In this document: positions 1 to 43,789 of the stretch, one piece after another
How the letters are laid out: every line of letters starts with the position of its first letter
How positions within the stretch are numbered: position 1 is the stretch's first letter
Virus record (IMG/VR): IMGVR_UViG_3300037479_000281
Origin: a virus
Strand: one strand, 5' to 3'
Length of the DNA stretch: 43,789 bases
Notes under the pieces: generated by a model
Told to the model about the DNA's origin: nothing
The model's database searches: none
What the model saw: only the letters and a program-made list of their open reading frames with translations
Translations under genes and position numbers: made by a program

Positions 1-127
1 CAGCGACTCCAACTCAGGGACGAGTGAGGCCTCGCCGTGGGCCACCATCGCCAAGGCGATCGGCTCCGGCGTCAGCACGCCAGTTGTCCAGGGGGACACT
101 ATCCACCTGCGCGGCGGCACCCACACT
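1..127. repeat. Terminal direct repeat, copy 1 (identical to 43663..43789)
   Basis: Bases 1..127 match 43663..43789 exactly by direct comparison. The frame stays open across the junction. Confidence 0.95.
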
Positions 128-1306
128 GTTTCGACGACCATCACGCCCGCTGCCGGCGCAACCGGCGCCTCGGGCAACCCGGTCACGATCAAGCGCTACC
201 AGAGCGAGACTCCAATCATCAACTTCTCGGGCGGCAACTTCGCCTTCCCGATCAACGGCTCTGTCCATTACTACACCTTCCAATTCGTCGAGTGGCAGGG
301 CGGCTTCATCGGCCAGATCGGCGAGAGCAATTCAGAGGTCAATGGGCTCGTCTTCGAGGATTGCTATGGGCATGACGTGACCGCTACCGGAGTCGACAAC
401 ATCTCGGCGCTTCGGCTTGATCGCTGTGTCGGATATGTCGTCCGCCGCTGCCGCTTCTACAACATTTCGAATGACGGTGGCTTCAATGCCAACGCGATCA
501 AGCTCTATTCTGGCTACAACGGGCTCGTGGAGGATTGCACATTCGAGCACTGCCGCGCGAGCGGGTTTGAGCAGAAGCAAGGTCATCCGACCAACCCCGC
601 CAATGCCGTCGAGATCCGTCGCTGCATCTTTAAGGACATGTTTGGCGGCTATGGGGTCATCCTTGCGCCGACAGGTACCCAATCGGCAATCTTCGGCGTC
701 AAGGTGCATCACTGTCTCTTCGATAGCTCGGCCTTTTGGAGCCAGCATACAGACACGAGCAACCAGGCAACGGGGCTCGAGTTCTACAACAACACGATCA
801 TCCTGCCACCGAACAACCGCGGCGTCCTGATTCGCGGCATCACCCAGATGGTGATGCATTCGAATATCTACGCTGGCACGACGGCCGGCGGCGGCAACAA
901 CAATTCGCTTGCTCTCTCGACCGACATGGGCGGCGGCGCTCAGTGGGACTGTGGATGGACGACGCTCGACCGCAACTGCTACTTCCGCATCGGCAACAAC
1001 TTCTCTACCAGCCTTGAAGGCGGCTGGGAGCGCGACCGCGATGGCGTCAACGATGCCAACTACGATACGCTCAGCGCCTGGCAGGCGGCTTCCTCGACGA
1101 GCGGCCCCGGCACGTCCTTCCCAGCCAACAAGGAAGCGAACTCGATCACGAGCGATCCCCAGCTCCAGAATCAGACCTTCGCCGTCGGCGGCTACACCCT
1201 GGCGCCGGGATCGCCGTGCCGGGGCACGGGGCTTAACGGCGTGGATATGGGCTGGACTGCTGAAGTCGCGGCGGGCTCGCCAACGCGGCAATTCGTGTTC
1301 TTCTAA
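2..1306 (+). CDS. Right-handed parallel beta-helix tailspike/tail fibre protein (3' part; 5' part is 43631..43789)
   Basis: Frame 2 is open from base 2 with no stop and is in phase with the GTG at 43631 across the repeat; the joined gene is 1338 nt. PbH1-like repeats are present (RCRFYNISNDGG, VEDCTFEHC, IRRCIFKDM, VHHCLFDSS, FYNNTIIL). Confidence 0.8.
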   Translation, partial: SDSNSGTSEASPWATIAKAIGSGVSTPVVQGDTIHLRGGTHTVSTTITPAAGATGASGNPVTIKRYQSETPIINFSGGNFAFPINGSVHYYTFQFVEWQGGFIGQIGESNSEVNGLVFEDCYGHDVTATGVDNISALRLDRCVGYVVRRCRFYNISNDGGFNANAIKLYSGYNGLVEDCTFEHCRASGFEQKQGHPTNPANAVEIRRCIFKDMFGGYGVILAPTGTQSAIFGVKVHHCLFDSSAFWSQHTDTSNQATGLEFYNNTIILPPNNRGVLIRGITQMVMHSNIYAGTTAGGGNNNSLALSTDMGGGAQWDCGWTTLDRNCYFRIGNNFSTSLEGGWERDRDGVNDANYDTLSAWQAASSTSGPGTSFPANKEANSITSDPQLQNQTFAVGGYTLAPGSPCRGTGLNGVDMGWTAEVAAGSPTRQFVFF

Positions 1307-1950
1307 TGGCCGACTACACCTCGAGCTTCCCAGACGAAGCCACCCCGGCAGACGGCGCGCTCTTTGACAGTGACCGTTTCGTTGCCGGGCCAGGCTCGTG
1401 GGCAACGGTGCTGACCACGACCGGCGCCTGTTATACCGGCGTCCCAGATACCTACTGTGCCTTTCGGCTTTCGACGAGCTCCCCGGGCGGCACAGTCGAT
1501 AACAACCAGTACGCCAAGTGCACGATTGCAGGTATTGGCGCAAGCCGCTGGTTTGGGCCGGCGGTGCGCATCCAGGGGACTGGTGCCAGCCAAGGCGCCT
1601 GCTATCACGTCGAGGTCAACGAGACGACTGACTTTAAAGTCTATCGAGTATCCGATGCCGGCTCGATCGTCCAAAATCTGCTTGCCACTATTAGCTTCAC
1701 ACCAGCCAATGGCCAAGTGGTTGAGCTGCGCGCCATTGGCCCGGTGCTTCAGCTCCTCGTTGATGGCATCCAGCGTGGCGCGAGCATAACCGACACCACC
1801 CTCACCGGCGGGCATCCCGGCGGCTGGTTCTTTGCTGGCGCGTCGACCGCGAACATGACCGATTGGACGGGCGGGGATCTTTTTCTCGATACGTTCATGT
1901 ACAACCCGGAAACCGTGTTTGAGACCGAGTACTCTTTGGCCATTGTTTGA
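1306..1950 (+). CDS. Hypothetical protein, tail-fibre module (214 aa)
   Basis: The TAATG overlap with the upstream stop indicates translational coupling. It is the long ORF in the sense orientation of the operon. Confidence 0.6.
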   Translation: MADYTSSFPDEATPADGALFDSDRFVAGPGSWATVLTTTGACYTGVPDTYCAFRLSTSSPGGTVDNNQYAKCTIAGIGASRWFGPAVRIQGTGASQGACYHVEVNETTDFKVYRVSDAGSIVQNLLATISFTPANGQVVELRAIGPVLQLLVDGIQRGASITDTTLTGGHPGGWFFAGASTANMTDWTGGDLFLDTFMYNPETVFETEYSLAIV

Positions 1951-1961
1951 AAGGAGAATCT

Positions 1962-2444
1962 ATGGGCGCTTCTTATTGCACGGTCTATGGTGGAGCCGGC
2001 GTGTCAGTCACCAACGCTGACAACACCAATATGGCCTACGTGGTCAACAAGGCCTCTGCCGATGCGTTGCTCGAGTTCTACCACCTCACTTGGGGTTGCG
2101 CGGCGGCGCCAGCCAACAACATGGGCAGCTATGAGGGTATCTACGTCACCGACGAGAATGCCGCGCCCGGCGGCACGGCGCGCACTTGCGTCCCGATCAA
2201 CAAGGCCATCAACCGGACGGCGCACGCCAATAGCGTGGAGTTGCCGACTGGCGCCCCCACAACGACCGGCGATCTGGTCCTCTGCCGGGCGCAGCAACTC
2301 CAGGTTGCGTTCATCCAGCTCGTTTTCCAGCCACGCAACCGGATCATCACCCCGGCTTCCGAGGACACCGGGCTCCTGATCCGCGCCAACGCGCCCTCAA
2401 CGGCGTTCAACGTCATTGGCGAGTTCTACCACGAGGAGACTTGA
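1962..2444 (+). CDS. Hypothetical protein (160 aa)
   Basis: An AAAGGAGAA RBS lies 3 nt upstream of the ATG at 1962. The ORF-track start at 1947 is a TTG inside the RBS. Confidence 0.6.
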   Translation: MGASYCTVYGGAGVSVTNADNTNMAYVVNKASADALLEFYHLTWGCAAAPANNMGSYEGIYVTDENAAPGGTARTCVPINKAINRTAHANSVELPTGAPTTTGDLVLCRAQQLQVAFIQLVFQPRNRIITPASEDTGLLIRANAPSTAFNVIGEFYHEET

Positions 2445-2722
2445 TGGCTGTTAGCCGAGGGGGACGTTGGCGCTACCGAGGCGTTCGCAATCCGGCTGCC
2501 TTCTATGTGACTGGGGAAGGCCAGAACATCGGCGAGACGGTGCAGTGCGTCCATTGCATGTCGCACATCCCGGCGCTGCACCGTCTCGTCGGCAAGATGG
2601 GCTTTTGCATGAACTGCTCTGGCCCTAAGTGCTCGCGCAAAGAGTGCCAGAATTGCACGGGCCACTGGCGCAAGAAGATCGAGGAGATCGGCGCCGGGAA
2701 ACGCAAACACCTGCTTGGATAG
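2444..2722 (+). CDS. Small Cys-rich (zinc-binding type) protein, 92 aa
   Basis: There is a TGATG stop/start overlap. The sequence contains CVHC...CMNC..C....C..C motifs. Confidence 0.55.
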   Translation: MAVSRGGRWRYRGVRNPAAFYVTGEGQNIGETVQCVHCMSHIPALHRLVGKMGFCMNCSGPKCSRKECQNCTGHWRKKIEEIGAGKRKHLLG

Positions 2723-2725
2723 CCA

Positions 2726-3790
2726 ATGGATGAGCTCATCATCCTGCCGATCAACCCTGGGCCGCTTGAGCTCATTGCCGAGGAGTCGCTGGTCGAGCTT
2801 CGGCAGTTCGAGCCCCCGTGGATTGATCCAGAGGACGATGAGTTTGTCGATAACGAGCTGGCATTCCCTTACGACTTCCTTTTCGAAGTCGCGCTTATCC
2901 GCGATGGGGTGCCAGAAGATCTCTCGTATTTCGAGGAGGAGGAAGACTTCCAGTATGCCGTTGCGGCCTTCCCCTATGAGCTCATTGCCGAGACAGCGCT
3001 CATCACCGATGGGTTGCCCGAGTTTTTGGCGCTTATCGAGGAGGACGAGGAGCTCCTGGCGCTGGCCGACCAGGGCCTTGCTGCCGATCTGGATTTCCTT
3101 CTCACCGACGGCGGGATCAACTGGGCGGCGCCGGAAACCGATGTCGAGCCCGTTGAGTTCGTCGATGCCCCTGATACCTACTTTGACAGCTCAACTCTCC
3201 CCGATCCAATCACCGAAGCCTGGCTCATGGGCTGGCTGGCGCCTGAGATCGAAGAGGAAGAGTCGATCGACCCGATCATTGAGCAGTTTTTCCTCGAGAT
3301 CCAGGAGACCCCGCTGGGGCCCGAGAACGCCATCCTCGATCCGCCAGCGATCGAGGAAGAGGAGCCCGGCTTCTTTGACTCGCCGCTCGTCCACTATGGA
3401 CTTCTGCCGGACGCCCCGCGCGGCTCGGCGTGGCGAATCCCCGGCATTGGCCGGTGGCGTATCCCTGGCATTGGAGGCTGGAGAATCATGGGAAGCGCAC
3501 GCGAAGACCCGATCCCCAAAGAGATGCTTGTCGGCGAGCAGCGCCGGATCCCCATGGAGTTCGCAAGCGACCTCCCTGGCCTGACGATCAGCGGCACGCC
3601 TACGGTGGCGGTGTCGGCTGGCGGCCCAACAGCCACGAGCGCCACTGCCTCAGGCACGGTGGCCGAGGCGCTTTTCGACGCGACGGGGATCAAGCCCGGG
3701 CGCTACCGGGTGCTTTTCACCTGTGCGACTACGGGCTCGCCTGCTCAGACCTTGCGCGGCCGAGGGTACATCAAGGTCGACGCGACATAA
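2726..3790 (+). CDS. Acidic repeat protein with a C-terminal Ig-like/beta-sandwich region (354 aa)
   Basis: Long sense ORF with internally duplicated FPY(D/E)..ALI.DG.PE...EE(E/D) segments and three 24-bp WRIPGIG units. It is the last gene of the plus arm before the convergent terminator. Confidence 0.65.
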   Translation: MDELIILPINPGPLELIAEESLVELRQFEPPWIDPEDDEFVDNELAFPYDFLFEVALIRDGVPEDLSYFEEEEDFQYAVAAFPYELIAETALITDGLPEFLALIEEDEELLALADQGLAADLDFLLTDGGINWAAPETDVEPVEFVDAPDTYFDSSTLPDPITEAWLMGWLAPEIEEEESIDPIIEQFFLEIQETPLGPENAILDPPAIEEEEPGFFDSPLVHYGLLPDAPRGSAWRIPGIGRWRIPGIGGWRIMGSAREDPIPKEMLVGEQRRIPMEFASDLPGLTISGTPTVAVSAGGPTATSATASGTVAEALFDATGIKPGRYRVLFTCATTGSPAQTLRGRGYIKVDAT

Positions 3791-3793
3791 AAA

Positions 3794-3822
3794 GGCCCGG
3801 CCAGGGGTTTACCAGCCGGGCC
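3794..3822. terminator. GC-rich hairpin between convergent arms (U-run only on the minus-strand side)
   Basis: GGCCCGGC (3794..3801) pairs with GCCGGGCC (3815..3822) around a 13-nt loop. An A-run lies on the plus-strand 5' side, which is a T-run after the hairpin on the minus strand. Confidence 0.6.
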
Positions 3823-3948
3823 CGGAAAGTCGTCTGAGCACATTGTCGGCCGAATCTTTTTGATCCCTCCTACGCTCACTCCTGTTGAACCGGGGCCGCT
3901 TGAACAGAGGAACAGGGCCTGTGCCCTACGCTACCAACCGAACCTGCA

Positions 3949-3999
3949 ACTACTAATCTGGTACTAACTTGTACTAAATTAGTAGTCACTTCTAGAAGT
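3949..3999. repeat. AT-rich nested repeat element
   Basis: A 9-bp inverted repeat ACTACTAAT/ATTAGTAGT (3949..3957 and 3978..3986) encloses a GTACTAA direct repeat (3961..3967 and 3971..3977). It is followed by the 12-bp palindrome ACTTCTAGAAGT (3988..3999). Confidence 0.7.
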
Positions 4000-4322
4000 C
4001 ACTCGCAGTATGTCGGCGGCGAGTCGCAGTTGAGCGAATCGCTTCCGTCGTCCTCGCCACAATCAGGAAACGGCGCCGGCGGCGCGGGGCCACCCTGGTA
4101 GACGAACGCCAGGACATAGAACCCGTCGGCCTGGCGGATGAGCCCGTTGTTGTCGGCATCGCCGGCGTCCTCGCAGGTGAGCCAGATCCCGTTGAAGACG
4201 TGATCCCAAATCGCCGTCGCGTCGGCGGTGTTGAGCTGGCCATCCTTGTTGGCATCGCCACGGACGAACTCCTCAACCGGCGGCAGCGCGAGCGTAGCCG
4301 CCAGGGCAAAAGCGTAGAGCAT
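3999..4322 (-). CDS. Secreted dockerin-like/EF-hand-type calcium-binding repeat protein (107 aa)
   Basis: An AAGGAGG RBS lies 5 nt upstream of the ATG at 4322. The N-terminus MLYAFALAATLALPP looks like a signal peptide. Two D.N.DG......D......F.G(GP) repeats are present (GDANKDGQLNTADATAIWDHVFNG and DADNNGLIRQADGFYVLAFVYQGGPAPP), followed by a Cys-containing tail. Confidence 0.7.
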   Translation of the reverse strand: MLYAFALAATLALPPVEEFVRGDANKDGQLNTADATAIWDHVFNGIWLTCEDAGDADNNGLIRQADGFYVLAFVYQGGPAPPAPFPDCGEDDGSDSLNCDSPPTYCE

Positions 4323-4462
4323 CTTCGCCTCCTTGCGAAGTGGAAAAGGCGCCGCCGGCGCGCCCGGGGCCGGGGGCCATCCATGGCCACCCTGCCGGCG
4401 GTCGGCTGGGATTCTACGCTTGCAGGGGCTTGGCGGGTATCGGGCGCCGTCCCATGGGCACG

Positions 4463-4498
4463 AAAAAACCCGGCTGGTGAGGAGTGGGGCCAGCCGGG
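4463..4498 (-). terminator. Rho-independent terminator ending the early operon, upstream of the dockerin-like gene
   Basis: On the minus strand, CCCGGCTGG pairs with CCAGCCGGG (9-bp stem, 12-nt loop) and is followed by TTTTTT. Confidence 0.65.
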
Positions 4499-4548
4499 CA
4501 AGTGAAGAGAGCAAGGCGCCCGTCGCCAAGGGTACGTGGCGGCGGATT

Positions 4549-4698
4549 CTACTCGGGTTCGATGGGTCGGCAAAGCTCGCGGCGTTCCTGGACCGTCAGC
4601 CGCTCTTGACCCTTGATCATGCCGCCTTTGCGGCGGAGGTTGCCGCAACAGCCTGGCTTCGAGCAGCGTACCGGGTGTGCCGCCACCTTGCCGATCAC
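4549..4698 (-). CDS. Small basic Cys-containing protein (49 aa)
   Basis: The GTG start overlaps the TGA stop of the upstream gene (GTGA). The terminator follows about 50 nt downstream. Confidence 0.4.
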   Translation of the reverse strand: MIGKVAAHPVRCSKPGCCGNLRRKGGMIKGQERLTVQERRELCRPIEPE

Positions 4699-4973
4699 GA
4701 CCGGGTTATCCTGAGCACTTGAACAGGCCCAGTAGTCTCGCACCCGACGCTTTCGAAGGTGCAGTTGACGACGACGAATTCCGCGTTGGAGTTTGTCGTG
4801 ATGCATGGCTCTTCAAAGTCCGGCTCTGGTGGGTAAGTGAACACCATATGCCGGCATTCTTCCATGGTCCAGATCGGTCGGCCGTGCCAATACTGGCGAG
4901 CGGGTTTCGGCTTCGAGCACAACAGCGCCGCCAGCGCGGCGCCGGCCCGGGCAAACAGCGAGCGGCGGGTCAT
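4695..4973 (-). CDS. Small exported protein with a twin-arginine-like signal (92 aa)
   Basis: The N-terminus MTRRSLFARAGAALAALL has an RR followed by a hydrophobic stretch. There is an ATGA overlap with the upstream mini-ORF. Confidence 0.55.
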   Translation of the reverse strand: MTRRSLFARAGAALAALLCSKPKPARQYWHGRPIWTMEECRHMVFTYPPEPDFEEPCITTNSNAEFVVVNCTFESVGCETTGPVQVLRITRS

Positions 4974-5038
4974 CTCGCCCTCGCGATCTGGACGAGCGCC
5001 ACGGCGAGGAAGACGAGTCCGAAGAGCGTGTCGCTCAT
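4970..5038 (-). CDS. Possible 22-aa hydrophobic peptide
   Basis: A GAGGAAG RBS precedes the ATG at 5038. The sequence MSDTLFGLVFLAVALVQIARAR is flanked by coupling overlaps on both sides. Confidence 0.25.
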   Translation of the reverse strand: MSDTLFGLVFLAVALVQIARAR

Positions 5039-5670
5039 GGCTTCCTCACCAGGTCGCAGTGCCAGGCGTGCGGCTCGCGGGTGTGCTGGGCGCCGCAGGA
5101 GCAGCGGGGCGGGGCGGCCTGTTTTGGTCGGTCGAAGATGGGGCCGCAAAAACCCGACATTCCCCAGAAGGCGCAATTCTCAATCTTGTGCTTGTATCCG
5201 ATTGGCACGTAGACAGTCGACTTGACATGGTAGACGCCCGGCGGCACTTGCTCGTCGGCGTCGATCATTGCCTGCAAGCGTGGCGAGTCATCCTCGGCTG
5301 GCGGCGCTGTGTCTGCCACCGCATTAAAGGCAGTCAACGGCTTGCCAACATCGCCCGCCGCGCCCGGCCCGTGGTTGTCGGTGGGGGACGAGGCACGCCA
5401 AGCCTTGAGTGTGTCGGTTTCCGGAGCTTGTTTTTTCTCGTTATTGCAGGCTTCACACTGCCACCCATTCGGAATGAACTCCTCATAAAAAATCCCACCG
5501 CAGGCAGGACATGGATCTTGTGGAACTCGCTTTATTCGTTTTGCCGCCTGCCGCGCGCGCTCGGCGCGGAGGAGCTTGATAGCTTCCAGTGCGCAAGGCA
5601 AGCAGATCCAGTGGTTGTCACCCTCGACCGACTCAAGAGCATTTGTGTTCTTGCAGAACTCGCACTTCAT
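5035..5670 (-). CDS. Zinc-ribbon protein (211 aa)
   Basis: The start is MKCEFCKN with an upstream GGGAGA. CxxC pairs are present (CEFC, CLPC, CPAC, CEAC). Confidence 0.6.
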   Translation of the reverse strand: MKCEFCKNTNALESVEGDNHWICLPCALEAIKLLRAERARQAAKRIKRVPQDPCPACGGIFYEEFIPNGWQCEACNNEKKQAPETDTLKAWRASSPTDNHGPGAAGDVGKPLTAFNAVADTAPPAEDDSPRLQAMIDADEQVPPGVYHVKSTVYVPIGYKHKIENCAFWGMSGFCGPIFDRPKQAAPPRCSCGAQHTREPHAWHCDLVRKP

Positions 5671-5903
5671 CGCTCGTCTCCCTTCTGCTTTTCCAGCCAC
5701 TCCCGAGCCCACTCGGCAGCTAGGGGATGCTCGCCGCACCACTCCTTCCAGTGCCTCCGGGGAAATGTTGGGCCTGTCGATCGCACATGGCATGCCCCGC
5801 TATATTCCGATTCCTTCAAAATCTTATCACCAGAGCCCAGAACATCCTGCCACACTTTCTCATGGACGAACCAGCAGCAGCTCGCGCACGTCGGGCGGTC
5901 CAT
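5667..5903 (-). CDS. Small Cys-rich protein (78 aa)
   Basis: An AGGAGG RBS lies upstream. The start sits in a GTGATG stop/start overlap, and the 3' end has an ATGA overlap. Confidence 0.55.
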   Translation of the reverse strand: MDRPTCASCCWFVHEKVWQDVLGSGDKILKESEYSGACHVRSTGPTFPRRHWKEWCGEHPLAAEWAREWLEKQKGDER

Positions 5904-6289
5904 CACGCCTCCTGGCCGCGGTAGGCCCGTAGCGCTTCATTCGCGACAAAAGAGGCCCCGGCATAACCACGACCAGCGATGCTTTCCATTGCCTCGACCA
6001 GCCCCGCCACCTTCGCGGCGTCGTGCGCGCGCTGCTCGGCGAGCAACTGCTTGGCAGCTCGCCAATGAGCTGGGCAGCGCCAGCCAGGGAGATCTTTACC
6101 GTACTTCAGCTCGTTGCCAAAGTCGCTCACAAGCTGCCAGAATCTATCCTCGTCGACCCCCGGGCCGTGATAGGCGCGCAGGCAGCGCTCGACTTCGGTC
6201 AAGCAGACGGGACATGCTGGCCAAAGGAGATTTGTTTCCCCCTTGCTCCAGTCATACAGACAATGTGGACACTTGTGCTCATCAGCCAT
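5903..6289 (-). CDS. Zinc-ribbon protein (128 aa)
   Basis: A GGAGGAGG RBS precedes the ATG at 6289. CPHC and CPVC motifs are present. Confidence 0.6.
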   Translation of the reverse strand: MADEHKCPHCLYDWSKGETNLLWPACPVCLTEVERCLRAYHGPGVDEDRFWQLVSDFGNELKYGKDLPGWRCPAHWRAAKQLLAEQRAHDAAKVAGLVEAMESIAGRGYAGASFVANEALRAYRGQEA

Positions 6290-6659
6290 CGCGCGCCTCC
6301 TCCCCCGGCGTACCGCCGGCCAGAGCTTGCTTAGCAAGCAGCTTGCAGTCATCGCACCCGAGATCACATTTACCGATCCGTTCCAGCGCCGCCCGCAGCC
6401 CAGCCGTGGACTCGGCGCAGGCCGCAAGGATGGCGTCGACTACCCATGGGGCCGGTGCGTCGCCGCAATAGAATTGACGACCGATTTCCTTGGCCCGCTC
6501 CCGCGTCATCGCCCCGCGCGGCTGCGCGGCCAGGGCCTCGCGGACGAGAGCAATTGCAGGGCCATGAGCATTCTCAGCGACGGCCTCCGGCGTTGGCTCA
6601 CCAGCAACAAACAAGTCCATCAGCTCCCAGTATCTTGATTGGAGCTCTTCGTCAGTCAT
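6282..6659 (-). CDS. Hypothetical protein (125 aa)
   Basis: Sense ORF with an 8-nt overlap with the downstream gene and an ATGA-type overlap upstream. Confidence 0.6.
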   Translation of the reverse strand: MTDEELQSRYWELMDLFVAGEPTPEAVAENAHGPAIALVREALAAQPRGAMTRERAKEIGRQFYCGDAPAPWVVDAILAACAESTAGLRAALERIGKCDLGCDDCKLLAKQALAGGTPGEEARDG

Positions 6660-6898
6660 CGTCCCTCCTCGGCCTCGCGCAGAAGCGCCCGCGCCATATT
6701 CACGGCGTCTCGTTCCTTGGTTAATTCATACAGCGTAGCTGACGGATTAGGAATGGAATCGGAGAGAGCGTCGACCAGCTCCCGCGCCACCGGCGCCCAG
6801 CGCGCGGCCTCCTCGCGGCGGGCTGCGGCGGCGCCGGCGACCACCAAATCGATTCGATTGCGGCACTTCGGGCAGCGAAGATCGATGAAGGCGCTCAC
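6656..6898 (-). CDS. Small CxxC protein (about 80 aa)
   Basis: The GTG at 6898 forms a GTGA overlap with the methyltransferase stop; an alternative ATG lies at 6910. A CPKC motif is present. Confidence 0.5.
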   Translation of the reverse strand: MSAFIDLRCPKCRNRIDLVVAGAAAARREEAARWAPVARELVDALSDSIPNPSATLYELTKERDAVNMARALLREAEEGR

Positions 6899-7728
6899 GA
6901 CTCCAGCCATCCTTTCACCGCCTTGGCCAGCGCGCGTCCCATCGGCAACGGCACTCCGTTGGCGACGGCCTTGAGCTTCGTGTCGGCGCGGAACGGCGCG
7001 TCGGCGAGGAAGTCCTCCGGCAGGCCCTGCAACCGGCAGGCGTCAGAGAGCTTGTAGCGGTGCATTCTGACCGCTGCGCCGCCGTCGCTCGATATCACAG
7101 TTCTCGCCTTCACCTTTCCGCTGCCGCCGAGCTTCACCGGCACGGCGCATTTGTCTGCGATGACGGATTGGCGCTTCGCGCGCCGCATCTCGGCCGATGG
7201 CCGCTTGTCGTGCTCTCCGGTGACAGCCGGTTCGCAATCCGGCAGCTCGAAGGTCGCCGTTTCGATCCAACGCCGCAGGTCAACCGGCGTCTCGCCGCGC
7301 ACGCCGAAGCAGAATCGGCGAGTCCGGCTTTGCTCCTGGCCGTAGCCGTCGCCGTCGTTTCCGGGGAGCCAGAGGTTGTTCAGCACGAAGGCATGGACGG
7401 AGTAGCCGGGGACGTTCGCAACCGGAGCCTGCGGCACGTTCTCCATCAGGAACCAGTCGGGATGCGCCTCCGACACGCAGCGCTCGAACTCAGGAATCAG
7501 ATTACCGAAGCGCGGCTCGTAGCCGTTGGCGCGCACGAGATGCGCGAGCGGCGAGAAGCTCTGGCAGGGCGGCCCGCCGATGACGCCTTCGAATCTGCCG
7601 CTCGGAGGATGGAAGTTGCGGATGTCGCCGCCCCAGAGAACGTCGGGCCCACGCACGACGCAGAACTCGAGCTCCTCGAACGCGCGGTCGAGGAGGCCAA
7701 TCCCTGGGAAGAGAGTCAGCACGAGCAT
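6895..7728 (-). CDS. DNA (cytosine-5)-methyltransferase
   Basis: Motif I is LFPGIGLLD (FxGxG), motif IV is GGPPCQSFS (the PCQ catalytic Cys) and motif VI is ENV. The start lies in a GTGATG overlap with the upstream stop. Confidence 0.9.
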   Translation of the reverse strand: MLVLTLFPGIGLLDRAFEELEFCVVRGPDVLWGGDIRNFHPPSGRFEGVIGGPPCQSFSPLAHLVRANGYEPRFGNLIPEFERCVSEAHPDWFLMENVPQAPVANVPGYSVHAFVLNNLWLPGNDGDGYGQEQSRTRRFCFGVRGETPVDLRRWIETATFELPDCEPAVTGEHDKRPSAEMRRAKRQSVIADKCAVPVKLGGSGKVKARTVISSDGGAAVRMHRYKLSDACRLQGLPEDFLADAPFRADTKLKAVANGVPLPMGRALAKAVKGWLES

Positions 7729-8009
7729 CACTCCGCTCCCCAGCTCCCGTCCTCGCTCCGTCGACCGCCCTCACACCGACCCCGATGGCGGCCGAGGTAC
7801 GCATCGATAGCAGCGGCGCCGAGGCCGGCGAAGAAAAGCAAGACAGCGAAGCCGACGGATCCGACCCAGATGGCTCGCTCGATTGCGCCGATCCCAGCCG
7901 GCACGCAGCCGTTGTCCTGCGCGCAGCCAGGCACGAAGAGAATGAGCCCGAGAAGAATGGCCATCGCCAGCGCGTCGATCAGCGTACAGAGCACTTCACG
8001 CGGGGTCAT
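7728..8009 (-). CDS. Small membrane protein with two predicted TM helices (93 aa)
   Basis: A GGAGGAGG RBS precedes the ATG at 8009. Hydrophobic segments are [17 protein letters not shown] and [20 protein letters not shown]. Confidence 0.55.
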
Positions 8010-8862
8010 GTGGCGCCTCCTCCGGCAGCGGATCTTCGGCCGCGCAGCGCCGCAGATCCGCCAACGCGCGCTCCGTCGTCGCAAAGAAATGCGGCGCCGG
8101 CTTGCCTGGTCGCGACGCGCGATAGATGAGCGTCCCGGCACGATGCGGGCCGACCTCTTTCTCTAGCGCCAGGCCGCGCTCGCCGGCGATGACGACAGCC
8201 CAGCCGGCGCGGCAATGCGTGGTGCCGCAATGCCCATCTCGATGCCACGTGGACATGTCGAGCGTGCCGCGCGCCTGATCGCCCTCGACAGCGGAGAGAA
8301 TCGCCGCATCGATGTGCGGAACGATTGGGACGTCGAGCGGCTTCGCGGTGACTTGTTGTGCGAAATCGGGCGGCAGACCTTTCGCGCCTGCCAAGTCCGC
8401 GCCGGCCAAGTACGCGTCGGCCAAGTCCGCGCCGGCCAAGTTCGCGCCGGCCAAGTACGCGCCGGCCAAGTCCGCGTCGGCCAAGTACGCGTCGGCCAAG
8501 TACGCGCGGGCCAAGTTCGCGTCGGCCAAGTCCGCGCCGGCCAAGTTCGCGCCGGCCAAGTACGCGCCGGCCAAGTCCGCGTCGGCCAAGTACGCGTCGG
8601 CCAAGTACGCGCGGGCCAAGTTCGCGTCGGCCAAGTCCGCGCGGGCCAAGTTCGCGCCGGCCAAGTCCGCGCGGGCCAAGTTCGCGCCGGCCAGGTACGC
8701 GCCGGCCAGGTACGCGCGGGCCAGGTTCGCGCACTGAGGCTCCGCATCGCCAGGGTTGTGATGCGGCTTGCTCCGGTCGCGCAGCCAGGCCTGATGCGGA
8801 GCGTACCAGGCGTGCTTCGTCAGGTGATCAGGGATAGGGCCGATGCAGAGGTTTTCGCTCAT
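7996..8862 (-). CDS. Pentapeptide-repeat protein with a Cys/His-containing C-terminal domain (288 aa)
   Basis: There are 23 consecutive A(D/N/Y)LA(G/R/D) pentapeptides. They are followed by a globular domain containing [18 protein letters not shown]. Confidence 0.9.
8386..8730. repeat. 23 phased 15-bp tandem units, including a perfect 2 x 105-bp duplication at 8416..8625
   Basis: Units of the form GYSKGCCARGTNCGC were counted directly. Units 3 to 9 (8416..8520) are identical to units 10 to 16 (8521..8625). Confidence 0.95.
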
Positions 8863-8865
8863 GAT

Positions 8866-9096
8866 CTACTCCGACGCCGACCGGATCTCCCAGTCGACGA
8901 TCTCCAGGCAGCCGACGAACCGCGCCTTTGTGGCGCCGTAGTCCTCGTCCGCTGCAACCGCTGTCGCGGGTATCGCTGTGTCGCCGCGGATCGTCGACTC
9001 GACGCCGTTCGAGTGCCGGACAACGCACGGGTGCTTCAGCGCGATGAACTGCTGTGGCGACAAGCGCAACGGCTCAGTTTTAGCCACCTTGGCCAC
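8866..9096 (-). CDS. Hypothetical protein (76 aa)
   Basis: Sense ORF with a GTG start and no clear RBS. Confidence 0.4.
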   Translation of the reverse strand: MAKVAKTEPLRLSPQQFIALKHPCVVRHSNGVESTIRGDTAIPATAVAADEDYGATKARFVGCLEIVDWEIRSASE

Positions 9097-9334
9097 CTAC
9101 TGGGGAATTTTCCCCACCTTCAGGAATGGCCCTGGAAGGCCCTGGAATCGATCCGGACGGCTGGATGGTGCCAGGAGCCGTGCCGGCAAGTTCGCGCGCA
9201 GCGCCGTGGCAGATAGCCGCCAGCTTTCGGCCTCGGCGAGAATTGGCCGGGATGCGCGCCTTCAGCTCCTTGCGTCCTCCCGGCCAGGCCAGGACCACGA
9301 GGAACGTTTTTTCGGCGACCTCGAACTCAGGCAT
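9080..9334 (-). CDS. Hypothetical protein (84 aa)
   Basis: A GGAGGAG RBS precedes the ATG at 9334. There is an 8-nt overlap with the upstream ORF. Confidence 0.4.
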   Translation of the reverse strand: MPEFEVAEKTFLVVLAWPGGRKELKARIPANSRRGRKLAAICHGAARELAGTAPGTIQPSGSIPGPSRAIPEGGENSPVGGQGG

Positions 9335-9476
9335 CTCGGGTCTCCTCCGGCACCAGCCGGCACGCGACCCACTCGCCGTCCGGCCAGGGCCACCAGCCAA
9401 AGGCTTCAACGAACGCAGGCAGCAGTATTTGCAACCGGCCGCCAAAGCCGTCGATCACTTGCACCCAGCCGTCCAT
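9327..9476 (-). CDS. Hypothetical Trp-rich small protein (49 aa)
   Basis: The ATG is at 9476 and the ORF is coupled to the downstream ORF. The RBS is weak. Confidence 0.3.
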   Translation of the reverse strand: MDGWVQVIDGFGGRLQILLPAFVEAFGWWPWPDGEWVACRLVPEETRDA

Positions 9477-9490
9477 GCACAGGATCGCTC

Positions 9491-9835
9491 TCACTTCGCC
9501 CCCCGGGCCGGCTCGGCCGGCGGCTGGTAGGCGCACCACTCGCACAGGTTAAACAAGAGCTGATAGAGCTGAGACTTGGCGAACTCGCTTTCGAAGACAT
9601 GATCCCGAATTTCGTCAAGCTCATCGGGCAGCTCAAGCCCGCGGAACCATGCGACGAAGCCTTCGTAATCGGCCCAACGCGCCGGATCGGCTGCCAGCTT
9701 CGCTGCCTCGTGGACCCATGGCCGGCGGTAGGGCATGCATTGCCATTCTGCCAGAACTGCTTCGGACTCGGGAATCTGGTCTTCTGTAGGCGCGTTGAGG
9801 ACTCTGGCGATGGCGCGAAGTTGCTCGGGGGTCAT
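9491..9835 (-). CDS. Hypothetical protein (114 aa)
   Basis: ATGA overlap with the upstream gene stop at 9832..9835. Confidence 0.6.
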   Translation of the reverse strand: MTPEQLRAIARVLNAPTEDQIPESEAVLAEWQCMPYRRPWVHEAAKLAADPARWADYEGFVAWFRGLELPDELDEIRDHVFESEFAKSQLYQLLFNLCEWCAYQPPAEPARGAK

Positions 9836-10515
9836 TGGGCCTCCTTGGCTTCCCGGGCGGCTTGGCGACGAAGGGTCATCGTCCACAACACCGCCAGGGC
9901 CTCGGCCTTTCGCCTTGGGTCCAGGAACTGGATCTCGCCGCACTTGATCCGCCGGATGTGCTCGTCCTTGTCGCAGGCCCCTGGCCGATAGCCGGTGATT
10001 TCGCCATCGGGATGGAACTTCATGCCCAGGAGCACGGCGTGGATGGTAGCGCTCTGGTAGAGTTTCAGCGGGAGCCAGCGGGCCTCGTTACTCTCGGCGG
10101 TCTCCTGCATGTCAGAAATCGTCCCATCGCGCTCTACCACCCAAGGTCGGCCGGTTTTGGTGGAGACAAAAACCCAAGCGCCGCTGCCCGTCGTCTCCTG
10201 CTCCATACGAGCCTCGATCGCAGCAAGCAGGCGCTTCTTGTCCGACCCCGGCCCCAAGGTCGGGCACTCGGCTTCCTTCTGCGCCTTGCGCTCGGCGATG
10301 TGCTTCTGGCACCACTTGCGGAGGTTCCGAGGCTTGGAGACGAAATCGGAGTTAGCCCTTGACTCGTAGAGTGCCAACTTGGCGGTCTCGAAGTAGAAAT
10401 CGCCAAGCTCTCTCATGAGCAGGCCCCAAATCGCCTCGGTGATCTTCCCTGGCCAGAGTTGCTCAGCCACAAGCCTAAGCGCTTCAAGCTGTTCCGTTGT
10501 CATCCTGTTTGCCAT
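9832..10515 (-). CDS. Hypothetical protein next to the DUF1376 gene, possibly replication-associated (227 aa)
   Basis: A GGAG lies 6 nt upstream of the ATG at 10515. The ORF overlaps the 3' end of the DUF1376 gene. Confidence 0.6.
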   Translation of the reverse strand: MANRMTTEQLEALRLVAEQLWPGKITEAIWGLLMRELGDFYFETAKLALYESRANSDFVSKPRNLRKWCQKHIAERKAQKEAECPTLGPGSDKKRLLAAIEARMEQETTGSGAWVFVSTKTGRPWVVERDGTISDMQETAESNEARWLPLKLYQSATIHAVLLGMKFHPDGEITGYRPGACDKDEHIRRIKCGEIQFLDPRRKAEALAVLWTMTLRRQAAREAKEAQ

Positions 10516-11332
10516 CAAAGTCTCCTCGAAGGGCTCGGCGGACGATCTCGTTCTCGGCCTCGGTGTCGCCTGGGATCTCGGCCGGCGTCCGGGCTCGTTG
10601 CAGCCAATGGGTCAGGCGCCGCCTTGCCTGGCCCTTGGTGCCCTTGAAAGCCCTGGTCCAGGCATCTAGGCTCGCCATGTCTGGGCGGAGCCGCTCAAGC
10701 ACGCCCCTGGCCTTCAGGGAGCCCAGGCCAAACTCGAACTGGAGGCGTTCGTAGATGCGTGCTTCTTCCGGCTCGGTCGGTGGGACGAAGGTCTTCAAGC
10801 CACTACTACCGCCGCCGGCAGGCTCTGGTAGTGGTAGTGGTAGTGGAGATGGAGATGGAGATGGAGATGGAGATGGAGATGGAGGGTTCAACGGCCGTTC
10901 AACAGAAACGGCAACGCCCGTTGAACCATCGTTCGAACGTAGCGTTGAACGGCCGTTCAGCTCCTGGCGAAGCCTCGAGCGTTCGGCGGCGGCATCGCGG
11001 CGGGCCTTGCCGGAGGCTTTCCCGGCTCGGATCTGCTGCTCGCGGTTCCTGTGGCCGTCCGCGATCTCGCGCTCCATGCGGTCATTGAAGAGGCGGCCGT
11101 CCTTGAGCTCGAAGAAGCTCCGGCACGGCGGCCAGTACCTCTCCCAAGCTTCAGGGTCCACGCCGCACAGGCGCCGAAGCGCTTCTGGTTCTGCGGGTAA
11201 GCCAGCGCCATTCATGTCAGCCTCGATCACCAGGGCGAGCAGGTAGATTCCTCGGCTGATCCCATCCAATTCGCGCACCCGCGTGGAGCCCAAAAAGTTA
11301 GGGACCCAGATGCGGACATACGGCAGTCCCAT
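10484..11332 (-). CDS. DUF1376-family phage replication-associated protein with a (PS)6(PL)3 linker
   Basis: The N-terminus (YVRIWVPNFLGSTRVRELDGISRGIYLLALVIEADMNGAGLP...LFNDRMEREI) fits the DUF1376 pattern as I remember it; this was not searched. Confidence 0.7.
   Translation of the reverse strand: MGLPYVRIWVPNFLGSTRVRELDGISRGIYLLALVIEADMNGAGLPAEPEALRRLCGVDPEAWERYWPPCRSFFELKDGRLFNDRMEREIADGHRNREQQIRAGKASGKARRDAAAERSRLRQELNGRSTLRSNDGSTGVAVSVERPLNPPSPSPSPSPSPSPLPLPLPEPAGGGSSGLKTFVPPTEPEEARIYERLQFEFGLGSLKARGVLERLRPDMASLDAWTRAFKGTKGQARRRLTHWLQRARTPAEIPGDTEAENEIVRRALRGDFDGKQDDNGTA
10827..10880. repeat. Hexanucleotide microsatellites (GGTAGT)3(GGAGAT)6
   Basis: Counted directly. They encode the PSPSPSPSPSPSPLPLPLP linker on the minus strand. 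Confidence 0.9.
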
Positions 11333-11515
11333 GCCGGTTTGCCTCTTTGCCGCCGGCCGAACCCAGCCGGCAGCTTTCTCTTCAAAAAGCCACCCCGAGC
11401 GTGAATGGCGTTCACTCTCGCAGGGCAGCGCCTGGGTAGGCGCCTTGGGCGGGATGCCCGGGGAGGCTTAAACTCGAATTTGGTAAGCCCTGAAAGGAAA
11501 CGCCATGCCTCCTTC

Positions 11516-11788
11516 CTACTCGATCTTCGGCCCGGGGTCAAGGGGGTTTTCGTCGTCCTTGGTCGAGTAAGTGACGCCGCAGCAGAACACGCGTTCGGGG
11601 ATCTGGTGCCACTGGCACAGCTCCCAGCCGTCCGGCAGCGCCTCATGGGGTTCAAGCCGCTCTTGCTGGCGAAACGCCTTCTCGCGTTCGCCGGGGCCAA
11701 ACTCGGCCAGGATGGGATCGACGTAGCGCCACTGGCCGCAAAGCGGGCAAAGCCACTTGTATGCTGGCAGCAGCTCGACTTGGTTCAT
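11516..11788 (-). CDS. Small zinc-ribbon protein (90 aa)
   Basis: CPLC and CC motifs are present. There is an ATGA overlap with the upstream 38-aa ORF. Confidence 0.6.
   Translation of the reverse strand: MNQVELLPAYKWLCPLCGQWRYVDPILAEFGPGEREKAFRQQERLEPHEALPDGWELCQWHQIPERVFCCGVTYSTKDDENPLDPGPKIE
11531..11548. repeat. 18-bp perfect repeat, copy A (CCCGGGGTCAAGGGGGTT)
   Basis: Identical to 11800..11817 in the same orientation. Confidence 0.9.
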
Positions 11789-11901
11789 TGCGATGGCCCC
11801 CCGGGGTCAAGGGGGTTCTGGGCGGGCGCCTCCCCCGGCCCGCGGCGACCGACCCGCAGGGCGTTGAGAGCCAGCCGCCCCGGGCGCGCCCGGCGGGTCA
11901 T
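11785..11901 (-). CDS. Small basic protein (38 aa)
   Basis: An AAGGAGG RBS lies 5 nt upstream of the ATG at 11901. The 3' end has an ATGA overlap with the next gene. Confidence 0.45.
   Translation of the reverse strand: MTRRARPGRLALNALRVGRRGPGEAPAQNPLDPGGPSQ
11800..11817. repeat. 18-bp perfect repeat, copy B
   Basis: Identical to 11531..11548. Confidence 0.9.
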
Positions 11902-11911
11902 GGACGCCTCC

Positions 11912-12463
11912 TTAACACGAGCACGAAAACGGCATCTCCGGCCACGAGCCTTCCTTGGGCTTGAACCCGGTGACCAGCTCGAAATCAGCCCAGAACTTCT
12001 CATCGAAGATGATCTCCTTATAGCTCTCGTTCGTGCCCATGTGAAACGCCTCGCCGCTTTCGCAGAATTCTGACAGCCGCTCGATGAACCCTTTGTAGCT
12101 CATGTCGCAGAGATCCGCCGCGCGCTCGAGATTGGCGCGGGCGACGCTCTTGGGGTCCGTCGGGACGATCGAGTCTTGCCGGCGCTGGAACTGCGGGTGT
12201 TGCCACTCGTGGCGCATGCCGGTAACGGTTCCGGGGAAGAGCACAAACCAGAACCTGTCGCCGGCAGGCACTGGATGGCTCAAGAATGGGTCAACGATTC
12301 CCAAGGCTCGATCGCCGGTGGCCGGCTCGAAGCTGCCGTCTTCTCGCATAGCGACCCGCTGGCTCGGGAAGAGTTGGACGGCTGCGGTGGCGGGCGCAAC
12401 GGCGATATGGATTGCGTCCTTCTCGGCTTGTTCTGTGATCAACGATCCAAGGTTCGGGTTCAC
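11912..12463 (-). CDS. Hypothetical protein (183 aa)
   Basis: A GGAGGTGG RBS lies 4 nt upstream of the GTG at 12463. The ORF track extends to 12559 with no better start. Confidence 0.55.
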   Translation of the reverse strand: MNPNLGSLITEQAEKDAIHIAVAPATAAVQLFPSQRVAMREDGSFEPATGDRALGIVDPFLSHPVPAGDRFWFVLFPGTVTGMRHEWQHPQFQRRQDSIVPTDPKSVARANLERAADLCDMSYKGFIERLSEFCESGEAFHMGTNESYKEIIFDEKFWADFELVTGFKPKEGSWPEMPFSCSC

Positions 12464-12500
12464 GGCGCCACCTCCTCGCGGCGGAGGATCCAGCGGGTTT

Positions 12501-12998
12501 TCATGCTTCGCACTCCCTCGTGTTCGCCGTGGTCGCCGCCGGGTCGGGGGAAGTCTCATTCGTCATGTCTATTGCGCCAGCGGCAGCTTCGGGTTTAGTG
12601 TAAACGTAGTATGATGGGCCACGGCCATCTTTTGGTATATCCTTGCGAACGACAACCAGTTTGCCGCATTCTCTGGCGTGTCTAAGTGTCTGGGCGATTT
12701 TGACCCGGATCGTATATTCGCACACGCCGAACGCGAGCAAGTCCACAACCTCCTTCGCGTGCTCAAGTTTCTCCCATATAGTCTTGCAGCTAATTTCTGT
12801 CTCGACGGTGTGGATTTCACGCTTGATGGCCCCTCTAAGGGGCCCATAGTCGGCGGTATTGTCTGGTGTTCTGTGCTTTGGCGTCGTGTTGCTCTGCTGG
12901 CGACTTGTGCCACAAAAAATAGCATCAATGATCTTGATTTGCTGGCGGTGCGTAGCTTCGAGTCCGCGCCGCAGCATCGTATATTCTTCGCTCGTCAT
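12501..12998 (-). CDS. Hypothetical protein, possibly winged-helix, on a low-GC island (165 aa)
   Basis: ATGA overlap with the RuvC-like gene stop. The region is visibly AT-richer than its flanks. The segment KLVVVRKDIPKDGRGPSYYVYT resembles a wing. Confidence 0.6.
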   Translation of the reverse strand: MTSEEYTMLRRGLEATHRQQIKIIDAIFCGTSRQQSNTTPKHRTPDNTADYGPLRGAIKREIHTVETEISCKTIWEKLEHAKEVVDLLAFGVCEYTIRVKIAQTLRHARECGKLVVVRKDIPKDGRGPSYYVYTKPEAAAGAIDMTNETSPDPAATTANTRECEA

Positions 12999-13510
12999 TG
13001 AGCGGCTCCAATTGCCGCCGGGTCCGCCACCCGGCTGGCCCAGTAGCGCCGCCGGCACAGCTCGGCCAGTAGCAGCGCGTCGGCCACGGCGTGGGTGATC
13101 TTGAGACCTGGGAATAGCTCTTGCGCGCGGCGCTTGGTGACGTTCTTGTCGCCGCGAGACAGGCAGCCCATCTCGCGCTGCCACTTCTGGGGGGGGATGT
13201 AGTCGCGCGAAACCTCCATTGCGGCGAAGAGCATCTGCACCTTGCCGAAGCTGGCGCCGAACTTGAAGCTTGACGTGACGCCCTGCTTGGGCATGGCGTG
13301 AACCGATTCGATGAGCGCCTTCGCCACCCAGTTATCGTCGCCATGTGTGTGTGGCTCGGCCATCACGCGCGAAGCGATCTCGTCGTCGCTATCCGATAAC
13401 AGGAACAGGCTCGGTTCTCCCTGCACATGTCCCCTGGAAGTGGTCCACAGCGCGGCGATCGCCCCGCTCGCCCCGGGGTCGACGCCGAAGAATAGATAGG
13501 GCGTGCTCAT
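12995..13510 (-). CDS. RuvC-like Holliday junction resolvase
   Basis: The N-terminus contains FGVDPGASGA (catalytic Asp motif), followed by SSFKFGASFG and a C-terminal THAVADALLLAE. There is an ATGA overlap upstream. Confidence 0.75.
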   Translation of the reverse strand: MSTPYLFFGVDPGASGAIAALWTTSRGHVQGEPSLFLLSDSDDEIASRVMAEPHTHGDDNWVAKALIESVHAMPKQGVTSSFKFGASFGKVQMLFAAMEVSRDYIPPQKWQREMGCLSRGDKNVTKRRAQELFPGLKITHAVADALLLAELCRRRYWASRVADPAAIGAAQ

Positions 13511-13866
13511 GTGCTCTCCTGCTTCTCTTTCGCCTGCGCCTCCCGCTCGGCCACCATCGCCGCGTGGGCCGCGTCGCGCCGGCCGCGCAGGGGTTCTTGA
13601 TTGCATGTTTCTGCGCAGGCCCAGCCTTTAAACCAGGTGCAGAAATGGCCGAGCTGCGTGACCCAGTGGCGGTATGTCCACCCCCGGCGCACCATCGCCA
13701 GCTCAAGCTCGTGCGCCCAAGCGCCATTACAGCAGAAGTCCGGCGCCTCGAGCTTCTCGTGGTCGCGCAGGTCCTCGCCCAGCCACTCGCGCAGCTCGCG
13801 GTTGAGCTCGTAGTCGGGCTCGCCTTGGTGCTCATAGGCCTCTGGCTTGGATATCGTCTTTGTCAT
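13507..13866 (-). CDS. Hypothetical protein (119 aa)
   Basis: An AAGGAAG RBS precedes the ATG at 13866. Confidence 0.55.
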   Translation of the reverse strand: MTKTISKPEAYEHQGEPDYELNRELREWLGEDLRDHEKLEAPDFCCNGAWAHELELAMVRRGWTYRHWVTQLGHFCTWFKGWACAETCNQEPLRGRRDAAHAAMVAEREAQAKEKQEST

Positions 13867-13976
13867 CTTCGCTTCCTTTGAAATCCCCCGGGGCGCGCCG
13901 TGAATGCACACACAGGCGGCCCCGGGGGCTGAACGAGGATTGCCAACTGGACACCGCTCTCCACCCTCTTCCAGGG

Positions 13977-14171
13977 TCAATAGGAATAGCCGCCAGTGCC
14001 CGATATTTGGCTCGCGCCGCAACTGATGGATGGCACCACAAAAACCGTCTTGGTTCCGCAAGCAGGGCAAGTGTGTTCATAAGTACCAGGCTCAAGCACT
14101 ATGTGGCTTGGTGGGTTATGCTCTGGATGGAAGCACGCCTTAGGGGCGTCGGCGATTTTCTTCAGCGGCAT
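13977..14171 (-). CDS. Small zinc-ribbon protein (64 aa)
   Basis: The ATG at 14171 lies after the terminator and an AAGGAT. A CPAC motif is present. Confidence 0.5.
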   Translation of the reverse strand: MPLKKIADAPKACFHPEHNPPSHIVLEPGTYEHTCPACGTKTVFVVPSISCGASQISGTGGYSY

Positions 14172-14183
14172 GGTTGTATCCTT

Positions 14184-14228
14184 AAAAAGCCCCGGCCGGG
14201 ACAAGAGGAAGCTGTAACCGGCCGGGGC
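14184..14228 (-). terminator. Rho-independent terminator or attenuator after the SSB gene
   Basis: On the minus strand there is an 11-bp stem (GCCCCGGCCGG / CCGGCCGGGGC, plus-strand 14218..14228 and 14189..14199) with an 18-nt loop, followed by TTTTT. Confidence 0.55.
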
Positions 14229-14236
14229 GGCGTTGC

Positions 14237-14785
14237 CTAAAATGGGATCGAATCGTCATCCACCAAGGGCTGCCGGCCAGCCGGTTTCTCTTCCTTCGAC
14301 CCGACCACGGTGCTCGATTGCGCCTGCACGCGCCGGGGACGTTTGAACGTCCCATCCCGAAGAGCGTCGATGTGTTGCGGCTCTTCGTAGATCCCCCACA
14401 TCCCCGCCGGCTTCATTTGGGTCTTGCCGTTGTACGTTTCCGGTTTGACCCGGACGGCGAGTTGCGAGCCGATCACTTGATGGGGCTCGATCTCGACCGA
14501 GGCCCCGCTCGTAGGCAGGCCGGCGGCACGGCAGAACGATTTCAGTTTTGAGAGCACCTTCAAGTTTTCGTGCTCAAGGACGACAAACTCATCGATCTGG
14601 AAGACAGGGTGGCCCAGCTCTGGTTCGCTCTTCAGCTTCAGCTTCCATTGAATGTTCCCGGCCTTGGAATGGTCGCGCTCGCAGGCCGTGACCCGCATCA
14701 CATACCACCCCGGCTCGACGATCACCTCCCAGGGCGGGGCGTTCTCTTCCTCGTCTGGGATAGCGTCCATGTCGAAGACAGGCAT
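14237..14785 (-). CDS. Phage single-stranded DNA-binding protein (DUF669-type)
   Basis: The C-terminal acidic tip LVDDDSIPF mimics the bacterial SSB tail DDDIPF. The gene lies immediately downstream of the Sak4-like ATPase, as in known Sak4/SSB pairs. Confidence 0.75.
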   Translation of the reverse strand: MPVFDMDAIPDEEENAPPWEVIVEPGWYVMRVTACERDHSKAGNIQWKLKLKSEPELGHPVFQIDEFVVLEHENLKVLSKLKSFCRAAGLPTSGASVEIEPHQVIGSQLAVRVKPETYNGKTQMKPAGMWGIYEEPQHIDALRDGTFKRPRRVQAQSSTVVGSKEEKPAGRQPLVDDDSIPF

Positions 14786-14793
14786 ATCTCACC

Positions 14794-15714
14794 TCACTTC
14801 GTTTCGGCCAGGGGTTTTAGTTGATCCTTTGACCAGTTGATGCACGCCTGCAAGTGGTCGGCGCGCATGTCAATCAGCTCGTCCACGTCAGCTTTGCGCA
14901 GCCATTGGGCCAGCAGCTTCGTTGTGTCTTTGCCTTCCCTGAGCAGCGCGCTCAGGAGCATGTTCAGCTCGGCCACCTGCTCCTCGCTGGCCAGCGGCGC
15001 CGTGGCTGCCTTGCGCTCGATCTTCTCGACGCCCCAGGTCTTTCGCAGAATCTCGGGGGTCCACTCAAAGGACGGCTTGAAGATTTGCGAAGGGAAAGAA
15101 CGCTGCTTCAAGCACTCGGCCATACGTCTGGTGCCAGCCTTGTCGACTCGGAAGACGAAGTCAAAGAAGTAGTCCAGGCTCTTTTCGCCGTCGAAGGTCA
15201 AGCCGATCTGCTTCAGCGAATCGCCCACCGCCTCATAGGCTTTCTTCTGGTGGCAGGTCATTACCACGTTCATATCGAGCTTCCCAAGAAGCGACATCAG
15301 TCGCTTGTGGGTGGCTTTGACTTTGCCCCAGTAGCGGAAGCCGAAGTCTTCGAACTCGGCTTGTTCCTTCTCGCCTTTCTTGAGCGCTCGATCTCGGAAA
15401 AGTTGGCTCCAGCGCTCTTGGATGCTCTGGTAGATATTGGTGTAAGGATCGATGATCAAGGTGTTGTAGTCGTGCTCCTCGCTCATGAGCGAGCGAATCT
15501 CATCCAGGAGCACTTCGGCATCGTTGGTCTGAAGCAGAACTGAGCCTTGCTCGACAATCAGCCCCTTGTAGCGGTTGCAGCCGTTCTCGGTGTCGATGAT
15601 CACAGCCTTGGGGAAGGCCAGAATCGAGCCGACGGTTTTGCCGCTGTCGGGCGGGCCGAAGAAGAAGGCTTTCAAGCGGTCGTCGGCGGATGGGGTTGGT
15701 TTTGCAGCTCTCAT
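14794..15714 (-). CDS. Sak4-like RecA-fold ATPase (AAA_24 type, recombination)
   Basis: Walker A is FGPPDSGKT and the Walker B-like segment is NTLIIDPYT. Size and synteny with the SSB support the call. Confidence 0.75.
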   Translation of the reverse strand: MRAAKPTPSADDRLKAFFFGPPDSGKTVGSILAFPKAVIIDTENGCNRYKGLIVEQGSVLLQTNDAEVLLDEIRSLMSEEHDYNTLIIDPYTNIYQSIQERWSQLFRDRALKKGEKEQAEFEDFGFRYWGKVKATHKRLMSLLGKLDMNVVMTCHQKKAYEAVGDSLKQIGLTFDGEKSLDYFFDFVFRVDKAGTRRMAECLKQRSFPSQIFKPSFEWTPEILRKTWGVEKIERKAATAPLASEEQVAELNMLLSALLREGKDTTKLLAQWLRKADVDELIDMRADHLQACINWSKDQLKPLAETK

Positions 15715-15741
15715 GCTTCCTCCTGTCTTTGCGCCGGAACT

Positions 15742-15960
15742 TCAGGCATCCGGCTTCTCCTTCGCCAGCTCGGCGAGCAGCTTGTCTACGCTACGCGCCT
15801 CGCCGACTGGATCGAGTCGATCACGATTGGCAAAACTCAGCATCGCCGCCAGCTCGCGCTTAGTCGGCAGTTTCTCGGCGATGGCCTCGAGCGCTTCTGT
15901 GATGCGCCCAATATAGCCTAACGGAAAGCCGAGAGGGTCAAAGTCGTCGTGGTCGCTCAT
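15742..15960 (-). CDS. Hypothetical acidic protein (72 aa)
   Basis: Sense ORF in the tightly packed operon. Confidence 0.55.
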   Translation of the reverse strand: MSDHDDFDPLGFPLGYIGRITEALEAIAEKLPTKRELAAMLSFANRDRLDPVGEARSVDKLLAELAKEKPDA

Positions 15961-15963
15961 GTC

Positions 15964-16245
15964 TCAGTCCCTCGGGTCGTGGGGCGCCGGCGCGGCCACC
16001 GCCTGGTCAACGATGCGCTCGACCGCCTCGGCGCCGGCCTTGCCGACCTCGTGCGCGAAGATGGCATCGGTGAGCGCGTCGCGCAGGCGCTTGAGATTGG
16101 CGATTTTGTCGATCGCCAAGCCAAGCCCCCCTCGCTCGTTTGTCGATTTGAGCCGCACCCACCAGCATTCGTTGGCATGAACGTCTCGCTCAACAGAAAT
16201 CTGGATCTCGTCGAACATCCCGAAAGTGAAACTCGCGCTATGCAT
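15964..16245 (-). CDS. Hypothetical protein (93 aa)
   Basis: An ACAGGAGGA RBS lies upstream of the ATG at 16245. Confidence 0.55.
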   Translation of the reverse strand: MHSASFTFGMFDEIQISVERDVHANECWWVRLKSTNERGGLGLAIDKIANLKRLRDALTDAIFAHEVGKAGAEAVERIVDQAVAAPAPHDPRD

Positions 16246-16258
16246 AAATCCTCCTGTC

Positions 16259-16375
16259 CTACTTGCCCCACTCAGCTATCACGCCGGCCAACGCGGCCAC
16301 GCACAACAAGCCAAGCACAAAGAACCAAAGCGAGCCGAGCCATTCCAGGTCTCGGCGGAAACGGTCGTTGCCCAC
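16259..16375 (-). CDS. Small single-TM protein (38 aa; too short for the ORF track)
   Basis: A GAGGAGG RBS lies 4 nt upstream of the GTG at 16375. The translation is VGNDRFRRDLEWLGSLWFFVLGLLCVAALAGVIAEWGK. Confidence 0.4.
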   Translation of the reverse strand: MGNDRFRRDLEWLGSLWFFVLGLLCVAALAGVIAEWGK

Positions 16376-16384
16376 GGGGCCTCC

Positions 16385-16831
16385 TCAATTCGATAAGAAC
16401 TCGACAAACTTCACTTGCTCATTCGAGCACAAGTCATGCAGCGTGTGCCATTCGGCTTCGGCGGCTGACTTCTCGCCGCCGACGGGGCTTGGAATATGCA
16501 CGATTGCGCCCAGCTCGGGATCATCTTCTTCGTAGCCGGGCAAACCCAAAACGTAGCCGTAATCCGTGCCGATGTCTCTGTCCTTCCAATGGATTCGAAC
16601 CTTGGCGCCGTATCTGAGATGCTCCGTCTTCTTGAGCTTCGTCCAGTCTGGCTCCTGCGCCTTTTCTGGTAAGTCCCGGGCTCCGGTTTGCAGCTCCAAG
16701 GATCTGATCAAGGCTCGCAAGGTGGCATTGAACATTGTTCTCGCTGTTCTCCTGTAGCACCAGCACGGCGCCTGCCATTCGCCAGCGTCCCAGAATTGCA
16801 ATCGGGGGCAACCGGCTGCATGTTCGGCCAT
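16385..16831 (-). CDS. Hypothetical protein (148 aa)
   Basis: Sense ORF, 1 nt from the upstream stop. Confidence 0.6.
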   Translation of the reverse strand: MAEHAAGCPRLQFWDAGEWQAPCWCYRRTARTMFNATLRALIRSLELQTGARDLPEKAQEPDWTKLKKTEHLRYGAKVRIHWKDRDIGTDYGYVLGLPGYEEDDPELGAIVHIPSPVGGEKSAAEAEWHTLHDLCSNEQVKFVEFLSN

Positions 16832-16832
16832 A

Positions 16833-17114
16833 TCAGAATCTCCCGCCGCCGATCATGTCGAAGAACTCCCGATTGGTCAGCGGCTCTGCGCACGCCTCGG
16901 CGTAGTCGTGCTCGCGCAGGTGCTCCGCTTGGCAGTCATCGCAGAGCGGCTCCTCGCAGCGCTCGCACAGCTCCAGCGTGGTGAAGCCCTTCTGGCAGTC
17001 ACAGCAGCGCTGGACGTTCAAGGCATCCGTGCAGTCGGTACAGTAATAGTGCCGGCCAGTCTCGCCGATGACCGGCCAGGGCGCCTCGGCGGCGCCGCAG
17101 CGGTGGCAGCTCAT
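16833..17114 (-). CDS. Cys-rich multi-zinc-finger (B-box-like) protein (93 aa)
   Basis: ATGA overlap with the upstream stop. Motifs are CHRC...CTDC...CCDC...CERC....CDDC...H...H. Confidence 0.6.
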   Translation of the reverse strand: MSCHRCGAAEAPWPVIGETGRHYYCTDCTDALNVQRCCDCQKGFTTLELCERCEEPLCDDCQAEHLREHDYAEACAEPLTNREFFDMIGGGRF

Positions 17115-17596
17115 GTGGCGTCCCTCTCTTCGCGCCGGGCGATGTCCACATACGCACGCGCGCGCTCGTCCCATTGATACGTTGCGCTGGCCGCCTGGTC
17201 GCGGCCGAGCTGGTTCTCTTCCAGATCGTAGAGCGTGATCATCCCCGTCAGCGAGTAGCGCCGGTCGTTCAGCGCCGAGTGGATCTCGTGATCCTGTAGC
17301 ACCGGCGGGAAGGGCGGGCGGTAGCGGGTCATGGTTGTTTTCCAATCCCCACCACAAGCACCCTTGGGCTTGCTGGAGCGCCGGGGCCGCTTGACGTGCT
17401 CGTAGATGCCCGGGGCGCTCGCGTGCTCGGGCCGGCTCGTCACCAGCGGCTCGTCTTCGGGCGCCGCGCCGTTGCCGGGATAAGGCTCGAACGCCAATAC
17501 TTTTGCCAACGCCTCGCGTAGGCAACCCACGAAATCAGAGTGCCAGTTTATCGCGTCCTTGAGGTGCTGCTGGATGTCTTCGATGCTCGGGGGCAT
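17111..17596 (-). CDS. Hypothetical protein (161 aa)
   Basis: An AGGAGAA RBS precedes the ATG at 17596. Confidence 0.6.
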   Translation of the reverse strand: MPPSIEDIQQHLKDAINWHSDFVGCLREALAKVLAFEPYPGNGAAPEDEPLVTSRPEHASAPGIYEHVKRPRRSSKPKGACGGDWKTTMTRYRPPFPPVLQDHEIHSALNDRRYSLTGMITLYDLEENQLGRDQAASATYQWDERARAYVDIARREERDAT

Positions 17597-17667
17597 GGCG
17601 TTCTCCTGTGGTTGAAAGCCCCAGCGCCGGGCGCCCATCGCTCAGCGGCCCGGACGCCGGGGAAAGA

Positions 17668-17916
17668 TTACTTGGTCGGTGGTACAAAATCGAAGGCGGG
17701 GGATGCCGGTGGCTCATTCGCCGCTCGGCATTCGGCCCGTTGCGTGCGCTCCAGCGCCGCCACCCGCTCGGCCAGACGGGCGTTGTCGGCGCGCAGGTCG
17801 CAGATAGCCTGGACGAGCAGATCAATGCTCTGGTGTAGCTGCTCTGCAATGTAGACTGAATGCGGACGCTCGGCTGCATGGTCTTTTTCCTGGTCGGTCA
17901 TCCGATTGGCGAGCAT
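17668..17916 (-). CDS. Coiled-coil protein (82 aa)
   Basis: An AGGAGGA RBS precedes the ATG at 17916. Confidence 0.55.
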   Translation of the reverse strand: MLANRMTDQEKDHAAERPHSVYIAEQLHQSIDLLVQAICDLRADNARLAERVAALERTQRAECRAANEPPASPAFDFVPPTK

Positions 17917-17938
17917 GTGTCCTCCTGTTGTGCGGGGG

Positions 17939-18121
17939 TCAGTCGGCGCAGAAGCGCTCGCGGCCTGGATCGGCTGGCGGCGTCCAGGGCTCCAGGTGCT
18001 CATGCTCGATCGGCGCGCGGCGGCGCGGCATGCTGTCGGCTCTCGGCGCCTGCTCTTCGCATCCGGCGCACCAGGGATCGCGGCAGATCTCGCACGGCTG
18101 AGCGGTGTATCGTCGGTCCAT
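17939..18121 (-). CDS. Small CxxC protein (60 aa)
   Basis: An AGGAGGAAG RBS precedes the ATG at 18121. CEIC and CAGC motifs are present. Confidence 0.55.
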   Translation of the reverse strand: MDRRYTAQPCEICRDPWCAGCEEQAPRADSMPRRRAPIEHEHLEPWTPPADPGRERFCAD

Positions 18122-18187
18122 GGCTTCCTCCTGTCGGGTTGGTAGGGACCGCCGGGCCCGGGTCGAGAGCCCGGCGGGTATGGGGGC

Positions 18188-18400
18188 TCAGTTCGACCAG
18201 GGCTTCCTGGTCACGGGATAGGCCGTCGGCTCGAGCTTGCGAGCCGTGCCGCCGTGGCGAGCAGCGTACTCGCGAGCCCGCTGCTCGGTGATCCCGAACA
18301 TCCGCTGGGACATGTGCGGCCCGATCCACTGCCAATCGTGGGGCTCGGGATTCATTGCCGTGGCGAGCGAGCGGAAGGCTTCGAGCTGCGTCTCGGTCAT
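18188..18400 (-). CDS. First gene of the leftward early arm, hypothetical (70 aa)
   Basis: An AGGAGGAAG RBS precedes the ATG at 18400. Confidence 0.6.
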   Translation of the reverse strand: MTETQLEAFRSLATAMNPEPHDWQWIGPHMSQRMFGITEQRAREYAARHGGTARKLEPTAYPVTRKPWSN

Positions 18401-18448
18401 GTGCTTCCTCCTGTCTTTCGGCCAGCCCCGCGCCCGCACACTTCGCGC

Positions 18449-18477
18449 TTGCGCCGGCCGGCCAACACGGGTAGTAT
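18449..18477 (+). promoter_or_regulatory. Candidate sigma70-type rightward promoter (TTGCGC-17-TAGTAT)
   Basis: The -35 is at 18449..18454 and the -10 at 18472..18477, with a 17-nt spacer. It lies about 50 nt upstream of the RHH gene. Confidence 0.4.
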
Positions 18478-18501
18478 CGCCAATCGGCCGGCGATAATCA
18501 A
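18473..18501 (-). promoter_or_regulatory. Candidate sigma70-type leftward promoter (TTGATT-17-GATACT)
   Basis: The -35 is on plus-strand coordinates 18496..18501 and the -10 on 18473..18478. This -10 shares 5 of its 6 bp with the rightward -10. Confidence 0.4.
18475..18496. promoter_or_regulatory. Palindromic operator-like site TATCGCC-N8-GGCGATA
   Basis: The 7-bp inverted arms lie at 18475..18481 and 18490..18496, inside the leftward promoter spacer. Confidence 0.5.
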
Positions 18502-18527
18502 CACAATTCCGCCGTCCTATTTAACTC

Positions 18528-18752
18528 ATGCCGTCACAAGTAACTAACAAACGCGGCCCCAAAGGCCTAGGCCTCGGGCGCCTAGCCAAAATCACAATCT
18601 GGATCCCGGCCGACTCCGCCGAAGCCCTCCGGGCCGCTGCTTGGCTTCAAGGCCGCCCCATAGCGGCCCTCGCACGCCAAGCGGTCATCGAGTACCTATC
18701 AAGCCTCCCGGCCGATCCTGGGGCCTCCCAGCGGCCCGCAAAGGGCTCGTAA
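18528..18752 (+). CDS. Ribbon-helix-helix (CopG/Arc-like) DNA-binding protein
   Basis: The segment KITIWIPADSAEALRAAAWLQGRPIAALARQAVIEYL fits a beta-strand followed by two helices. It is the first gene of the rightward arm. Confidence 0.65.
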   Translation: MPSQVTNKRGPKGLGLGRLAKITIWIPADSAEALRAAAWLQGRPIAALARQAVIEYLSSLPADPGASQRPAKGS

Positions 18753-18788
18753 TGGCGCCTCCATGGCCAATCTAGCCCTCCAGCAACC

Positions 18789-19433
18789 ATGGCCAGATCC
18801 CGGCGCGGACCACGCCTCCAGCGGCTCCTAGAGCTAGTCTGCCTAGGCTACCCGCAAGCCACTGCCGCCCAAGCGGCCATGGTCCCGGGCCGCACGGCGA
18901 CTCGCTGGATCCGCGAGCATCGCGAACGCCTCCACGCTATGCAACTCGAGGCGGCGGAAGCCGGTCGGGGAATCCTCCATGCGACCGTTGCCAAAGCGGC
19001 CCACCGCCTCGCTGTCCTCATCGACTCGGCCGACGAGAATGTCGCCCTAGGCGCCTGCCGGGCCTCGATCGCCGCGGTGACACGCATGGCCGAGCTGGAC
19101 CTCCAGGCTCAAGCGCAGGGCAATCGCGAGGAGCTCGAGCTCGACCTCGCCCGCGTCCGGGCCGAGCTCGCCGCCGGCCTAGGCCTCGTCGCCCCGGCGC
19201 CTGCGGCGCAGGCCCAGACTCCCGAGGCAACACCACTAGGGCCAGCAGCACCTGCCGACACTGCCGACACCGCCTACGCCATCCCCAGCCCGGAGCCCTC
19301 GGCTAGTGCGGCTACTGTGCCACAAGCCGATGCGGCAGGCCATGTTAGCGCTGGAGAGCAGGTGGGAGAGCGGGCCCCGGGCAGGCCAGCAGGCCCCCCG
19401 GGGGAGGGGGGAACCGAAACGTGTGGTACATAG
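18789..19433 (+). CDS. HTH-containing protein (regulator or candidate small terminase), 214 aa
   Basis: The N-terminal HTH-like segment is LGYPQATAAQAAMVPGRTATRWI, followed by a coiled-coil middle region. The function cannot be resolved from the sequence. Confidence 0.55.
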   Translation: MARSRRGPRLQRLLELVCLGYPQATAAQAAMVPGRTATRWIREHRERLHAMQLEAAEAGRGILHATVAKAAHRLAVLIDSADENVALGACRASIAAVTRMAELDLQAQAQGNREELELDLARVRAELAAGLGLVAPAPAAQAQTPEATPLGPAAPADTADTAYAIPSPEPSASAATVPQADAAGHVSAGEQVGERAPGRPAGPPGEGGTETCGT

Positions 19434-19454
19434 AACCCCCCTCCGAGTTTTTTT
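19403..19454 (+). terminator. Candidate terminator overlapping the gene's 3' end
   Basis: GGAGGGGGG (19403..19411) pairs with CCCCCCTCC (19436..19444) around a 24-nt loop, followed by TTTTTTT (19448..19454). Confidence 0.45.
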
Positions 19455-19487
19455 GCTTTTCGGGTTTTGGCCGAGGACGTTTTCAGC

Positions 19488-19784
19488 ATGGCGACTCACA
19501 AGCACGTCGTAGTGGTACGCAGTTGGCGGTTGCGATTCGAATGGGAAGACGACCGGCAGCCCCCGGCGAGGTGGTTGCCGGTGAAGGTGGTGCACACGCT
19601 GCACGAGCGGCCGGAGGAGGCGGCTAGGTGGAACGAGCGGTCGTGGCGGTGCGAGAAGTGCGGCCGGTTGTATCGGTGGAGGAAGCGGCACTCGCCGCGG
19701 TGGGGTTTTCTCGAGGCGCCTGGCGACGAGTCAGGGTCTTCTCTGGCACGCTCTTTGCCTTTAAAAGGCGAAACAGTTGACTAA
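19488..19784 (+). CDS. Trp/Arg-rich small protein with a CxxC motif (98 aa)
   Basis: The ATG is at 19488; an alternative TTG lies at 19467. A strong hairpin terminator follows. Confidence 0.5.
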   Translation: MATHKHVVVVRSWRLRFEWEDDRQPPARWLPVKVVHTLHERPEEAARWNERSWRCEKCGRLYRWRKRHSPRWGFLEAPGDESGSSLARSLPLKGETVD

Positions 19785-19838
19785 AAGACCCGAGCGGAGT
19801 ATACCGGCGGGTGCCGGTATACGGAGCGAGGGGCTTTT
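19783..19838 (+). terminator. Rho-independent terminator
   Basis: There is a perfect 10-bp stem GTATACCGGC/GCCGGTATAC (19799..19808 and 19813..19822) with a GGGT loop. The outer pairing is AAAAGACCC/GGGGCTTTT, ending in CTTTT. Confidence 0.6.
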
Positions 19839-19869
19839 AGGCATCTAGACAGCCCTGAGCTCTGCCCCG

Positions 19870-20067
19870 ATGGCGAAGATTTCCGGTTGGAGCTGCTACC
19901 CGCCGATAGGGCTAGAGGGGTGCCGGTGCCGGGAGCTGGACCCGAGGCCGAGGCGGTTTGGGGAGCTTCAGGCGGTGAACTCGGAGGGAGCAACGGTGGG
20001 GTTCCGGTGCGTGGGGTGTGGGGAAGAGGAGAGGCTGAGGGATGGGGAAAGCCCGGCACGTAGCTGA
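19870..20067 (+). CDS. Possible small CxC/CxxC protein (65 aa)
   Basis: An ORF in a G-rich region between two terminators. There is no clear RBS. Confidence 0.25.
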   Translation: MAKISGWSCYPPIGLEGCRCRELDPRPRRFGELQAVNSEGATVGFRCVGCGEEERLRDGESPARS

Positions 20068-20260
20068 CCGCAGGCGCATTCTGGCGTCTAGTCCGGACAG
20101 AGAGCAGGATGATGCTCCTCCGCCTCCGCAGTCTTTCCGCCCCTACGTGCCTCGGGATCTGCCGGCGCAGCCGTGGTTGCCGACGGTGGAGGACCTGAGG
20201 CGTGACCTGCGGGCCCGGGGGGTGGTGGAGAGGGCGTTGAGGACCTGCATAGCCCTCTGA
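20042..20260 (+). CDS. Possible small protein (72 aa)
   Basis: The ORF overlaps the previous one and ends about 45 nt before a strong terminator. Confidence 0.25.
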   Translation: MGKARHVADRRRILASSPDREQDDAPPPPQSFRPYVPRDLPAQPWLPTVEDLRRDLRARGVVERALRTCIAL

Positions 20261-20305
20261 GGCGCTCGTGGCTGTTTTCCCCTTCTCAGCCCCTTGAGCG
20301 CTACC

Positions 20306-20352
20306 ATGCTCATCCGTAGACCTTCCCCCAGGTGGCGGATGAGCATTTTTTG
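20306..20352 (+). terminator. Rho-independent terminator
   Basis: An 11-bp stem ATGCTCATCCG/CGGATGAGCAT (20306..20316 and 20336..20346), with the inner pairing ACCT/AGGT, is followed by TTTTT. Confidence 0.75.
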
Positions 20353-20382
20353 TTGCTAGTGGGGACATTTTGTGCCTATGCT
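20353..20382 (+). promoter_or_regulatory. Candidate late-operon promoter (TTGCTA-18-TATGCT)
   Basis: It lies directly after the terminator and 35 nt upstream of the first ORF of the morphogenesis operon. Confidence 0.4.
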
Positions 20383-20416
20383 TGTGGACGAGTCTTAGCC
20401 GCTTAGAGGCTGAAAC

Positions 20417-20584
20417 ATGGCCACCTGTCCCCGCTGCAACAATCCCGGGCACGAAGTCGAGCTGATCGCCGCTGAGGATCTCCGCCTGGTGTGCTTCTGC
20501 GAGGCCTGCTGCGCGCGGTGGTCGGAGGAGGTGGAGTGGCGGGGGGCGCCGGGGGACCTTCAGGAGGAGCCAGCGCGTGTCTGA
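20417..20584 (+). CDS. Small zinc-ribbon protein (55 aa; too short for the ORF track)
   Basis: My translation is MATCPRCNNPGHEVELIAAEDLRLVCFCEACCARW... There is an 8-nt overlap with the next gene. Confidence 0.45.
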   Translation: MATCPRCNNPGHEVELIAAEDLRLVCFCEACCARWSEEVEWRGAPGDLQEEPARV

Positions 20585-20849
20585 AGACTCCTATCAGCGC
20601 CGGCTGAAGCTCGATCGTCTTGCCAAAGAGCTGAGCGATGATTATGAGCGCAACCAGTCTGAATGCGCTCATCGGTGGGTAACTACCATGACCCCTTCCT
20701 GCGCTGAGATTCGTTGCCATGATTGCAATCTCGCAGGTGGGTCAATCTACATCCGTGATGGCCAGTCTATCCAGGATGCGGAAGAGGCTTTCGCTGATCT
20801 TTGCTATTCAGCGATCGAGCGCTTTGGTGGCGAGAGGTTCAAGCCATGA
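20577..20849 (+). CDS. Hypothetical protein upstream of terL, possible small terminase (90 aa)
   Basis: An AGGAGGAG RBS precedes the GTG at 20577. There is an ATGA overlap with terL. Confidence 0.5.
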   Translation: MSEDSYQRRLKLDRLAKELSDDYERNQSECAHRWVTTMTPSCAEIRCHDCNLAGGSIYIRDGQSIQDAEEAFADLCYSAIERFGGERFKP

Positions 20850-22423
20850 CCACCAAGGCCCCGGCGAAGCCGCGCTCCAATGCTGCGCTTCTGCGCGAGG
20901 CCCAGCGCTTGGAGGCCGCGCTCGCCGCGCTTGACCGCCAAGAGCGCCTCAAGCGCACGCGGTTCCTCCCCTCCCAGCAAAAGCTCATCGACGCCTACAA
21001 CGACCCGGCTGTCAAGACCATCCTCTTCCTCGGGGCCAACCAGTCGGGGAAGACCGACGCCTCGGCCCGCTGCCTTTGCGCCACGGCGCTTGGCGTCCAG
21101 CCCTGGGACAACCGGCCGCGTCGCTTTCGGCCGCCGGTTCGGATCGCGGTCCTCCTTGAGGACTACGACAACCACGCCTTCATCTACGCCGAGCAGAAGG
21201 TCATTGAGCTGATGCCGCCGGGGGCCGTCGAGATCATCGAGCGCACCCAGCGGGGAGCCCCGCGGGTCCTGCGTTTTAAGGAGACCGGCTCGACGGTCCA
21301 CCTTTTTACGAAGGACCAGGAGTCCCGGCGGCTCGAGTCGGCGACCTGGCATGAGCTCTACGTCGATGAGCCCTGCGCCCGCTCGGACTTCATCGCTCTC
21401 TCCCGCGGCCTACAGAAGTTCGACGGGAAGACCGTGATGACGATGACACCGCTCTCCGAGCCCTGGATCTTTGACGAGATCTACACCAGGGCTGGGAACC
21501 TCGGGGGCGACAAGGGCTCGATCTTCGCCATCACCACCTTCCCCGACGAGAATAAACAGTCCCAAGGTGGCTACCTCTCCGATGCCGGCGTCGATGAGTT
21601 CCGCGCGAAGATGTCCGAGGAGGAGCGCGAGGCGCGCGTCCATGGCCGCTTCCTGCACCTCCTCGGACGGGTCTATAAGAACTTCGATGAATCGATTCAC
21701 GTTCTGAAGGAGCACCCGGTGCCCGCCGAGGAGCGCTGCCACGGCGTGACGATCGACCCGCACGACCGCTTGCCCTGGGCCATCGCCTGGTTCTATGTGA
21801 CCCCCGGAGGCGACATCGTCTTTTACGATGAGTGGCCGCACGAGGCCTTCGAGGAGATCCGGGACTCGAAATTGGTCGTCAACGATTACGCCAAGATTCT
21901 GAAGGACCATGGGTCGACTGTCTACCGCTTCATGGACCCCAATGCCGGCCGCCGCCGCTCGGTCTTGACCGGCATGACGATCGCCGAGGCGATGCAGGCT
22001 CTCTCCGATGAGGCGAACCCGCTTTTCTTCGAGACCCGCATCAACGACGACCTCCAAGACGGCCATGAGTCCGTGCGCTCCCGCCTGGCCTGGAACAAGG
22101 ATAAGCCGCGCGACCCCTCGAACCAGCCGCGGCTCTACTTCCTCGACTCCTGCCGTAATCTGATCCGCTCCCTGCGCTCTTATATATGGGAGGACTGGCG
22201 CGGAAAGGTTGGGGAGGGGAAGCCGCTGAAAGAGAAGCCGCAGGAGAAGTTCAAGCACTTCCCCGACTGCGTCCGCTATACCTGCATCATGGATCCCCGC
22301 TGGCACACTCTTGGCCGCACTGAGCCACTGCGTCGAGAAGGCAATGTGATCCACTTCCGGCCCGGCTGGGAGGGCGGGGATCTGCGCTGGAAGATCCGCG
22401 AGCGCTTGAGGGCTAAGGCATGA
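20846..22423 (+). CDS. terL: Terminase large subunit
   Basis: Walker A is GANQSGKT and Walker B is ELYVDEP, followed by a C-terminal nuclease-type region. The gene lies immediately upstream of the portal, with an ATGA overlap. Confidence 0.85.
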   Translation: MTTKAPAKPRSNAALLREAQRLEAALAALDRQERLKRTRFLPSQQKLIDAYNDPAVKTILFLGANQSGKTDASARCLCATALGVQPWDNRPRRFRPPVRIAVLLEDYDNHAFIYAEQKVIELMPPGAVEIIERTQRGAPRVLRFKETGSTVHLFTKDQESRRLESATWHELYVDEPCARSDFIALSRGLQKFDGKTVMTMTPLSEPWIFDEIYTRAGNLGGDKGSIFAITTFPDENKQSQGGYLSDAGVDEFRAKMSEEEREARVHGRFLHLLGRVYKNFDESIHVLKEHPVPAEERCHGVTIDPHDRLPWAIAWFYVTPGGDIVFYDEWPHEAFEEIRDSKLVVNDYAKILKDHGSTVYRFMDPNAGRRRSVLTGMTIAEAMQALSDEANPLFFETRINDDLQDGHESVRSRLAWNKDKPRDPSNQPRLYFLDSCRNLIRSLRSYIWEDWRGKVGEGKPLKEKPQEKFKHFPDCVRYTCIMDPRWHTLGRTEPLRREGNVIHFRPGWEGGDLRWKIRERLRAKA

Positions 22424-24564
22424 AAGAGAATCCGATCGTCGCCGATGATCTGAAGATCGGCACCTTCCAGGACTTCAAGGACCACGTCGGGAAGATCATC
22501 ACCCGTGTCAACGGAGACCAGCAGGCTCGCCACGAGTGGCTCGAGCGCCAGGCGCGCTACTACCGACGCCGCTACGCCCGCGAGGGCCGCAATGTCGATG
22601 ACCCCTGGCCCGGCGCCTCCGACATCGTCATCCCGACGATGGACATGTCGATCGACCGGATGAAGGCCACGCTCTCGCGCATGATCTTCACTCGGCCAAT
22701 GGTCGACTTTGTCGCTCGCAAATCCGCGAGCCTCGAGCGGGTCATCAACGCCAGGATCTACTTCGACCACCTATTGAATGAGCGCATCCCGGACTACCGC
22801 GAGCAGGTGATGATCGGGCTCGACCAGATTCTCCAAGACGGCTATTGCGTCTTCAAAGTCATCTGGGACTACCGCACCGAGAAGCAGCAGCACATCCTCA
22901 GGCGTGAAGACCTCCCCAAGGTCTTCCGCATGATGTTCCCTGGTCTTGACGAGGAGGAGGCGGCACGGGAGTCCTTGGACAACCGCCGTTTTCCGCTGGC
23001 CAACTCTGTCCTGAAGCGCTTGATCGACGACAATTTCGAGATCATCGAGGCAAGGATCTCCCGTGAGTTATCCCTCGACCCGGAAGATGAGACGGACAAA
23101 AAGGCGATCCGATCTGTCATCGACTTCCTCAGAAACGGAGAGGAAGAGGTCCGCTACACCACCAAGCAAATCGTCGCCAACAATTCCCGCGTCATTGCCG
23201 TCGACGCCCAGGATTGCATCGTCCCCCCCGGCTCCTTTGATATCCAGGACGCCGAGCGAGTCACTCACCAGATCTTCCTCACCGAGAGCCAGTTCAAGTC
23301 CCGCGCCAAGCACAACGGCTGGAACGAGTCCGCCGCCGAGCTGGTCCTCAACAAGAAGCGCGAAGAGGAGCATTCCACTCGAGGAAGCCGCGAGCGGGAT
23401 AGCATTCTCAACCATTACCGGGACGCCCGGGAGGGGCTTAGTTCCCTCACCACCGATCGGCTCATCAAGATCTGGGAGCACTATTTTTGGCACGACATTG
23501 ACGGTGATGGGGTCCCCGAACGTTGCGTCACGCTGATCCATCCGGGCACGCAAACCGTCTTGAAGGCGCCGCGGCAGATCCCTTACACGCATGGGAACTT
23601 CCCCTTCGTCCAGATCAAGTTCGAGATCAACGAGCCGCGCTTCTTCAGCTCCCGCGGCATCCCTGAGAAGATCGACGACATTGACCGCGAGATAACGATC
23701 CGGCACCGCATGAAGCTCAATAAGCTCGAGATGCTCGTGCCGATGTTCAAGTACAGGATCGGCTCTGGCTTCAGCCCCCACAATATGGTCTTTAAGCCAG
23801 GGACCTGCGTGCCGGTGGGGAACCTCGATGACTTCGATGCGATCCAGTTCCCCGACTTCACCGCCGGGGATCGCTTCGAGGAGAACGATCTCTTCACGCT
23901 CATTCAGCGCTACCTTGGCGGGCTCGACTCCGGCCTCGTTGCACAGGACAACCTGAGCGAGGCGCGCACCGCAACCGAGATTGCCGCGATCCAACGCACG
24001 GCCTCAGAGAGCTTGACCTATAAGGGGCTTATCATCCAGACTGGGATGAAGAAGCTCTACAACATGATCTGGGATCTCGAGAACCAGTACATGCCGAAAG
24101 AGGTCTGGCTCCGGGTGACGGGATCGGAGATGACCCGGCTCACCAAAGAGCAGATTATCGGCGATTTCGAGATCGTTCCCATCGGCACGATTGAGAACAC
24201 TGACTCGGCGGCCGAACGCCAGGCGGCCTTCACCCGGTTCCAGGCGCTGCTCCAGATCGCCCAGCTTGGCCCCGCGGCCCTGGGGCCCGAGTTCCAGATC
24301 GATCTTGGGCAGGCCTTGATGGCCTGGCTGAGGCGCGACAACGCCAACGATGCGCAAGTCATCGTGCGCCAACGCAAGCCGGAGGAGATCGAAGCCCTGA
24401 AGGCCCAGCAGGCTCAGCAGCAAGAACTTGCCCAGCGTGTTGAGGGCAATCAGGGCGTCACCGTCGAGGAGGCCCGCTCGATCATGTCGCAGGCGAAGTC
24501 CAAGATGCCCTTTGGCCCTAGCACCAGGATTTTAGCGAATGCCGGACAGCGACGAGCTGGATAG
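22420..24564 (+). CDS. Portal protein (714 aa)
   Basis: The call rests on size, on position between terL and the scaffold/capsid genes, and on coupling to terL. Confidence 0.75.
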   Translation: MKENPIVADDLKIGTFQDFKDHVGKIITRVNGDQQARHEWLERQARYYRRRYAREGRNVDDPWPGASDIVIPTMDMSIDRMKATLSRMIFTRPMVDFVARKSASLERVINARIYFDHLLNERIPDYREQVMIGLDQILQDGYCVFKVIWDYRTEKQQHILRREDLPKVFRMMFPGLDEEEAARESLDNRRFPLANSVLKRLIDDNFEIIEARISRELSLDPEDETDKKAIRSVIDFLRNGEEEVRYTTKQIVANNSRVIAVDAQDCIVPPGSFDIQDAERVTHQIFLTESQFKSRAKHNGWNESAAELVLNKKREEEHSTRGSRERDSILNHYRDAREGLSSLTTDRLIKIWEHYFWHDIDGDGVPERCVTLIHPGTQTVLKAPRQIPYTHGNFPFVQIKFEINEPRFFSSRGIPEKIDDIDREITIRHRMKLNKLEMLVPMFKYRIGSGFSPHNMVFKPGTCVPVGNLDDFDAIQFPDFTAGDRFEENDLFTLIQRYLGGLDSGLVAQDNLSEARTATEIAAIQRTASESLTYKGLIIQTGMKKLYNMIWDLENQYMPKEVWLRVTGSEMTRLTKEQIIGDFEIVPIGTIENTDSAAERQAAFTRFQALLQIAQLGPAALGPEFQIDLGQALMAWLRRDNANDAQVIVRQRKPEEIEALKAQQAQQQELAQRVEGNQGVTVEEARSIMSQAKSKMPFGPSTRILANAGQRRAG

Positions 24565-24871
24565 CCTCCGCCAAATGGCCGAGCGCTTGAAGCGCTTGGT
24601 CGAGGAGCGCGGCGGGCAGGAGAGCCTGAAGTCGATCCTCGTGGCCCATCTCGACGGGGCCATGCGGCGGCTGATGAAGGTTACCGAGCCGATCGAGTTT
24701 CAACGAATGATCGGCCGCTACCAGGCGGTCATTGCGATCATGGACACGATCTACGGCCAATTGGAGCTCTTCCAGGTCCGGATCGATGAGCTCGAGGCTC
24801 GCAAACGCGAGCAAGAGATGAGCGAGCAGCCACGGCGCATAGAGAGAGGGTTGAAGGACGATGGGTTCTAA
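24539..24871 (+). CDS. Hypothetical coiled-coil protein (110 aa)
   Basis: Sense ORF that overlaps the portal 3' end by 26 nt. Confidence 0.5.
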   Translation: MPDSDELDSLRQMAERLKRLVEERGGQESLKSILVAHLDGAMRRLMKVTEPIEFQRMIGRYQAVIAIMDTIYGQLELFQVRIDELEARKREQEMSEQPRRIERGLKDDGF

Positions 24872-25490
24872 AGTCTTGATCGTTGCGGCCCCACGTTCGG
24901 GCACGCGCTACACGACAGTTCTCCTTGGAAACTGTGGGCTTAACGCCACGCACGAGGTTGTTTTCTCCAAGGACGGCTTCACCCAGTGGCACTCCGATGT
25001 CGATGTCTCCTGGCGCGCCCTGATGCAGCCTGAATCCCTGAGTGGCTGCCAGGTCCTCCACCAGGTGCGGAACCCGCTACGCCAGATCTCAAGCTGGCAA
25101 ACGATGTGCCGCTATACGGTCGAGCGCTATAAGAAAGACCTGAGGCAGGATATGGCCTGGCACCCATTCCAGGAGCTCCTGCCGCTTGGCTGGCCGACGG
25201 CCGCAGTCGCTTACTGGGTCGAGTTCAACCAATTGATCGAGCGGGTCTACCATGCGCCGCCGTTCTTCAAGGTGGAGGAGGCAGAGAGCGCGGTTCCTCT
25301 TGTGGCTCAAATGCTTGGCGTGGAGGTTGACGATGAGACCCTTCGCCTCGCGCTTGAGGCGACGCCCAAGGACACGAACCGTCACCCCGAGCTTCCCCCG
25401 GCAAGCGATCGGATCCTCGAGTGGGACGATCTTCCAGAGAGCGAGTGGAAGGTGAAGGCGAAGGAGCTGGCAGCGAAGTATGGCTATTGA
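24861..25490 (+). CDS. Sulfotransferase-like protein (209 aa)
   Basis: The N-terminal VAAPRSGTRY resembles the 5'-PSB loop (PKSGTT type) and VRNPLRQISSW resembles the 3'-PB motif (RNP.D...S). A GAAGGA RBS is present. Confidence 0.65.
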   Translation: MGSKVLIVAAPRSGTRYTTVLLGNCGLNATHEVVFSKDGFTQWHSDVDVSWRALMQPESLSGCQVLHQVRNPLRQISSWQTMCRYTVERYKKDLRQDMAWHPFQELLPLGWPTAAVAYWVEFNQLIERVYHAPPFFKVEEAESAVPLVAQMLGVEVDDETLRLALEATPKDTNRHPELPPASDRILEWDDLPESEWKVKAKELAAKYGY

Positions 25491-26448
25491 CCCCATGTTT
25501 GGCCTGGGGATCCTCTCCCAGGGCGAGACCATCACGAGCCCTGAGCAGCATCGCTTGATCGCCAAGCGGGCTTGGCTTCAGCTTTGGGACTACCTCTCCC
25601 TCAATGACGAGCATCTCCTGGCCTCGCAGATCCCGGTCCCCTGGTCGCTCGATGAGGACCGAGACTTGAAGCTGCACCTGGACTCAAGCCAGGCGAAATT
25701 GCGCCGCTTCGAGAGCCCCGAGGCGCTCCGCCAGTACATCGTCGGCTCCGAGCGCTACGAGGATGAGCGGATCCTCACGGCCCTGGAGAAGATCCCGAGC
25801 GATTCCCGCTGGCAGCGGATGAACTGGATCCTGAATGAGATCCAGGCCGAGAACCCGCTCTCGATTCTTGACGTTGGCTCGGGCTGGGGCGAGATCGCAT
25901 TTATGCTCGGAGTTTTGAAGCGTAACGTCGTCTCACTGGCGCCAAATCCAGCCGTTCGCCGCATCCTTGAGCCCAAGGTGCGCGATGCGAAGATCAATGT
26001 ACGCTTCGTCGATAAGCTCTTTGAGGAGATTACGCCCAAGGAAGGTGCCTTCGATCTGGTCCTTCTGGGCGAGGTCATCGAGCACGTCCTTGACGACACC
26101 GAGACGCTCCAGAAGGCTTGCCTTCTCGCCCGGCGCACGGTGTTGCTTACAACTCCGGTCGGAAGTTGCGAGCAGGGGTTTCACCCCAATGCTGACTGGC
26201 GTTCACACGATGAGCACCTTCGCGCCTACTCAAGGAAACGCTTTGAGGAGCTTCTCTCAAAGGCTCCTCAATTCCGCACTGTCGGAGATATCCAGGTGAT
26301 CGCCGAGATCGTCGGCCATCGCCAGCAACCCCTCAATTGCTTCTGCGTGAAGCTCAGGAGGATCCGCGATGATTGTGTCCAGCTTGCCGAGAATGGAAAC
26401 GGTCTACGGGACGAAGCCGAAGCCGGGGCCGTCGGCTCACTTCGGTAG
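25480..26448 (+). CDS. Class I SAM-dependent methyltransferase (322 aa)
   Basis: Motif I is ILDVGSGWGEIA. The post-I and motif II/III-like segments are VRFVDKLFEE and FDLVLLGEVIEHV. Confidence 0.8.
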   Translation: MAIDPMFGLGILSQGETITSPEQHRLIAKRAWLQLWDYLSLNDEHLLASQIPVPWSLDEDRDLKLHLDSSQAKLRRFESPEALRQYIVGSERYEDERILTALEKIPSDSRWQRMNWILNEIQAENPLSILDVGSGWGEIAFMLGVLKRNVVSLAPNPAVRRILEPKVRDAKINVRFVDKLFEEITPKEGAFDLVLLGEVIEHVLDDTETLQKACLLARRTVLLTTPVGSCEQGFHPNADWRSHDEHLRAYSRKRFEELLSKAPQFRTVGDIQVIAEIVGHRQQPLNCFCVKLRRIRDDCVQLAENGNGLRDEAEAGAVGSLR

Positions 26449-26464
26449 GGGCGTCCGTTGCTCG

Positions 26465-26620
26465 ATGTCGGGCGGGATGCGCTGCCCAAGCTTCACTGGC
26501 AAGACTCTGCCGGAGCAGCCGATGGCGATCCGGCCGCGCATGAAGGTCATCGAGCCGACAAACATCATCCACACGAGCCGCTTGGGCATGGGCGGGCTCG
26601 GTTCCGCATACGGGAAGTGA
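26465..26620 (+). CDS. Possible small protein (51 aa)
   Basis: It is the only sense ORF filling the 175-nt gap before the scaffold gene. The RBS is weak. Confidence 0.25.
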   Translation: MSGGMRCPSFTGKTLPEQPMAIRPRMKVIEPTNIIHTSRLGMGGLGSAYGK

Positions 26621-26623
26621 TCC

Positions 26624-27400
26624 ATGGCAGAAGAAGAGCTTTCTAGCGCCGAGAGCCTTGGCCAAGAGCAGGCCGAGGAGACGAGCCGTGAAGGCGGCGG
26701 CAAAGAGAACACCAACCAACGGTTGAAGCGCCAGCGGGATGCGGCGCGCGTCGAGTTGGCCAACCAGAGCCGAAAGCTTGAAGAGCTGGAGCGCGAGCTT
26801 CAGGGCCTTCGATCTACGATCGGCGAGGTTGGCGCGGCGCGTTCCACCGATCCCAACAAAATGCCCATCGAGCGTCTCGATGAGCTCGCTATGGCCGATA
26901 ACCCCGAGTCGCCTGGCACCGCGAACTTCGCTCTTGTCAAAGCCATGCAGCGACGAGAGCAGGCGCTCCAGAAGCGGATCGAGGAGGCCGAGCGCAAAGC
27001 CGAGGAGCGCATCAAAGCAATTGAGCGCGAGCGCGCCCAAGGCGAGCTTCGATCGGAATTGGTGAGCGTGTTTGGGAAGAAGGTCTTGGACCCGGACAGC
27101 GACCTGCGAACGCTTGCCGATGACTTCTACGGCCAGATCATGGGCCCCAACTTCAAGGAGCATGATCCCCGGGTGGTCAAGCTGGCGTTTTACGAGGCGG
27201 AGCGCCGTCTGGCGGCCAAGAAACCCAAAGCCCAAGAGACCAAAAACAAGGACCAAAAGCCTCCAAGGCCTGAAGACCTTGCCGAGGCCGGAAGCTCGTC
27301 ACTCCCTGACCTTGTCGCTGAGTCCCGGGCGGCGCTCGCCAAGGGCGATGTCCGCGGCTCGATGAGGGCCAAGATGGCGCGCCTCCTCAATTCAAGTTGA
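26624..27400 (+). CDS. Scaffolding protein (258 aa)
   Basis: The protein is highly charged with coiled-coil composition. The gene lies directly upstream of the capsid gene. Confidence 0.7.
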   Translation: MAEEELSSAESLGQEQAEETSREGGGKENTNQRLKRQRDAARVELANQSRKLEELERELQGLRSTIGEVGAARSTDPNKMPIERLDELAMADNPESPGTANFALVKAMQRREQALQKRIEEAERKAEERIKAIERERAQGELRSELVSVFGKKVLDPDSDLRTLADDFYGQIMGPNFKEHDPRVVKLAFYEAERRLAAKKPKAQETKNKDQKPPRPEDLAEAGSSSLPDLVAESRAALAKGDVRGSMRAKMARLLNSS

Positions 27401-27409
27401 GCCTGAGAA

Positions 27410-28327
27410 ATGGCTGGTGGAGCACACACCTTCGGAAAGTGGCGCGACGGGGCGCTGAGGGAAGATGTCACCGATGAGATCTTCCAAATCACACCCACGG
27501 ACACGCCGTTTTACAGCGTCACTGGCGACGCCGATGCTTCAAACCCCATGCACCAGTGGTCCACCCGGGCCCTGGCCGCTCGGGCGGTGAACGCGGTCCA
27601 GGAAGGCGCGAACTACACGACCGTCAACGTCAACCTCCCGACCCGCGTCGGGAACCTGCTTCAGATCCTGCGCAAGCTCGCCTCGGCCTCCTACTCCCTC
27701 CAGGCCTCGACCGCCGTCGGCATCGAGGATGTCATGGCGGACCAATCTGCTGTGGCGCTGACGGAGTGGAAGAACGATTGCGAGTTCAACCTTCTCAAGT
27801 CGACGCTCACAACTGGCAACTCCGATGCGACCGCCCGCAAGATGGGCGGCTATCTCCAGGTTGTCGGGCCGGCCAATAACCGCTTCGACTACAACTCGAG
27901 CGGCACTTTTGGGGAGGACATGTTCATCAGCCTCCTGGAATCCATCTGGTCGGACGGCGGCAAGCCGACCGATGTGCTCGTCAACTCGAAGCTGAAGCGC
28001 AAGATCGGCACCTTCAACTTCTCGGCGACGAAGAACATCCTCGCCGAGGATAAGCGCGTCGTCTCCATCGTCAACGTCCTCGAGACGGACTTTGGCATTG
28101 TCGAGGCGCAACTTTGCCGTGACCTGGGGAATGCCACCGGCACCTACCAGATCGCGGCCTTCGATCGCAGCTTCCTCAAGAAGGCCTGGCTGCGACGCCC
28201 GTCGATCAAGGTCATCCCCGAGACTCGCGATGCGACTGATGCGGTCGTGATCGGCGAGGTGACCTTGGAGTACGGCAACAAGGATGCCCTCGGCCTCCAG
28301 ACCGAGATCCTCCACAACGGTCTCTAA
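27410..28327 (+). CDS. Major capsid protein (HK97-fold, DUF5309/SU10-like by recollection)
   Basis: The call rests on the 305-aa size, on position after the scaffold gene, on the strong terminator or attenuator that follows, and on a conserved N-terminal H.W...L / N...EG pattern. Confidence 0.8.
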   Translation: MAGGAHTFGKWRDGALREDVTDEIFQITPTDTPFYSVTGDADASNPMHQWSTRALAARAVNAVQEGANYTTVNVNLPTRVGNLLQILRKLASASYSLQASTAVGIEDVMADQSAVALTEWKNDCEFNLLKSTLTTGNSDATARKMGGYLQVVGPANNRFDYNSSGTFGEDMFISLLESIWSDGGKPTDVLVNSKLKRKIGTFNFSATKNILAEDKRVVSIVNVLETDFGIVEAQLCRDLGNATGTYQIAAFDRSFLKKAWLRRPSIKVIPETRDATDAVVIGEVTLEYGNKDALGLQTEILHNGL

Positions 28328-28340
28328 CCCTTTCGACGCT

Positions 28341-28377
28341 GCTGGTGGCTGGCCCCCTCCGGCCACCAGCGCTTTTC
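28341..28377 (+). terminator. Rho-independent terminator or attenuator after the capsid gene
   Basis: GCTGGTGGC (28341..28349) pairs with GCCACCAGC (28362..28370) and is followed by GCTTTTC. Confidence 0.7.
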
Positions 28378-28380
28378 ACT

Positions 28381-28824
28381 ATGGAACCAGCTCTCCGATC
28401 TGTTCCGCCCTGTTTCTATCGCTTCGGGGTGATGCAGTCGCATGCCAGCATCCGCACGACGATCGAGAACGTCTCGAAGTCCTGGCGCCGGCTCTACCCT
28501 CTCGAGGTCGATGCCTGCCTGCGGATCGTCGACCACATTCGCCAGTCGCTTCACCGTCCCAATGCCGTCTCGGAGGAGAAACTCACGCTCCTGCGCTCGG
28601 TCAAGACCAACCGCCTAAACGGCGTCATGTGCCACATTTTCGGGCAGCAGTGGGAGCGGGATCCGGTCGTCTCGAAGATCTTCTATGAGGTCTTCGCCAA
28701 GCTCCTCGTCAACGAGAAGTCGGTGCCGATCATCAAGAACCCGGTCTCGGTCCTCGATGGCGCGCACTTTAACGACATTCAAAGCGAGTTCGCCTACCAG
28801 CATTTCATGGAGTCTGCCAAGTGA
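28381..28824 (+). CDS. Hypothetical protein coupled to the glycosyltransferase (about 147 aa)
   Basis: This is the first ATG after the terminator; the ORF-track start at 28345 lies inside the hairpin. There is a GTGA overlap with the GT gene. Confidence 0.5.
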   Translation: MEPALRSVPPCFYRFGVMQSHASIRTTIENVSKSWRRLYPLEVDACLRIVDHIRQSLHRPNAVSEEKLTLLRSVKTNRLNGVMCHIFGQQWERDPVVSKIFYEVFAKLLVNEKSVPIIKNPVSVLDGAHFNDIQSEFAYQHFMESAK

Positions 28825-31208
28825 GGCCGAAGCTTTCGGTGTCGATGATTGTCAAGAACGAGGAGCTGGGCCTGCCCCTGGTGCTCCAGTCGCTTCCAGG
28901 CCAGATCATCGATGAAATTGTCGTCGTTGACACGGGCTCCGAGGATCGCACGGTCCAGGAGGCCAAGGCCTTCGATGCCATGGTCCACCACTACGAGGAC
29001 CCGGATCCGATCGAGATCGATGGCTCGAGATGCCTCTCCGACTTCGCCGCCGCGCGGAACTTTGCTTTCTCAAAGTGCTCGGGCGACTTCATCCTTTGGA
29101 TCGATGGCGATGATTACTTCTTCGGCGCCCAGGAGTTCGCCAGGCACTGGCTGAAACAGATCGACTTCGGACGCACCGGCGTCCTTGGGATGTCCTACGA
29201 CTATGAGCACGATGAGGAGGGCAACTGCATCATGCGCCACCCGCGCGAGCGGATCGTTCGCGCCGGCACGCATGTCTGGCGCAGCCCGATCCACGAGGTG
29301 CTCTGCGCGCTGCGCGTGACTGGCGCCGCTTGGATTCCGCCAGCGCTTGCCCGGATTGTCCACAACGATTGCGGCGAGAACCGCCAAAGGAAGGCCAGGC
29401 GCAATGCCGCGGTCGCCGAGCGCTTCATTGCCCGCTCGGGCAATAACGTCGAGGCGCGGATGTGGCTCAACTATGGGAACTCGCTCGCTTGTTGCGGACG
29501 GCACGATGAAGCCATTGCGGCTTACGAGAAGTACCTCTCCATGAGCAAGTGGCAGGATGAGAAGTACTCCTGTCTCCTCGCTATGGCCAACTGCTACGGC
29601 GCGCTCAACCAAGAGGACCAGAGGATCTTCGCGGTCCTGAAGGCCGTCCACATGCGGCCGGACTACCGGGAGGCCTACCTCGAGCTTGCCGACCTGGCGC
29701 TCCAGATGGGCGACCCGAAGAATGCGATCTTCTGGTCGAACCTCGCCGATGCCCAAGAGAAGAACAATCTCGGCTACAAGGGCAACCCGTTCTTCCTCGA
29801 GAGCCGGGCAGCCGAGGTCCGCATGCACGCTCTCGCCAAAATGAACCGCTTCGAGGAGGCGATCGTCGAAGCCGACAAGCTGCTTGCGACCTATCCGGGG
29901 AATCACCGCGTCCTTGGGAAGAAGACCTTCTGCGCGTGCATGGCGCGCGAGCAGAAGCTGGAGGAGTCCTGGAAACTGATCGAGAACGCGCTCCTTTCAG
30001 ACGGCACGCCAGAGAAGCTGAAAGTCATGCAGCGCTGCGTGCCGGAGCAGCTTCTCGATTCGCCGCTCGTCGAGTTGCCGAGCGCCTCTGGCCGAAAGCC
30101 CGACCAGCCGACGATCGCATTTTACTGCGATGCGAACCTGACTCCCTGGTCCTACGACTCGATCGAGCGCGGCGGGGTCGGTGGCTCCGAGACCGCCGTC
30201 ATCCGCATGGCCGAGGCCCTTGCGGCGATTGGCTGGAATGTCGAGGTCTACGGTTACCCGGAGGAGGGCAAGGAAGGACTTCACAATGGAGTCTGGTGGT
30301 TTCCATTCTGGCGGATCGCGCACGCTCGGCCATTCGATGTCCTCATCAACTGGCGCCGCTGGAGCTTCAAGGCGCAGCCCCCAGCGGCCAAGGTCTCCTA
30401 TGTCTGGTGCCACGACGTTTTGAACCCCTACTACTGGCCCGATGCCTCCTGGCGCCAGTACAAGGGGATCATCGTCCTCTCCGAGGCTCACAAGGCGAAC
30501 GCCGTCGAAGCGGTTCCGATGGAGAAGCTGATCCTCTCCCGGAACGGCCTCGATCCCTCGTTCTGGTCGGGCCCTGAGGTCCCGCGCGACCCGCACCGGC
30601 TGATCTACGCCTCCTGTCCCTCGCGTGGGCTTGTCATCCTCGCGGATCTTTGGCCGCGGATCAAAGCCGAGTTTCCCGACGCCGAGCTGGATGTCTTCTA
30701 CGGCTTCAACAACGTCTTTCTCGATCAGATGCGCCGCTCGCAAGAGCACCGGAACGTTTTCGAGCGAACGCACGAGCTGGCCCGCCAGCGCGGCGTCAAC
30801 TACCACGGCATGGTCGACCAGGCAACCCTTGGGGCGGCCTTTCGGCGCGCTGGGCTCTGGGCCTATCCTTGCACGTTCCCGGAGATCTCCTGCATCACCG
30901 CGATGCAGGCGCAGGCTTGTGGCGCGGTGCCGGTGACGACGAGATTCTGGGCCCTTGACGAGACGGTTCGATATGGCCTACGGGTGGGTGACAAGGATCT
31001 TCGCCTCGATGAGATGGCCCATGGCCCCGAGCTTTGGCTCCGGGCGCTCCGCCGGGCCATGGATCCCGCGTGGCAAGAGACGATCAGAAAGGACATGGTG
31101 CCATGGGCGCAGGCCTTCTTCCCCTGGGAGAAAGTGGCGAGGGAGTGGGATCGGACGTTCAAGCAGGACCTTCGCTATTCGCCGGTGGCTTTGGCCGCCG
31201 TCGCATAG
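28821..31208 (+). CDS. Dual-domain glycosyltransferase: N-terminal GT2 (GT-A), TPR repeats, C-terminal GT4-like (GT-B), 795 aa
   Basis: The GT2 signature is SVSMIVKNEE...EIVVVDTGSEDRT...ARNFAFS...WIDGDD (DxD). The TPR-like helices span about residues 200 to 340. The C-terminal domain has GGVGGSETAV and FPEISCITAMQAQACGAVPVTT...DETV. Confidence 0.85.
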   Translation: MRPKLSVSMIVKNEELGLPLVLQSLPGQIIDEIVVVDTGSEDRTVQEAKAFDAMVHHYEDPDPIEIDGSRCLSDFAAARNFAFSKCSGDFILWIDGDDYFFGAQEFARHWLKQIDFGRTGVLGMSYDYEHDEEGNCIMRHPRERIVRAGTHVWRSPIHEVLCALRVTGAAWIPPALARIVHNDCGENRQRKARRNAAVAERFIARSGNNVEARMWLNYGNSLACCGRHDEAIAAYEKYLSMSKWQDEKYSCLLAMANCYGALNQEDQRIFAVLKAVHMRPDYREAYLELADLALQMGDPKNAIFWSNLADAQEKNNLGYKGNPFFLESRAAEVRMHALAKMNRFEEAIVEADKLLATYPGNHRVLGKKTFCACMAREQKLEESWKLIENALLSDGTPEKLKVMQRCVPEQLLDSPLVELPSASGRKPDQPTIAFYCDANLTPWSYDSIERGGVGGSETAVIRMAEALAAIGWNVEVYGYPEEGKEGLHNGVWWFPFWRIAHARPFDVLINWRRWSFKAQPPAAKVSYVWCHDVLNPYYWPDASWRQYKGIIVLSEAHKANAVEAVPMEKLILSRNGLDPSFWSGPEVPRDPHRLIYASCPSRGLVILADLWPRIKAEFPDAELDVFYGFNNVFLDQMRRSQEHRNVFERTHELARQRGVNYHGMVDQATLGAAFRRAGLWAYPCTFPEISCITAMQAQACGAVPVTTRFWALDETVRYGLRVGDKDLRLDEMAHGPELWLRALRRAMDPAWQETIRKDMVPWAQAFFPWEKVAREWDRTFKQDLRYSPVALAAVA

Positions 31209-31217
31209 AGGCCTTCG

Positions 31218-31328
31218 ATGAGGAACTCGATCATGAGCTCGAAGAAGAAGAGCGGCGGGAAAGGGAAGCGCAAAGGCGCAAGTCGGCGAGGACGCGGAAA
31301 GCCCGGGAAGCCCGGGATGCGCTACTGA
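31218..31328 (+). CDS. Possible 36-aa highly basic peptide
   Basis: The translation is MRNSIMSSKKKSGGKGKRKGASRRGRGKPGKPGMRY. It is in the same frame as the GT gene, 9 nt after its TAG stop. Confidence 0.25.
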   Translation: MRNSIMSSKKKSGGKGKRKGASRRGRGKPGKPGMRY

Positions 31329-31342
31329 GCGCCGAACGCGAG

Positions 31343-31546
31343 TTGCGCCAGGTCTTTGGCCAGGCCCTCGTTCCGGCGCACCAGGATGAGCTGAAGCTCC
31401 AGGCGATCCGTGACCACCTCGTCAAGGACTTGGGCCTCACCGACCCCGAGTCCCAGCGGGTGGCGATCCGGCGCCTGCGGCTTGAGAACCCGGCGCGGCG
31501 AAAGCCGGCGCTCGACACCATTTTTGATCGGGTGGCACGCCGATGA
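31343..31546 (+). CDS. Hypothetical protein; the 5' end is unresolved (minimal TTG-started version, 67 aa)
   Basis: There is an ATGA overlap with the downstream gene. The frame is open back to 31208 with protein-like acidic sequence, but there is no ATG/GTG/TTG upstream of 31343. Confidence 0.4.
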   Translation: MRQVFGQALVPAHQDELKLQAIRDHLVKDLGLTDPESQRVAIRRLRLENPARRKPALDTIFDRVARR

Positions 31547-32499
31547 ATGTCTCCTTTGCAGACCTTGTCGAGGCGGTCCGCGAGTTCGTGCAGGCGCCGG
31601 AGACGGTGCTTCCCATCATTCGCCGCGAGGTGAATGCCGAATACAAGCGCCTTGCCCGCAGCGCCAATCTGAGCGAGACTCAGGGCTACCTGAACGAAAG
31701 CGTGGCCCTGGTCTCTGGCCAGGCCTACCTCGCGCTCCCGGGCGATGCGGTCGGGATCGTCTCCATCAGCGATAAGACGAACGAGTTCTCGCTCAGGCGC
31801 AAGGATTTGAAGCACGCGCTCCAGGACGCGGTCTACCGGATCGACACGACAGGCGATGTCCTCTACTACGCCGAGCTCGGCTACCGGGCCACCAAGCGCC
31901 CGCTTTCGGTCAATGATCAGGTGCGGATTCAGGCTTCGGCCGGGCTTACGATCGAGGCGACGGTTCGCGTCCGTGGGCTCCAGGCGACGACGAACATTCC
32001 GACCTTCGACACCCTGACGACGAGCGGCACCTCAGGCGTCGATGGCACCGAGCAATTCCGCCTTGGCTGGTCGATCGACTCGATCGGGACCGATGGAACT
32101 GTCGACGCGGGCTATATCACGATCACCGAGAAGACGACGACAGCCAACGTCCTTGGCTACATTCCAAAGGGCGAGAAGCAATCGCGGTTCTACGTTCTCC
32201 ACCTCGAGAATCCGCCGGATGCCGGCGACAACTTGAATATCGTCTACTTGAAGGGCCTCCGGGATCTCGAGGTCGATGATGATGTGATCGCGATCCCCGA
32301 GATGGCCGAAGCCATCGTCGAGGGAGCTATAGCCAAGATGCGCATGCACGACCGCGCTTACGACCAGGGCGCGATGCACGCTTCAACCGCTCTCCAGCAC
32401 CGCCAAGCCGTTCTCTTTGAACGCGAATCCAAGGGCGAGCAGGGCGCGCACCAAGCGCGACCGGATCTCCGCGGACGAGGTTTCCGCAGGGCCTACTGA
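31543..32499 (+). CDS. Head-tail adaptor / tail tubular A-like structural protein (318 aa)
   Basis: The call is based on position within a podovirus-like gene order only. No motif was recognised. Confidence 0.4.
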   Translation: MNVSFADLVEAVREFVQAPETVLPIIRREVNAEYKRLARSANLSETQGYLNESVALVSGQAYLALPGDAVGIVSISDKTNEFSLRRKDLKHALQDAVYRIDTTGDVLYYAELGYRATKRPLSVNDQVRIQASAGLTIEATVRVRGLQATTNIPTFDTLTTSGTSGVDGTEQFRLGWSIDSIGTDGTVDAGYITITEKTTTANVLGYIPKGEKQSRFYVLHLENPPDAGDNLNIVYLKGLRDLEVDDDVIAIPEMAEAIVEGAIAKMRMHDRAYDQGAMHASTALQHRQAVLFERESKGEQGAHQARPDLRGRGFRRAY

Positions 32500-34133
32500 T
32501 GCCGGACCAGCAGAGCCATACCTTCGAGATTCCCGACTTCCTTGCTGGGGTCCACAACTTCTCCGTCTACCACAAGGCGCCGGAGAATAGTCTCTTCAAG
32601 GCCAAGAACCTCGTCATCGACAAAGCCGGTTATCTCAAGCGCCGTCCGGGGCTCAATCAGCTTGGGGATTTCGGAGCCAGCGCGAACTCTTATTGCTCAG
32701 CGCTCATTGCTGCCGGCAACGGCAGCCAAAGGCGCCTCTTTGCCATCCATGCTTCGGCGCTCGCCACATTCAATGTCAAGGCGTGGAATGGCTCGAGCTG
32801 GTCTGCGGTAACCTACGGTGGACTATCAGGAACTCTTGGGCTCATGCTGCCGCACGTTCCTTCTTGGACTCGTGAGGACAGTGGCACGGAGTATGTTTAC
32901 GCAGGCCCTGGCGAGACATCGTTTATCAAGATCGATGTGGCAGCGCTGACTGCATCCTCAGTCTCGCTTACAGGCCGATCGGCGCTTGGTTTCAATATGG
33001 CGCTCCAATACATGGATCGCCTTTGGGCTGGCGGGACGAACGTTGCTGCTTACCGCGATGCGGTATGGTATTCCGATGTGCTGGTGCCGGAGAACATCGC
33101 CTCGTCGGCGAACGACCAGAACACGATCAAGTTCGATGGGGAGTTTGTCACTCTCATCTACCCCTACCGCGACAATTTCATCATCGTTGGGACAGACCGC
33201 AGCCTCTACATTCTCATGGTTGGCACGTCGGCGAATCTGCTCGACTGGCAGAAAACCAAGCTGGCCAATGATATCGGCGTTGGCTCGCCGTTCACCGCCG
33301 CCTATGGCAACGAGGATGTGTATTTTCTGGACCAACTGAAGAACGTCCGAACGCTCAAGGCAACGGTCGGACAACTCGGCGGCGGCATGGCGCCAGTCCC
33401 GATCTCCATGCCGGTCAAAGATTCGATCAGGAATCTTGCCGGTGACAGCCCGTCGTTCATCAACGCGGCGTTCCTCGATGGGAAGTACGTCATTAGCGGC
33501 CACACGGGAACGCTCAGCGGCGCCAATGGGCAATCCTGGTGCTATGACAGCTATTTTGGAGCATGGACGGGGCCCTTTGTCTGGGAATCGGCTTCCGAGA
33601 CTTCGGACCTTGGCACCAATATCTTGCCTTCGTATGCTTGCAGCAAATCGTTTGCCGGATCGTGGTTCACCTCGAGCCGGGAATACGGGATGTTCTTTGG
33701 TGCGCGCTCGGGATCGACGCTAAAGATCTTCGAATGGGATGAGTCGCTCTATTCTGACCAGACCGGCACTGACGGCTCCTCGACGGTCGTCATTCCGACG
33801 GAGCTCATCACCCGCGCGCACGACTTCGGCGCCCCGCACCAGGAGAAAATCTGCAAGTGGGTTGAGATCGAGTATGGGGACGATGACGAAGGCTACTCGG
33901 GTTCGGGCGCCTTCACGGTCTACGCAAGAAAGGACTTCGACTCGGCATGGACGAGCCTCGGCGGCGTGGCTTACGACTCGACGACGAAATTCTCCCGCCG
34001 GAAGTTTCCGATGAAGATCCTCGATCGGGGAAAAATCTTCCAGATCCGGTTGACGGACAACTCGGCGACCGACGGCCCGAAGATTCGCCGCATGCGAATC
34101 AACTTCCAAGCGTTCGCCGTAGCGGACAATTGA
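32499..34133 (+). CDS. Nozzle / tail tubular B-like structural protein (544 aa)
   Basis: The call rests on position and size. The composition is beta-rich and propeller-like. There is a TGATG overlap upstream. Confidence 0.45.
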   Translation: MPDQQSHTFEIPDFLAGVHNFSVYHKAPENSLFKAKNLVIDKAGYLKRRPGLNQLGDFGASANSYCSALIAAGNGSQRRLFAIHASALATFNVKAWNGSSWSAVTYGGLSGTLGLMLPHVPSWTREDSGTEYVYAGPGETSFIKIDVAALTASSVSLTGRSALGFNMALQYMDRLWAGGTNVAAYRDAVWYSDVLVPENIASSANDQNTIKFDGEFVTLIYPYRDNFIIVGTDRSLYILMVGTSANLLDWQKTKLANDIGVGSPFTAAYGNEDVYFLDQLKNVRTLKATVGQLGGGMAPVPISMPVKDSIRNLAGDSPSFINAAFLDGKYVISGHTGTLSGANGQSWCYDSYFGAWTGPFVWESASETSDLGTNILPSYACSKSFAGSWFTSSREYGMFFGARSGSTLKIFEWDESLYSDQTGTDGSSTVVIPTELITRAHDFGAPHQEKICKWVEIEYGDDDEGYSGSGAFTVYARKDFDSAWTSLGGVAYDSTTKFSRRKFPMKILDRGKIFQIRLTDNSATDGPKIRRMRINFQAFAVADN

Positions 34134-34561
34134 AGGCGGTCCTGGAGGCCGCTCTTGGCGTCTATGAGCTTGTGCGAGATGAGGCCGACGACCTGGCGCG
34201 CCTGCGCGAGGAGATTGCCGCGCACACAGAGCGCGGGACCTTGGTGGCGATTCACCACGGCGGCCGGGTCACCGGCATGGCCTTCGCCTGGCTGCTTCGC
34301 GACCTCTACGACCTCAAGGCCTTCGGCGGCTACCCGGGCGATGACTTCGAGGCGCCTTACGCTTTTTTGCCGCTCATCTACATTCACCCAGACTTCCGCG
34401 GTTGGCGCTCGATCAAGACGCTCTTGGAGACCTGCCTGCGCCAGTTCTCGGCCGTGCGGCGGATTGCCTTCAAGCGCCACCCCAGGCGCCGTCTGCCGGG
34501 GGCCAAACGACCCTGGCCGCGGGACGGCGAGCGGTTCCACATCCTCTTCATGAAGGACTGA
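34130..34561 (+). CDS. GNAT-like N-acetyltransferase (143 aa)
   Basis: The TTG start forms a TTGA overlap with the upstream stop. The segment LIYIHPDFRGWRSIKTLLETCL resembles GNAT motif A (V.P.yRg.G....L). Confidence 0.45.
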   Translation: MKAVLEAALGVYELVRDEADDLARLREEIAAHTERGTLVAIHHGGRVTGMAFAWLLRDLYDLKAFGGYPGDDFEAPYAFLPLIYIHPDFRGWRSIKTLLETCLRQFSAVRRIAFKRHPRRRLPGAKRPWPRDGERFHILFMKD

Positions 34562-34564
34562 GCC

Positions 34565-35551
34565 ATGGGTTTCATTGAGGACATGCTTGGGACCTCCAAG
34601 AAGGACAGGAGGACTCCCTACCCGAACCCGACTCCGGATATCCCGAGCCCCTTGGAAGAGCTGCTCAGCGCCCGGGAGCTCGTCGAAGGCGCCGACAGCT
34701 TCATGGGCATGCCGCTTGGCGACGTGCCAGCGGGTTACATCAAGCCCGAAGGCCAGACGCGCCTGAAGGCTGAGGCTGGGATCGACTTCGGCGCCGGGCC
34801 GGTGGCGCTCGAGGATCTCCTTCGCGCCGGAGTGCGCAAGGACGAGATTGATGTCGAGTTCGCCAACGAGCTTTCGAAGGCTGGGCTCATCGAGAACTGG
34901 GATCTTCAGACCGACAAGACCGTCCACGAGCTGGGCGCCGATCCCTTCATTCGTCTGGCCGAGGACCGCTTCTCGGCCTTCAAGACAGGCCTTTTCCCCG
35001 AGGCCAGGGGAATCCGGGAACAGTTGACCGGTCGCGCCACCGAGCTCATCGGCTCCCTCGACCCCGACAAGTTCCTTGACGACCCTTTTATTCAGGCGGC
35101 GCTGACGAACCAGACCCAGGGCCTCCGCTCGGCCTACGCTGCCCGGGGGCTCAACCAATCGGGCGCCGCGGCGCTGAGCGAGACCGCGCTTGGGCTCCAG
35201 ACGCTCGAGGGGTTGCGCCAGAACCGGATCGGCGAAGCCTTGGGCCTTGTGGATTTTGCCGGCGGGGCCTCGGTCGGGAGTCTCGATGAGGCGTTCCTCG
35301 GGCGCCTGGATCAGCAGTTCCAGCGGAACCTCGGGGAGGGGATGCTCGGGATCCAGCTTCAAGACATGGCTCGGGCGCAGACCCTGCTTGAGAACTTCAA
35401 CCGGGGGACGGAGATCTTCAAGCGTAATTTTATCGAGTCCTATGCTTCAGGTTTGGGTGCCACCGCAGCCAATCCAATTCAAGGTTCTATTGGTGGACCT
35501 AAAGGACAAGGCGGTAGTGGCACAGCAGGCCTTTTGGGAGCACTCCTCTAA
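34565..35551 (+). CDS. Internal virion / ejection-type protein (328 aa)
   Basis: The call is based on position after the nozzle-like gene. It is the first of three consecutive coupled genes. Confidence 0.45.
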   Translation: MGFIEDMLGTSKKDRRTPYPNPTPDIPSPLEELLSARELVEGADSFMGMPLGDVPAGYIKPEGQTRLKAEAGIDFGAGPVALEDLLRAGVRKDEIDVEFANELSKAGLIENWDLQTDKTVHELGADPFIRLAEDRFSAFKTGLFPEARGIREQLTGRATELIGSLDPDKFLDDPFIQAALTNQTQGLRSAYAARGLNQSGAAALSETALGLQTLEGLRQNRIGEALGLVDFAGGASVGSLDEAFLGRLDQQFQRNLGEGMLGIQLQDMARAQTLLENFNRGTEIFKRNFIESYASGLGATAANPIQGSIGGPKGQGGSGTAGLLGALL

Positions 35552-36939
35552 TGCCTTCAATCCCAGGTTTCGCAAGTTGGTCACTGGCTGACTTCGACGC
35601 CGAGCTTCGCGTGCGCCAGCAGCAGGCCGAGATTCTTTCGAAGGAATGGCAGGCGGCGCAGGACAGGGCTGCTCAACAGCAGCTTCAGTCCCGGGCAATC
35701 CAGGCGCAGAAAGAGTCCCAGATGCGCCAGCTCCAGTTTGATGCCGCGCGCCAGGGAATCCAGGTGAAGGCTACCCCCGGGACCGGGCTTGCCGGCATGG
35801 GGCTTGGCAACGGGCTCATCGGCCAGGCAATCAAGGGGGTTGGCAGCCTCTTTGGCGCCGACACCAGCGGCATCATGGGCCAGGCGCCGACCATGACCTT
35901 TGAGGCCGGCCCTGAGATTCAAGCCGAACGCCGCGATGAGGCTCAGCGCCGGGCGCTGGCCATTAAGCAGCTCCAGGCCGAAGTGGACATGCGGAATGCC
36001 GTCCGCGGGGCGGCGAAGATCCGCTCGCGCATGTTGGAGCTGCCGCAGCATCTTCCGTCTGAGCAGCGTTCGCTTGAGGAGCGCTTGATGCTGCGGGCCG
36101 AGGACCCGCTTGCCGCCTGGGTCTACCTGCGCGATGAGGCAGAGCGCCGCCGCCAGGAGATCGAGACGCGAAAGACCGAGACCGAAATCCCGAGCGAACG
36201 CTTGCAGTCGCTTGAGGAGCGCGGGGTGGAGGCCAAGGTCCGCGGGCTCGAGGCCGAGACTCGTATGCTCGAGGGTTCCACGCGCCAGACCTCGGAGGAG
36301 TTCCTTAAGAGCGTCCAAGAAGGGATGCAGGAGTTCAATCCCGAGTTCTACGAGAAGCACAAAGACTATATCGACCGCAGCGCGACCGAGTTCTACAACC
36401 GCAACCGAAAGAAGCCTGGCGATATCGATCCCCAGGAATTCACCTCACAGATGACCCAGTTTGCGGCGCAGTCGGAAGCGCGCGGGTCCATGCTTAGCTC
36501 TACGACAAAAACCGCTGAGCGCGAGACGCAAGCCAGGGCTATTGGAGAGTCTGTCAATCAAGTGGTTGAGCGTTATTTGCCTAAGGGCAAAACGATCAAG
36601 AAGGCTATCCAGGGCACTGGGCCAAGGAGCACTGGTGGCTTCGCAGAGCTTGAGTCTGCTCTGGCTAATGCCCAAAAAGAGCTGGCAAGCCGCGGCCAGA
36701 AAGAAGAGGTCGTCAAGGTTGCTCTTCGCAACGCCATCGAATCAGAGATTTCTAGCTACTTAAAGGACTTCCCATCGACATCGCCAGTCGGCCGCGTTTT
36801 GCGTCGTGAGCTTAACCGAAAGCTTGGGAGTGGCCCGGAGTCTGAGAAGCCAATCAATCCAGAGCTGTTGCCGATTGAGCCGGCTGATCTTGAAGTTTTG
36901 GCGCGCCTCATTAAGGCTTATGAAATCAAGGTGCCCTGA
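35551..36939 (+). CDS. Internal virion / ejection-type coiled-coil protein (462 aa)
   Basis: TAATG overlap upstream. The composition is Q/E/R-rich and coiled-coil-like. Confidence 0.45.
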   Translation: MPSIPGFASWSLADFDAELRVRQQQAEILSKEWQAAQDRAAQQQLQSRAIQAQKESQMRQLQFDAARQGIQVKATPGTGLAGMGLGNGLIGQAIKGVGSLFGADTSGIMGQAPTMTFEAGPEIQAERRDEAQRRALAIKQLQAEVDMRNAVRGAAKIRSRMLELPQHLPSEQRSLEERLMLRAEDPLAAWVYLRDEAERRRQEIETRKTETEIPSERLQSLEERGVEAKVRGLEAETRMLEGSTRQTSEEFLKSVQEGMQEFNPEFYEKHKDYIDRSATEFYNRNRKKPGDIDPQEFTSQMTQFAAQSEARGSMLSSTTKTAERETQARAIGESVNQVVERYLPKGKTIKKAIQGTGPRSTGGFAELESALANAQKELASRGQKEEVVKVALRNAIESEISSYLKDFPSTSPVGRVLRRELNRKLGSGPESEKPINPELLPIEPADLEVLARLIKAYEIKVP

Positions 36940-39900
36940 TGCCGCTAAACGTCGGTCTCCTCCAATCCGTTGGCGATGTCTTCAACCAGCCTCCGCCGCA
37001 GCGGGAAGATGAGGAGTTCATCCCGCGGGATGATCCTTACATCTCAGCGCTGCTTGAGGACGATGGCCTTGATCCCCTGACCCGGGCCCATTTCGCCAAG
37101 AAGCGCCGGGATGAGCTTCAGCGCCAGCGCCTGAGCTTCCAGCTCCAGAAGCTGGCAGCCGAGACTGAGGCGCCCGATCGCGGCCTGGTGAGCTGGCTTG
37201 GCCCCATTCCCGTCGGCTTTCAGCTTGGCACCTACCTTGGCATGGAGCCTGGGATGGGCCAGTTCTTGACCGACCTGGTCCTGGATCCGGTGAACCTCGT
37301 CGGCGGGCTCGGCGGCCTGACGAAGCTTGGCCGGGCCTCGAAGTTCCTCTCGGCCGGCGGCAAGGCAGTCACCGCCTCCACCAAGGCCAAGCGGATCATG
37401 GAGGGGGCGGAGTTCCTGGCCAAGGTGACGCTTGACGAGGAGCTGGGCCTACGGCTCTCCCAGGCTGCGGCCAAGGGCGGGCGCAAAGGGGCCCAGGAAG
37501 CGATTGCCGCCTTCAAAAAGCTCAAGAAGGTGCCACTGAGCGCTGATGACCTGAAGAAGCTTGAGGCTATCGACCCAAGCCTCGTTGGTCTGGTGAAGAA
37601 CGCCAAGGAGGAGTTCCGCGGCCTGAAAGCCGCCTTTGAGCTTGGGGACCGGATTGGCGCCGCCCAGTTTAAGACCAAGTTCCTTGACCGGGTACTCGCC
37701 GGCCAATCGGCCTTCGTCAACCTCTCGATTCCAGGCACCGGGATCGACGTGGGCGGGCTCCGGTTCCCGAGGCTCCTGAAGGCCATCATGGGCGACTCCA
37801 AGCCCCTGGCCGAGGCCATAGAAGGCGCTGGGAAGGCTGCCAAGTCCGCTGTTGCCAGCGCCAAGCTGATCGAGCGGCCGGCGAAACTCATCGGCGAGGC
37901 CCTGGACCCCTCCAACAACCAGGCGCTTCTGAGCCACTTCCAGGACACGATCGACGACGTGATGAACCTCGCGGGGCCCGAGAGCCTTGTTCGGAAGTTC
38001 ACGCCAGACTCGATGACGGGTGTCGGCGTCGAGTTTGCGACGACGGCACGGGATTCGATCATTGGTTTTGCCAACCGCGCCGGGCTCATCGGCGAGACCC
38101 TAAAGACGATCTTCCCCGACGCGGCGCTCCGAAAGACGCTCTCCTTTGCGCGCGAGGATCCGGCAAAGTTTGCAAAGACCCTGGGCGCTCTCAACGACAC
38201 TCAGAAGGCCGCCTGGAACAGCTTCACGAAGATGCTCGATGACCTTGGCGCCTCGCTTAAGGATCAGGGGATCCTTGGGGATGTCCGCGATAACTACATC
38301 ACCCACCTTGTCGAGGTGACGAACCCGGCCGAGTTCGCCAATATCAAGGATTCTCTCGTTGCCGGGCAGCGGATCTCGCGCCGCCGGGCGAAGATTCCGA
38401 AGTCTCGCTTTGGGCTGGAGCGTACCTTCGACACGCTTGCCGACATGCAACAGTATTTGAAGGAGAACCCCAAGGCGCCCTTCCGGCTGAAGACGACCGA
38501 CATCGCCGAGGTGGCGCAGACATACCTCCGCTCGGTCGGCACCGCCACGGTGCGCGGGCAGGCGCTTGATTCCATGCAGGCGCTTCGGGGCATGGACAAT
38601 CTTCCCCTGGCGCTGCGGGTGCCCAAGGGCGATGCGCGCGTATTTGGCAAACTTCCAAGGGCAATCCAGGCAGCCAAGGCCACGCTCAAGGACAACCCGC
38701 TTTCCTACGAGCGCTTGCCGGGGCTCAAAGTCTTTGAGGATTTCGTTTTCCACAAAGATGTTGCCAAGGAGATGGATGCGCTCTTTTCCCGCAGCTTCTT
38801 CATCTCCGATGAGACCTCTCAGCGCACTTTCAACAAGTTCCTGAGCCGCCTCAATTTCGTCAACCACCTGGGGAAGGGCTCGCTCTTTGGCCTGGTGCCT
38901 TTCTTTCATGCCGCCTCCCTCGTCTTCTCGAACTTTGCGCTCCTGCCTTTCAATGTCGCTGCACGCAATACGGTCGATGTGGCGCGGTTTCTCCGGGCAA
39001 CGAGCGACCCGGCGAAGCAGTTCGAGATCATTACCCAGATGCTCACTCGGAGCCTTCGGGGAACGGACGAGTTTGGCCCGCGGCTCATCGATGCTCGCGA
39101 CATGGTGCGCCGGGCTCTCAACTCCGGCATGAAGCTCGGCAGCCCCTCGGCCGACACCGGCTATGGGGCCCTCAAGAAGGCCTTGGAGTTCGCCTCGACG
39201 AATCTGCCTCGTGGGCTCAATAGCCCGTTCACCGGGCTCAAGCACGTCAACAACCTCTCGGACTTCAATCTCTGGCGGGTCTTCCACGACGGGCTCAAGA
39301 TGCAGGCCTGGGTCCACATGACGACCTCCGAGCTGCGCCGGGCGCCGGGGATCCTTGAGGATGCCGCGAAGCTCAGGAAGCTCGATACCGAGGTCGGCTC
39401 GATCGTCGATGCGGCTTTTGGAGGCATCCTCGACCGGCTGATGATCCATCCCCAGTGGAAGGATGCCGCACGCTGGGCATTCCTGGCGCCTGACTGGTCG
39501 CTCTCAAACCTCATGATGGCCCGGGACATGTTCGTCAACATGCCGGGACTGAGGGAGCTGTCACTCGGCCGCGCGCTCACTCGCGATGTCCTTATGGCTG
39601 ATCTGCGCTTCCGCGCCGCTGCTGCCTACAACATTCGCGCGGCCTTCTACATGTACACCTTCGGGAATGTCCTCAACCGCGCCTTCACCGGCCGCTGGCT
39701 CTGGGAGAATGACGACGAATCGATCGACAAGGACACCGGGCTCAAGATCAAAATCGAGCTGCCCTATAAGCGCGCCGACGGCCGCAAGCAATACATGGAC
39801 ATCTCGAAGCAGTTCGCCGAGCCGATCAAGCTCGTGACGAGCCCGCCGGCCTACGCGCTCTCGAAGATGGGCGTCCTGCCGCGCGTCTTCCGCACCCTCG

Positions 39901-40169
39901 TCCTTGGCCAGGACAGTTTCGGGAACCCGGTCTACGGCACAGACGATGGGCCCTACTCGCGGCTCCTGAAGTCGATCGCAGCCACCAGCGGCCAGTTTGC
40001 CCCGATCACCGGCCAGAGCCTCGTTGACGTGGCGCGTGGGCTTAGGGATTGGCGCTCGGTCGGGATCTCGACCCTGGGCGGCGTCGGGGTCTCGTCCGAG
40101 AGCCGGGAGGGCTTCGAGCGCAAGCAGAGAGAGCTTGAGATCAAACAGAAACTCAGGGAGATCCGCTGA
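36939..40169 (+). CDS. Large internal virion / ejection-type protein (1076 aa)
   Basis: This is the largest gene. It is coupled by TGATG on both sides and occupies a position like the T7 gp16-class gene. No enzymatic motif was recognised. Confidence 0.55.
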   Translation: MPLNVGLLQSVGDVFNQPPPQREDEEFIPRDDPYISALLEDDGLDPLTRAHFAKKRRDELQRQRLSFQLQKLAAETEAPDRGLVSWLGPIPVGFQLGTYLGMEPGMGQFLTDLVLDPVNLVGGLGGLTKLGRASKFLSAGGKAVTASTKAKRIMEGAEFLAKVTLDEELGLRLSQAAAKGGRKGAQEAIAAFKKLKKVPLSADDLKKLEAIDPSLVGLVKNAKEEFRGLKAAFELGDRIGAAQFKTKFLDRVLAGQSAFVNLSIPGTGIDVGGLRFPRLLKAIMGDSKPLAEAIEGAGKAAKSAVASAKLIERPAKLIGEALDPSNNQALLSHFQDTIDDVMNLAGPESLVRKFTPDSMTGVGVEFATTARDSIIGFANRAGLIGETLKTIFPDAALRKTLSFAREDPAKFAKTLGALNDTQKAAWNSFTKMLDDLGASLKDQGILGDVRDNYITHLVEVTNPAEFANIKDSLVAGQRISRRRAKIPKSRFGLERTFDTLADMQQYLKENPKAPFRLKTTDIAEVAQTYLRSVGTATVRGQALDSMQALRGMDNLPLALRVPKGDARVFGKLPRAIQAAKATLKDNPLSYERLPGLKVFEDFVFHKDVAKEMDALFSRSFFISDETSQRTFNKFLSRLNFVNHLGKGSLFGLVPFFHAASLVFSNFALLPFNVAARNTVDVARFLRATSDPAKQFEIITQMLTRSLRGTDEFGPRLIDARDMVRRALNSGMKLGSPSADTGYGALKKALEFASTNLPRGLNSPFTGLKHVNNLSDFNLWRVFHDGLKMQAWVHMTTSELRRAPGILEDAAKLRKLDTEVGSIVDAAFGGILDRLMIHPQWKDAARWAFLAPDWSLSNLMMARDMFVNMPGLRELSLGRALTRDVLMADLRFRAAAAYNIRAAFYMYTFGNVLNRAFTGRWLWENDDESIDKDTGLKIKIELPYKRADGRKQYMDISKQFAEPIKLVTSPPAYALSKMGVLPRVFRTLVLGQDSFGNPVYGTDDGPYSRLLKSIAATSGQFAPITGQSLVDVARGLRDWRSVGISTLGGVGVSSESREGFERKQRELEIKQKLREIR

Positions 40170-40552
40170 TGTCAAGTCCGCAGCTCGATCGCATGGGGCG
40201 CATGTTCACAATGCCTGGCGGCTCCCGTGAGGCCGTCACCAGCGCAACGGCAACATTCACTGCCAGCACAACTGAAGCCACAGTCCTCGCTGCCGGCGGC
40301 GCCGGGGTTTTTCACGACGTTGTCCTGATCGTGGTTGCCAATACCTCTGCCGCAACTGCGACTCGGGTAGATATCCGTGCGACAACTGGCGGCACGGTGA
40401 TCGCGTCAGTGAACGTTGTCGGTGGCGCCACGGCTGTTTTGCCGTTCTCTGTGCCGCTCTCTCAGCCAGCCGCGGATGCTGCTTGGACGGCGCAATGCAG
40501 CGTGTCGACGACTGACGTTCGGGTGTTCATTACTGCCGTCAAGGCGTTCTGA
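40169..40552 (+). CDS. Small Ala/Thr/Val-rich beta-type structural protein (127 aa)
   Basis: It is coupled on both sides and precedes the tailspike. Confidence 0.5.
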   Translation: MSSPQLDRMGRMFTMPGGSREAVTSATATFTASTTEATVLAAGGAGVFHDVVLIVVANTSAATATRVDIRATTGGTVIASVNVVGGATAVLPFSVPLSQPAADAAWTAQCSVSTTDVRVFITAVKAF

Positions 40553-42243
40553 TGCGAGCCGATATCGGCGAGAACCTCACTCTCCACCGAGAGGCGGTTG
40601 CGGGCGCCGAGCGGGTCCTCTACTTCCGTCGGGCAGGGCTAGTCTCATCGACAAGCCTTGTCCAGACGACGAAGCTTCAAGACCTGTTCAATATTGCCGC
40701 TGAGATGGGCGCCATCGTCGAACCCCTGCGCGGCACGGTCATCTCGGGCCTGGTGACGATCCCCAACGGCTGCCGGGGGATTGTCGGCAAAGGCTGGGAT
40801 TGTGTGCTTCAGCAGGCCGCCGCTGGCCCGAACCTCTTCAAGCTCAATTCGGTTCAGCGGTTTCGCGCCGAAGGATTTACTTGCCAGGGGGTCTCCGGCG
40901 ATAACGACAATTCGGACAACAACGCTTTTGACATTGACTCGTCGGCTGGCTCCCCGGCGATTGGCGATTCGGCGCAGTTCATCTTTCGCGACATCCGTTT
41001 CCGCCAGTGGCGCTACAACGGGATCCTGACGCGCTACCTGGAAGACCTGGTGGTTGATTCCTGCTGGTTCGACTCCTGCTCCCATGGTCTCAACGTCCAC
41101 GAGAGCAAGGCGGCACGGATCACCAACAACTTCTTCAACGCCTCCCAACTCACCGAGCTTCTCTCGATCGCCATTGCGATCAACACCCGCAACTCTACCC
41201 CCTCAGTCCACAACGAGGCGGTTTATATCGCCGGGAACGTGATCAAAGACCGCTGGGGCGGCGAGTCGATTCTCGTCCACGACGGTAAGGGAGTCTCGAT
41301 CCTTGGCAACCAGATCGTCAACGGCCTCGTCGGGATCCAGGTCCAGCCCGGCGGCTCGGCCGATCACATCTGCGAGGATGTCTCAATCGTCGGGAACAAC
41401 ATTGTCCTGACGACTGAAAGCCACACGGTTGACGAGGCCTCCAACTCCGGGATCGTTCTCTCTGGAAAGAGCACCACCGTGCGCCTGCGCCAGTGCGCTG
41501 TCATTGGCAACACCGTCCGCAACGCCAACCAGATGAAGAACACCGCCGGCGAGGCTGGGATCTCGGTCAATGGCTACGAGGATGGGCTCACGCTCCAGGG
41601 GAATTGCGTCTACAACTCCAAAGGCGTCGGCATTCGCCTCGGCGGTAACGCGCACTATTCGATGGCAATCATCGGCAACGTCGTTGAAGACGTTGACACC
41701 GATGTCTCCGGCCATCGCTACGGCTTCCTTCTCAAGGAAGGCGGCTCGGCCGATGGCGTCATTGCCGGGAACTACGTCGATACGGCCGACGTGGGGATCT
41801 ACTGCGACGGCGAGTATTCGGCGCTCAGGTGCTACGGGAACAACTTCCAGGGAGTCACGACCCGGATTTCGGTCGACACCGCCAAGGGTGCGAATCTGGG
41901 GCTTGTGACCCCGATTCTGACGGCTAATTTTGCGTTGTCGGCCAGTTGGGGTTCGACTGCGACGGTCGATACGATTTCTGGGTGGGATCCGGCTGGGAAA
42001 TTTCGCGTCAATTCCGCTGGCGTTGGCCAAGCAGCCAATCCCACCGTGACTCTCACTTTTACCGACGGCTCCTTTGGCGTGGCGCCTCGGGCAGTAGTTT
42101 CCCGCAATGGCGGAAATCAGCCGGCAGTATTGCCAACCTGGACAACGTCGTCTACAACGCTGGTCATAACGTTTCCAGGAACTCCGGTGGCTGGCGAGAG
42201 CTACGATTTTGAGTTTATCCTTCACCCGGAGAACCTCGTATAG
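40552..42243 (+). CDS. Right-handed parallel beta-helix tailspike (pectate-lyase-fold), 563 aa
   Basis: There are many PbH1-type repeats (ILGNQIVNG, VSIVGNNIVL, CAVIGNTVRN, TLQGNCVYNS, MAIIGNVVED, GVIAGNYVDT). Confidence 0.8.
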   Translation: MRADIGENLTLHREAVAGAERVLYFRRAGLVSSTSLVQTTKLQDLFNIAAEMGAIVEPLRGTVISGLVTIPNGCRGIVGKGWDCVLQQAAAGPNLFKLNSVQRFRAEGFTCQGVSGDNDNSDNNAFDIDSSAGSPAIGDSAQFIFRDIRFRQWRYNGILTRYLEDLVVDSCWFDSCSHGLNVHESKAARITNNFFNASQLTELLSIAIAINTRNSTPSVHNEAVYIAGNVIKDRWGGESILVHDGKGVSILGNQIVNGLVGIQVQPGGSADHICEDVSIVGNNIVLTTESHTVDEASNSGIVLSGKSTTVRLRQCAVIGNTVRNANQMKNTAGEAGISVNGYEDGLTLQGNCVYNSKGVGIRLGGNAHYSMAIIGNVVEDVDTDVSGHRYGFLLKEGGSADGVIAGNYVDTADVGIYCDGEYSALRCYGNNFQGVTTRISVDTAKGANLGLVTPILTANFALSASWGSTATVDTISGWDPAGKFRVNSAGVGQAANPTVTLTFTDGSFGVAPRAVVSRNGGNQPAVLPTWTTSSTTLVITFPGTPVAGESYDFEFILHPENLV

Positions 42244-42253
42244 GGAGGCGGTA

Positions 42254-42442
42254 ATGCGGCTGATTAGTGCGGCGCTATTACTCCTGGCGACTGGATGCGC
42301 TACGAGCCTTCGGCTCGACAAGTCCACGCTGATAGTCCTGACGCTGGGTCCGACCTTCGTTCTTCACCGCGAGGTCGACGCAGAGGCAAAGGTCGAGGCC
42401 AATGAACCCGACACCGCTAAGGTTCCGGGACCTAAGCGCTGA
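42254..42442 (+). CDS. Small lipoprotein, o-spanin-like (62 aa)
   Basis: A GGGAGG RBS precedes the ATG at 42254. The N-terminus MRLISAALLLLATGC carries a lipobox (LATGC). Confidence 0.6.
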   Translation: MRLISAALLLLATGCATSLRLDKSTLIVLTLGPTFVLHREVDAEAKVEANEPDTAKVPGPKR

Positions 42443-42770
42443 GGAGCGCGCGGCGATCTGCAATGGCTGCGGCGCCAAAGGCGGGCTTGTCCCCGTGCCG
42501 GATTTCATCTTTACCGCTTCCTGCAACCATCACGATTTCAACTACTGGCTCGGCTGCACCGAAGAGGACCGTAAGAGGGCCGATCTTCAGTTCTACCGCG
42601 CCATGAAAGCTGATGTGGGACGGGTCGCCTGGTTCCGGCGCCCGCTGCTCCACTTCCTGGCCTGGAGGTACTACCGCGCAGTTCGGCGCTGGGGGGCTTC
42701 GGCCTTCCATTATGGGTCAAGAGAAAGAACGCGAGAGGACCTGGAAAGAGAACTGGCCCAACGTGGCTGA
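42402..42770 (+). CDS. Phospholipase A2-like protein (122 aa)
   Basis: The sequence contains CNGCG...C.HHDFNY.....EDRKRADLQFYRAM. This resembles the HD(F).Y catalytic dyad and downstream Asp of secreted and bacterial PLA2; the comparison is from memory and was not searched. Confidence 0.5.
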   Translation: MNPTPLRFRDLSAEERAAICNGCGAKGGLVPVPDFIFTASCNHHDFNYWLGCTEEDRKRADLQFYRAMKADVGRVAWFRRPLLHFLAWRYYRAVRRWGASAFHYGSRERTREDLERELAQRG

Positions 42771-43194
42771 TACGAGCGAGTTCATCGACCGTGTGGCAGA
42801 TAGGGTTGGAAAGCGAATCCCAGGCTGGGTCTACAAGGCCGGCTTCAGCGCGCTTGCAAGCATCGTCATCGGCTGCCTGCTTGCCGTCGACTACATGCGA
42901 ATGCAGGCGGTCGACGGCCGTTTCCAGGGAGTCATCGAAGCCGCATCGAACAAGTACGAGACGCTCCTGGCGCACTGCAACAACCGCTTCCTCGCGCACG
43001 AGGCGCGCATCGCCGAGGGCGAGCGCATCCGCATCGAGCGCCTGAAGCAGCTCGACGAGCACGAGAAGTTGATTGCCGTCAACACGACGAAACTCAAGAC
43101 GATCGAGGACGGCATCGCGAGCGCGCTTGACCAACTACGAAAGTCAATCGATCGCCTCGAAGGCAAGGTCGACAAGCTGAAGGACAAGCCATGA
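42712..43194 (+). CDS. N-terminal TM plus coiled-coil protein, i-spanin or holin-like (about 160 aa)
   Basis: The TM segment is GFSALASIVIGCLLAV, followed by a long coiled coil. The start is the ATG at 42712 or the GTG at 42763. Confidence 0.5.
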   Translation: MGQEKERERTWKENWPNVADTSEFIDRVADRVGKRIPGWVYKAGFSALASIVIGCLLAVDYMRMQAVDGRFQGVIEAASNKYETLLAHCNNRFLAHEARIAEGERIRIERLKQLDEHEKLIAVNTTKLKTIEDGIASALDQLRKSIDRLEGKVDKLKDKP

Positions 43195-43631
43195 TCCGCC
43201 CCGTCGTTGGACTCATCCTCGTCTCGCCTCTTTTACTGCTCGCGCAAACCGTCCCGACGTCGCCGACCGACTTCCCGGCCATGCCGCCAACGGCGGTCAT
43301 CGCCTGGCAGCCGGTGACGAAGGACGTGAAGGGCGGAACCGAGACAATCATCGCCTACGAGGCAGCGATCACTGCGGCGACCGTCGACCTGAGCCAGCCT
43401 GGGGCCGTCCCGCTGGCCAGAAAGACCCTGCCGGCTACGGTCACCGAGATCAGAGTCAACGACCTCCTCCCGGCGCTTCCCGACGGGAATTACCGCATCT
43501 GGGCTCGCGCCCAGGACGCAGCCGGGACATGGAGCGCGTGGAGTGTTCCTTTTGAGAAGCCGGTCGACGGCACGGCCCCAGCGGCTCCGGTCCTGTCGAT
43601 CAAGATCGAAGTCACAGTCACGGTTCGATAG
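43191..43631 (+). CDS. Secreted FN3/Ig-like domain protein (146 aa)
   Basis: The signal-like N-terminus is LILVSPLLLLAQT, followed by a beta-sandwich-like region. There is an ATGA overlap upstream and a TAGTG overlap downstream. Confidence 0.55.
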   Translation: MIRPVVGLILVSPLLLLAQTVPTSPTDFPAMPPTAVIAWQPVTKDVKGGTETIIAYEAAITAATVDLSQPGAVPLARKTLPATVTEIRVNDLLPALPDGNYRIWARAQDAAGTWSAWSVPFEKPVDGTAPAAPVLSIKIEVTVTVR

Positions 43632-43789
43632 TGGCCAACTACTTCGTGGCCGCCTCGGGCGGCAGCGACTCCAACTCAGGGACGAGTGAGGCCTCGCCGT
43701 GGGCCACCATCGCCAAGGCGATCGGCTCCGGCGTCAGCACGCCAGTTGTCCAGGGGGACACTATCCACCTGCGCGGCGGCACCCACACT
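43631..43789 (+). CDS. 5' part of the junction-spanning beta-helix tailspike gene (continues at 2..1306)
   Basis: The GTG at 43631 overlaps the upstream TAG. Codon phase carries through the 127-bp repeat into frame 2 at the window start. Confidence 0.8.
   Translation, partial: MANYFVAASGGSDSNSGTSEASPWATIAKAIGSGVSTPVVQGDTIHLRGGTHT
43663..43789. repeat. Terminal direct repeat, copy 2
   Basis: Exact match to 1..127. Confidence 0.95.

Follow-up and report, generated by a model that had tools for sequence, protein, structure and literature searches.

To our knowledge, mycobacteriophages are the one group of tailed phages whose particles are established to be glycosylated. In the few actinobacteriophages concerned, this glycosylation shields virions from antibodies. 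In Che8, Corndog and Myrna, phage-encoded glycosyltransferases (GTs) place O-linked glycans on capsid and tail-tube proteins (Freeman et al. 2023, as relayed in PMC12363180 and PMC12619734), and these two secondary accounts mention no sulfotransferase in the process. The chlorovirus PBCV-1 encodes A064R, which combines two GT domains with a methyltransferase that methylates the terminal sugar of the glycan on its capsid protein Vp54; the review describing this system makes no mention of sulfation of the PBCV-1 glycan (PMC7019647). GmaR of Listeria monocytogenes, a flagellin beta-O-GlcNAc transferase, consists of a GT2 domain and TPR repeats, the latter proposed to bind the protein substrate (PMC9638930). 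Finally, phages also glycosylate their DNA, using hypermodification clusters that comprise a C5-methyltransferase, a 5mC dioxygenase and GTs (Burke 2021, Pyle 2023/24).

Here, we analysed entirely in silico, i.e. by sequence, profile and predicted-structure work, a locus of an uncultured SU10-like podophage contained in a 43,789-nucleotide stretch of viral DNA (IMG/VR record IMGVR_UViG_3300037479_000281), hereafter the window. Genes for a sulfotransferase-fold protein (ST209) and a methyltransferase (MT322) are inserted into its block of head genes, and a modular glycosyltransferase (GT795) is encoded downstream. The most likely role of these enzymes is to build a methylated, sulfated sugar coat on the phage's own particle, which has been described for no phage; we put the chances that they tailor a virion-protein glycan by methylation and sulfation at roughly even.

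TerL is encoded at 20801-22423, followed by an SU10-type portal gene on the plus strand (22420-24564; PF23899 SU10_portal, E=1.5e-21), which marks the upstream boundary of the insertion slot and whose product shares 39-46% identity with the portals of two related contigs (L001 and L002). Directly after the portal gene, every relative carries a small conserved ORF, represented in the window by orf110 (110 aa; 24539-24871, plus strand). Searches of Pfam, PHROG and NCBIfam gave no match for orf110, yet L071, L072 and L073 have homologs of ~111-123 aa in this position (phmmer, 6e-8 to 8e-7), and L001 and L002 each have an ORF there (114-115 aa). The two enzyme genes come next, both with ATG starts and on the plus strand: ST209 (209 aa; 24861-25490) and MT322 (322 aa; 25480-26448). 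The arrangement indicates that portal, orf110, ST209 and MT322 probably form one translationally coupled late operon, because successive genes overlap (portal/orf110 by 26 nt, orf110/ST209 and ST209/MT322 by 11 nt each). Contigs of two further sequencing runs (SRR12687952, SRR26268935) contain an identical ST209-MT322 pair, which is therefore no assembly artefact.

Further downstream on the plus strand lies a gene for a scaffold-like protein (258 aa; 26624-27400), so called from its position immediately upstream of the major capsid protein (MCP) gene and its charged, coiled-coil-like composition only; it has no significant family match in Pfam or PHROG and shows weak homology to the L002 ORF in the same position. 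The SU10-type MCP itself (305 aa; 27410-28327, plus strand) matches PF17236 SU10_MCP at 2.4e-65 and phrog_1328 at 8.3e-59. Directly after its stop codon, a putative terminator-like or attenuator hairpin on the same strand (28340-28371) combines a 13-bp stem, including 9 G-C pairs, with a T-rich tail; across the region as a whole, terminator-like sites are no more numerous than in shuffles. A conserved plus-strand ORF (28432-28824), called as 130 aa in an identical Logan contig and matching neither Pfam nor PHROG, separates MCP and GT795, its slot being filled by 123-143-aa ORFs in L001, L002, L071 and L072; it is a possible candidate for a decoration protein or a GT partner. GT795 (28821-31208, plus strand) starts 2.37 kb past the MT322 stop. 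The initial annotation had described two sense-strand enzyme genes within the head block, flanked by portal upstream and scaffold and capsid downstream, with a dual glycosyltransferase 2.4 kb away; the two ORFs lie exactly where it placed them, the neighbouring genes agree and all of the motifs it quoted are present in the respective proteins.

Two of these motifs, which had been read as PAPS-binding elements of a sulfotransferase-like protein, are found in ST209: APRSGTRY (aa 10-17; nt 24888-24911), containing the 5'-PSB loop R12-S13-G14-T15 (nt 24894-24905), and VRNPLRQISS (aa 69-78), the 3'-PB motif R70...S78 (nt 25065-25094). They are no chance matches, because they fall on invariant or near-invariant columns of the family. 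In an alignment of 90 sequences, the PSB and PB residues form the most conserved columns (R12 in 80/90, S13 in 72/90, G14 in 86/90, T15 in 73/90, R70 in 90/90 and S78 in 86/90), and ST209 keeps every invariant residue. The family profile aligns precisely these two motifs to the PSB loop and PB motif of known sulfotransferases, namely the former to PKSGTT of SULT1A3 and R70/S78 (R-x7-S) to ARNPKDVAVS of SULT1A3 and its equivalents in Teg14 and SgdX2. In the AlphaFold model, the PSB loop, which in the superfamily reads [K/R]-[S/T]-G-[S/T]-[S/T] and follows the first beta-strand, comes after strand 4-9. The PB motif, in which an Arg closing a strand is followed eight residues later by a Ser at a helix start, is matched by strand 63-69 and helix 72-90. 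Approximately 20 residues past the PSB Arg, H31-E32 (nt 24951-24956; conserved in 89/90 and 87/90, respectively) forms a candidate catalytic dyad, which an N-terminal sub-profile aligned to the H-D of NodH, the only match retrieved and a weak one (E=0.68). The catalytic base is a His in cytosolic SULTs and a Glu in TPST and HS sulfotransferases, and E32 may correspond to the Glu of TPST and 3-OST. An RSGT-type PSB loop with an invariant Glu ~20 residues on is also the arrangement of TPST (TPST2 R78, E99). No third PAPS-binding element was recognised towards the C-terminus of ST209.

By itself, ST209 scores below the Pfam gathering thresholds (Sulfotransfer_3, E=0.009, 16.7 bits against a cut-off of 27; Sulfotransfer_1, 11.6 against 22) and has no NCBIfam or PHROG match. 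Searched against the PDB, its family profile retrieved almost exclusively sulfotransferases, led by SULT1A3 (5e-5) and followed by Teg14, SgdX2, SULT2A1, NodH and TPST, with TPST1 weak at E=0.71. Similarly, the MSA-based AlphaFold (AF2) model (pLDDT 93.3, pTM 0.90) returned only sulfotransferases among its best 50 Foldseek matches in the PDB (E 1.6e-5 to 1.4e-3, probability 0.99-1.00), at moderate TM-scores of 0.37-0.56 that are low because ST209 is much shorter, by ~40-120 residues, than the proteins matched. Its fold matches in BFVD include annotated viral sulfotransferases, and nucleotide kinases rank far down this viral list. Profile and structure searches had been proposed as the point at which the sulfotransferase call might fail, and both returned sulfotransferases; the proposed Pfam check held for the methyltransferase but not for ST209. 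Since the single protein misses the Pfam threshold (16.7 bits vs 27), the predicted identity of ST209 as a sulfotransferase is supported by family-level and fold evidence, by which it is a remote, uncurated branch of these enzymes outside the curated Pfam families. A search for a PAPS-synthesis gene in the phage found none, and the activity of ST209 would therefore depend on the host.

For MT322, the call of a class I SAM methyltransferase is borne out by matches above Pfam gathering to Methyltransf_23 (1.4e-10, 41.6 bits; cut-off 27), Methyltransf_11 (6e-8, 33.7; cut-off 21.2) and Methyltransf_25 (7.5e-8, 33.4; cut-off 27), by which MT322 is a class I SAM-dependent methyltransferase. Its Rossmann methyltransferase core (aa 123-262; 25846-26265) contains motif I, ILDVGSGWG (aa 129-137), and, in the acidic motif II region, FDLVLLGEVIEHV (aa 191-203); L130, G133, F191, D192 and E201 are invariant in 13 relatives. 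An N-terminal extension (aa 1-110; 25480-25809) is strongly conserved in 12 full-length metagenomic relatives. The MT322 profile finds the O-methyltransferase UbiG as its best PDB match (5.8e-15), along with small-molecule methyltransferases, sugar O-methyltransferases and WbdD.

GT795 consists of a GmaR-like GT2 domain (aa 6-132; 28836-29216), TPR repeats (~aa 185-365; 29373-29915) and a C-terminal GT4-type GT-B domain (~aa 453-782; 30177-31166). Pfam reports Glycos_transf_2 (4.8e-15) as well as TPR_14, TPR_8 and TPR_2 above threshold, with weak matches to Glyco_trans_1_4 and Glyco_transf_4, and PHROGs reports phrog_13126 (1.3e-36) and phrog_2170 (1.1e-9). Among solved structures, GmaR comes closest (E=5e-12; the alignment spans aa 1-99, takes in the DxD region and pairs IDGDD with IDADE), followed by SunS (2.4e-3 over aa 3-250), a representative of the SunS-type peptide GTs. 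From this homology and the position beside the MCP gene, we infer a protein or peptide acceptor. Along its entire length, GT795 shares 40% identity with the L001 and L002 GTs, and a tblastn search with it of 50,697 GenBank phage records matched 16 of them, with no mycobacteriophage among these.

How these genes travel together can be seen in related phages. The order portal-(ST)-methyltransferase-scaffold-MCP-GT is kept in five independent related contigs, two of which are incomplete at one end. Counting the window, the methyltransferase is present in 6/6 lineages and the glycosyltransferase in all five whose contig extends to it, so that GT and one methyltransferase are, on this comparison, core genes of the clade. 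The sulfotransferase is accessory (3/6 lineages, with 0, 1 or 2 copies), methyltransferases number 1-2, and the slot between portal and methyltransferase is, judging by gene content, a hot-spot for gain and loss of tailoring genes. The earlier proposal of a single pathway comprising all three enzymes is therefore upheld in its linkage, which domain fusions, neighbouring genes and synteny in the five relatives support, but not with the sulfotransferase as a fixed component.

Beyond this clade, an exhaustive phmmer search with ST209 returned 619 relatives (cluster representatives) at E<=1e-3, labelled 'hypothetical protein' in public sources almost without exception; 24 of 91 family members match Sulfotransfer_3 at E<=0.01. 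Fusions join the family domain to GT2 (P0049, P0052, L026), GT2-TPR (P0105) or a class I methyltransferase (L025). Among 134 neighbours of family members in viral contigs, methyltransferases and GTs are the commonest, the top classes being methyltransferases, GT2, GT1/4, further sulfotransferases and DegT sugar aminotransferases. The predicted PAPS chemistry of the family is indirectly supported by an APS-kinase-like gene that overlaps the start of a member in L032. On a 3.85-Mb bacterial chromosome, a family gene resides in a cell-wall glycan cluster with AftD, GT1, O-acyltransferase and epimerase genes. The initial remark that sulfotransferases are 'very unusual' in phage structural operons was overstated: the family occurs in ~50 IMG/VR contigs and adjoins the capsid gene in two other, unrelated phage lineages, once in the order Mu-gpT-like MCP, cement protein, ST-family gene, with a GT or methyltransferase nearby (L007, L009), and once in the order portal, S49 protease, HK97 MCP, ST-family gene (L015).

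Taken as a whole, the locus may encode a late-expressed cytoplasmic module for building and tailoring a glycan, embedded in the head-morphogenesis operon. First, the TPR repeats of GT795 would bind a virion structural protein, most likely the MCP encoded next door, and the GmaR-like GT2 domain would attach an initial O-linked sugar. The C-terminal GT4 domain would then add a further sugar, after which MT322 would O-methylate the glycan using SAM and ST209 would O-sulfate it using host PAPS. Gain and loss of tailoring genes (0-2 sulfotransferases, 1-2 methyltransferases) would diversify this surface glycan. Enzyme folds and motifs, conserved synteny, domain fusions and neighbour enrichment are directly supported here, and we infer the acceptor, the order of steps, the sugar chemistry and any benefit, e.g. 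shielding or an altered surface charge of the particle.

A glycan is the expected substrate because the ST family is fused to GT2, GT2-TPR and methyltransferase domains, neighbours GTs and sits in a cell-wall glycan cluster. That this glycan is carried by a virion protein, the first target named in the initial annotation, is favoured because the solved enzymes most closely related to the GT2 domain glycosylate proteins or peptides, because the module is wedged among portal, scaffold and MCP in six lineages, because ST-family genes also come soon after the capsid gene in unrelated phages, and because ST209, MT322 and GT795 are all acidic and have no transmembrane segments. Several points weaken it. 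The MCP shows no obvious Ser/Thr-rich C-terminal tail like that of glycosylated mycobacteriophage capsids: positions 11-287 of the 292 in the SU10_MCP model cover aa 13-296 of its 305, it ends 9 residues past the model, and its richest Ser/Thr window (6/15) lies at aa 131-145. Gene position is circumstantial, given that DNA-hypermodifying GT clusters also lie near structural genes (Pyle et al.). No homology is detectable between GT795 and the GTs of mycobacteriophages, the ST-family member of L016 adjoins a Tet/JBP dioxygenase, and ST209 is short, below the Pfam threshold and limited to TM-scores of 0.37-0.56.

Alternatively, the same three enzymes could act late in infection on a glycan of the host envelope (O-antigen, capsule, EPS or wall polysaccharide) and mask the receptor, which would keep progeny from being trapped on debris or would block superinfection. 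We consider this rather unlikely, even though a family member occurs within a polysaccharide cluster of a bacterial chromosome, the GT families are classed in PHROGs as 'moron, auxiliary metabolic gene and host takeover', a beta-helix (depolymerase-like) protein of the phage suggests a polysaccharide receptor and the variable tailoring genes resemble O-antigen diversification. Seroconversion modules of the Gtr type are membrane-associated and prophage-expressed, and temperate phages carry them close to the integrase and attachment site. The three proteins studied here, unlike these, have no transmembrane segments and are encoded inside a late head operon, no integrase is found among the ORFs that Pfam could name, and the GT2 domain is most closely related to solved enzymes whose acceptors are proteins or peptides rather than lipid-linked glycans.

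Hypermodification of the phage's own DNA, i.e. glycosylated and then methylated or sulfated bases that evade restriction, is improbable. It would fit the C5-cytosine DNA methylase gene of the window (6895-7731, minus strand), the ST-family members of L016, flanked by a Tet/JBP dioxygenase and ParB_N, and of L010, surrounded by GTs and a PD-(D/E)XK nuclease, and the reported proximity of hypermodification clusters to structural genes (Pyle et al.); DNA-modification systems containing a sulfotransferase have also been predicted computationally (Iyer et al. 2013, as cited in PMC10829341). However, the ORFs named by Pfam in the window, L001, L002 and L004 include no 5mC dioxygenase or hydroxymethylase, none of 20 early-region ORFs has a Tet_JBP or thymidylate-synthase-like Pfam match, and tblastn with the Tet/JBP protein of L016 reached no better than E=0.18 in the window and had no match in L001, L002 or L004. 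The C5-methyltransferase gene is 17 kb from ST209 and on the opposite strand, whereas known clusters keep methyltransferase, dioxygenase and GT adjacent; GT795 combines a GmaR-like domain with TPR repeats, and all three proteins are net acidic, in contrast to the positively charged DNA GTs. A DNA-related look is confined to 1-2 of ~50 viral contexts.

That ST209, like TPST or RaxST, sulfates a protein side chain (Tyr or Ser/Thr, on capsid or scaffold) directly and without involvement of GT795 is very improbable. The top query-normalised TM-score in the PDB belongs to human TPST1 (5wrj_C, TMq 0.56), and the RSGT loop and Glu spacing presumably match those of TPST, with TPST1 weak in the profile search (E=0.71), but TM-scores to HS 3-O-sulfotransferase are similar (0.50), the N-terminal sub-profile found the carbohydrate sulfotransferase NodH alone, if weakly (E=0.68), and fusions and neighbours tie the family to GTs, sugar aminotransferases and polysaccharide clusters. 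Least probable is that ST209 has the fold without the activity, as a degenerate or repurposed P-loop protein (kinase-like or structural) that leaves only methyltransferase and GT enzymatically relevant: it is under the Pfam thresholds, much shorter than characterised sulfotransferases with moderate TM-scores, and dispensable in half of the related phages, but the residues under strict conservation are precisely those that contact PAPS (R12-S-G-T, R70...S78), family members neighbour an APS-kinase-like gene (L032) and paralogous Sulfotransfer_3 genes, and nucleotide kinases rank far down the viral fold list.

If the module indeed decorates the capsid, virion glycosylation would be far more widespread, extending to environmental podophages with SU10-type heads, and its chemistry would be richer, combining O-methyl groups with negatively charged sulfate. 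Such a coat would affect particle charge, grazing, binding to mucus, EPS or minerals, and the way in which hosts or immune systems recognise the particle, and virion glycosylation would evolve by cassette-like swaps of tailoring genes. More tentatively, and in our view doubtfully, this could be the first phage particle with a sulfated and methylated glycoprotein coat, produced by a mobile ST-MT-GT cassette for tailoring virion glycans. SU10-like, Mu-gpT-like and HK97-like phages, at least three unrelated tailed-phage lineages, would each have recruited this cassette independently beside their capsid genes, and it would diversify by gene gain and loss like O-antigen loci. On this reading, virion glycosylation would reach beyond actinobacteriophages to environmental phages in general, and the sulfotransferase superfamily would gain a new branch that is compact (~200 aa) and largely viral. 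Whatever the acceptor, an unannotated sulfotransferase family of 619 cluster representatives, nearly all 'hypothetical', is delimited, which viromics pipelines currently miss or lump as generic 'AMGs'; its compact members, often fused to methyltransferase or GT domains, are attractive for glycoengineering.

Among known systems, DNA hypermodification clusters also draw GT-A and GT-B enzymes from envelope-glycan pathways and sometimes lie near structural genes, and one ST-family member (L016) adjoins a Tet/JBP enzyme, whereas no dioxygenase or hydroxymethylase was found among the Pfam-named ORFs of the window, its C5-methyltransferase is distant and its GT is TPR-containing and GmaR-like. NodH, Stf0, HS 3-OST and TPST share the fold and both PAPS-binding motifs with ST209, which has 209 aa compared with their ~220-330 aa; its RSGT loop and the candidate acidic or His-Glu pair ~20 residues on resemble those of the NodH, TPST and HS-ST branch. 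The mycobacteriophages embody the same concept of phage GTs decorating their own particle, here proposed from genes alone, but are siphoviruses and myoviruses of Actinobacteria rather than SU10-like podophages, and carry their glycans on C-terminal extensions of capsid and tail-tube subunits, of which the MCP of the window has no obvious equivalent; since Che8 gp110 and Corndog gp38 show no detectable homology to GT795, the window is no member of this group by descent and would at most work in a similar way. GmaR has the GT2-then-TPR order of GT795 and modifies a self-assembling structural protein. Its C-terminal half is the MogR anti-repressor, where the phage-encoded GT795 has a GT4-type GT-B domain and is therefore predicted to add two sugars. 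PBCV-1 is a eukaryotic giant virus with atypical N-linked glycans, and its methyltransferase is fused to the GT domains instead of being encoded separately; nevertheless, the GT-GT-methyltransferase logic of A064R, a cytoplasmic virus-encoded machinery for the glycan of the virus's own MCP, is the one proposed here for the window.

The late operon of the window fills the right half of this complete-length metagenomic contig of 43,789 bp, and all ORFs and motifs quoted in the initial annotation were found where it had placed them. On the plus strand, TerL (20801-22423) and an SU10-type portal gene (22420-24564) are followed by a 110-aa ORF (orf110; 24539-24871) and by the genes for ST209, a 209-aa sulfotransferase-like protein (24861-25490), and MT322, a 322-aa methyltransferase (25480-26448). 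Next come a coiled-coil scaffold-like ORF (26624-27400), the SU10-type major capsid protein (MCP) gene (27410-28327), an ORF of ~130 aa (orf130; 28432-28824), the gene for GT795, a 795-aa glycosyltransferase of GT2-TPR-GT4 architecture (28821-31208), and an SU10-adaptor-like gene (31543-32499) leading into the tail genes, all on the same strand. Both orf110/ST209 and ST209/MT322 overlap by 11 nt, and a scan of 13.5 kb detected no promoter-like site between these three genes; the only two such sites in the scanned region lie on the opposite strand. An identical ST209-MT322 gene pair is present on contigs of two further sequencing runs (SRR12687952 and SRR26268935).

Thirteen nucleotides past the MCP stop codon lies a hairpin (28340-28371) with a 13-bp stem, nine G-C pairs and a T-rich tail, which may serve as an attenuator, so that the glycosyltransferase encoded behind it is expressed at a lower level than the capsid protein. 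Because of this hairpin, the shorter start (28432) of the ORF after the MCP gene is favoured. Two small ORFs keep their position across all relatives, one of ~110 aa right behind the portal gene and one of ~130 aa in the MCP-glycosyltransferase interval. The latter, orf130, might function in decoration of the particle or as the true glycan acceptor; neither it nor the tail-region ORFs had a match in PHROGs.

ST209 lies outside every curated Pfam family. Its Pfam signal for Sulfotransfer_3, confined to the N-terminal P-loop, falls below the cut-off of 27 at 16.7 bits. Single-sequence searches of NCBIfam, PHROGs and a word-indexed protein collection returned no match, and phmmer against PDB sequences gave noise only. 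Since tblastn against GenBank phages likewise found nothing for either ST209 or MT322, no cultured relative carries these genes. When 1.84 billion cluster representatives were scanned exhaustively with HMMER, however, 619 relatives of ST209 emerged at E<=1e-3, mostly ~200 aa long and aligning end to end. Of 91 family members, 24 individually match Sulfotransfer_3. A 90-sequence alignment has R70 as its sole invariant residue, with G14, G26, H31, E32, S50, H67, P72, S78, N123, E139, N173, G208 and Y209 near-invariant and R12, S13 and T15 also strongly conserved. Searched against PDB sequences, the family profile matches almost exclusively sulfotransferases, led by SULT1A3 (5e-5), Teg14 (1.4e-3) and SgdX2 (4e-3) and followed by SULT1A1, SULT2A1, SULT4A1, CurM-ST, NodH and TPST. 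In these alignments, RSGT coincides with the 5'-phosphosulfate-binding loop, and R70...S78 takes the position of the 3'-phosphate-binding motif. The candidate pair H31-E32 probably supplies the catalytic base, even though an N-terminal sub-profile comparing this pair with the catalytic Glu of TPST retrieved only NodH, as a weak match (E=0.68).

Structure prediction leads to the same superfamily. AlphaFold on the single sequence yielded a poor model (pLDDT 43), and a confident one required an MSA (pLDDT 93.3, pTM 0.90). With the latter, all of the best 50 PDB fold matches are sulfotransferases (E 1.6e-5 to 1.4e-3), bearing out the initial assignment together with the profile results. The TM-scores of 0.37-0.56 are moderate because ST209 is 40-120 residues shorter than its targets, and TPST1 has the top query-normalised score. 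In a viral structure library, phage and giant-virus proteins annotated as sulfotransferases are among the matches. By profile and model, then, ST209 is very probably of the sulfotransferase fold and, with somewhat less assurance, likely to be an active PAPS-dependent enzyme; it is best described as a compact, remote and uncurated branch of the PAPS-dependent sulfotransferase superfamily. That it is non-catalytic is a minor alternative.

MT322 exceeds the gathering scores of three Pfam families (Methyltransf_23, Methyltransf_11 and Methyltransf_25) and is almost certainly the SAM methyltransferase that had been proposed. Twelve full-length metagenomic relatives (35-46% identity) have the methyltransferase motifs in common and also a ~60-residue N-terminal block, FGxGILSQGExIxxPEQHRLxAKRAWLQLWDYLxxNDE...PVPWSL. 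The N-terminal extension (aa 1-110; 25480-25809) is better conserved than the catalytic core: G15, E22, R25, K29, E44, P54 and D60 do not vary among 13 relatives. Pfam, NCBIfam and PHROG contain no match to this extension, which may dock the enzyme onto the procapsid or onto GT795. The nearest solved relatives of the MT322 profile are UbiG-type O-methyltransferases (5.8e-15), with sugar O-methyltransferases and WbdD, an O-antigen terminator, ranking lower; sequence does not reveal the substrate class.

All contigs with MT322 relatives have the same head module. Contig L001 encodes, between portal and scaffold, a 115-aa protein, a sulfotransferase 34% identical to ST209, a 61-aa protein and the methyltransferase, and continues with scaffold, MCP, a 143-aa ORF and a 793-aa glycosyltransferase. 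A sulfotransferase gene is missing from L002/L003 and from L071, where a ~111-aa ORF directly precedes the methyltransferase gene and scaffold and MCP are followed by ORFs of 131 and 123 aa and glycosyltransferases of 794 and 814 aa, respectively. In L072, the interval holds two methyltransferases (335 and 331 aa) around a 123-aa ORF, ahead of scaffold, MCP, a 139-aa ORF and an 822-aa glycosyltransferase. L073 has a 111-aa ORF, two sulfotransferases (217 and 220 aa) and the methyltransferase before scaffold and MCP, at which point the contig ends. Thus, while the methyltransferase occurs in 6/6 lineages and the GT2-TPR-GT4 protein (40% full-length identity) in 5/5 whose contig extends that far, the sulfotransferase is found in only 3/6, marking the portal-to-methyltransferase interval as a gain/loss hot-spot for tailoring enzymes. 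The initial reading is supported with two corrections: the sulfotransferase gene inserted into the head block is accessory instead of a fixed part, and it is no singular case, as such genes recur among uncultured phages.

Tandem duplications in the portal-to-scaffold slot comprise the two MT322-family genes (L072:6691-8996) and the two sulfotransferase paralogues (L073:1102-2404). Both of the latter match the family profile (E ~1e-33) with the loop RGGT instead of RSGT, and in one of them RYE replaces GHE. The more distant Manatee Spring podophage (MW202718) shares the MCP-glycosyltransferase pair at 33-34% identity, and within its late structural operon (MW202718.1 27536-36367) lie genes for three more glycosyltransferases and for two unrelated methyltransferases. 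Structural modules that include glycan-building genes are therefore a broader theme among these environmental podophages.

Beyond these relatives, the sulfotransferase family is almost always labelled 'hypothetical protein' in public sources, with one member called NodH-like. Several members are fused to glycan enzymes: GT2+ST in P0049 and P0052, ST+GT2+TPR in P0105 (its GT2 part and the one in GT795 are homologous, E=2e-7), ST+GT2 in L026 (595 aa; 4995-6779) and ST plus a class I methyltransferase in L025 (416 aa), preceded there by a 1028-aa GT1+methyltransferase protein (L025:1553-5887). The L025 and L026 proteins are Rosetta-stone fusions. A set of 134 ORFs within two genes of a family member, drawn from ~36 distinct IMG/VR loci, had as its most frequent families Methyltransf_11/23/25 (6), Methyltransf_24 (6), FkbM methyltransferase (3), GT2 (5), GT1/4 (3-4) and Sulfotransfer_3 (2), next to one DegT sugar aminotransferase and one APS kinase. 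APS kinase is the enzyme that makes PAPS, and the APS-kinase-like ORF (P-loop GQSSAGKTT, LDGDE) lies just before a family member and overlaps its start (L032:4532-5501), so the phage in question seems equipped to provide PAPS for itself. Collectively, fusions and neighbours support a carbohydrate acceptor and a functional coupling of the family to methyltransferases and glycosyltransferases. For the window, we consider it likely that ST209, MT322 and GT795 cooperate on one glycan.

As to where this glycan is attached, the initial annotation named virion proteins or host envelope glycans as possible targets. A virion protein is the favoured prediction, with the MCP as the simplest candidate, although we rate its chances as about even. 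The N-terminal GT2 domain of GT795 has GmaR as its most similar solved protein (E=5e-12), a GT2-TPR enzyme of Listeria; it attaches GlcNAc to flagellin, and its TPRs are proposed to bind the protein substrate (PMC9638930). SunS-type peptide S-glycosyltransferases are the next solved relatives, and NCBIfam returns a weak SunS-family match. In every relative, the tailoring genes sit among portal, scaffold and capsid genes, and in unrelated phages, too, family members are located immediately behind the capsid gene: in the order Mu-gpT-like MCP, cement protein, ST, 422-aa ORF and methyltransferase (L007), MCP ... ST and then a glycosyltransferase in its relative L009, and portal, S49 protease, HK97-fold MCP and ST (L015). 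ST209, MT322 and GT795 have no hydrophobic segment fit for a membrane helix and are acidic (net charge -6, -8 and -10). It is the GmaR-like GT2 domain, the head-gene position, the capsid-adjacent sulfotransferases and the acidic enzymes lacking membrane segments that favour a virion acceptor, gene position alone being weak evidence. Counting against it, the MCP of the window is without a C-terminal extension of the kind bearing mycobacteriophage glycans, and tblastn against GenBank phages revealed no homology of GT795 to mycobacteriophage glycosyltransferases. Direct, TPST-like sulfation of a protein by ST209 is a minor alternative.

Modification of a host-envelope glycan by the trio is plausible. 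On a 3.85-Mb bacterial chromosome, the sulfotransferase family adjoins an AftD-type GT-C, a GT1, an Acyl_transf_3-SGNH O-acyltransferase and a sugar epimerase, a wall-polysaccharide synthesis context; a scan of genome contigs, run with a very narrow search pattern, found just two short MAG fragments and is uninformative on cellular distribution. The phage also has a depolymerase-like, right-handed beta-helix protein (377-1306, plus strand; PF13229, 4.4e-7), whose gene continues the late operon over the contig ends. As a probable tailspike or depolymerase, it hints at a polysaccharide receptor on the host. Yet an envelope target is disfavoured by the position within the late head operon, by the lack of membrane segments and of a detectable integrase, and by the GmaR-like glycosyltransferase; all but the last of these also led us to down-weight Gtr-type seroconversion.

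DNA hypermodification fares less well. Among the early genes of the window are one for a C5-cytosine DNA methylase (6895-7731, minus strand; PF00145, 2.3e-17) and, adjoining it, a pentapeptide-repeat gene (7996-8862, minus strand; PF00805, 6.5e-25) whose product could have a DNA-mimic or anti-restriction function. On a low-GC IMG/VR contig (L016:5414-7612), a sulfotransferase-family gene directly follows genes for a Tet/JBP dioxygenase and a ParB_N protein, a setting characteristic of post-replicative DNA hypermodification; some of the family may accordingly act on modified DNA bases. Such clusters can adjoin structural genes (Pyle et al.), and sulfotransferases are mentioned as predicted components (Iyer et al. 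2013, as cited in PMC10829341). However, the methylase lies 17 kb off on the opposite strand, and we down-weight DNA as the target because no dioxygenase or hydroxymethylase was detected in the window or its relatives by Pfam or by tblastn with the L016 Tet/JBP protein and because a GmaR-like glycosyltransferase with TPRs has the wrong architecture for a DNA enzyme.

The module of this uncultured phage, inferred in silico throughout, is a coherent feature that is open to testing and that had not been described in phages before, and it belongs to a recurrent but undescribed ST-MT-GT cassette. Viromics surveys list sulfotransferase-family genes as viral 'AMGs' without context or function (PMC10829341, PMC12285232), and full-text literature searches returned neither a phage-encoded sulfotransferase in a head module nor a sulfated phage particle, in line with the suggestion that the combination with sulfation is undescribed. 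Chlorovirus PBCV-1 is known to encode a GT-GT-methyltransferase that acts on its capsid glycan (PMC7019647), and among phages, virion glycosylation is established only for some mycobacteriophages (summarised in PMC12363180 and PMC12619734). With the latter, the window would have the concept in common, whereas its GmaR-like glycosyltransferase and its predicted methyl and sulfate tailoring set it apart.

What the first reader, a model, noticed from the sequence alone, without database searches (positions are those of the whole stretch)
28381..31208. 795-aa GT2-TPR-GT4 dual glycosyltransferase and a coupled unknown gene directly behind the capsid-gene attenuator
Immediately after the capsid gene's hairpin terminator (28341..28377) come an unknown ORF and a GTGA-coupled 795-aa protein. 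That protein fuses a GT-A domain (DTGSEDRT, DGDD), TPR repeats and a GT-B domain (GGSETAV, the E..7..E-type C-terminal motif). Two glycosyltransferase domains in one polypeptide could add two successive sugars. The TPR module is a plausible adaptor for recognising a protein substrate such as capsid, scaffold or tailspike. Placement behind an attenuator fits a low-abundance enzyme co-expressed with its structural substrate.
Basis: partly seen in the sequence, partly recalled or inferred. Interest (0 to 1): 0.72.

Follow-up and report, generated by a model that had tools for sequence, protein, structure and literature searches.

The report
Capsid-adjacent two-headed phage protein glycosyltransferase
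A complete 43.7-kb phage genome carries, just after its capsid gene, a small conserved helical protein and a 795-residue enzyme that joins two sugar-transferring domains through a protein-binding repeat; hundreds of uncultured phages share this layout, so sugar-coating of phage particles is probably much more common than the few proven cases.

Summary
After the SU10-type capsid gene (27410-28327) comes a strong hairpin (28340-28371). Next is a real small gene (28381 or 28432 to 28824), then a GTGA-coupled 795-aa protein (28821-31208) built GT-A / TPR / GT-B (AlphaFold pLDDT 93.9). DTGSEDRT, DGDD and GGSETAV are present and conserved. The "E-x7-E" is actually E688-x7-Q696.

The N-terminal GT2 domain is closest to enzymes that glycosylate proteins or peptides: Listeria GmaR (flagellin O-GlcNAc transferase) and the glycocin S-glycosyltransferases SunS and ThuS. 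The GT-B half resembles GT4 enzymes such as PimA only by fold.

At least 507 IMG/VR contigs encode relatives. In 66 of 81 loci examined an SU10-type capsid gene lies upstream on the same strand (median gap 452 nt). Five more loci place the enzyme downstream of a different capsid family.

The "unknown ORF" belongs to a new small-protein family (hhalign 98.8%) that tracks the capsid gene, not the enzyme. Genes after the enzyme are often extra GTs, methyltransferases and NDP-sugar enzymes.

Best reading: a phage-encoded system that glycosylates a virion protein, probably the capsid. This is inferred, not shown. It is a new variant of a known kind.

The parts
27410..28327 (+). Major capsid protein (SU10 type), the gene the cassette follows and the leading candidate acceptor
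   Evidence: Pfam SU10_MCP 2.4e-65 and PHROG 1328 major head protein. An SU10-type capsid gene lies upstream of the GT on the same strand in 66/81 loci.
28340..28377 (+). Stem-loop directly after the capsid stop codon (13-bp stem, 6-nt loop, CUUUUC tail): terminator/attenuator-like or an mRNA 3' stabiliser
   Evidence: dG -27.6, z -4.5. A hairpin at the same position has z < -2 in 57/67 related loci, without sequence conservation.
28381..28824 (+). Small helical protein (147 aa from ATG 28381, or 130 aa from ATG 28432); member of a new capsid-linked family with no Pfam or PHROG match
   Evidence: Coding-like GC3 of 0.80. The family HMM hits only this frame among 632 window frames (E 3.5e-4, next best 3.2). 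hhalign of its own subfamily against the family gives 98.8%, E 6e-17. No Pfam or PHROG match. AF2 model all-helical, pLDDT 64.8.
28821..31208 (+). 795-aa soluble GT-A / TPR / GT-B glycosyltransferase (GTG start overlapping the upstream TGA)
   Evidence: No transmembrane segment (maximum KD19 1.43).
28821..29375 (+). GT-A (GT2) domain, GmaR/SunS-like; DTGS at 28929-28940, DGDD at 29103-29114, HE at 29292-29297
   Evidence: Pfam PF00535 56.3 bits. GmaR 22ao at E 1.4e-12 with the single sequence and 2e-44 with the profile. D95, D98, H158 and E159 invariant; D37 and D97 at least 90% conserved.
29382..30035 (+). TPR / helical-repeat domain (aa 188-405), the presumed acceptor-docking module
   Evidence: Pfam TPR_14, TPR_8 and TPR_2 above cut-off. 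Helices 188-405 in the AF2 model. Profile matches to the TPRs of OGT and SPY and to the helical domain of ThuS.
30111..31169 (+). GT-B domain (aa 431-783), GT4-like by fold; GGSE at 30180-30191, HD at 30411-30416, E688-x7-Q696 at 30882-30908
   Evidence: Foldseek: PimA 2gej TMt 0.70, 7fga 0.73, 7qsg 0.68, 6kih 0.65. phmmer: 6kih 9e-7. G454, G455, S456, E457, H531, D532, R602 and E688 invariant.
25480..26448 (+). Class I SAM methyltransferase between the portal and scaffold genes; probable accessory of the same pathway (glycan O-methylation)
   Evidence: Pfam Methyltransf_23/11/25 and UbiG-like in NCBIfam. Homologues lie directly after the GT or are fused to it in at least 11 related loci. Methyltransferases are among the commonest downstream neighbours.
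24861..25490 (+). 209-aa orphan with sulfotransferase-like PRSGT and RNPLRQISS motifs; a possible accessory, weakly supported
   Evidence: Pfam Sulfotransfer_3 only E 0.009, below cut-off. No homologue found and no PDB match. The motif reading rests on general knowledge of PAPS-binding loops.
31145..31546 (+). Charged ~110-133-aa ORF between the GT and the adaptor gene; no start codon after the GT stop, and the public call starts 64 nt inside the GT
31543..32499 (+). SU10-type head-to-tail adaptor, the downstream boundary of the insertion site
   Evidence: Pfam SU10_adaptor 1.9e-10. Adaptor homologues lie downstream of the GT in related loci.

Best explanation
The 795-aa protein is a soluble, late-expressed, phage-encoded bifunctional protein glycosyltransferase that decorates a virion structural protein, most probably the major capsid protein.

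Proposed mechanism:
1. The central TPR superhelix docks the protein acceptor.
2. The N-terminal inverting GT2 domain (GmaR/SunS type) uses a host NDP-sugar and a DxD-bound metal to put the first sugar on a Ser/Thr, or possibly Cys, side chain.
3. The C-terminal GT-B domain (GT4-like, presumably retaining) adds a second sugar.
4. The SAM methyltransferase encoded between the portal and scaffold genes may then methylate the glycan.

The gene sits in the head operon behind a conserved post-capsid hairpin, which would give a low enzyme-to-capsid ratio. In relatives the same enzyme anchors a variable 'glyco-island' between the capsid gene and the adaptor gene.

Shown: the domain architecture, the conserved catalytic residues, the similarity to protein GTs, the synteny and the neighbouring gene content.
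Inferred: the acceptor identity, the sugar identity, the order of action of the two domains, and the role of the hairpin.
For: Architecture and intact active sites:
- AF2 model pLDDT 93.9.
- Invariant D95, D98, H158, E159, GGSE 454-457, H531, D532, R602 and E688 in 51 homologues at a mean column identity of 29%.

Protein-GT affinity of the GT2-TPR half:
- Profile matches: GmaR E 2e-44, SunS 7e-32, ThuS 1e-24 extending to profile position 354. The single sequence matches GmaR at 1.4e-12.
- GmaR transfers GlcNAc to flagellin, and its TPR is proposed to recognise flagellin (PMC9638930).
- TPR followed by GT-B is the order seen in OGT and SPY.
- No transmembrane segment.

Link to the capsid gene:
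- At least 507 viral contigs encode relatives.
- In 66/81 loci an SU10-type capsid gene lies upstream on the same strand; the median gap is 452 nt and 50 gaps are under 700 nt.
- In 5 further loci the enzyme lies 0.9-5.6 kb downstream of an unrelated 405-aa major head protein (phrog_14242).
- The three-domain form is essentially confined to phage contigs. Bacterial genomes mostly hold only the GT2-TPR part.

Glyco-island:
- Among 127 proteins from roughly 70 loci (up to two + strand ORFs of at least 130 aa starting within 2.5 kb after each GT): 17 GT1, at least 16 methyltransferases, 13 GT2, 7 NDP-sugar epimerase/dehydratases, 3 NTP-transferases, 3 rhamnosyl O-methyltransferase-like.
- GT-methyltransferase fusions occur in L014, L027 and L044.

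Precedents:
- Mycobacteriophage capsid and tail-tube glycosylation by phage GTs (Freeman 2023, as cited in PMC11256854 and PMC12619734).
- Chlorovirus A064R, a GT-GT-methyltransferase protein that builds the capsid glycan (PMC9614988).
Against: - No biochemical or virion data exist for any member; every member is an uncultured metagenomic sequence.
- Synteny within a head operon shows co-expression, not a substrate relationship.
- The capsid protein has no Ser/Thr-rich C-terminal extension like the glycosylated mycobacteriophage capsids.
- The Ser/Thr positions specific to GT-bearing capsids (T132, T135, S163) are also kept in three GT-less relatives, so they may simply be clade markers.
- The GT-B half reaches no curated Pfam threshold, and its second EX7E glutamate is Gln here.
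- The closest structural relatives of the GT-B half act on lipids, sugars or small molecules.
- 10 of 81 loci show no recognised capsid gene near the enzyme.
Confidence: 0.5

Rival explanations
1. Host-directed modification. The enzyme glycosylates a host protein or surface structure (flagellin, pilin, S-layer or another receptor) late in infection. The purpose would be to mask receptors, block superinfection, or keep progeny from sticking to debris.
For: The closest characterised relative of the GT2 domain, GmaR, glycosylates flagellin. The cellular GT2-TPR homologues are abundant in flagellated or spore-forming Firmicutes. Receptor modification is a classic role proposed for phage GTs (PMC10202952).
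Against: The gene is embedded in the head module between the capsid and adaptor genes rather than in an early or lysogeny module. That position is kept across two unrelated capsid families. The protein is cytoplasmic and soluble. No flagellin gene lies within 8 kb of 80 cellular homologues, although that test used a flagellin sequence recalled from memory and is weak. No integrase was seen among the window ORFs scanned.
Confidence: 0.2
2. The dedicated acceptor is the small helical protein encoded just upstream. As with glycocin precursors and SunS/ThuS, the enzyme would glycosylate a Ser/Thr in an inter-helix loop, and the glycoprotein would then act as a capsid accessory or decoration.
For: The two genes are translationally coupled (GTGA). 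SunS and ThuS, relatives of the GT2 domain, act on small helical peptides encoded next to them. The subfamily containing ORF147 has an invariant Ser/Thr (15/15) in the predicted loop between helices 40-58 and 65-87. The small ORF and the GT co-occur strongly in capsid-anchored sampling: 18 both, 4 small only, 1 GT only, 40 neither; Fisher p 5e-11.
Against: The small ORF follows the capsid gene, not the GT: in L061 it sits after the capsid gene, 8 kb from the GT. 14 GT loci lack it, and 4 loci have it without the GT. The loop Ser/Thr is not universal in the wider family. The co-occurrence statistic is confounded by phylogeny. The ORF147 model is low-confidence and has no structural match.
Confidence: 0.1
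3. Non-protein acceptor. The enzyme builds or modifies a free or lipid-linked oligo- or polysaccharide or a small molecule (a host envelope polymer or compatible solute). The TPR would serve in complex assembly rather than acceptor recognition.
For: The GT-B domain's nearest structures are PimA, sucrose-phosphate synthase, GlgM and a methylmannose polysaccharide mannosyltransferase. Neighbouring genes in relatives resemble polysaccharide clusters: epimerases, dehydratases, NTP-transferases and further GTs.
Against: There is no membrane anchor and no flippase, polymerase or export gene in the window. The GT2 half groups with protein/peptide GTs rather than with polysaccharide synthases. The head-operon position is conserved.
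Confidence: 0.12
4. DNA hypermodification: the enzyme glycosylates hydroxymethylated bases of the phage genome.
For: Phage GTs often glycosylate DNA. The window encodes a C5 cytosine DNA methylase at 6895-7731.
Against: No TET/JBP-type dioxygenase or hydroxymethylase was detected next to the methylase or elsewhere among the ORFs scanned. The GT lies 21 kb away in the head operon, carries a TPR, and resembles protein GTs rather than the T4-type or 5hmC GTs.
Confidence: 0.03

Closest known systems
Listeria monocytogenes GmaR (flagellin O-GlcNAc transferase; GT2 domain + TPR; PDB 22ao, PMC9638930)
   Same: An N-terminal ~180-aa GT2 domain followed directly by a TPR domain. The window residues 1-99 align closely with GmaR from its N-terminus, including MRPxxSxxxIVKNEE, VDTGS, DFxAARNFA and DxD. 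GmaR acts on a structural protein that polymerises into a large assembly.
   Different: GmaR continues into linker and antirepressor domains and has no GT-B domain. It is a cellular regulator and enzyme, not a phage head-operon gene. The window protein has a 14-residue insert (EDPDPIEIDGSRCL). The acceptor and sugar of the window protein are untested.
Glycocin S/O-glycosyltransferases SunS and ThuS (PDB 7msn/7msp, 7msk)
   Same: A GT2 catalytic domain plus a C-terminal helical (TPR-like) domain that recognises a protein or peptide acceptor. SunS is itself prophage-derived (SPbeta). Profile E-values are 7e-32 and 1e-24, and they are top Foldseek hits.
   Different: The score against the SunS equivalog model TIGR04195 is 21.7 bits against a cut-off of 350. 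There is no bacteriocin precursor, immunity gene or transporter. A GT-B domain is added.
O-GlcNAc transferase / SPINDLY (GT41: N-terminal TPR + GT-B)
   Same: A TPR superhelix immediately N-terminal to a GT-B catalytic domain, and these enzymes have protein acceptors. They give the highest-ranking whole-chain Foldseek hits (8dth 1e-16).
   Different: Whole-chain TM-scores are only about 0.3 with rmsd of about 22 Å. The GT-B domain superposes better on GT4 enzymes (TMt 0.65-0.73). GT41-specific features were not examined. OGT and SPY have no GT-A domain.
Mycobacteriophage virion glycosylation (Che8, Rita; Freeman et al. 2023, cited in PMC11256854 and PMC12619734)
   Same: Phage-encoded GTs that put glycans on capsid and tail-tube subunits of tailed phages and form a glycan shield.
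   Different: There the GT genes lie near the right end of the genome, not behind the capsid gene. The glycans sit on C-termini of the capsid and tail-tube subunits, and the window capsid protein has no Ser/Thr-rich C-terminal tail. I did not compare the enzymes directly, and the primary paper was not readable. The hosts are actinobacteria.
Chlorovirus PBCV-1 A064R and A111/114R (multi-domain GT/methyltransferase proteins that build the capsid glycan; PMC9614988)
   Same: Soluble, virus-encoded, multi-domain transferases (GT + GT + methyltransferase) acting on the major capsid protein. Relatives of the window protein occur as GT2-TPR-GT-B-methyltransferase fusions (L014, L027, L044).
   Different: No sequence relationship was shown. 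No TPR is listed among the A064R domains. They make N-linked glycans in a eukaryotic virus with a different capsid fold.

Membership tests
CAZy GT2 / Pfam Glycos_transf_2 (GT-A fold, inverting) | Match to the family model above the curated threshold | tested here: met
   PF00535 at 56.3 bits against a cut-off of 23.3, aa 6-132.
CAZy GT2 / Pfam Glycos_transf_2 (GT-A fold, inverting) | DxD metal/NDP-binding motif and the upstream nucleotide-binding Asp, conserved | tested here: met
   D37 (at least 90%), D95 (invariant), D97 (at least 90%) and D98 (invariant) in 37- and 51-sequence alignments. The AF2 model has a GT-A beta/alpha core.
GmaR-type protein O-GlcNAc transferases | Sequence relationship of the GT2 domain plus a following TPR | tested here: met
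   22ao_A at E 1.4e-12 (single sequence) and 2e-44 (profile). TPR Pfam hits above cut-off.
GmaR-type protein O-GlcNAc transferases | Transfers GlcNAc to flagellin Ser/Thr; antirepressor domain that binds MogR | not testable with these tools
   Enzymology is needed. The C-terminal part here is a GT-B domain, not an antirepressor domain.
SunS family peptide S-glycosyltransferase (NCBIfam TIGR04195) | Equivalog model score above cut-off | tested here: not met
   21.7 bits against a cut-off of 350. The protein is related, but not a member.
CAZy GT4 / Pfam Glycos_transf_1, Glyco_trans_1_4, Glyco_transf_4 (GT-B, retaining) | Match to the family models above the curated threshold | tested here: not met
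   20.2 vs 27, 17 vs 26.4 and 19 vs 28.5 bits.
CAZy GT4 / Pfam Glycos_transf_1, Glyco_trans_1_4, Glyco_transf_4 (GT-B, retaining) | GT-B two-Rossmann fold similar to GT4 structures | tested here: met
   Foldseek: PimA 2gej TMt 0.70, 7fga 0.73, 7qsg 0.68, 6kih 0.65.
CAZy GT4 / Pfam Glycos_transf_1, Glyco_trans_1_4, Glyco_transf_4 (GT-B, retaining) | EX7E motif | tested here: inconclusive
   The first Glu is present and invariant (E688 = PimA E274). The second position is Gln696 here and E, Q or K across the family.
GT41 (OGT/SPY) | TPR N-terminal to a GT-B catalytic domain | tested here: met
   Domain order in the AF2 model and the Foldseek top hits.
GT41 (OGT/SPY) | Catalytic-domain similarity specific to GT41 | tested here: not met
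   Whole-chain TM about 0.3 and rmsd about 22 Å. Only the TPR region matches by sequence (profile positions ~204-317). The GT-B domain fits GT4 enzymes better.
TPR repeat proteins | TPR models above the curated threshold and a helical-hairpin superhelix | tested here: met
   TPR_14 at 38.3 vs 23.5, TPR_8 at 32.4 vs 25.7, TPR_2 at 29.6 vs 27. Paired helices span 188-405.
Phage virion glycosylation systems (mycobacteriophage type) | Glycans covalently attached to virion proteins and dependent on phage GT genes | not testable with these tools
   Requires virions or heterologous co-expression with mass spectrometry.
Rho-independent terminator/attenuator | G+C-rich stem-loop followed by a U-tract | tested here: inconclusive
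   The stem is strong (13 bp, z -4.5) but the tail is only CUUUUC, i.e. 4 U. Positional conservation of a hairpin in 57/67 loci fits either a terminator or an mRNA stabiliser.

The most novel reading that the evidence does not exclude
Many uncultured phages, mostly of this podophage-like type and probably infecting Gram-negative and other non-actinobacterial hosts, coat their capsids with phage-made, often methylated, glycans. These are built by a hypervariable 'glyco-island' inserted between the capsid gene and the adaptor gene. The island is anchored by a two-headed GT2-TPR-GT-B enzyme in which one TPR platform presents the capsid protein to two active sites. The island would then be the phage counterpart of an O-antigen locus, giving capsid 'serotypes' that affect grazing, adhesion to particles or mucus, and antibody or lectin recognition.
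Probability: 0.35. Interest if true: 0.82.

Novelty: new variant of a known kind. Interest (0 to 1): 0.64.

Why it matters
According to the papers I could read, glycosylation of tailed-phage virions has been shown experimentally only in mycobacteriophages. Phage GTs are otherwise usually annotated by default as DNA-modifying or serotype-converting.

Here one enzyme family, with at least 507 viral contigs, is tied to the capsid gene, resembles protein glycosyltransferases, and is flanked by a variable set of sugar-modifying genes. If it does glycosylate the capsid, three things follow:
- Virion glycan coats would be a common feature of environmental phages.
- Phage annotation pipelines would gain a marker for it.
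- The enzyme would be a compact tool for site-directed protein di-glycosylation.

The small capsid-linked protein family is also new and has no assigned function.

Tried and rejected
- A single-protein scan of viral contigs found nothing. The family alignment was needed.
- Pattern scans with the small-ORF alignment and with the broad capsid alignment failed for lack of a conserved stretch.
- Direct BLASTP of ORF147 against the Manatee Spring neighbour showed no similarity. Homology appeared only with profiles.
- ORF147: no Pfam, PHROG or NCBIfam hit. The AF2 model is low-confidence (64.8) and has no Foldseek match at E <= 0.001.
- Sulfotransferase idea for the 209-aa ORF: only a sub-threshold Pfam hit, no homologues and no PDB match. 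It is kept as a weak note.
- Flagellin adjacency of the cellular GT2-TPR homologues: 0 of 80 loci. The test is weak because the query sequence was recalled from memory.
- Search for capsid Ser/Thr sites specific to GT-bearing phages: T132, T135 and S163 stand out, but they are retained in GT-less relatives, so they are clade markers rather than evidence.
- DNA-glycosylation reading: rejected, because no TET/JBP or hydroxymethylase was found and the gene lies in the head operon.
- -1 frameshift fusion of the GT to the downstream charged ORF: considered and dropped, since there is no slippery heptamer.
- The primary paper on mycobacteriophage virion glycosylation (PMC10527164) is not held.
- Model coordinates are not exposed, so the geometry between the active sites and the TPR groove could not be measured.

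Full report
**What is in the window**

The window is a complete, circularly assembled phage genome. Its first 127 nt recur at 43662-43789, and G+C is 62%.

The + strand late operon reads as follows:
- terminase, 20801-22423
- portal, 22420-24564
- a 209-aa orphan, 24861-25490
- a SAM methyltransferase, 25480-26448
- scaffold-like protein, 26624-27400
- SU10-type major capsid protein, 27410-28327 (Pfam 2.4e-65)
- a hairpin
- a small ORF
- the 795-aa protein
- a short charged ORF
- SU10-type adaptor, 31543-32499
- further tail genes

The hairpin at 28340-28371 has a 13-bp stem and a CUUUUC tail. It is the strongest terminator-like site in 16 kb and folds at -27.6 kcal/mol, z -4.5.

The small ORF has a coding-like codon-position G+C. 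Its stop overlaps the GTG start of the large gene (GTGA, 28821-28824), with GGAG 8 nt upstream.

**The 795-aa protein**

Pfam finds Glycos_transf_2 (56 bits) and TPR models above threshold. The GT-B family models score below threshold.

An AlphaFold2 model built on 51 homologues is confident (pLDDT 93.9). It shows a GT-A domain (1-~185), a helical-repeat domain (188-405) and a GT-B domain (431-783). There is no hydrophobic segment.

- D95, D98, H158 and E159 are invariant; D37 and D97 are at least 90% conserved.
- GGSE 454-457, H531, D532, R602 and E688 are invariant in alignments with a mean column identity of about 30%.
- The exception is "E-x7-E". At the position homologous to PimA E274/E282 the window has E688 and Q696, and the second position is E, Q or K in the family.

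The GTG start at 28821 is preferable to the publicly called ATG 28845. Residues 1-99 align with GmaR from its own N-terminus, and strand beta1 is modelled confidently.

**What it resembles**

A family profile searched against all PDB sequences gives, for the GT2 part, GmaR (2e-44), SunS (7e-32) and ThuS (1e-24). The ThuS match continues into the helical domain. The repeat region matches the TPRs of OGT and SPY.

Foldseek ranks SPY, SunS, ThuS and OGT first for the whole chain. For the GT-B half alone it ranks GT4 enzymes: PimA TMt 0.70, 7fga 0.73, 7qsg 0.68, sucrose-phosphate synthase 0.65.

So the N-terminal two-thirds belongs with GT2 enzymes that glycosylate proteins or peptides and use a helical domain to hold the acceptor. 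GmaR glycosylates flagellin, and its TPR is proposed to recognise it (PMC9638930). The C-terminal two-thirds has the TPR-then-GT-B order of OGT and SPY. The protein is not a SunS equivalog (21.7 vs 350 bits). It cannot be filed under GT4 by curated thresholds.

**Distribution and synteny**

The large protein database holds many full-length homologues of 730-860 aa on contigs of 30-45 kb.

An alignment-based scan of IMG/VR found at least 507 contigs encoding relatives, and the best 80 are nearly all full length. In INPHARED the only full-length matches are three identical-length (42,585 bp) Manatee Spring metagenomic records. Their gene order is capsid, a 165-aa hypothetical, this GT, two more GTs, then methyltransferases and a HAS-like synthase.

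Of the 81 loci examined:
- 66 have an SU10-type capsid gene upstream on the same strand. The median capsid-to-GT gap is 452 nt, and 50 gaps are under 700 nt.
- 5 belong to a different phage group in which the GT lies 0.9-5.6 kb downstream of an unrelated 405-aa major head protein, phrog_14242.

In bacterial genome bins the three-domain form is rare. Where context is visible (L172, L200) the contig carries the same capsid cassette, so these are phage contigs. Cellular hits otherwise cover only the GT2-TPR part, mostly in Bacillus, Paenibacillus and Clostridia.

**The small ORF**

The ORFs in the capsid-to-GT gap of 62 loci form one family by phmmer single linkage.
- The family HMM hits the ORF147 frame and nothing else among 632 window frames (E 3.5e-4).
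- An exhaustive search gave 14 closer homologues of ORF147.
- Their profile matches the family profile built without the window at hhalign probability 98.8%, E 6e-17.

The family has no Pfam or PHROG match. It is predicted to be helical. One subfamily carries a four-Cys insertion.

The family follows the capsid gene rather than the GT:
- It is present in 66 of 66 loci with an upstream SU10-type capsid gene.
- In L061 it sits next to the capsid gene, 8 kb from the GT.
- It is absent from 14 GT loci without that capsid type.

I also sampled by capsid similarity alone, counting loci with at least 3 kb downstream of the capsid gene. That gave 18 loci with both, 4 with the small ORF only, 1 with the GT only, and 40 with neither (Fisher p 5e-11). 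The split follows capsid phylogeny. The family is also absent from 84 loci of the HTVC106P/Lyrsu01-type capsid clade, which lack the GT as well.

The small protein is therefore best seen as a head-module component of the clade that usually carries the GT. It is not an obligatory partner of the enzyme.

**The hairpin**

A stable stem-loop within 90 nt after the capsid stop codon is found in 57 of 67 loci at z < -2 relative to windows inside the GT gene, with no sequence conservation. This supports a conserved RNA-level feature behind the capsid gene. It does not distinguish attenuation from 3'-end stabilisation of the capsid message.

**Neighbouring genes**

I took up to two + strand ORFs of at least 130 aa starting within 2.5 kb after each GT, which gave 127 proteins from roughly 70 loci. 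They include:
- 17 GT1/GT4-type proteins
- at least 16 methyltransferases
- 13 GT2 proteins
- 8 SU10 adaptors
- 7 NDP-sugar epimerase/dehydratases, 5 of them GDP-mannose-dehydratase-like
- 5 radical SAM proteins
- 3 nucleotidyltransferases
- 3 rhamnosyl-O-methyltransferase-like proteins

Larger phage contigs carry whole sugar-activation sets next to homologues. Homologues of the window's methyltransferase lie directly after the GT, or are fused to it, in at least 11 loci.

The window holds the minimal version: the GT behind the capsid gene, with the methyltransferase displaced to the portal-scaffold interval.

**Interpretation**

The best-supported reading is a phage-encoded system that glycosylates a virion protein. 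In this model the TPR docks the acceptor, the GmaR/SunS-like GT2 domain attaches the first sugar, the GT-B domain extends it, and the methyltransferase may cap it.

Precedents are mycobacteriophage capsid and tail-tube glycosylation (cited in PMC11256854 and PMC12619734) and the chlorovirus multi-domain capsid-glycan transferases (PMC9614988).

I put this at about 0.5, with the capsid protein as the most likely acceptor. The acceptor, the sugars and the order of the two reactions are inferences.

The rivals are host-surface modification (0.2), a non-protein acceptor (0.12), the small protein as dedicated acceptor (0.1) and DNA glycosylation (0.03). The window does contain a C5 DNA methylase, but no TET/JBP-type partner was found, and the GT is 21 kb away in the head operon.

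**Novelty**

No paper in the searchable library describes this family or its capsid linkage. It is a new variant of a known kind, virus-encoded glycosylation of virion proteins. What is new is the enzyme architecture (protein-type GT2 + TPR + GT-B), the conserved genomic address, and a phage group outside the actinobacteriophages.

Noticed in passing
window 1-127 and 43662-43789: The first 127 nt are repeated exactly at the end of the window. The contig is therefore a circularly assembled, complete genome of about 43,662 bp.
   Followed up: yes
window 24861-25490 (+): This 209-aa orphan between the portal and methyltransferase genes has PRSGT and RNPLRQISS motifs that resemble the two PAPS-binding loops of sulfotransferases. 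The Pfam Sulfotransfer_3 hit is only E 0.009. No homologue was found in the 5.8-billion-protein search, and none occurs in the related loci.
   Followed up: partly
window 25480-26448 (+): A class I SAM methyltransferase with an uncharacterised ~120-aa N-terminal region sits between the portal and scaffold genes. Its homologues lie directly after the GT, or are fused to it, in related phages.
   Followed up: partly
window 31145-31546 (+): The highly charged ORF between the GT and the adaptor has no ATG, GTG or TTG after the GT stop codon. The public call starts 64 nt inside the GT gene and the longest ORF starts at TTG 31034. No slippery site for a frameshift was seen.
   Followed up: partly
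window 6895-7731 (-) and 7996-8862 (-): A C5 cytosine DNA methylase and a pentapeptide-repeat protein lie side by side in the early region. No TET/JBP-like gene was detected nearby.
   Followed up: partly
L014, L027, L036, L038, L050, L052 gap ORFs; P0121-P0239: A large subfamily of the capsid-linked small protein carries an insertion with four conserved cysteines (YCNNC...CCExPQxG), probably a zinc ribbon. The window's ORF147 lacks it.
   Followed up: no
P0039 and P0044: Two homologues of the GT (about 1,175 aa) carry intein/Hint and LAGLIDADG endonuclease Pfam domains (PF14528, PF14890, PF13403). This suggests an intein inserted in the glycosyltransferase.
   Followed up: no
L015 4258-4836 + 5421-5909; L016; L026 8041-8223 + 8927-9502; L071 8451-8615 + 8795-9340: In several related loci the capsid gene matches as two separate ORFs, 180-700 nt apart. 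Possible causes are an intron, a homing element or a frameshift inside the capsid gene.
   Followed up: no
window 377-1306 (+) and 40552-42243 (+): There are two right-handed beta-helix proteins (Pfam Beta_helix; NosD-like), probably tailspike or depolymerase proteins. This suggests a polysaccharide receptor on the host.
   Followed up: no
L167 (192-kb contig) and L169 (102-kb contig): Full-length homologues on large phage-like contigs sit in extended glycan clusters. These hold several methyltransferases including sugar C-methyltransferase-like ones, a GHMP kinase, a nucleotidyltransferase, an epimerase and further two-domain GTs.
   Followed up: partly
window capsid residues T132, T135, S163 (nt 27803-27805, 27812-27814, 27896-27898): These positions are Ser/Thr in 87-99% of capsids from GT-bearing loci, against 0-28% in GT-less capsids. 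They are also kept in three GT-less relatives that retain the small ORF. They are candidate sites for mass-spectrometric mapping, not evidence.
   Followed up: partly
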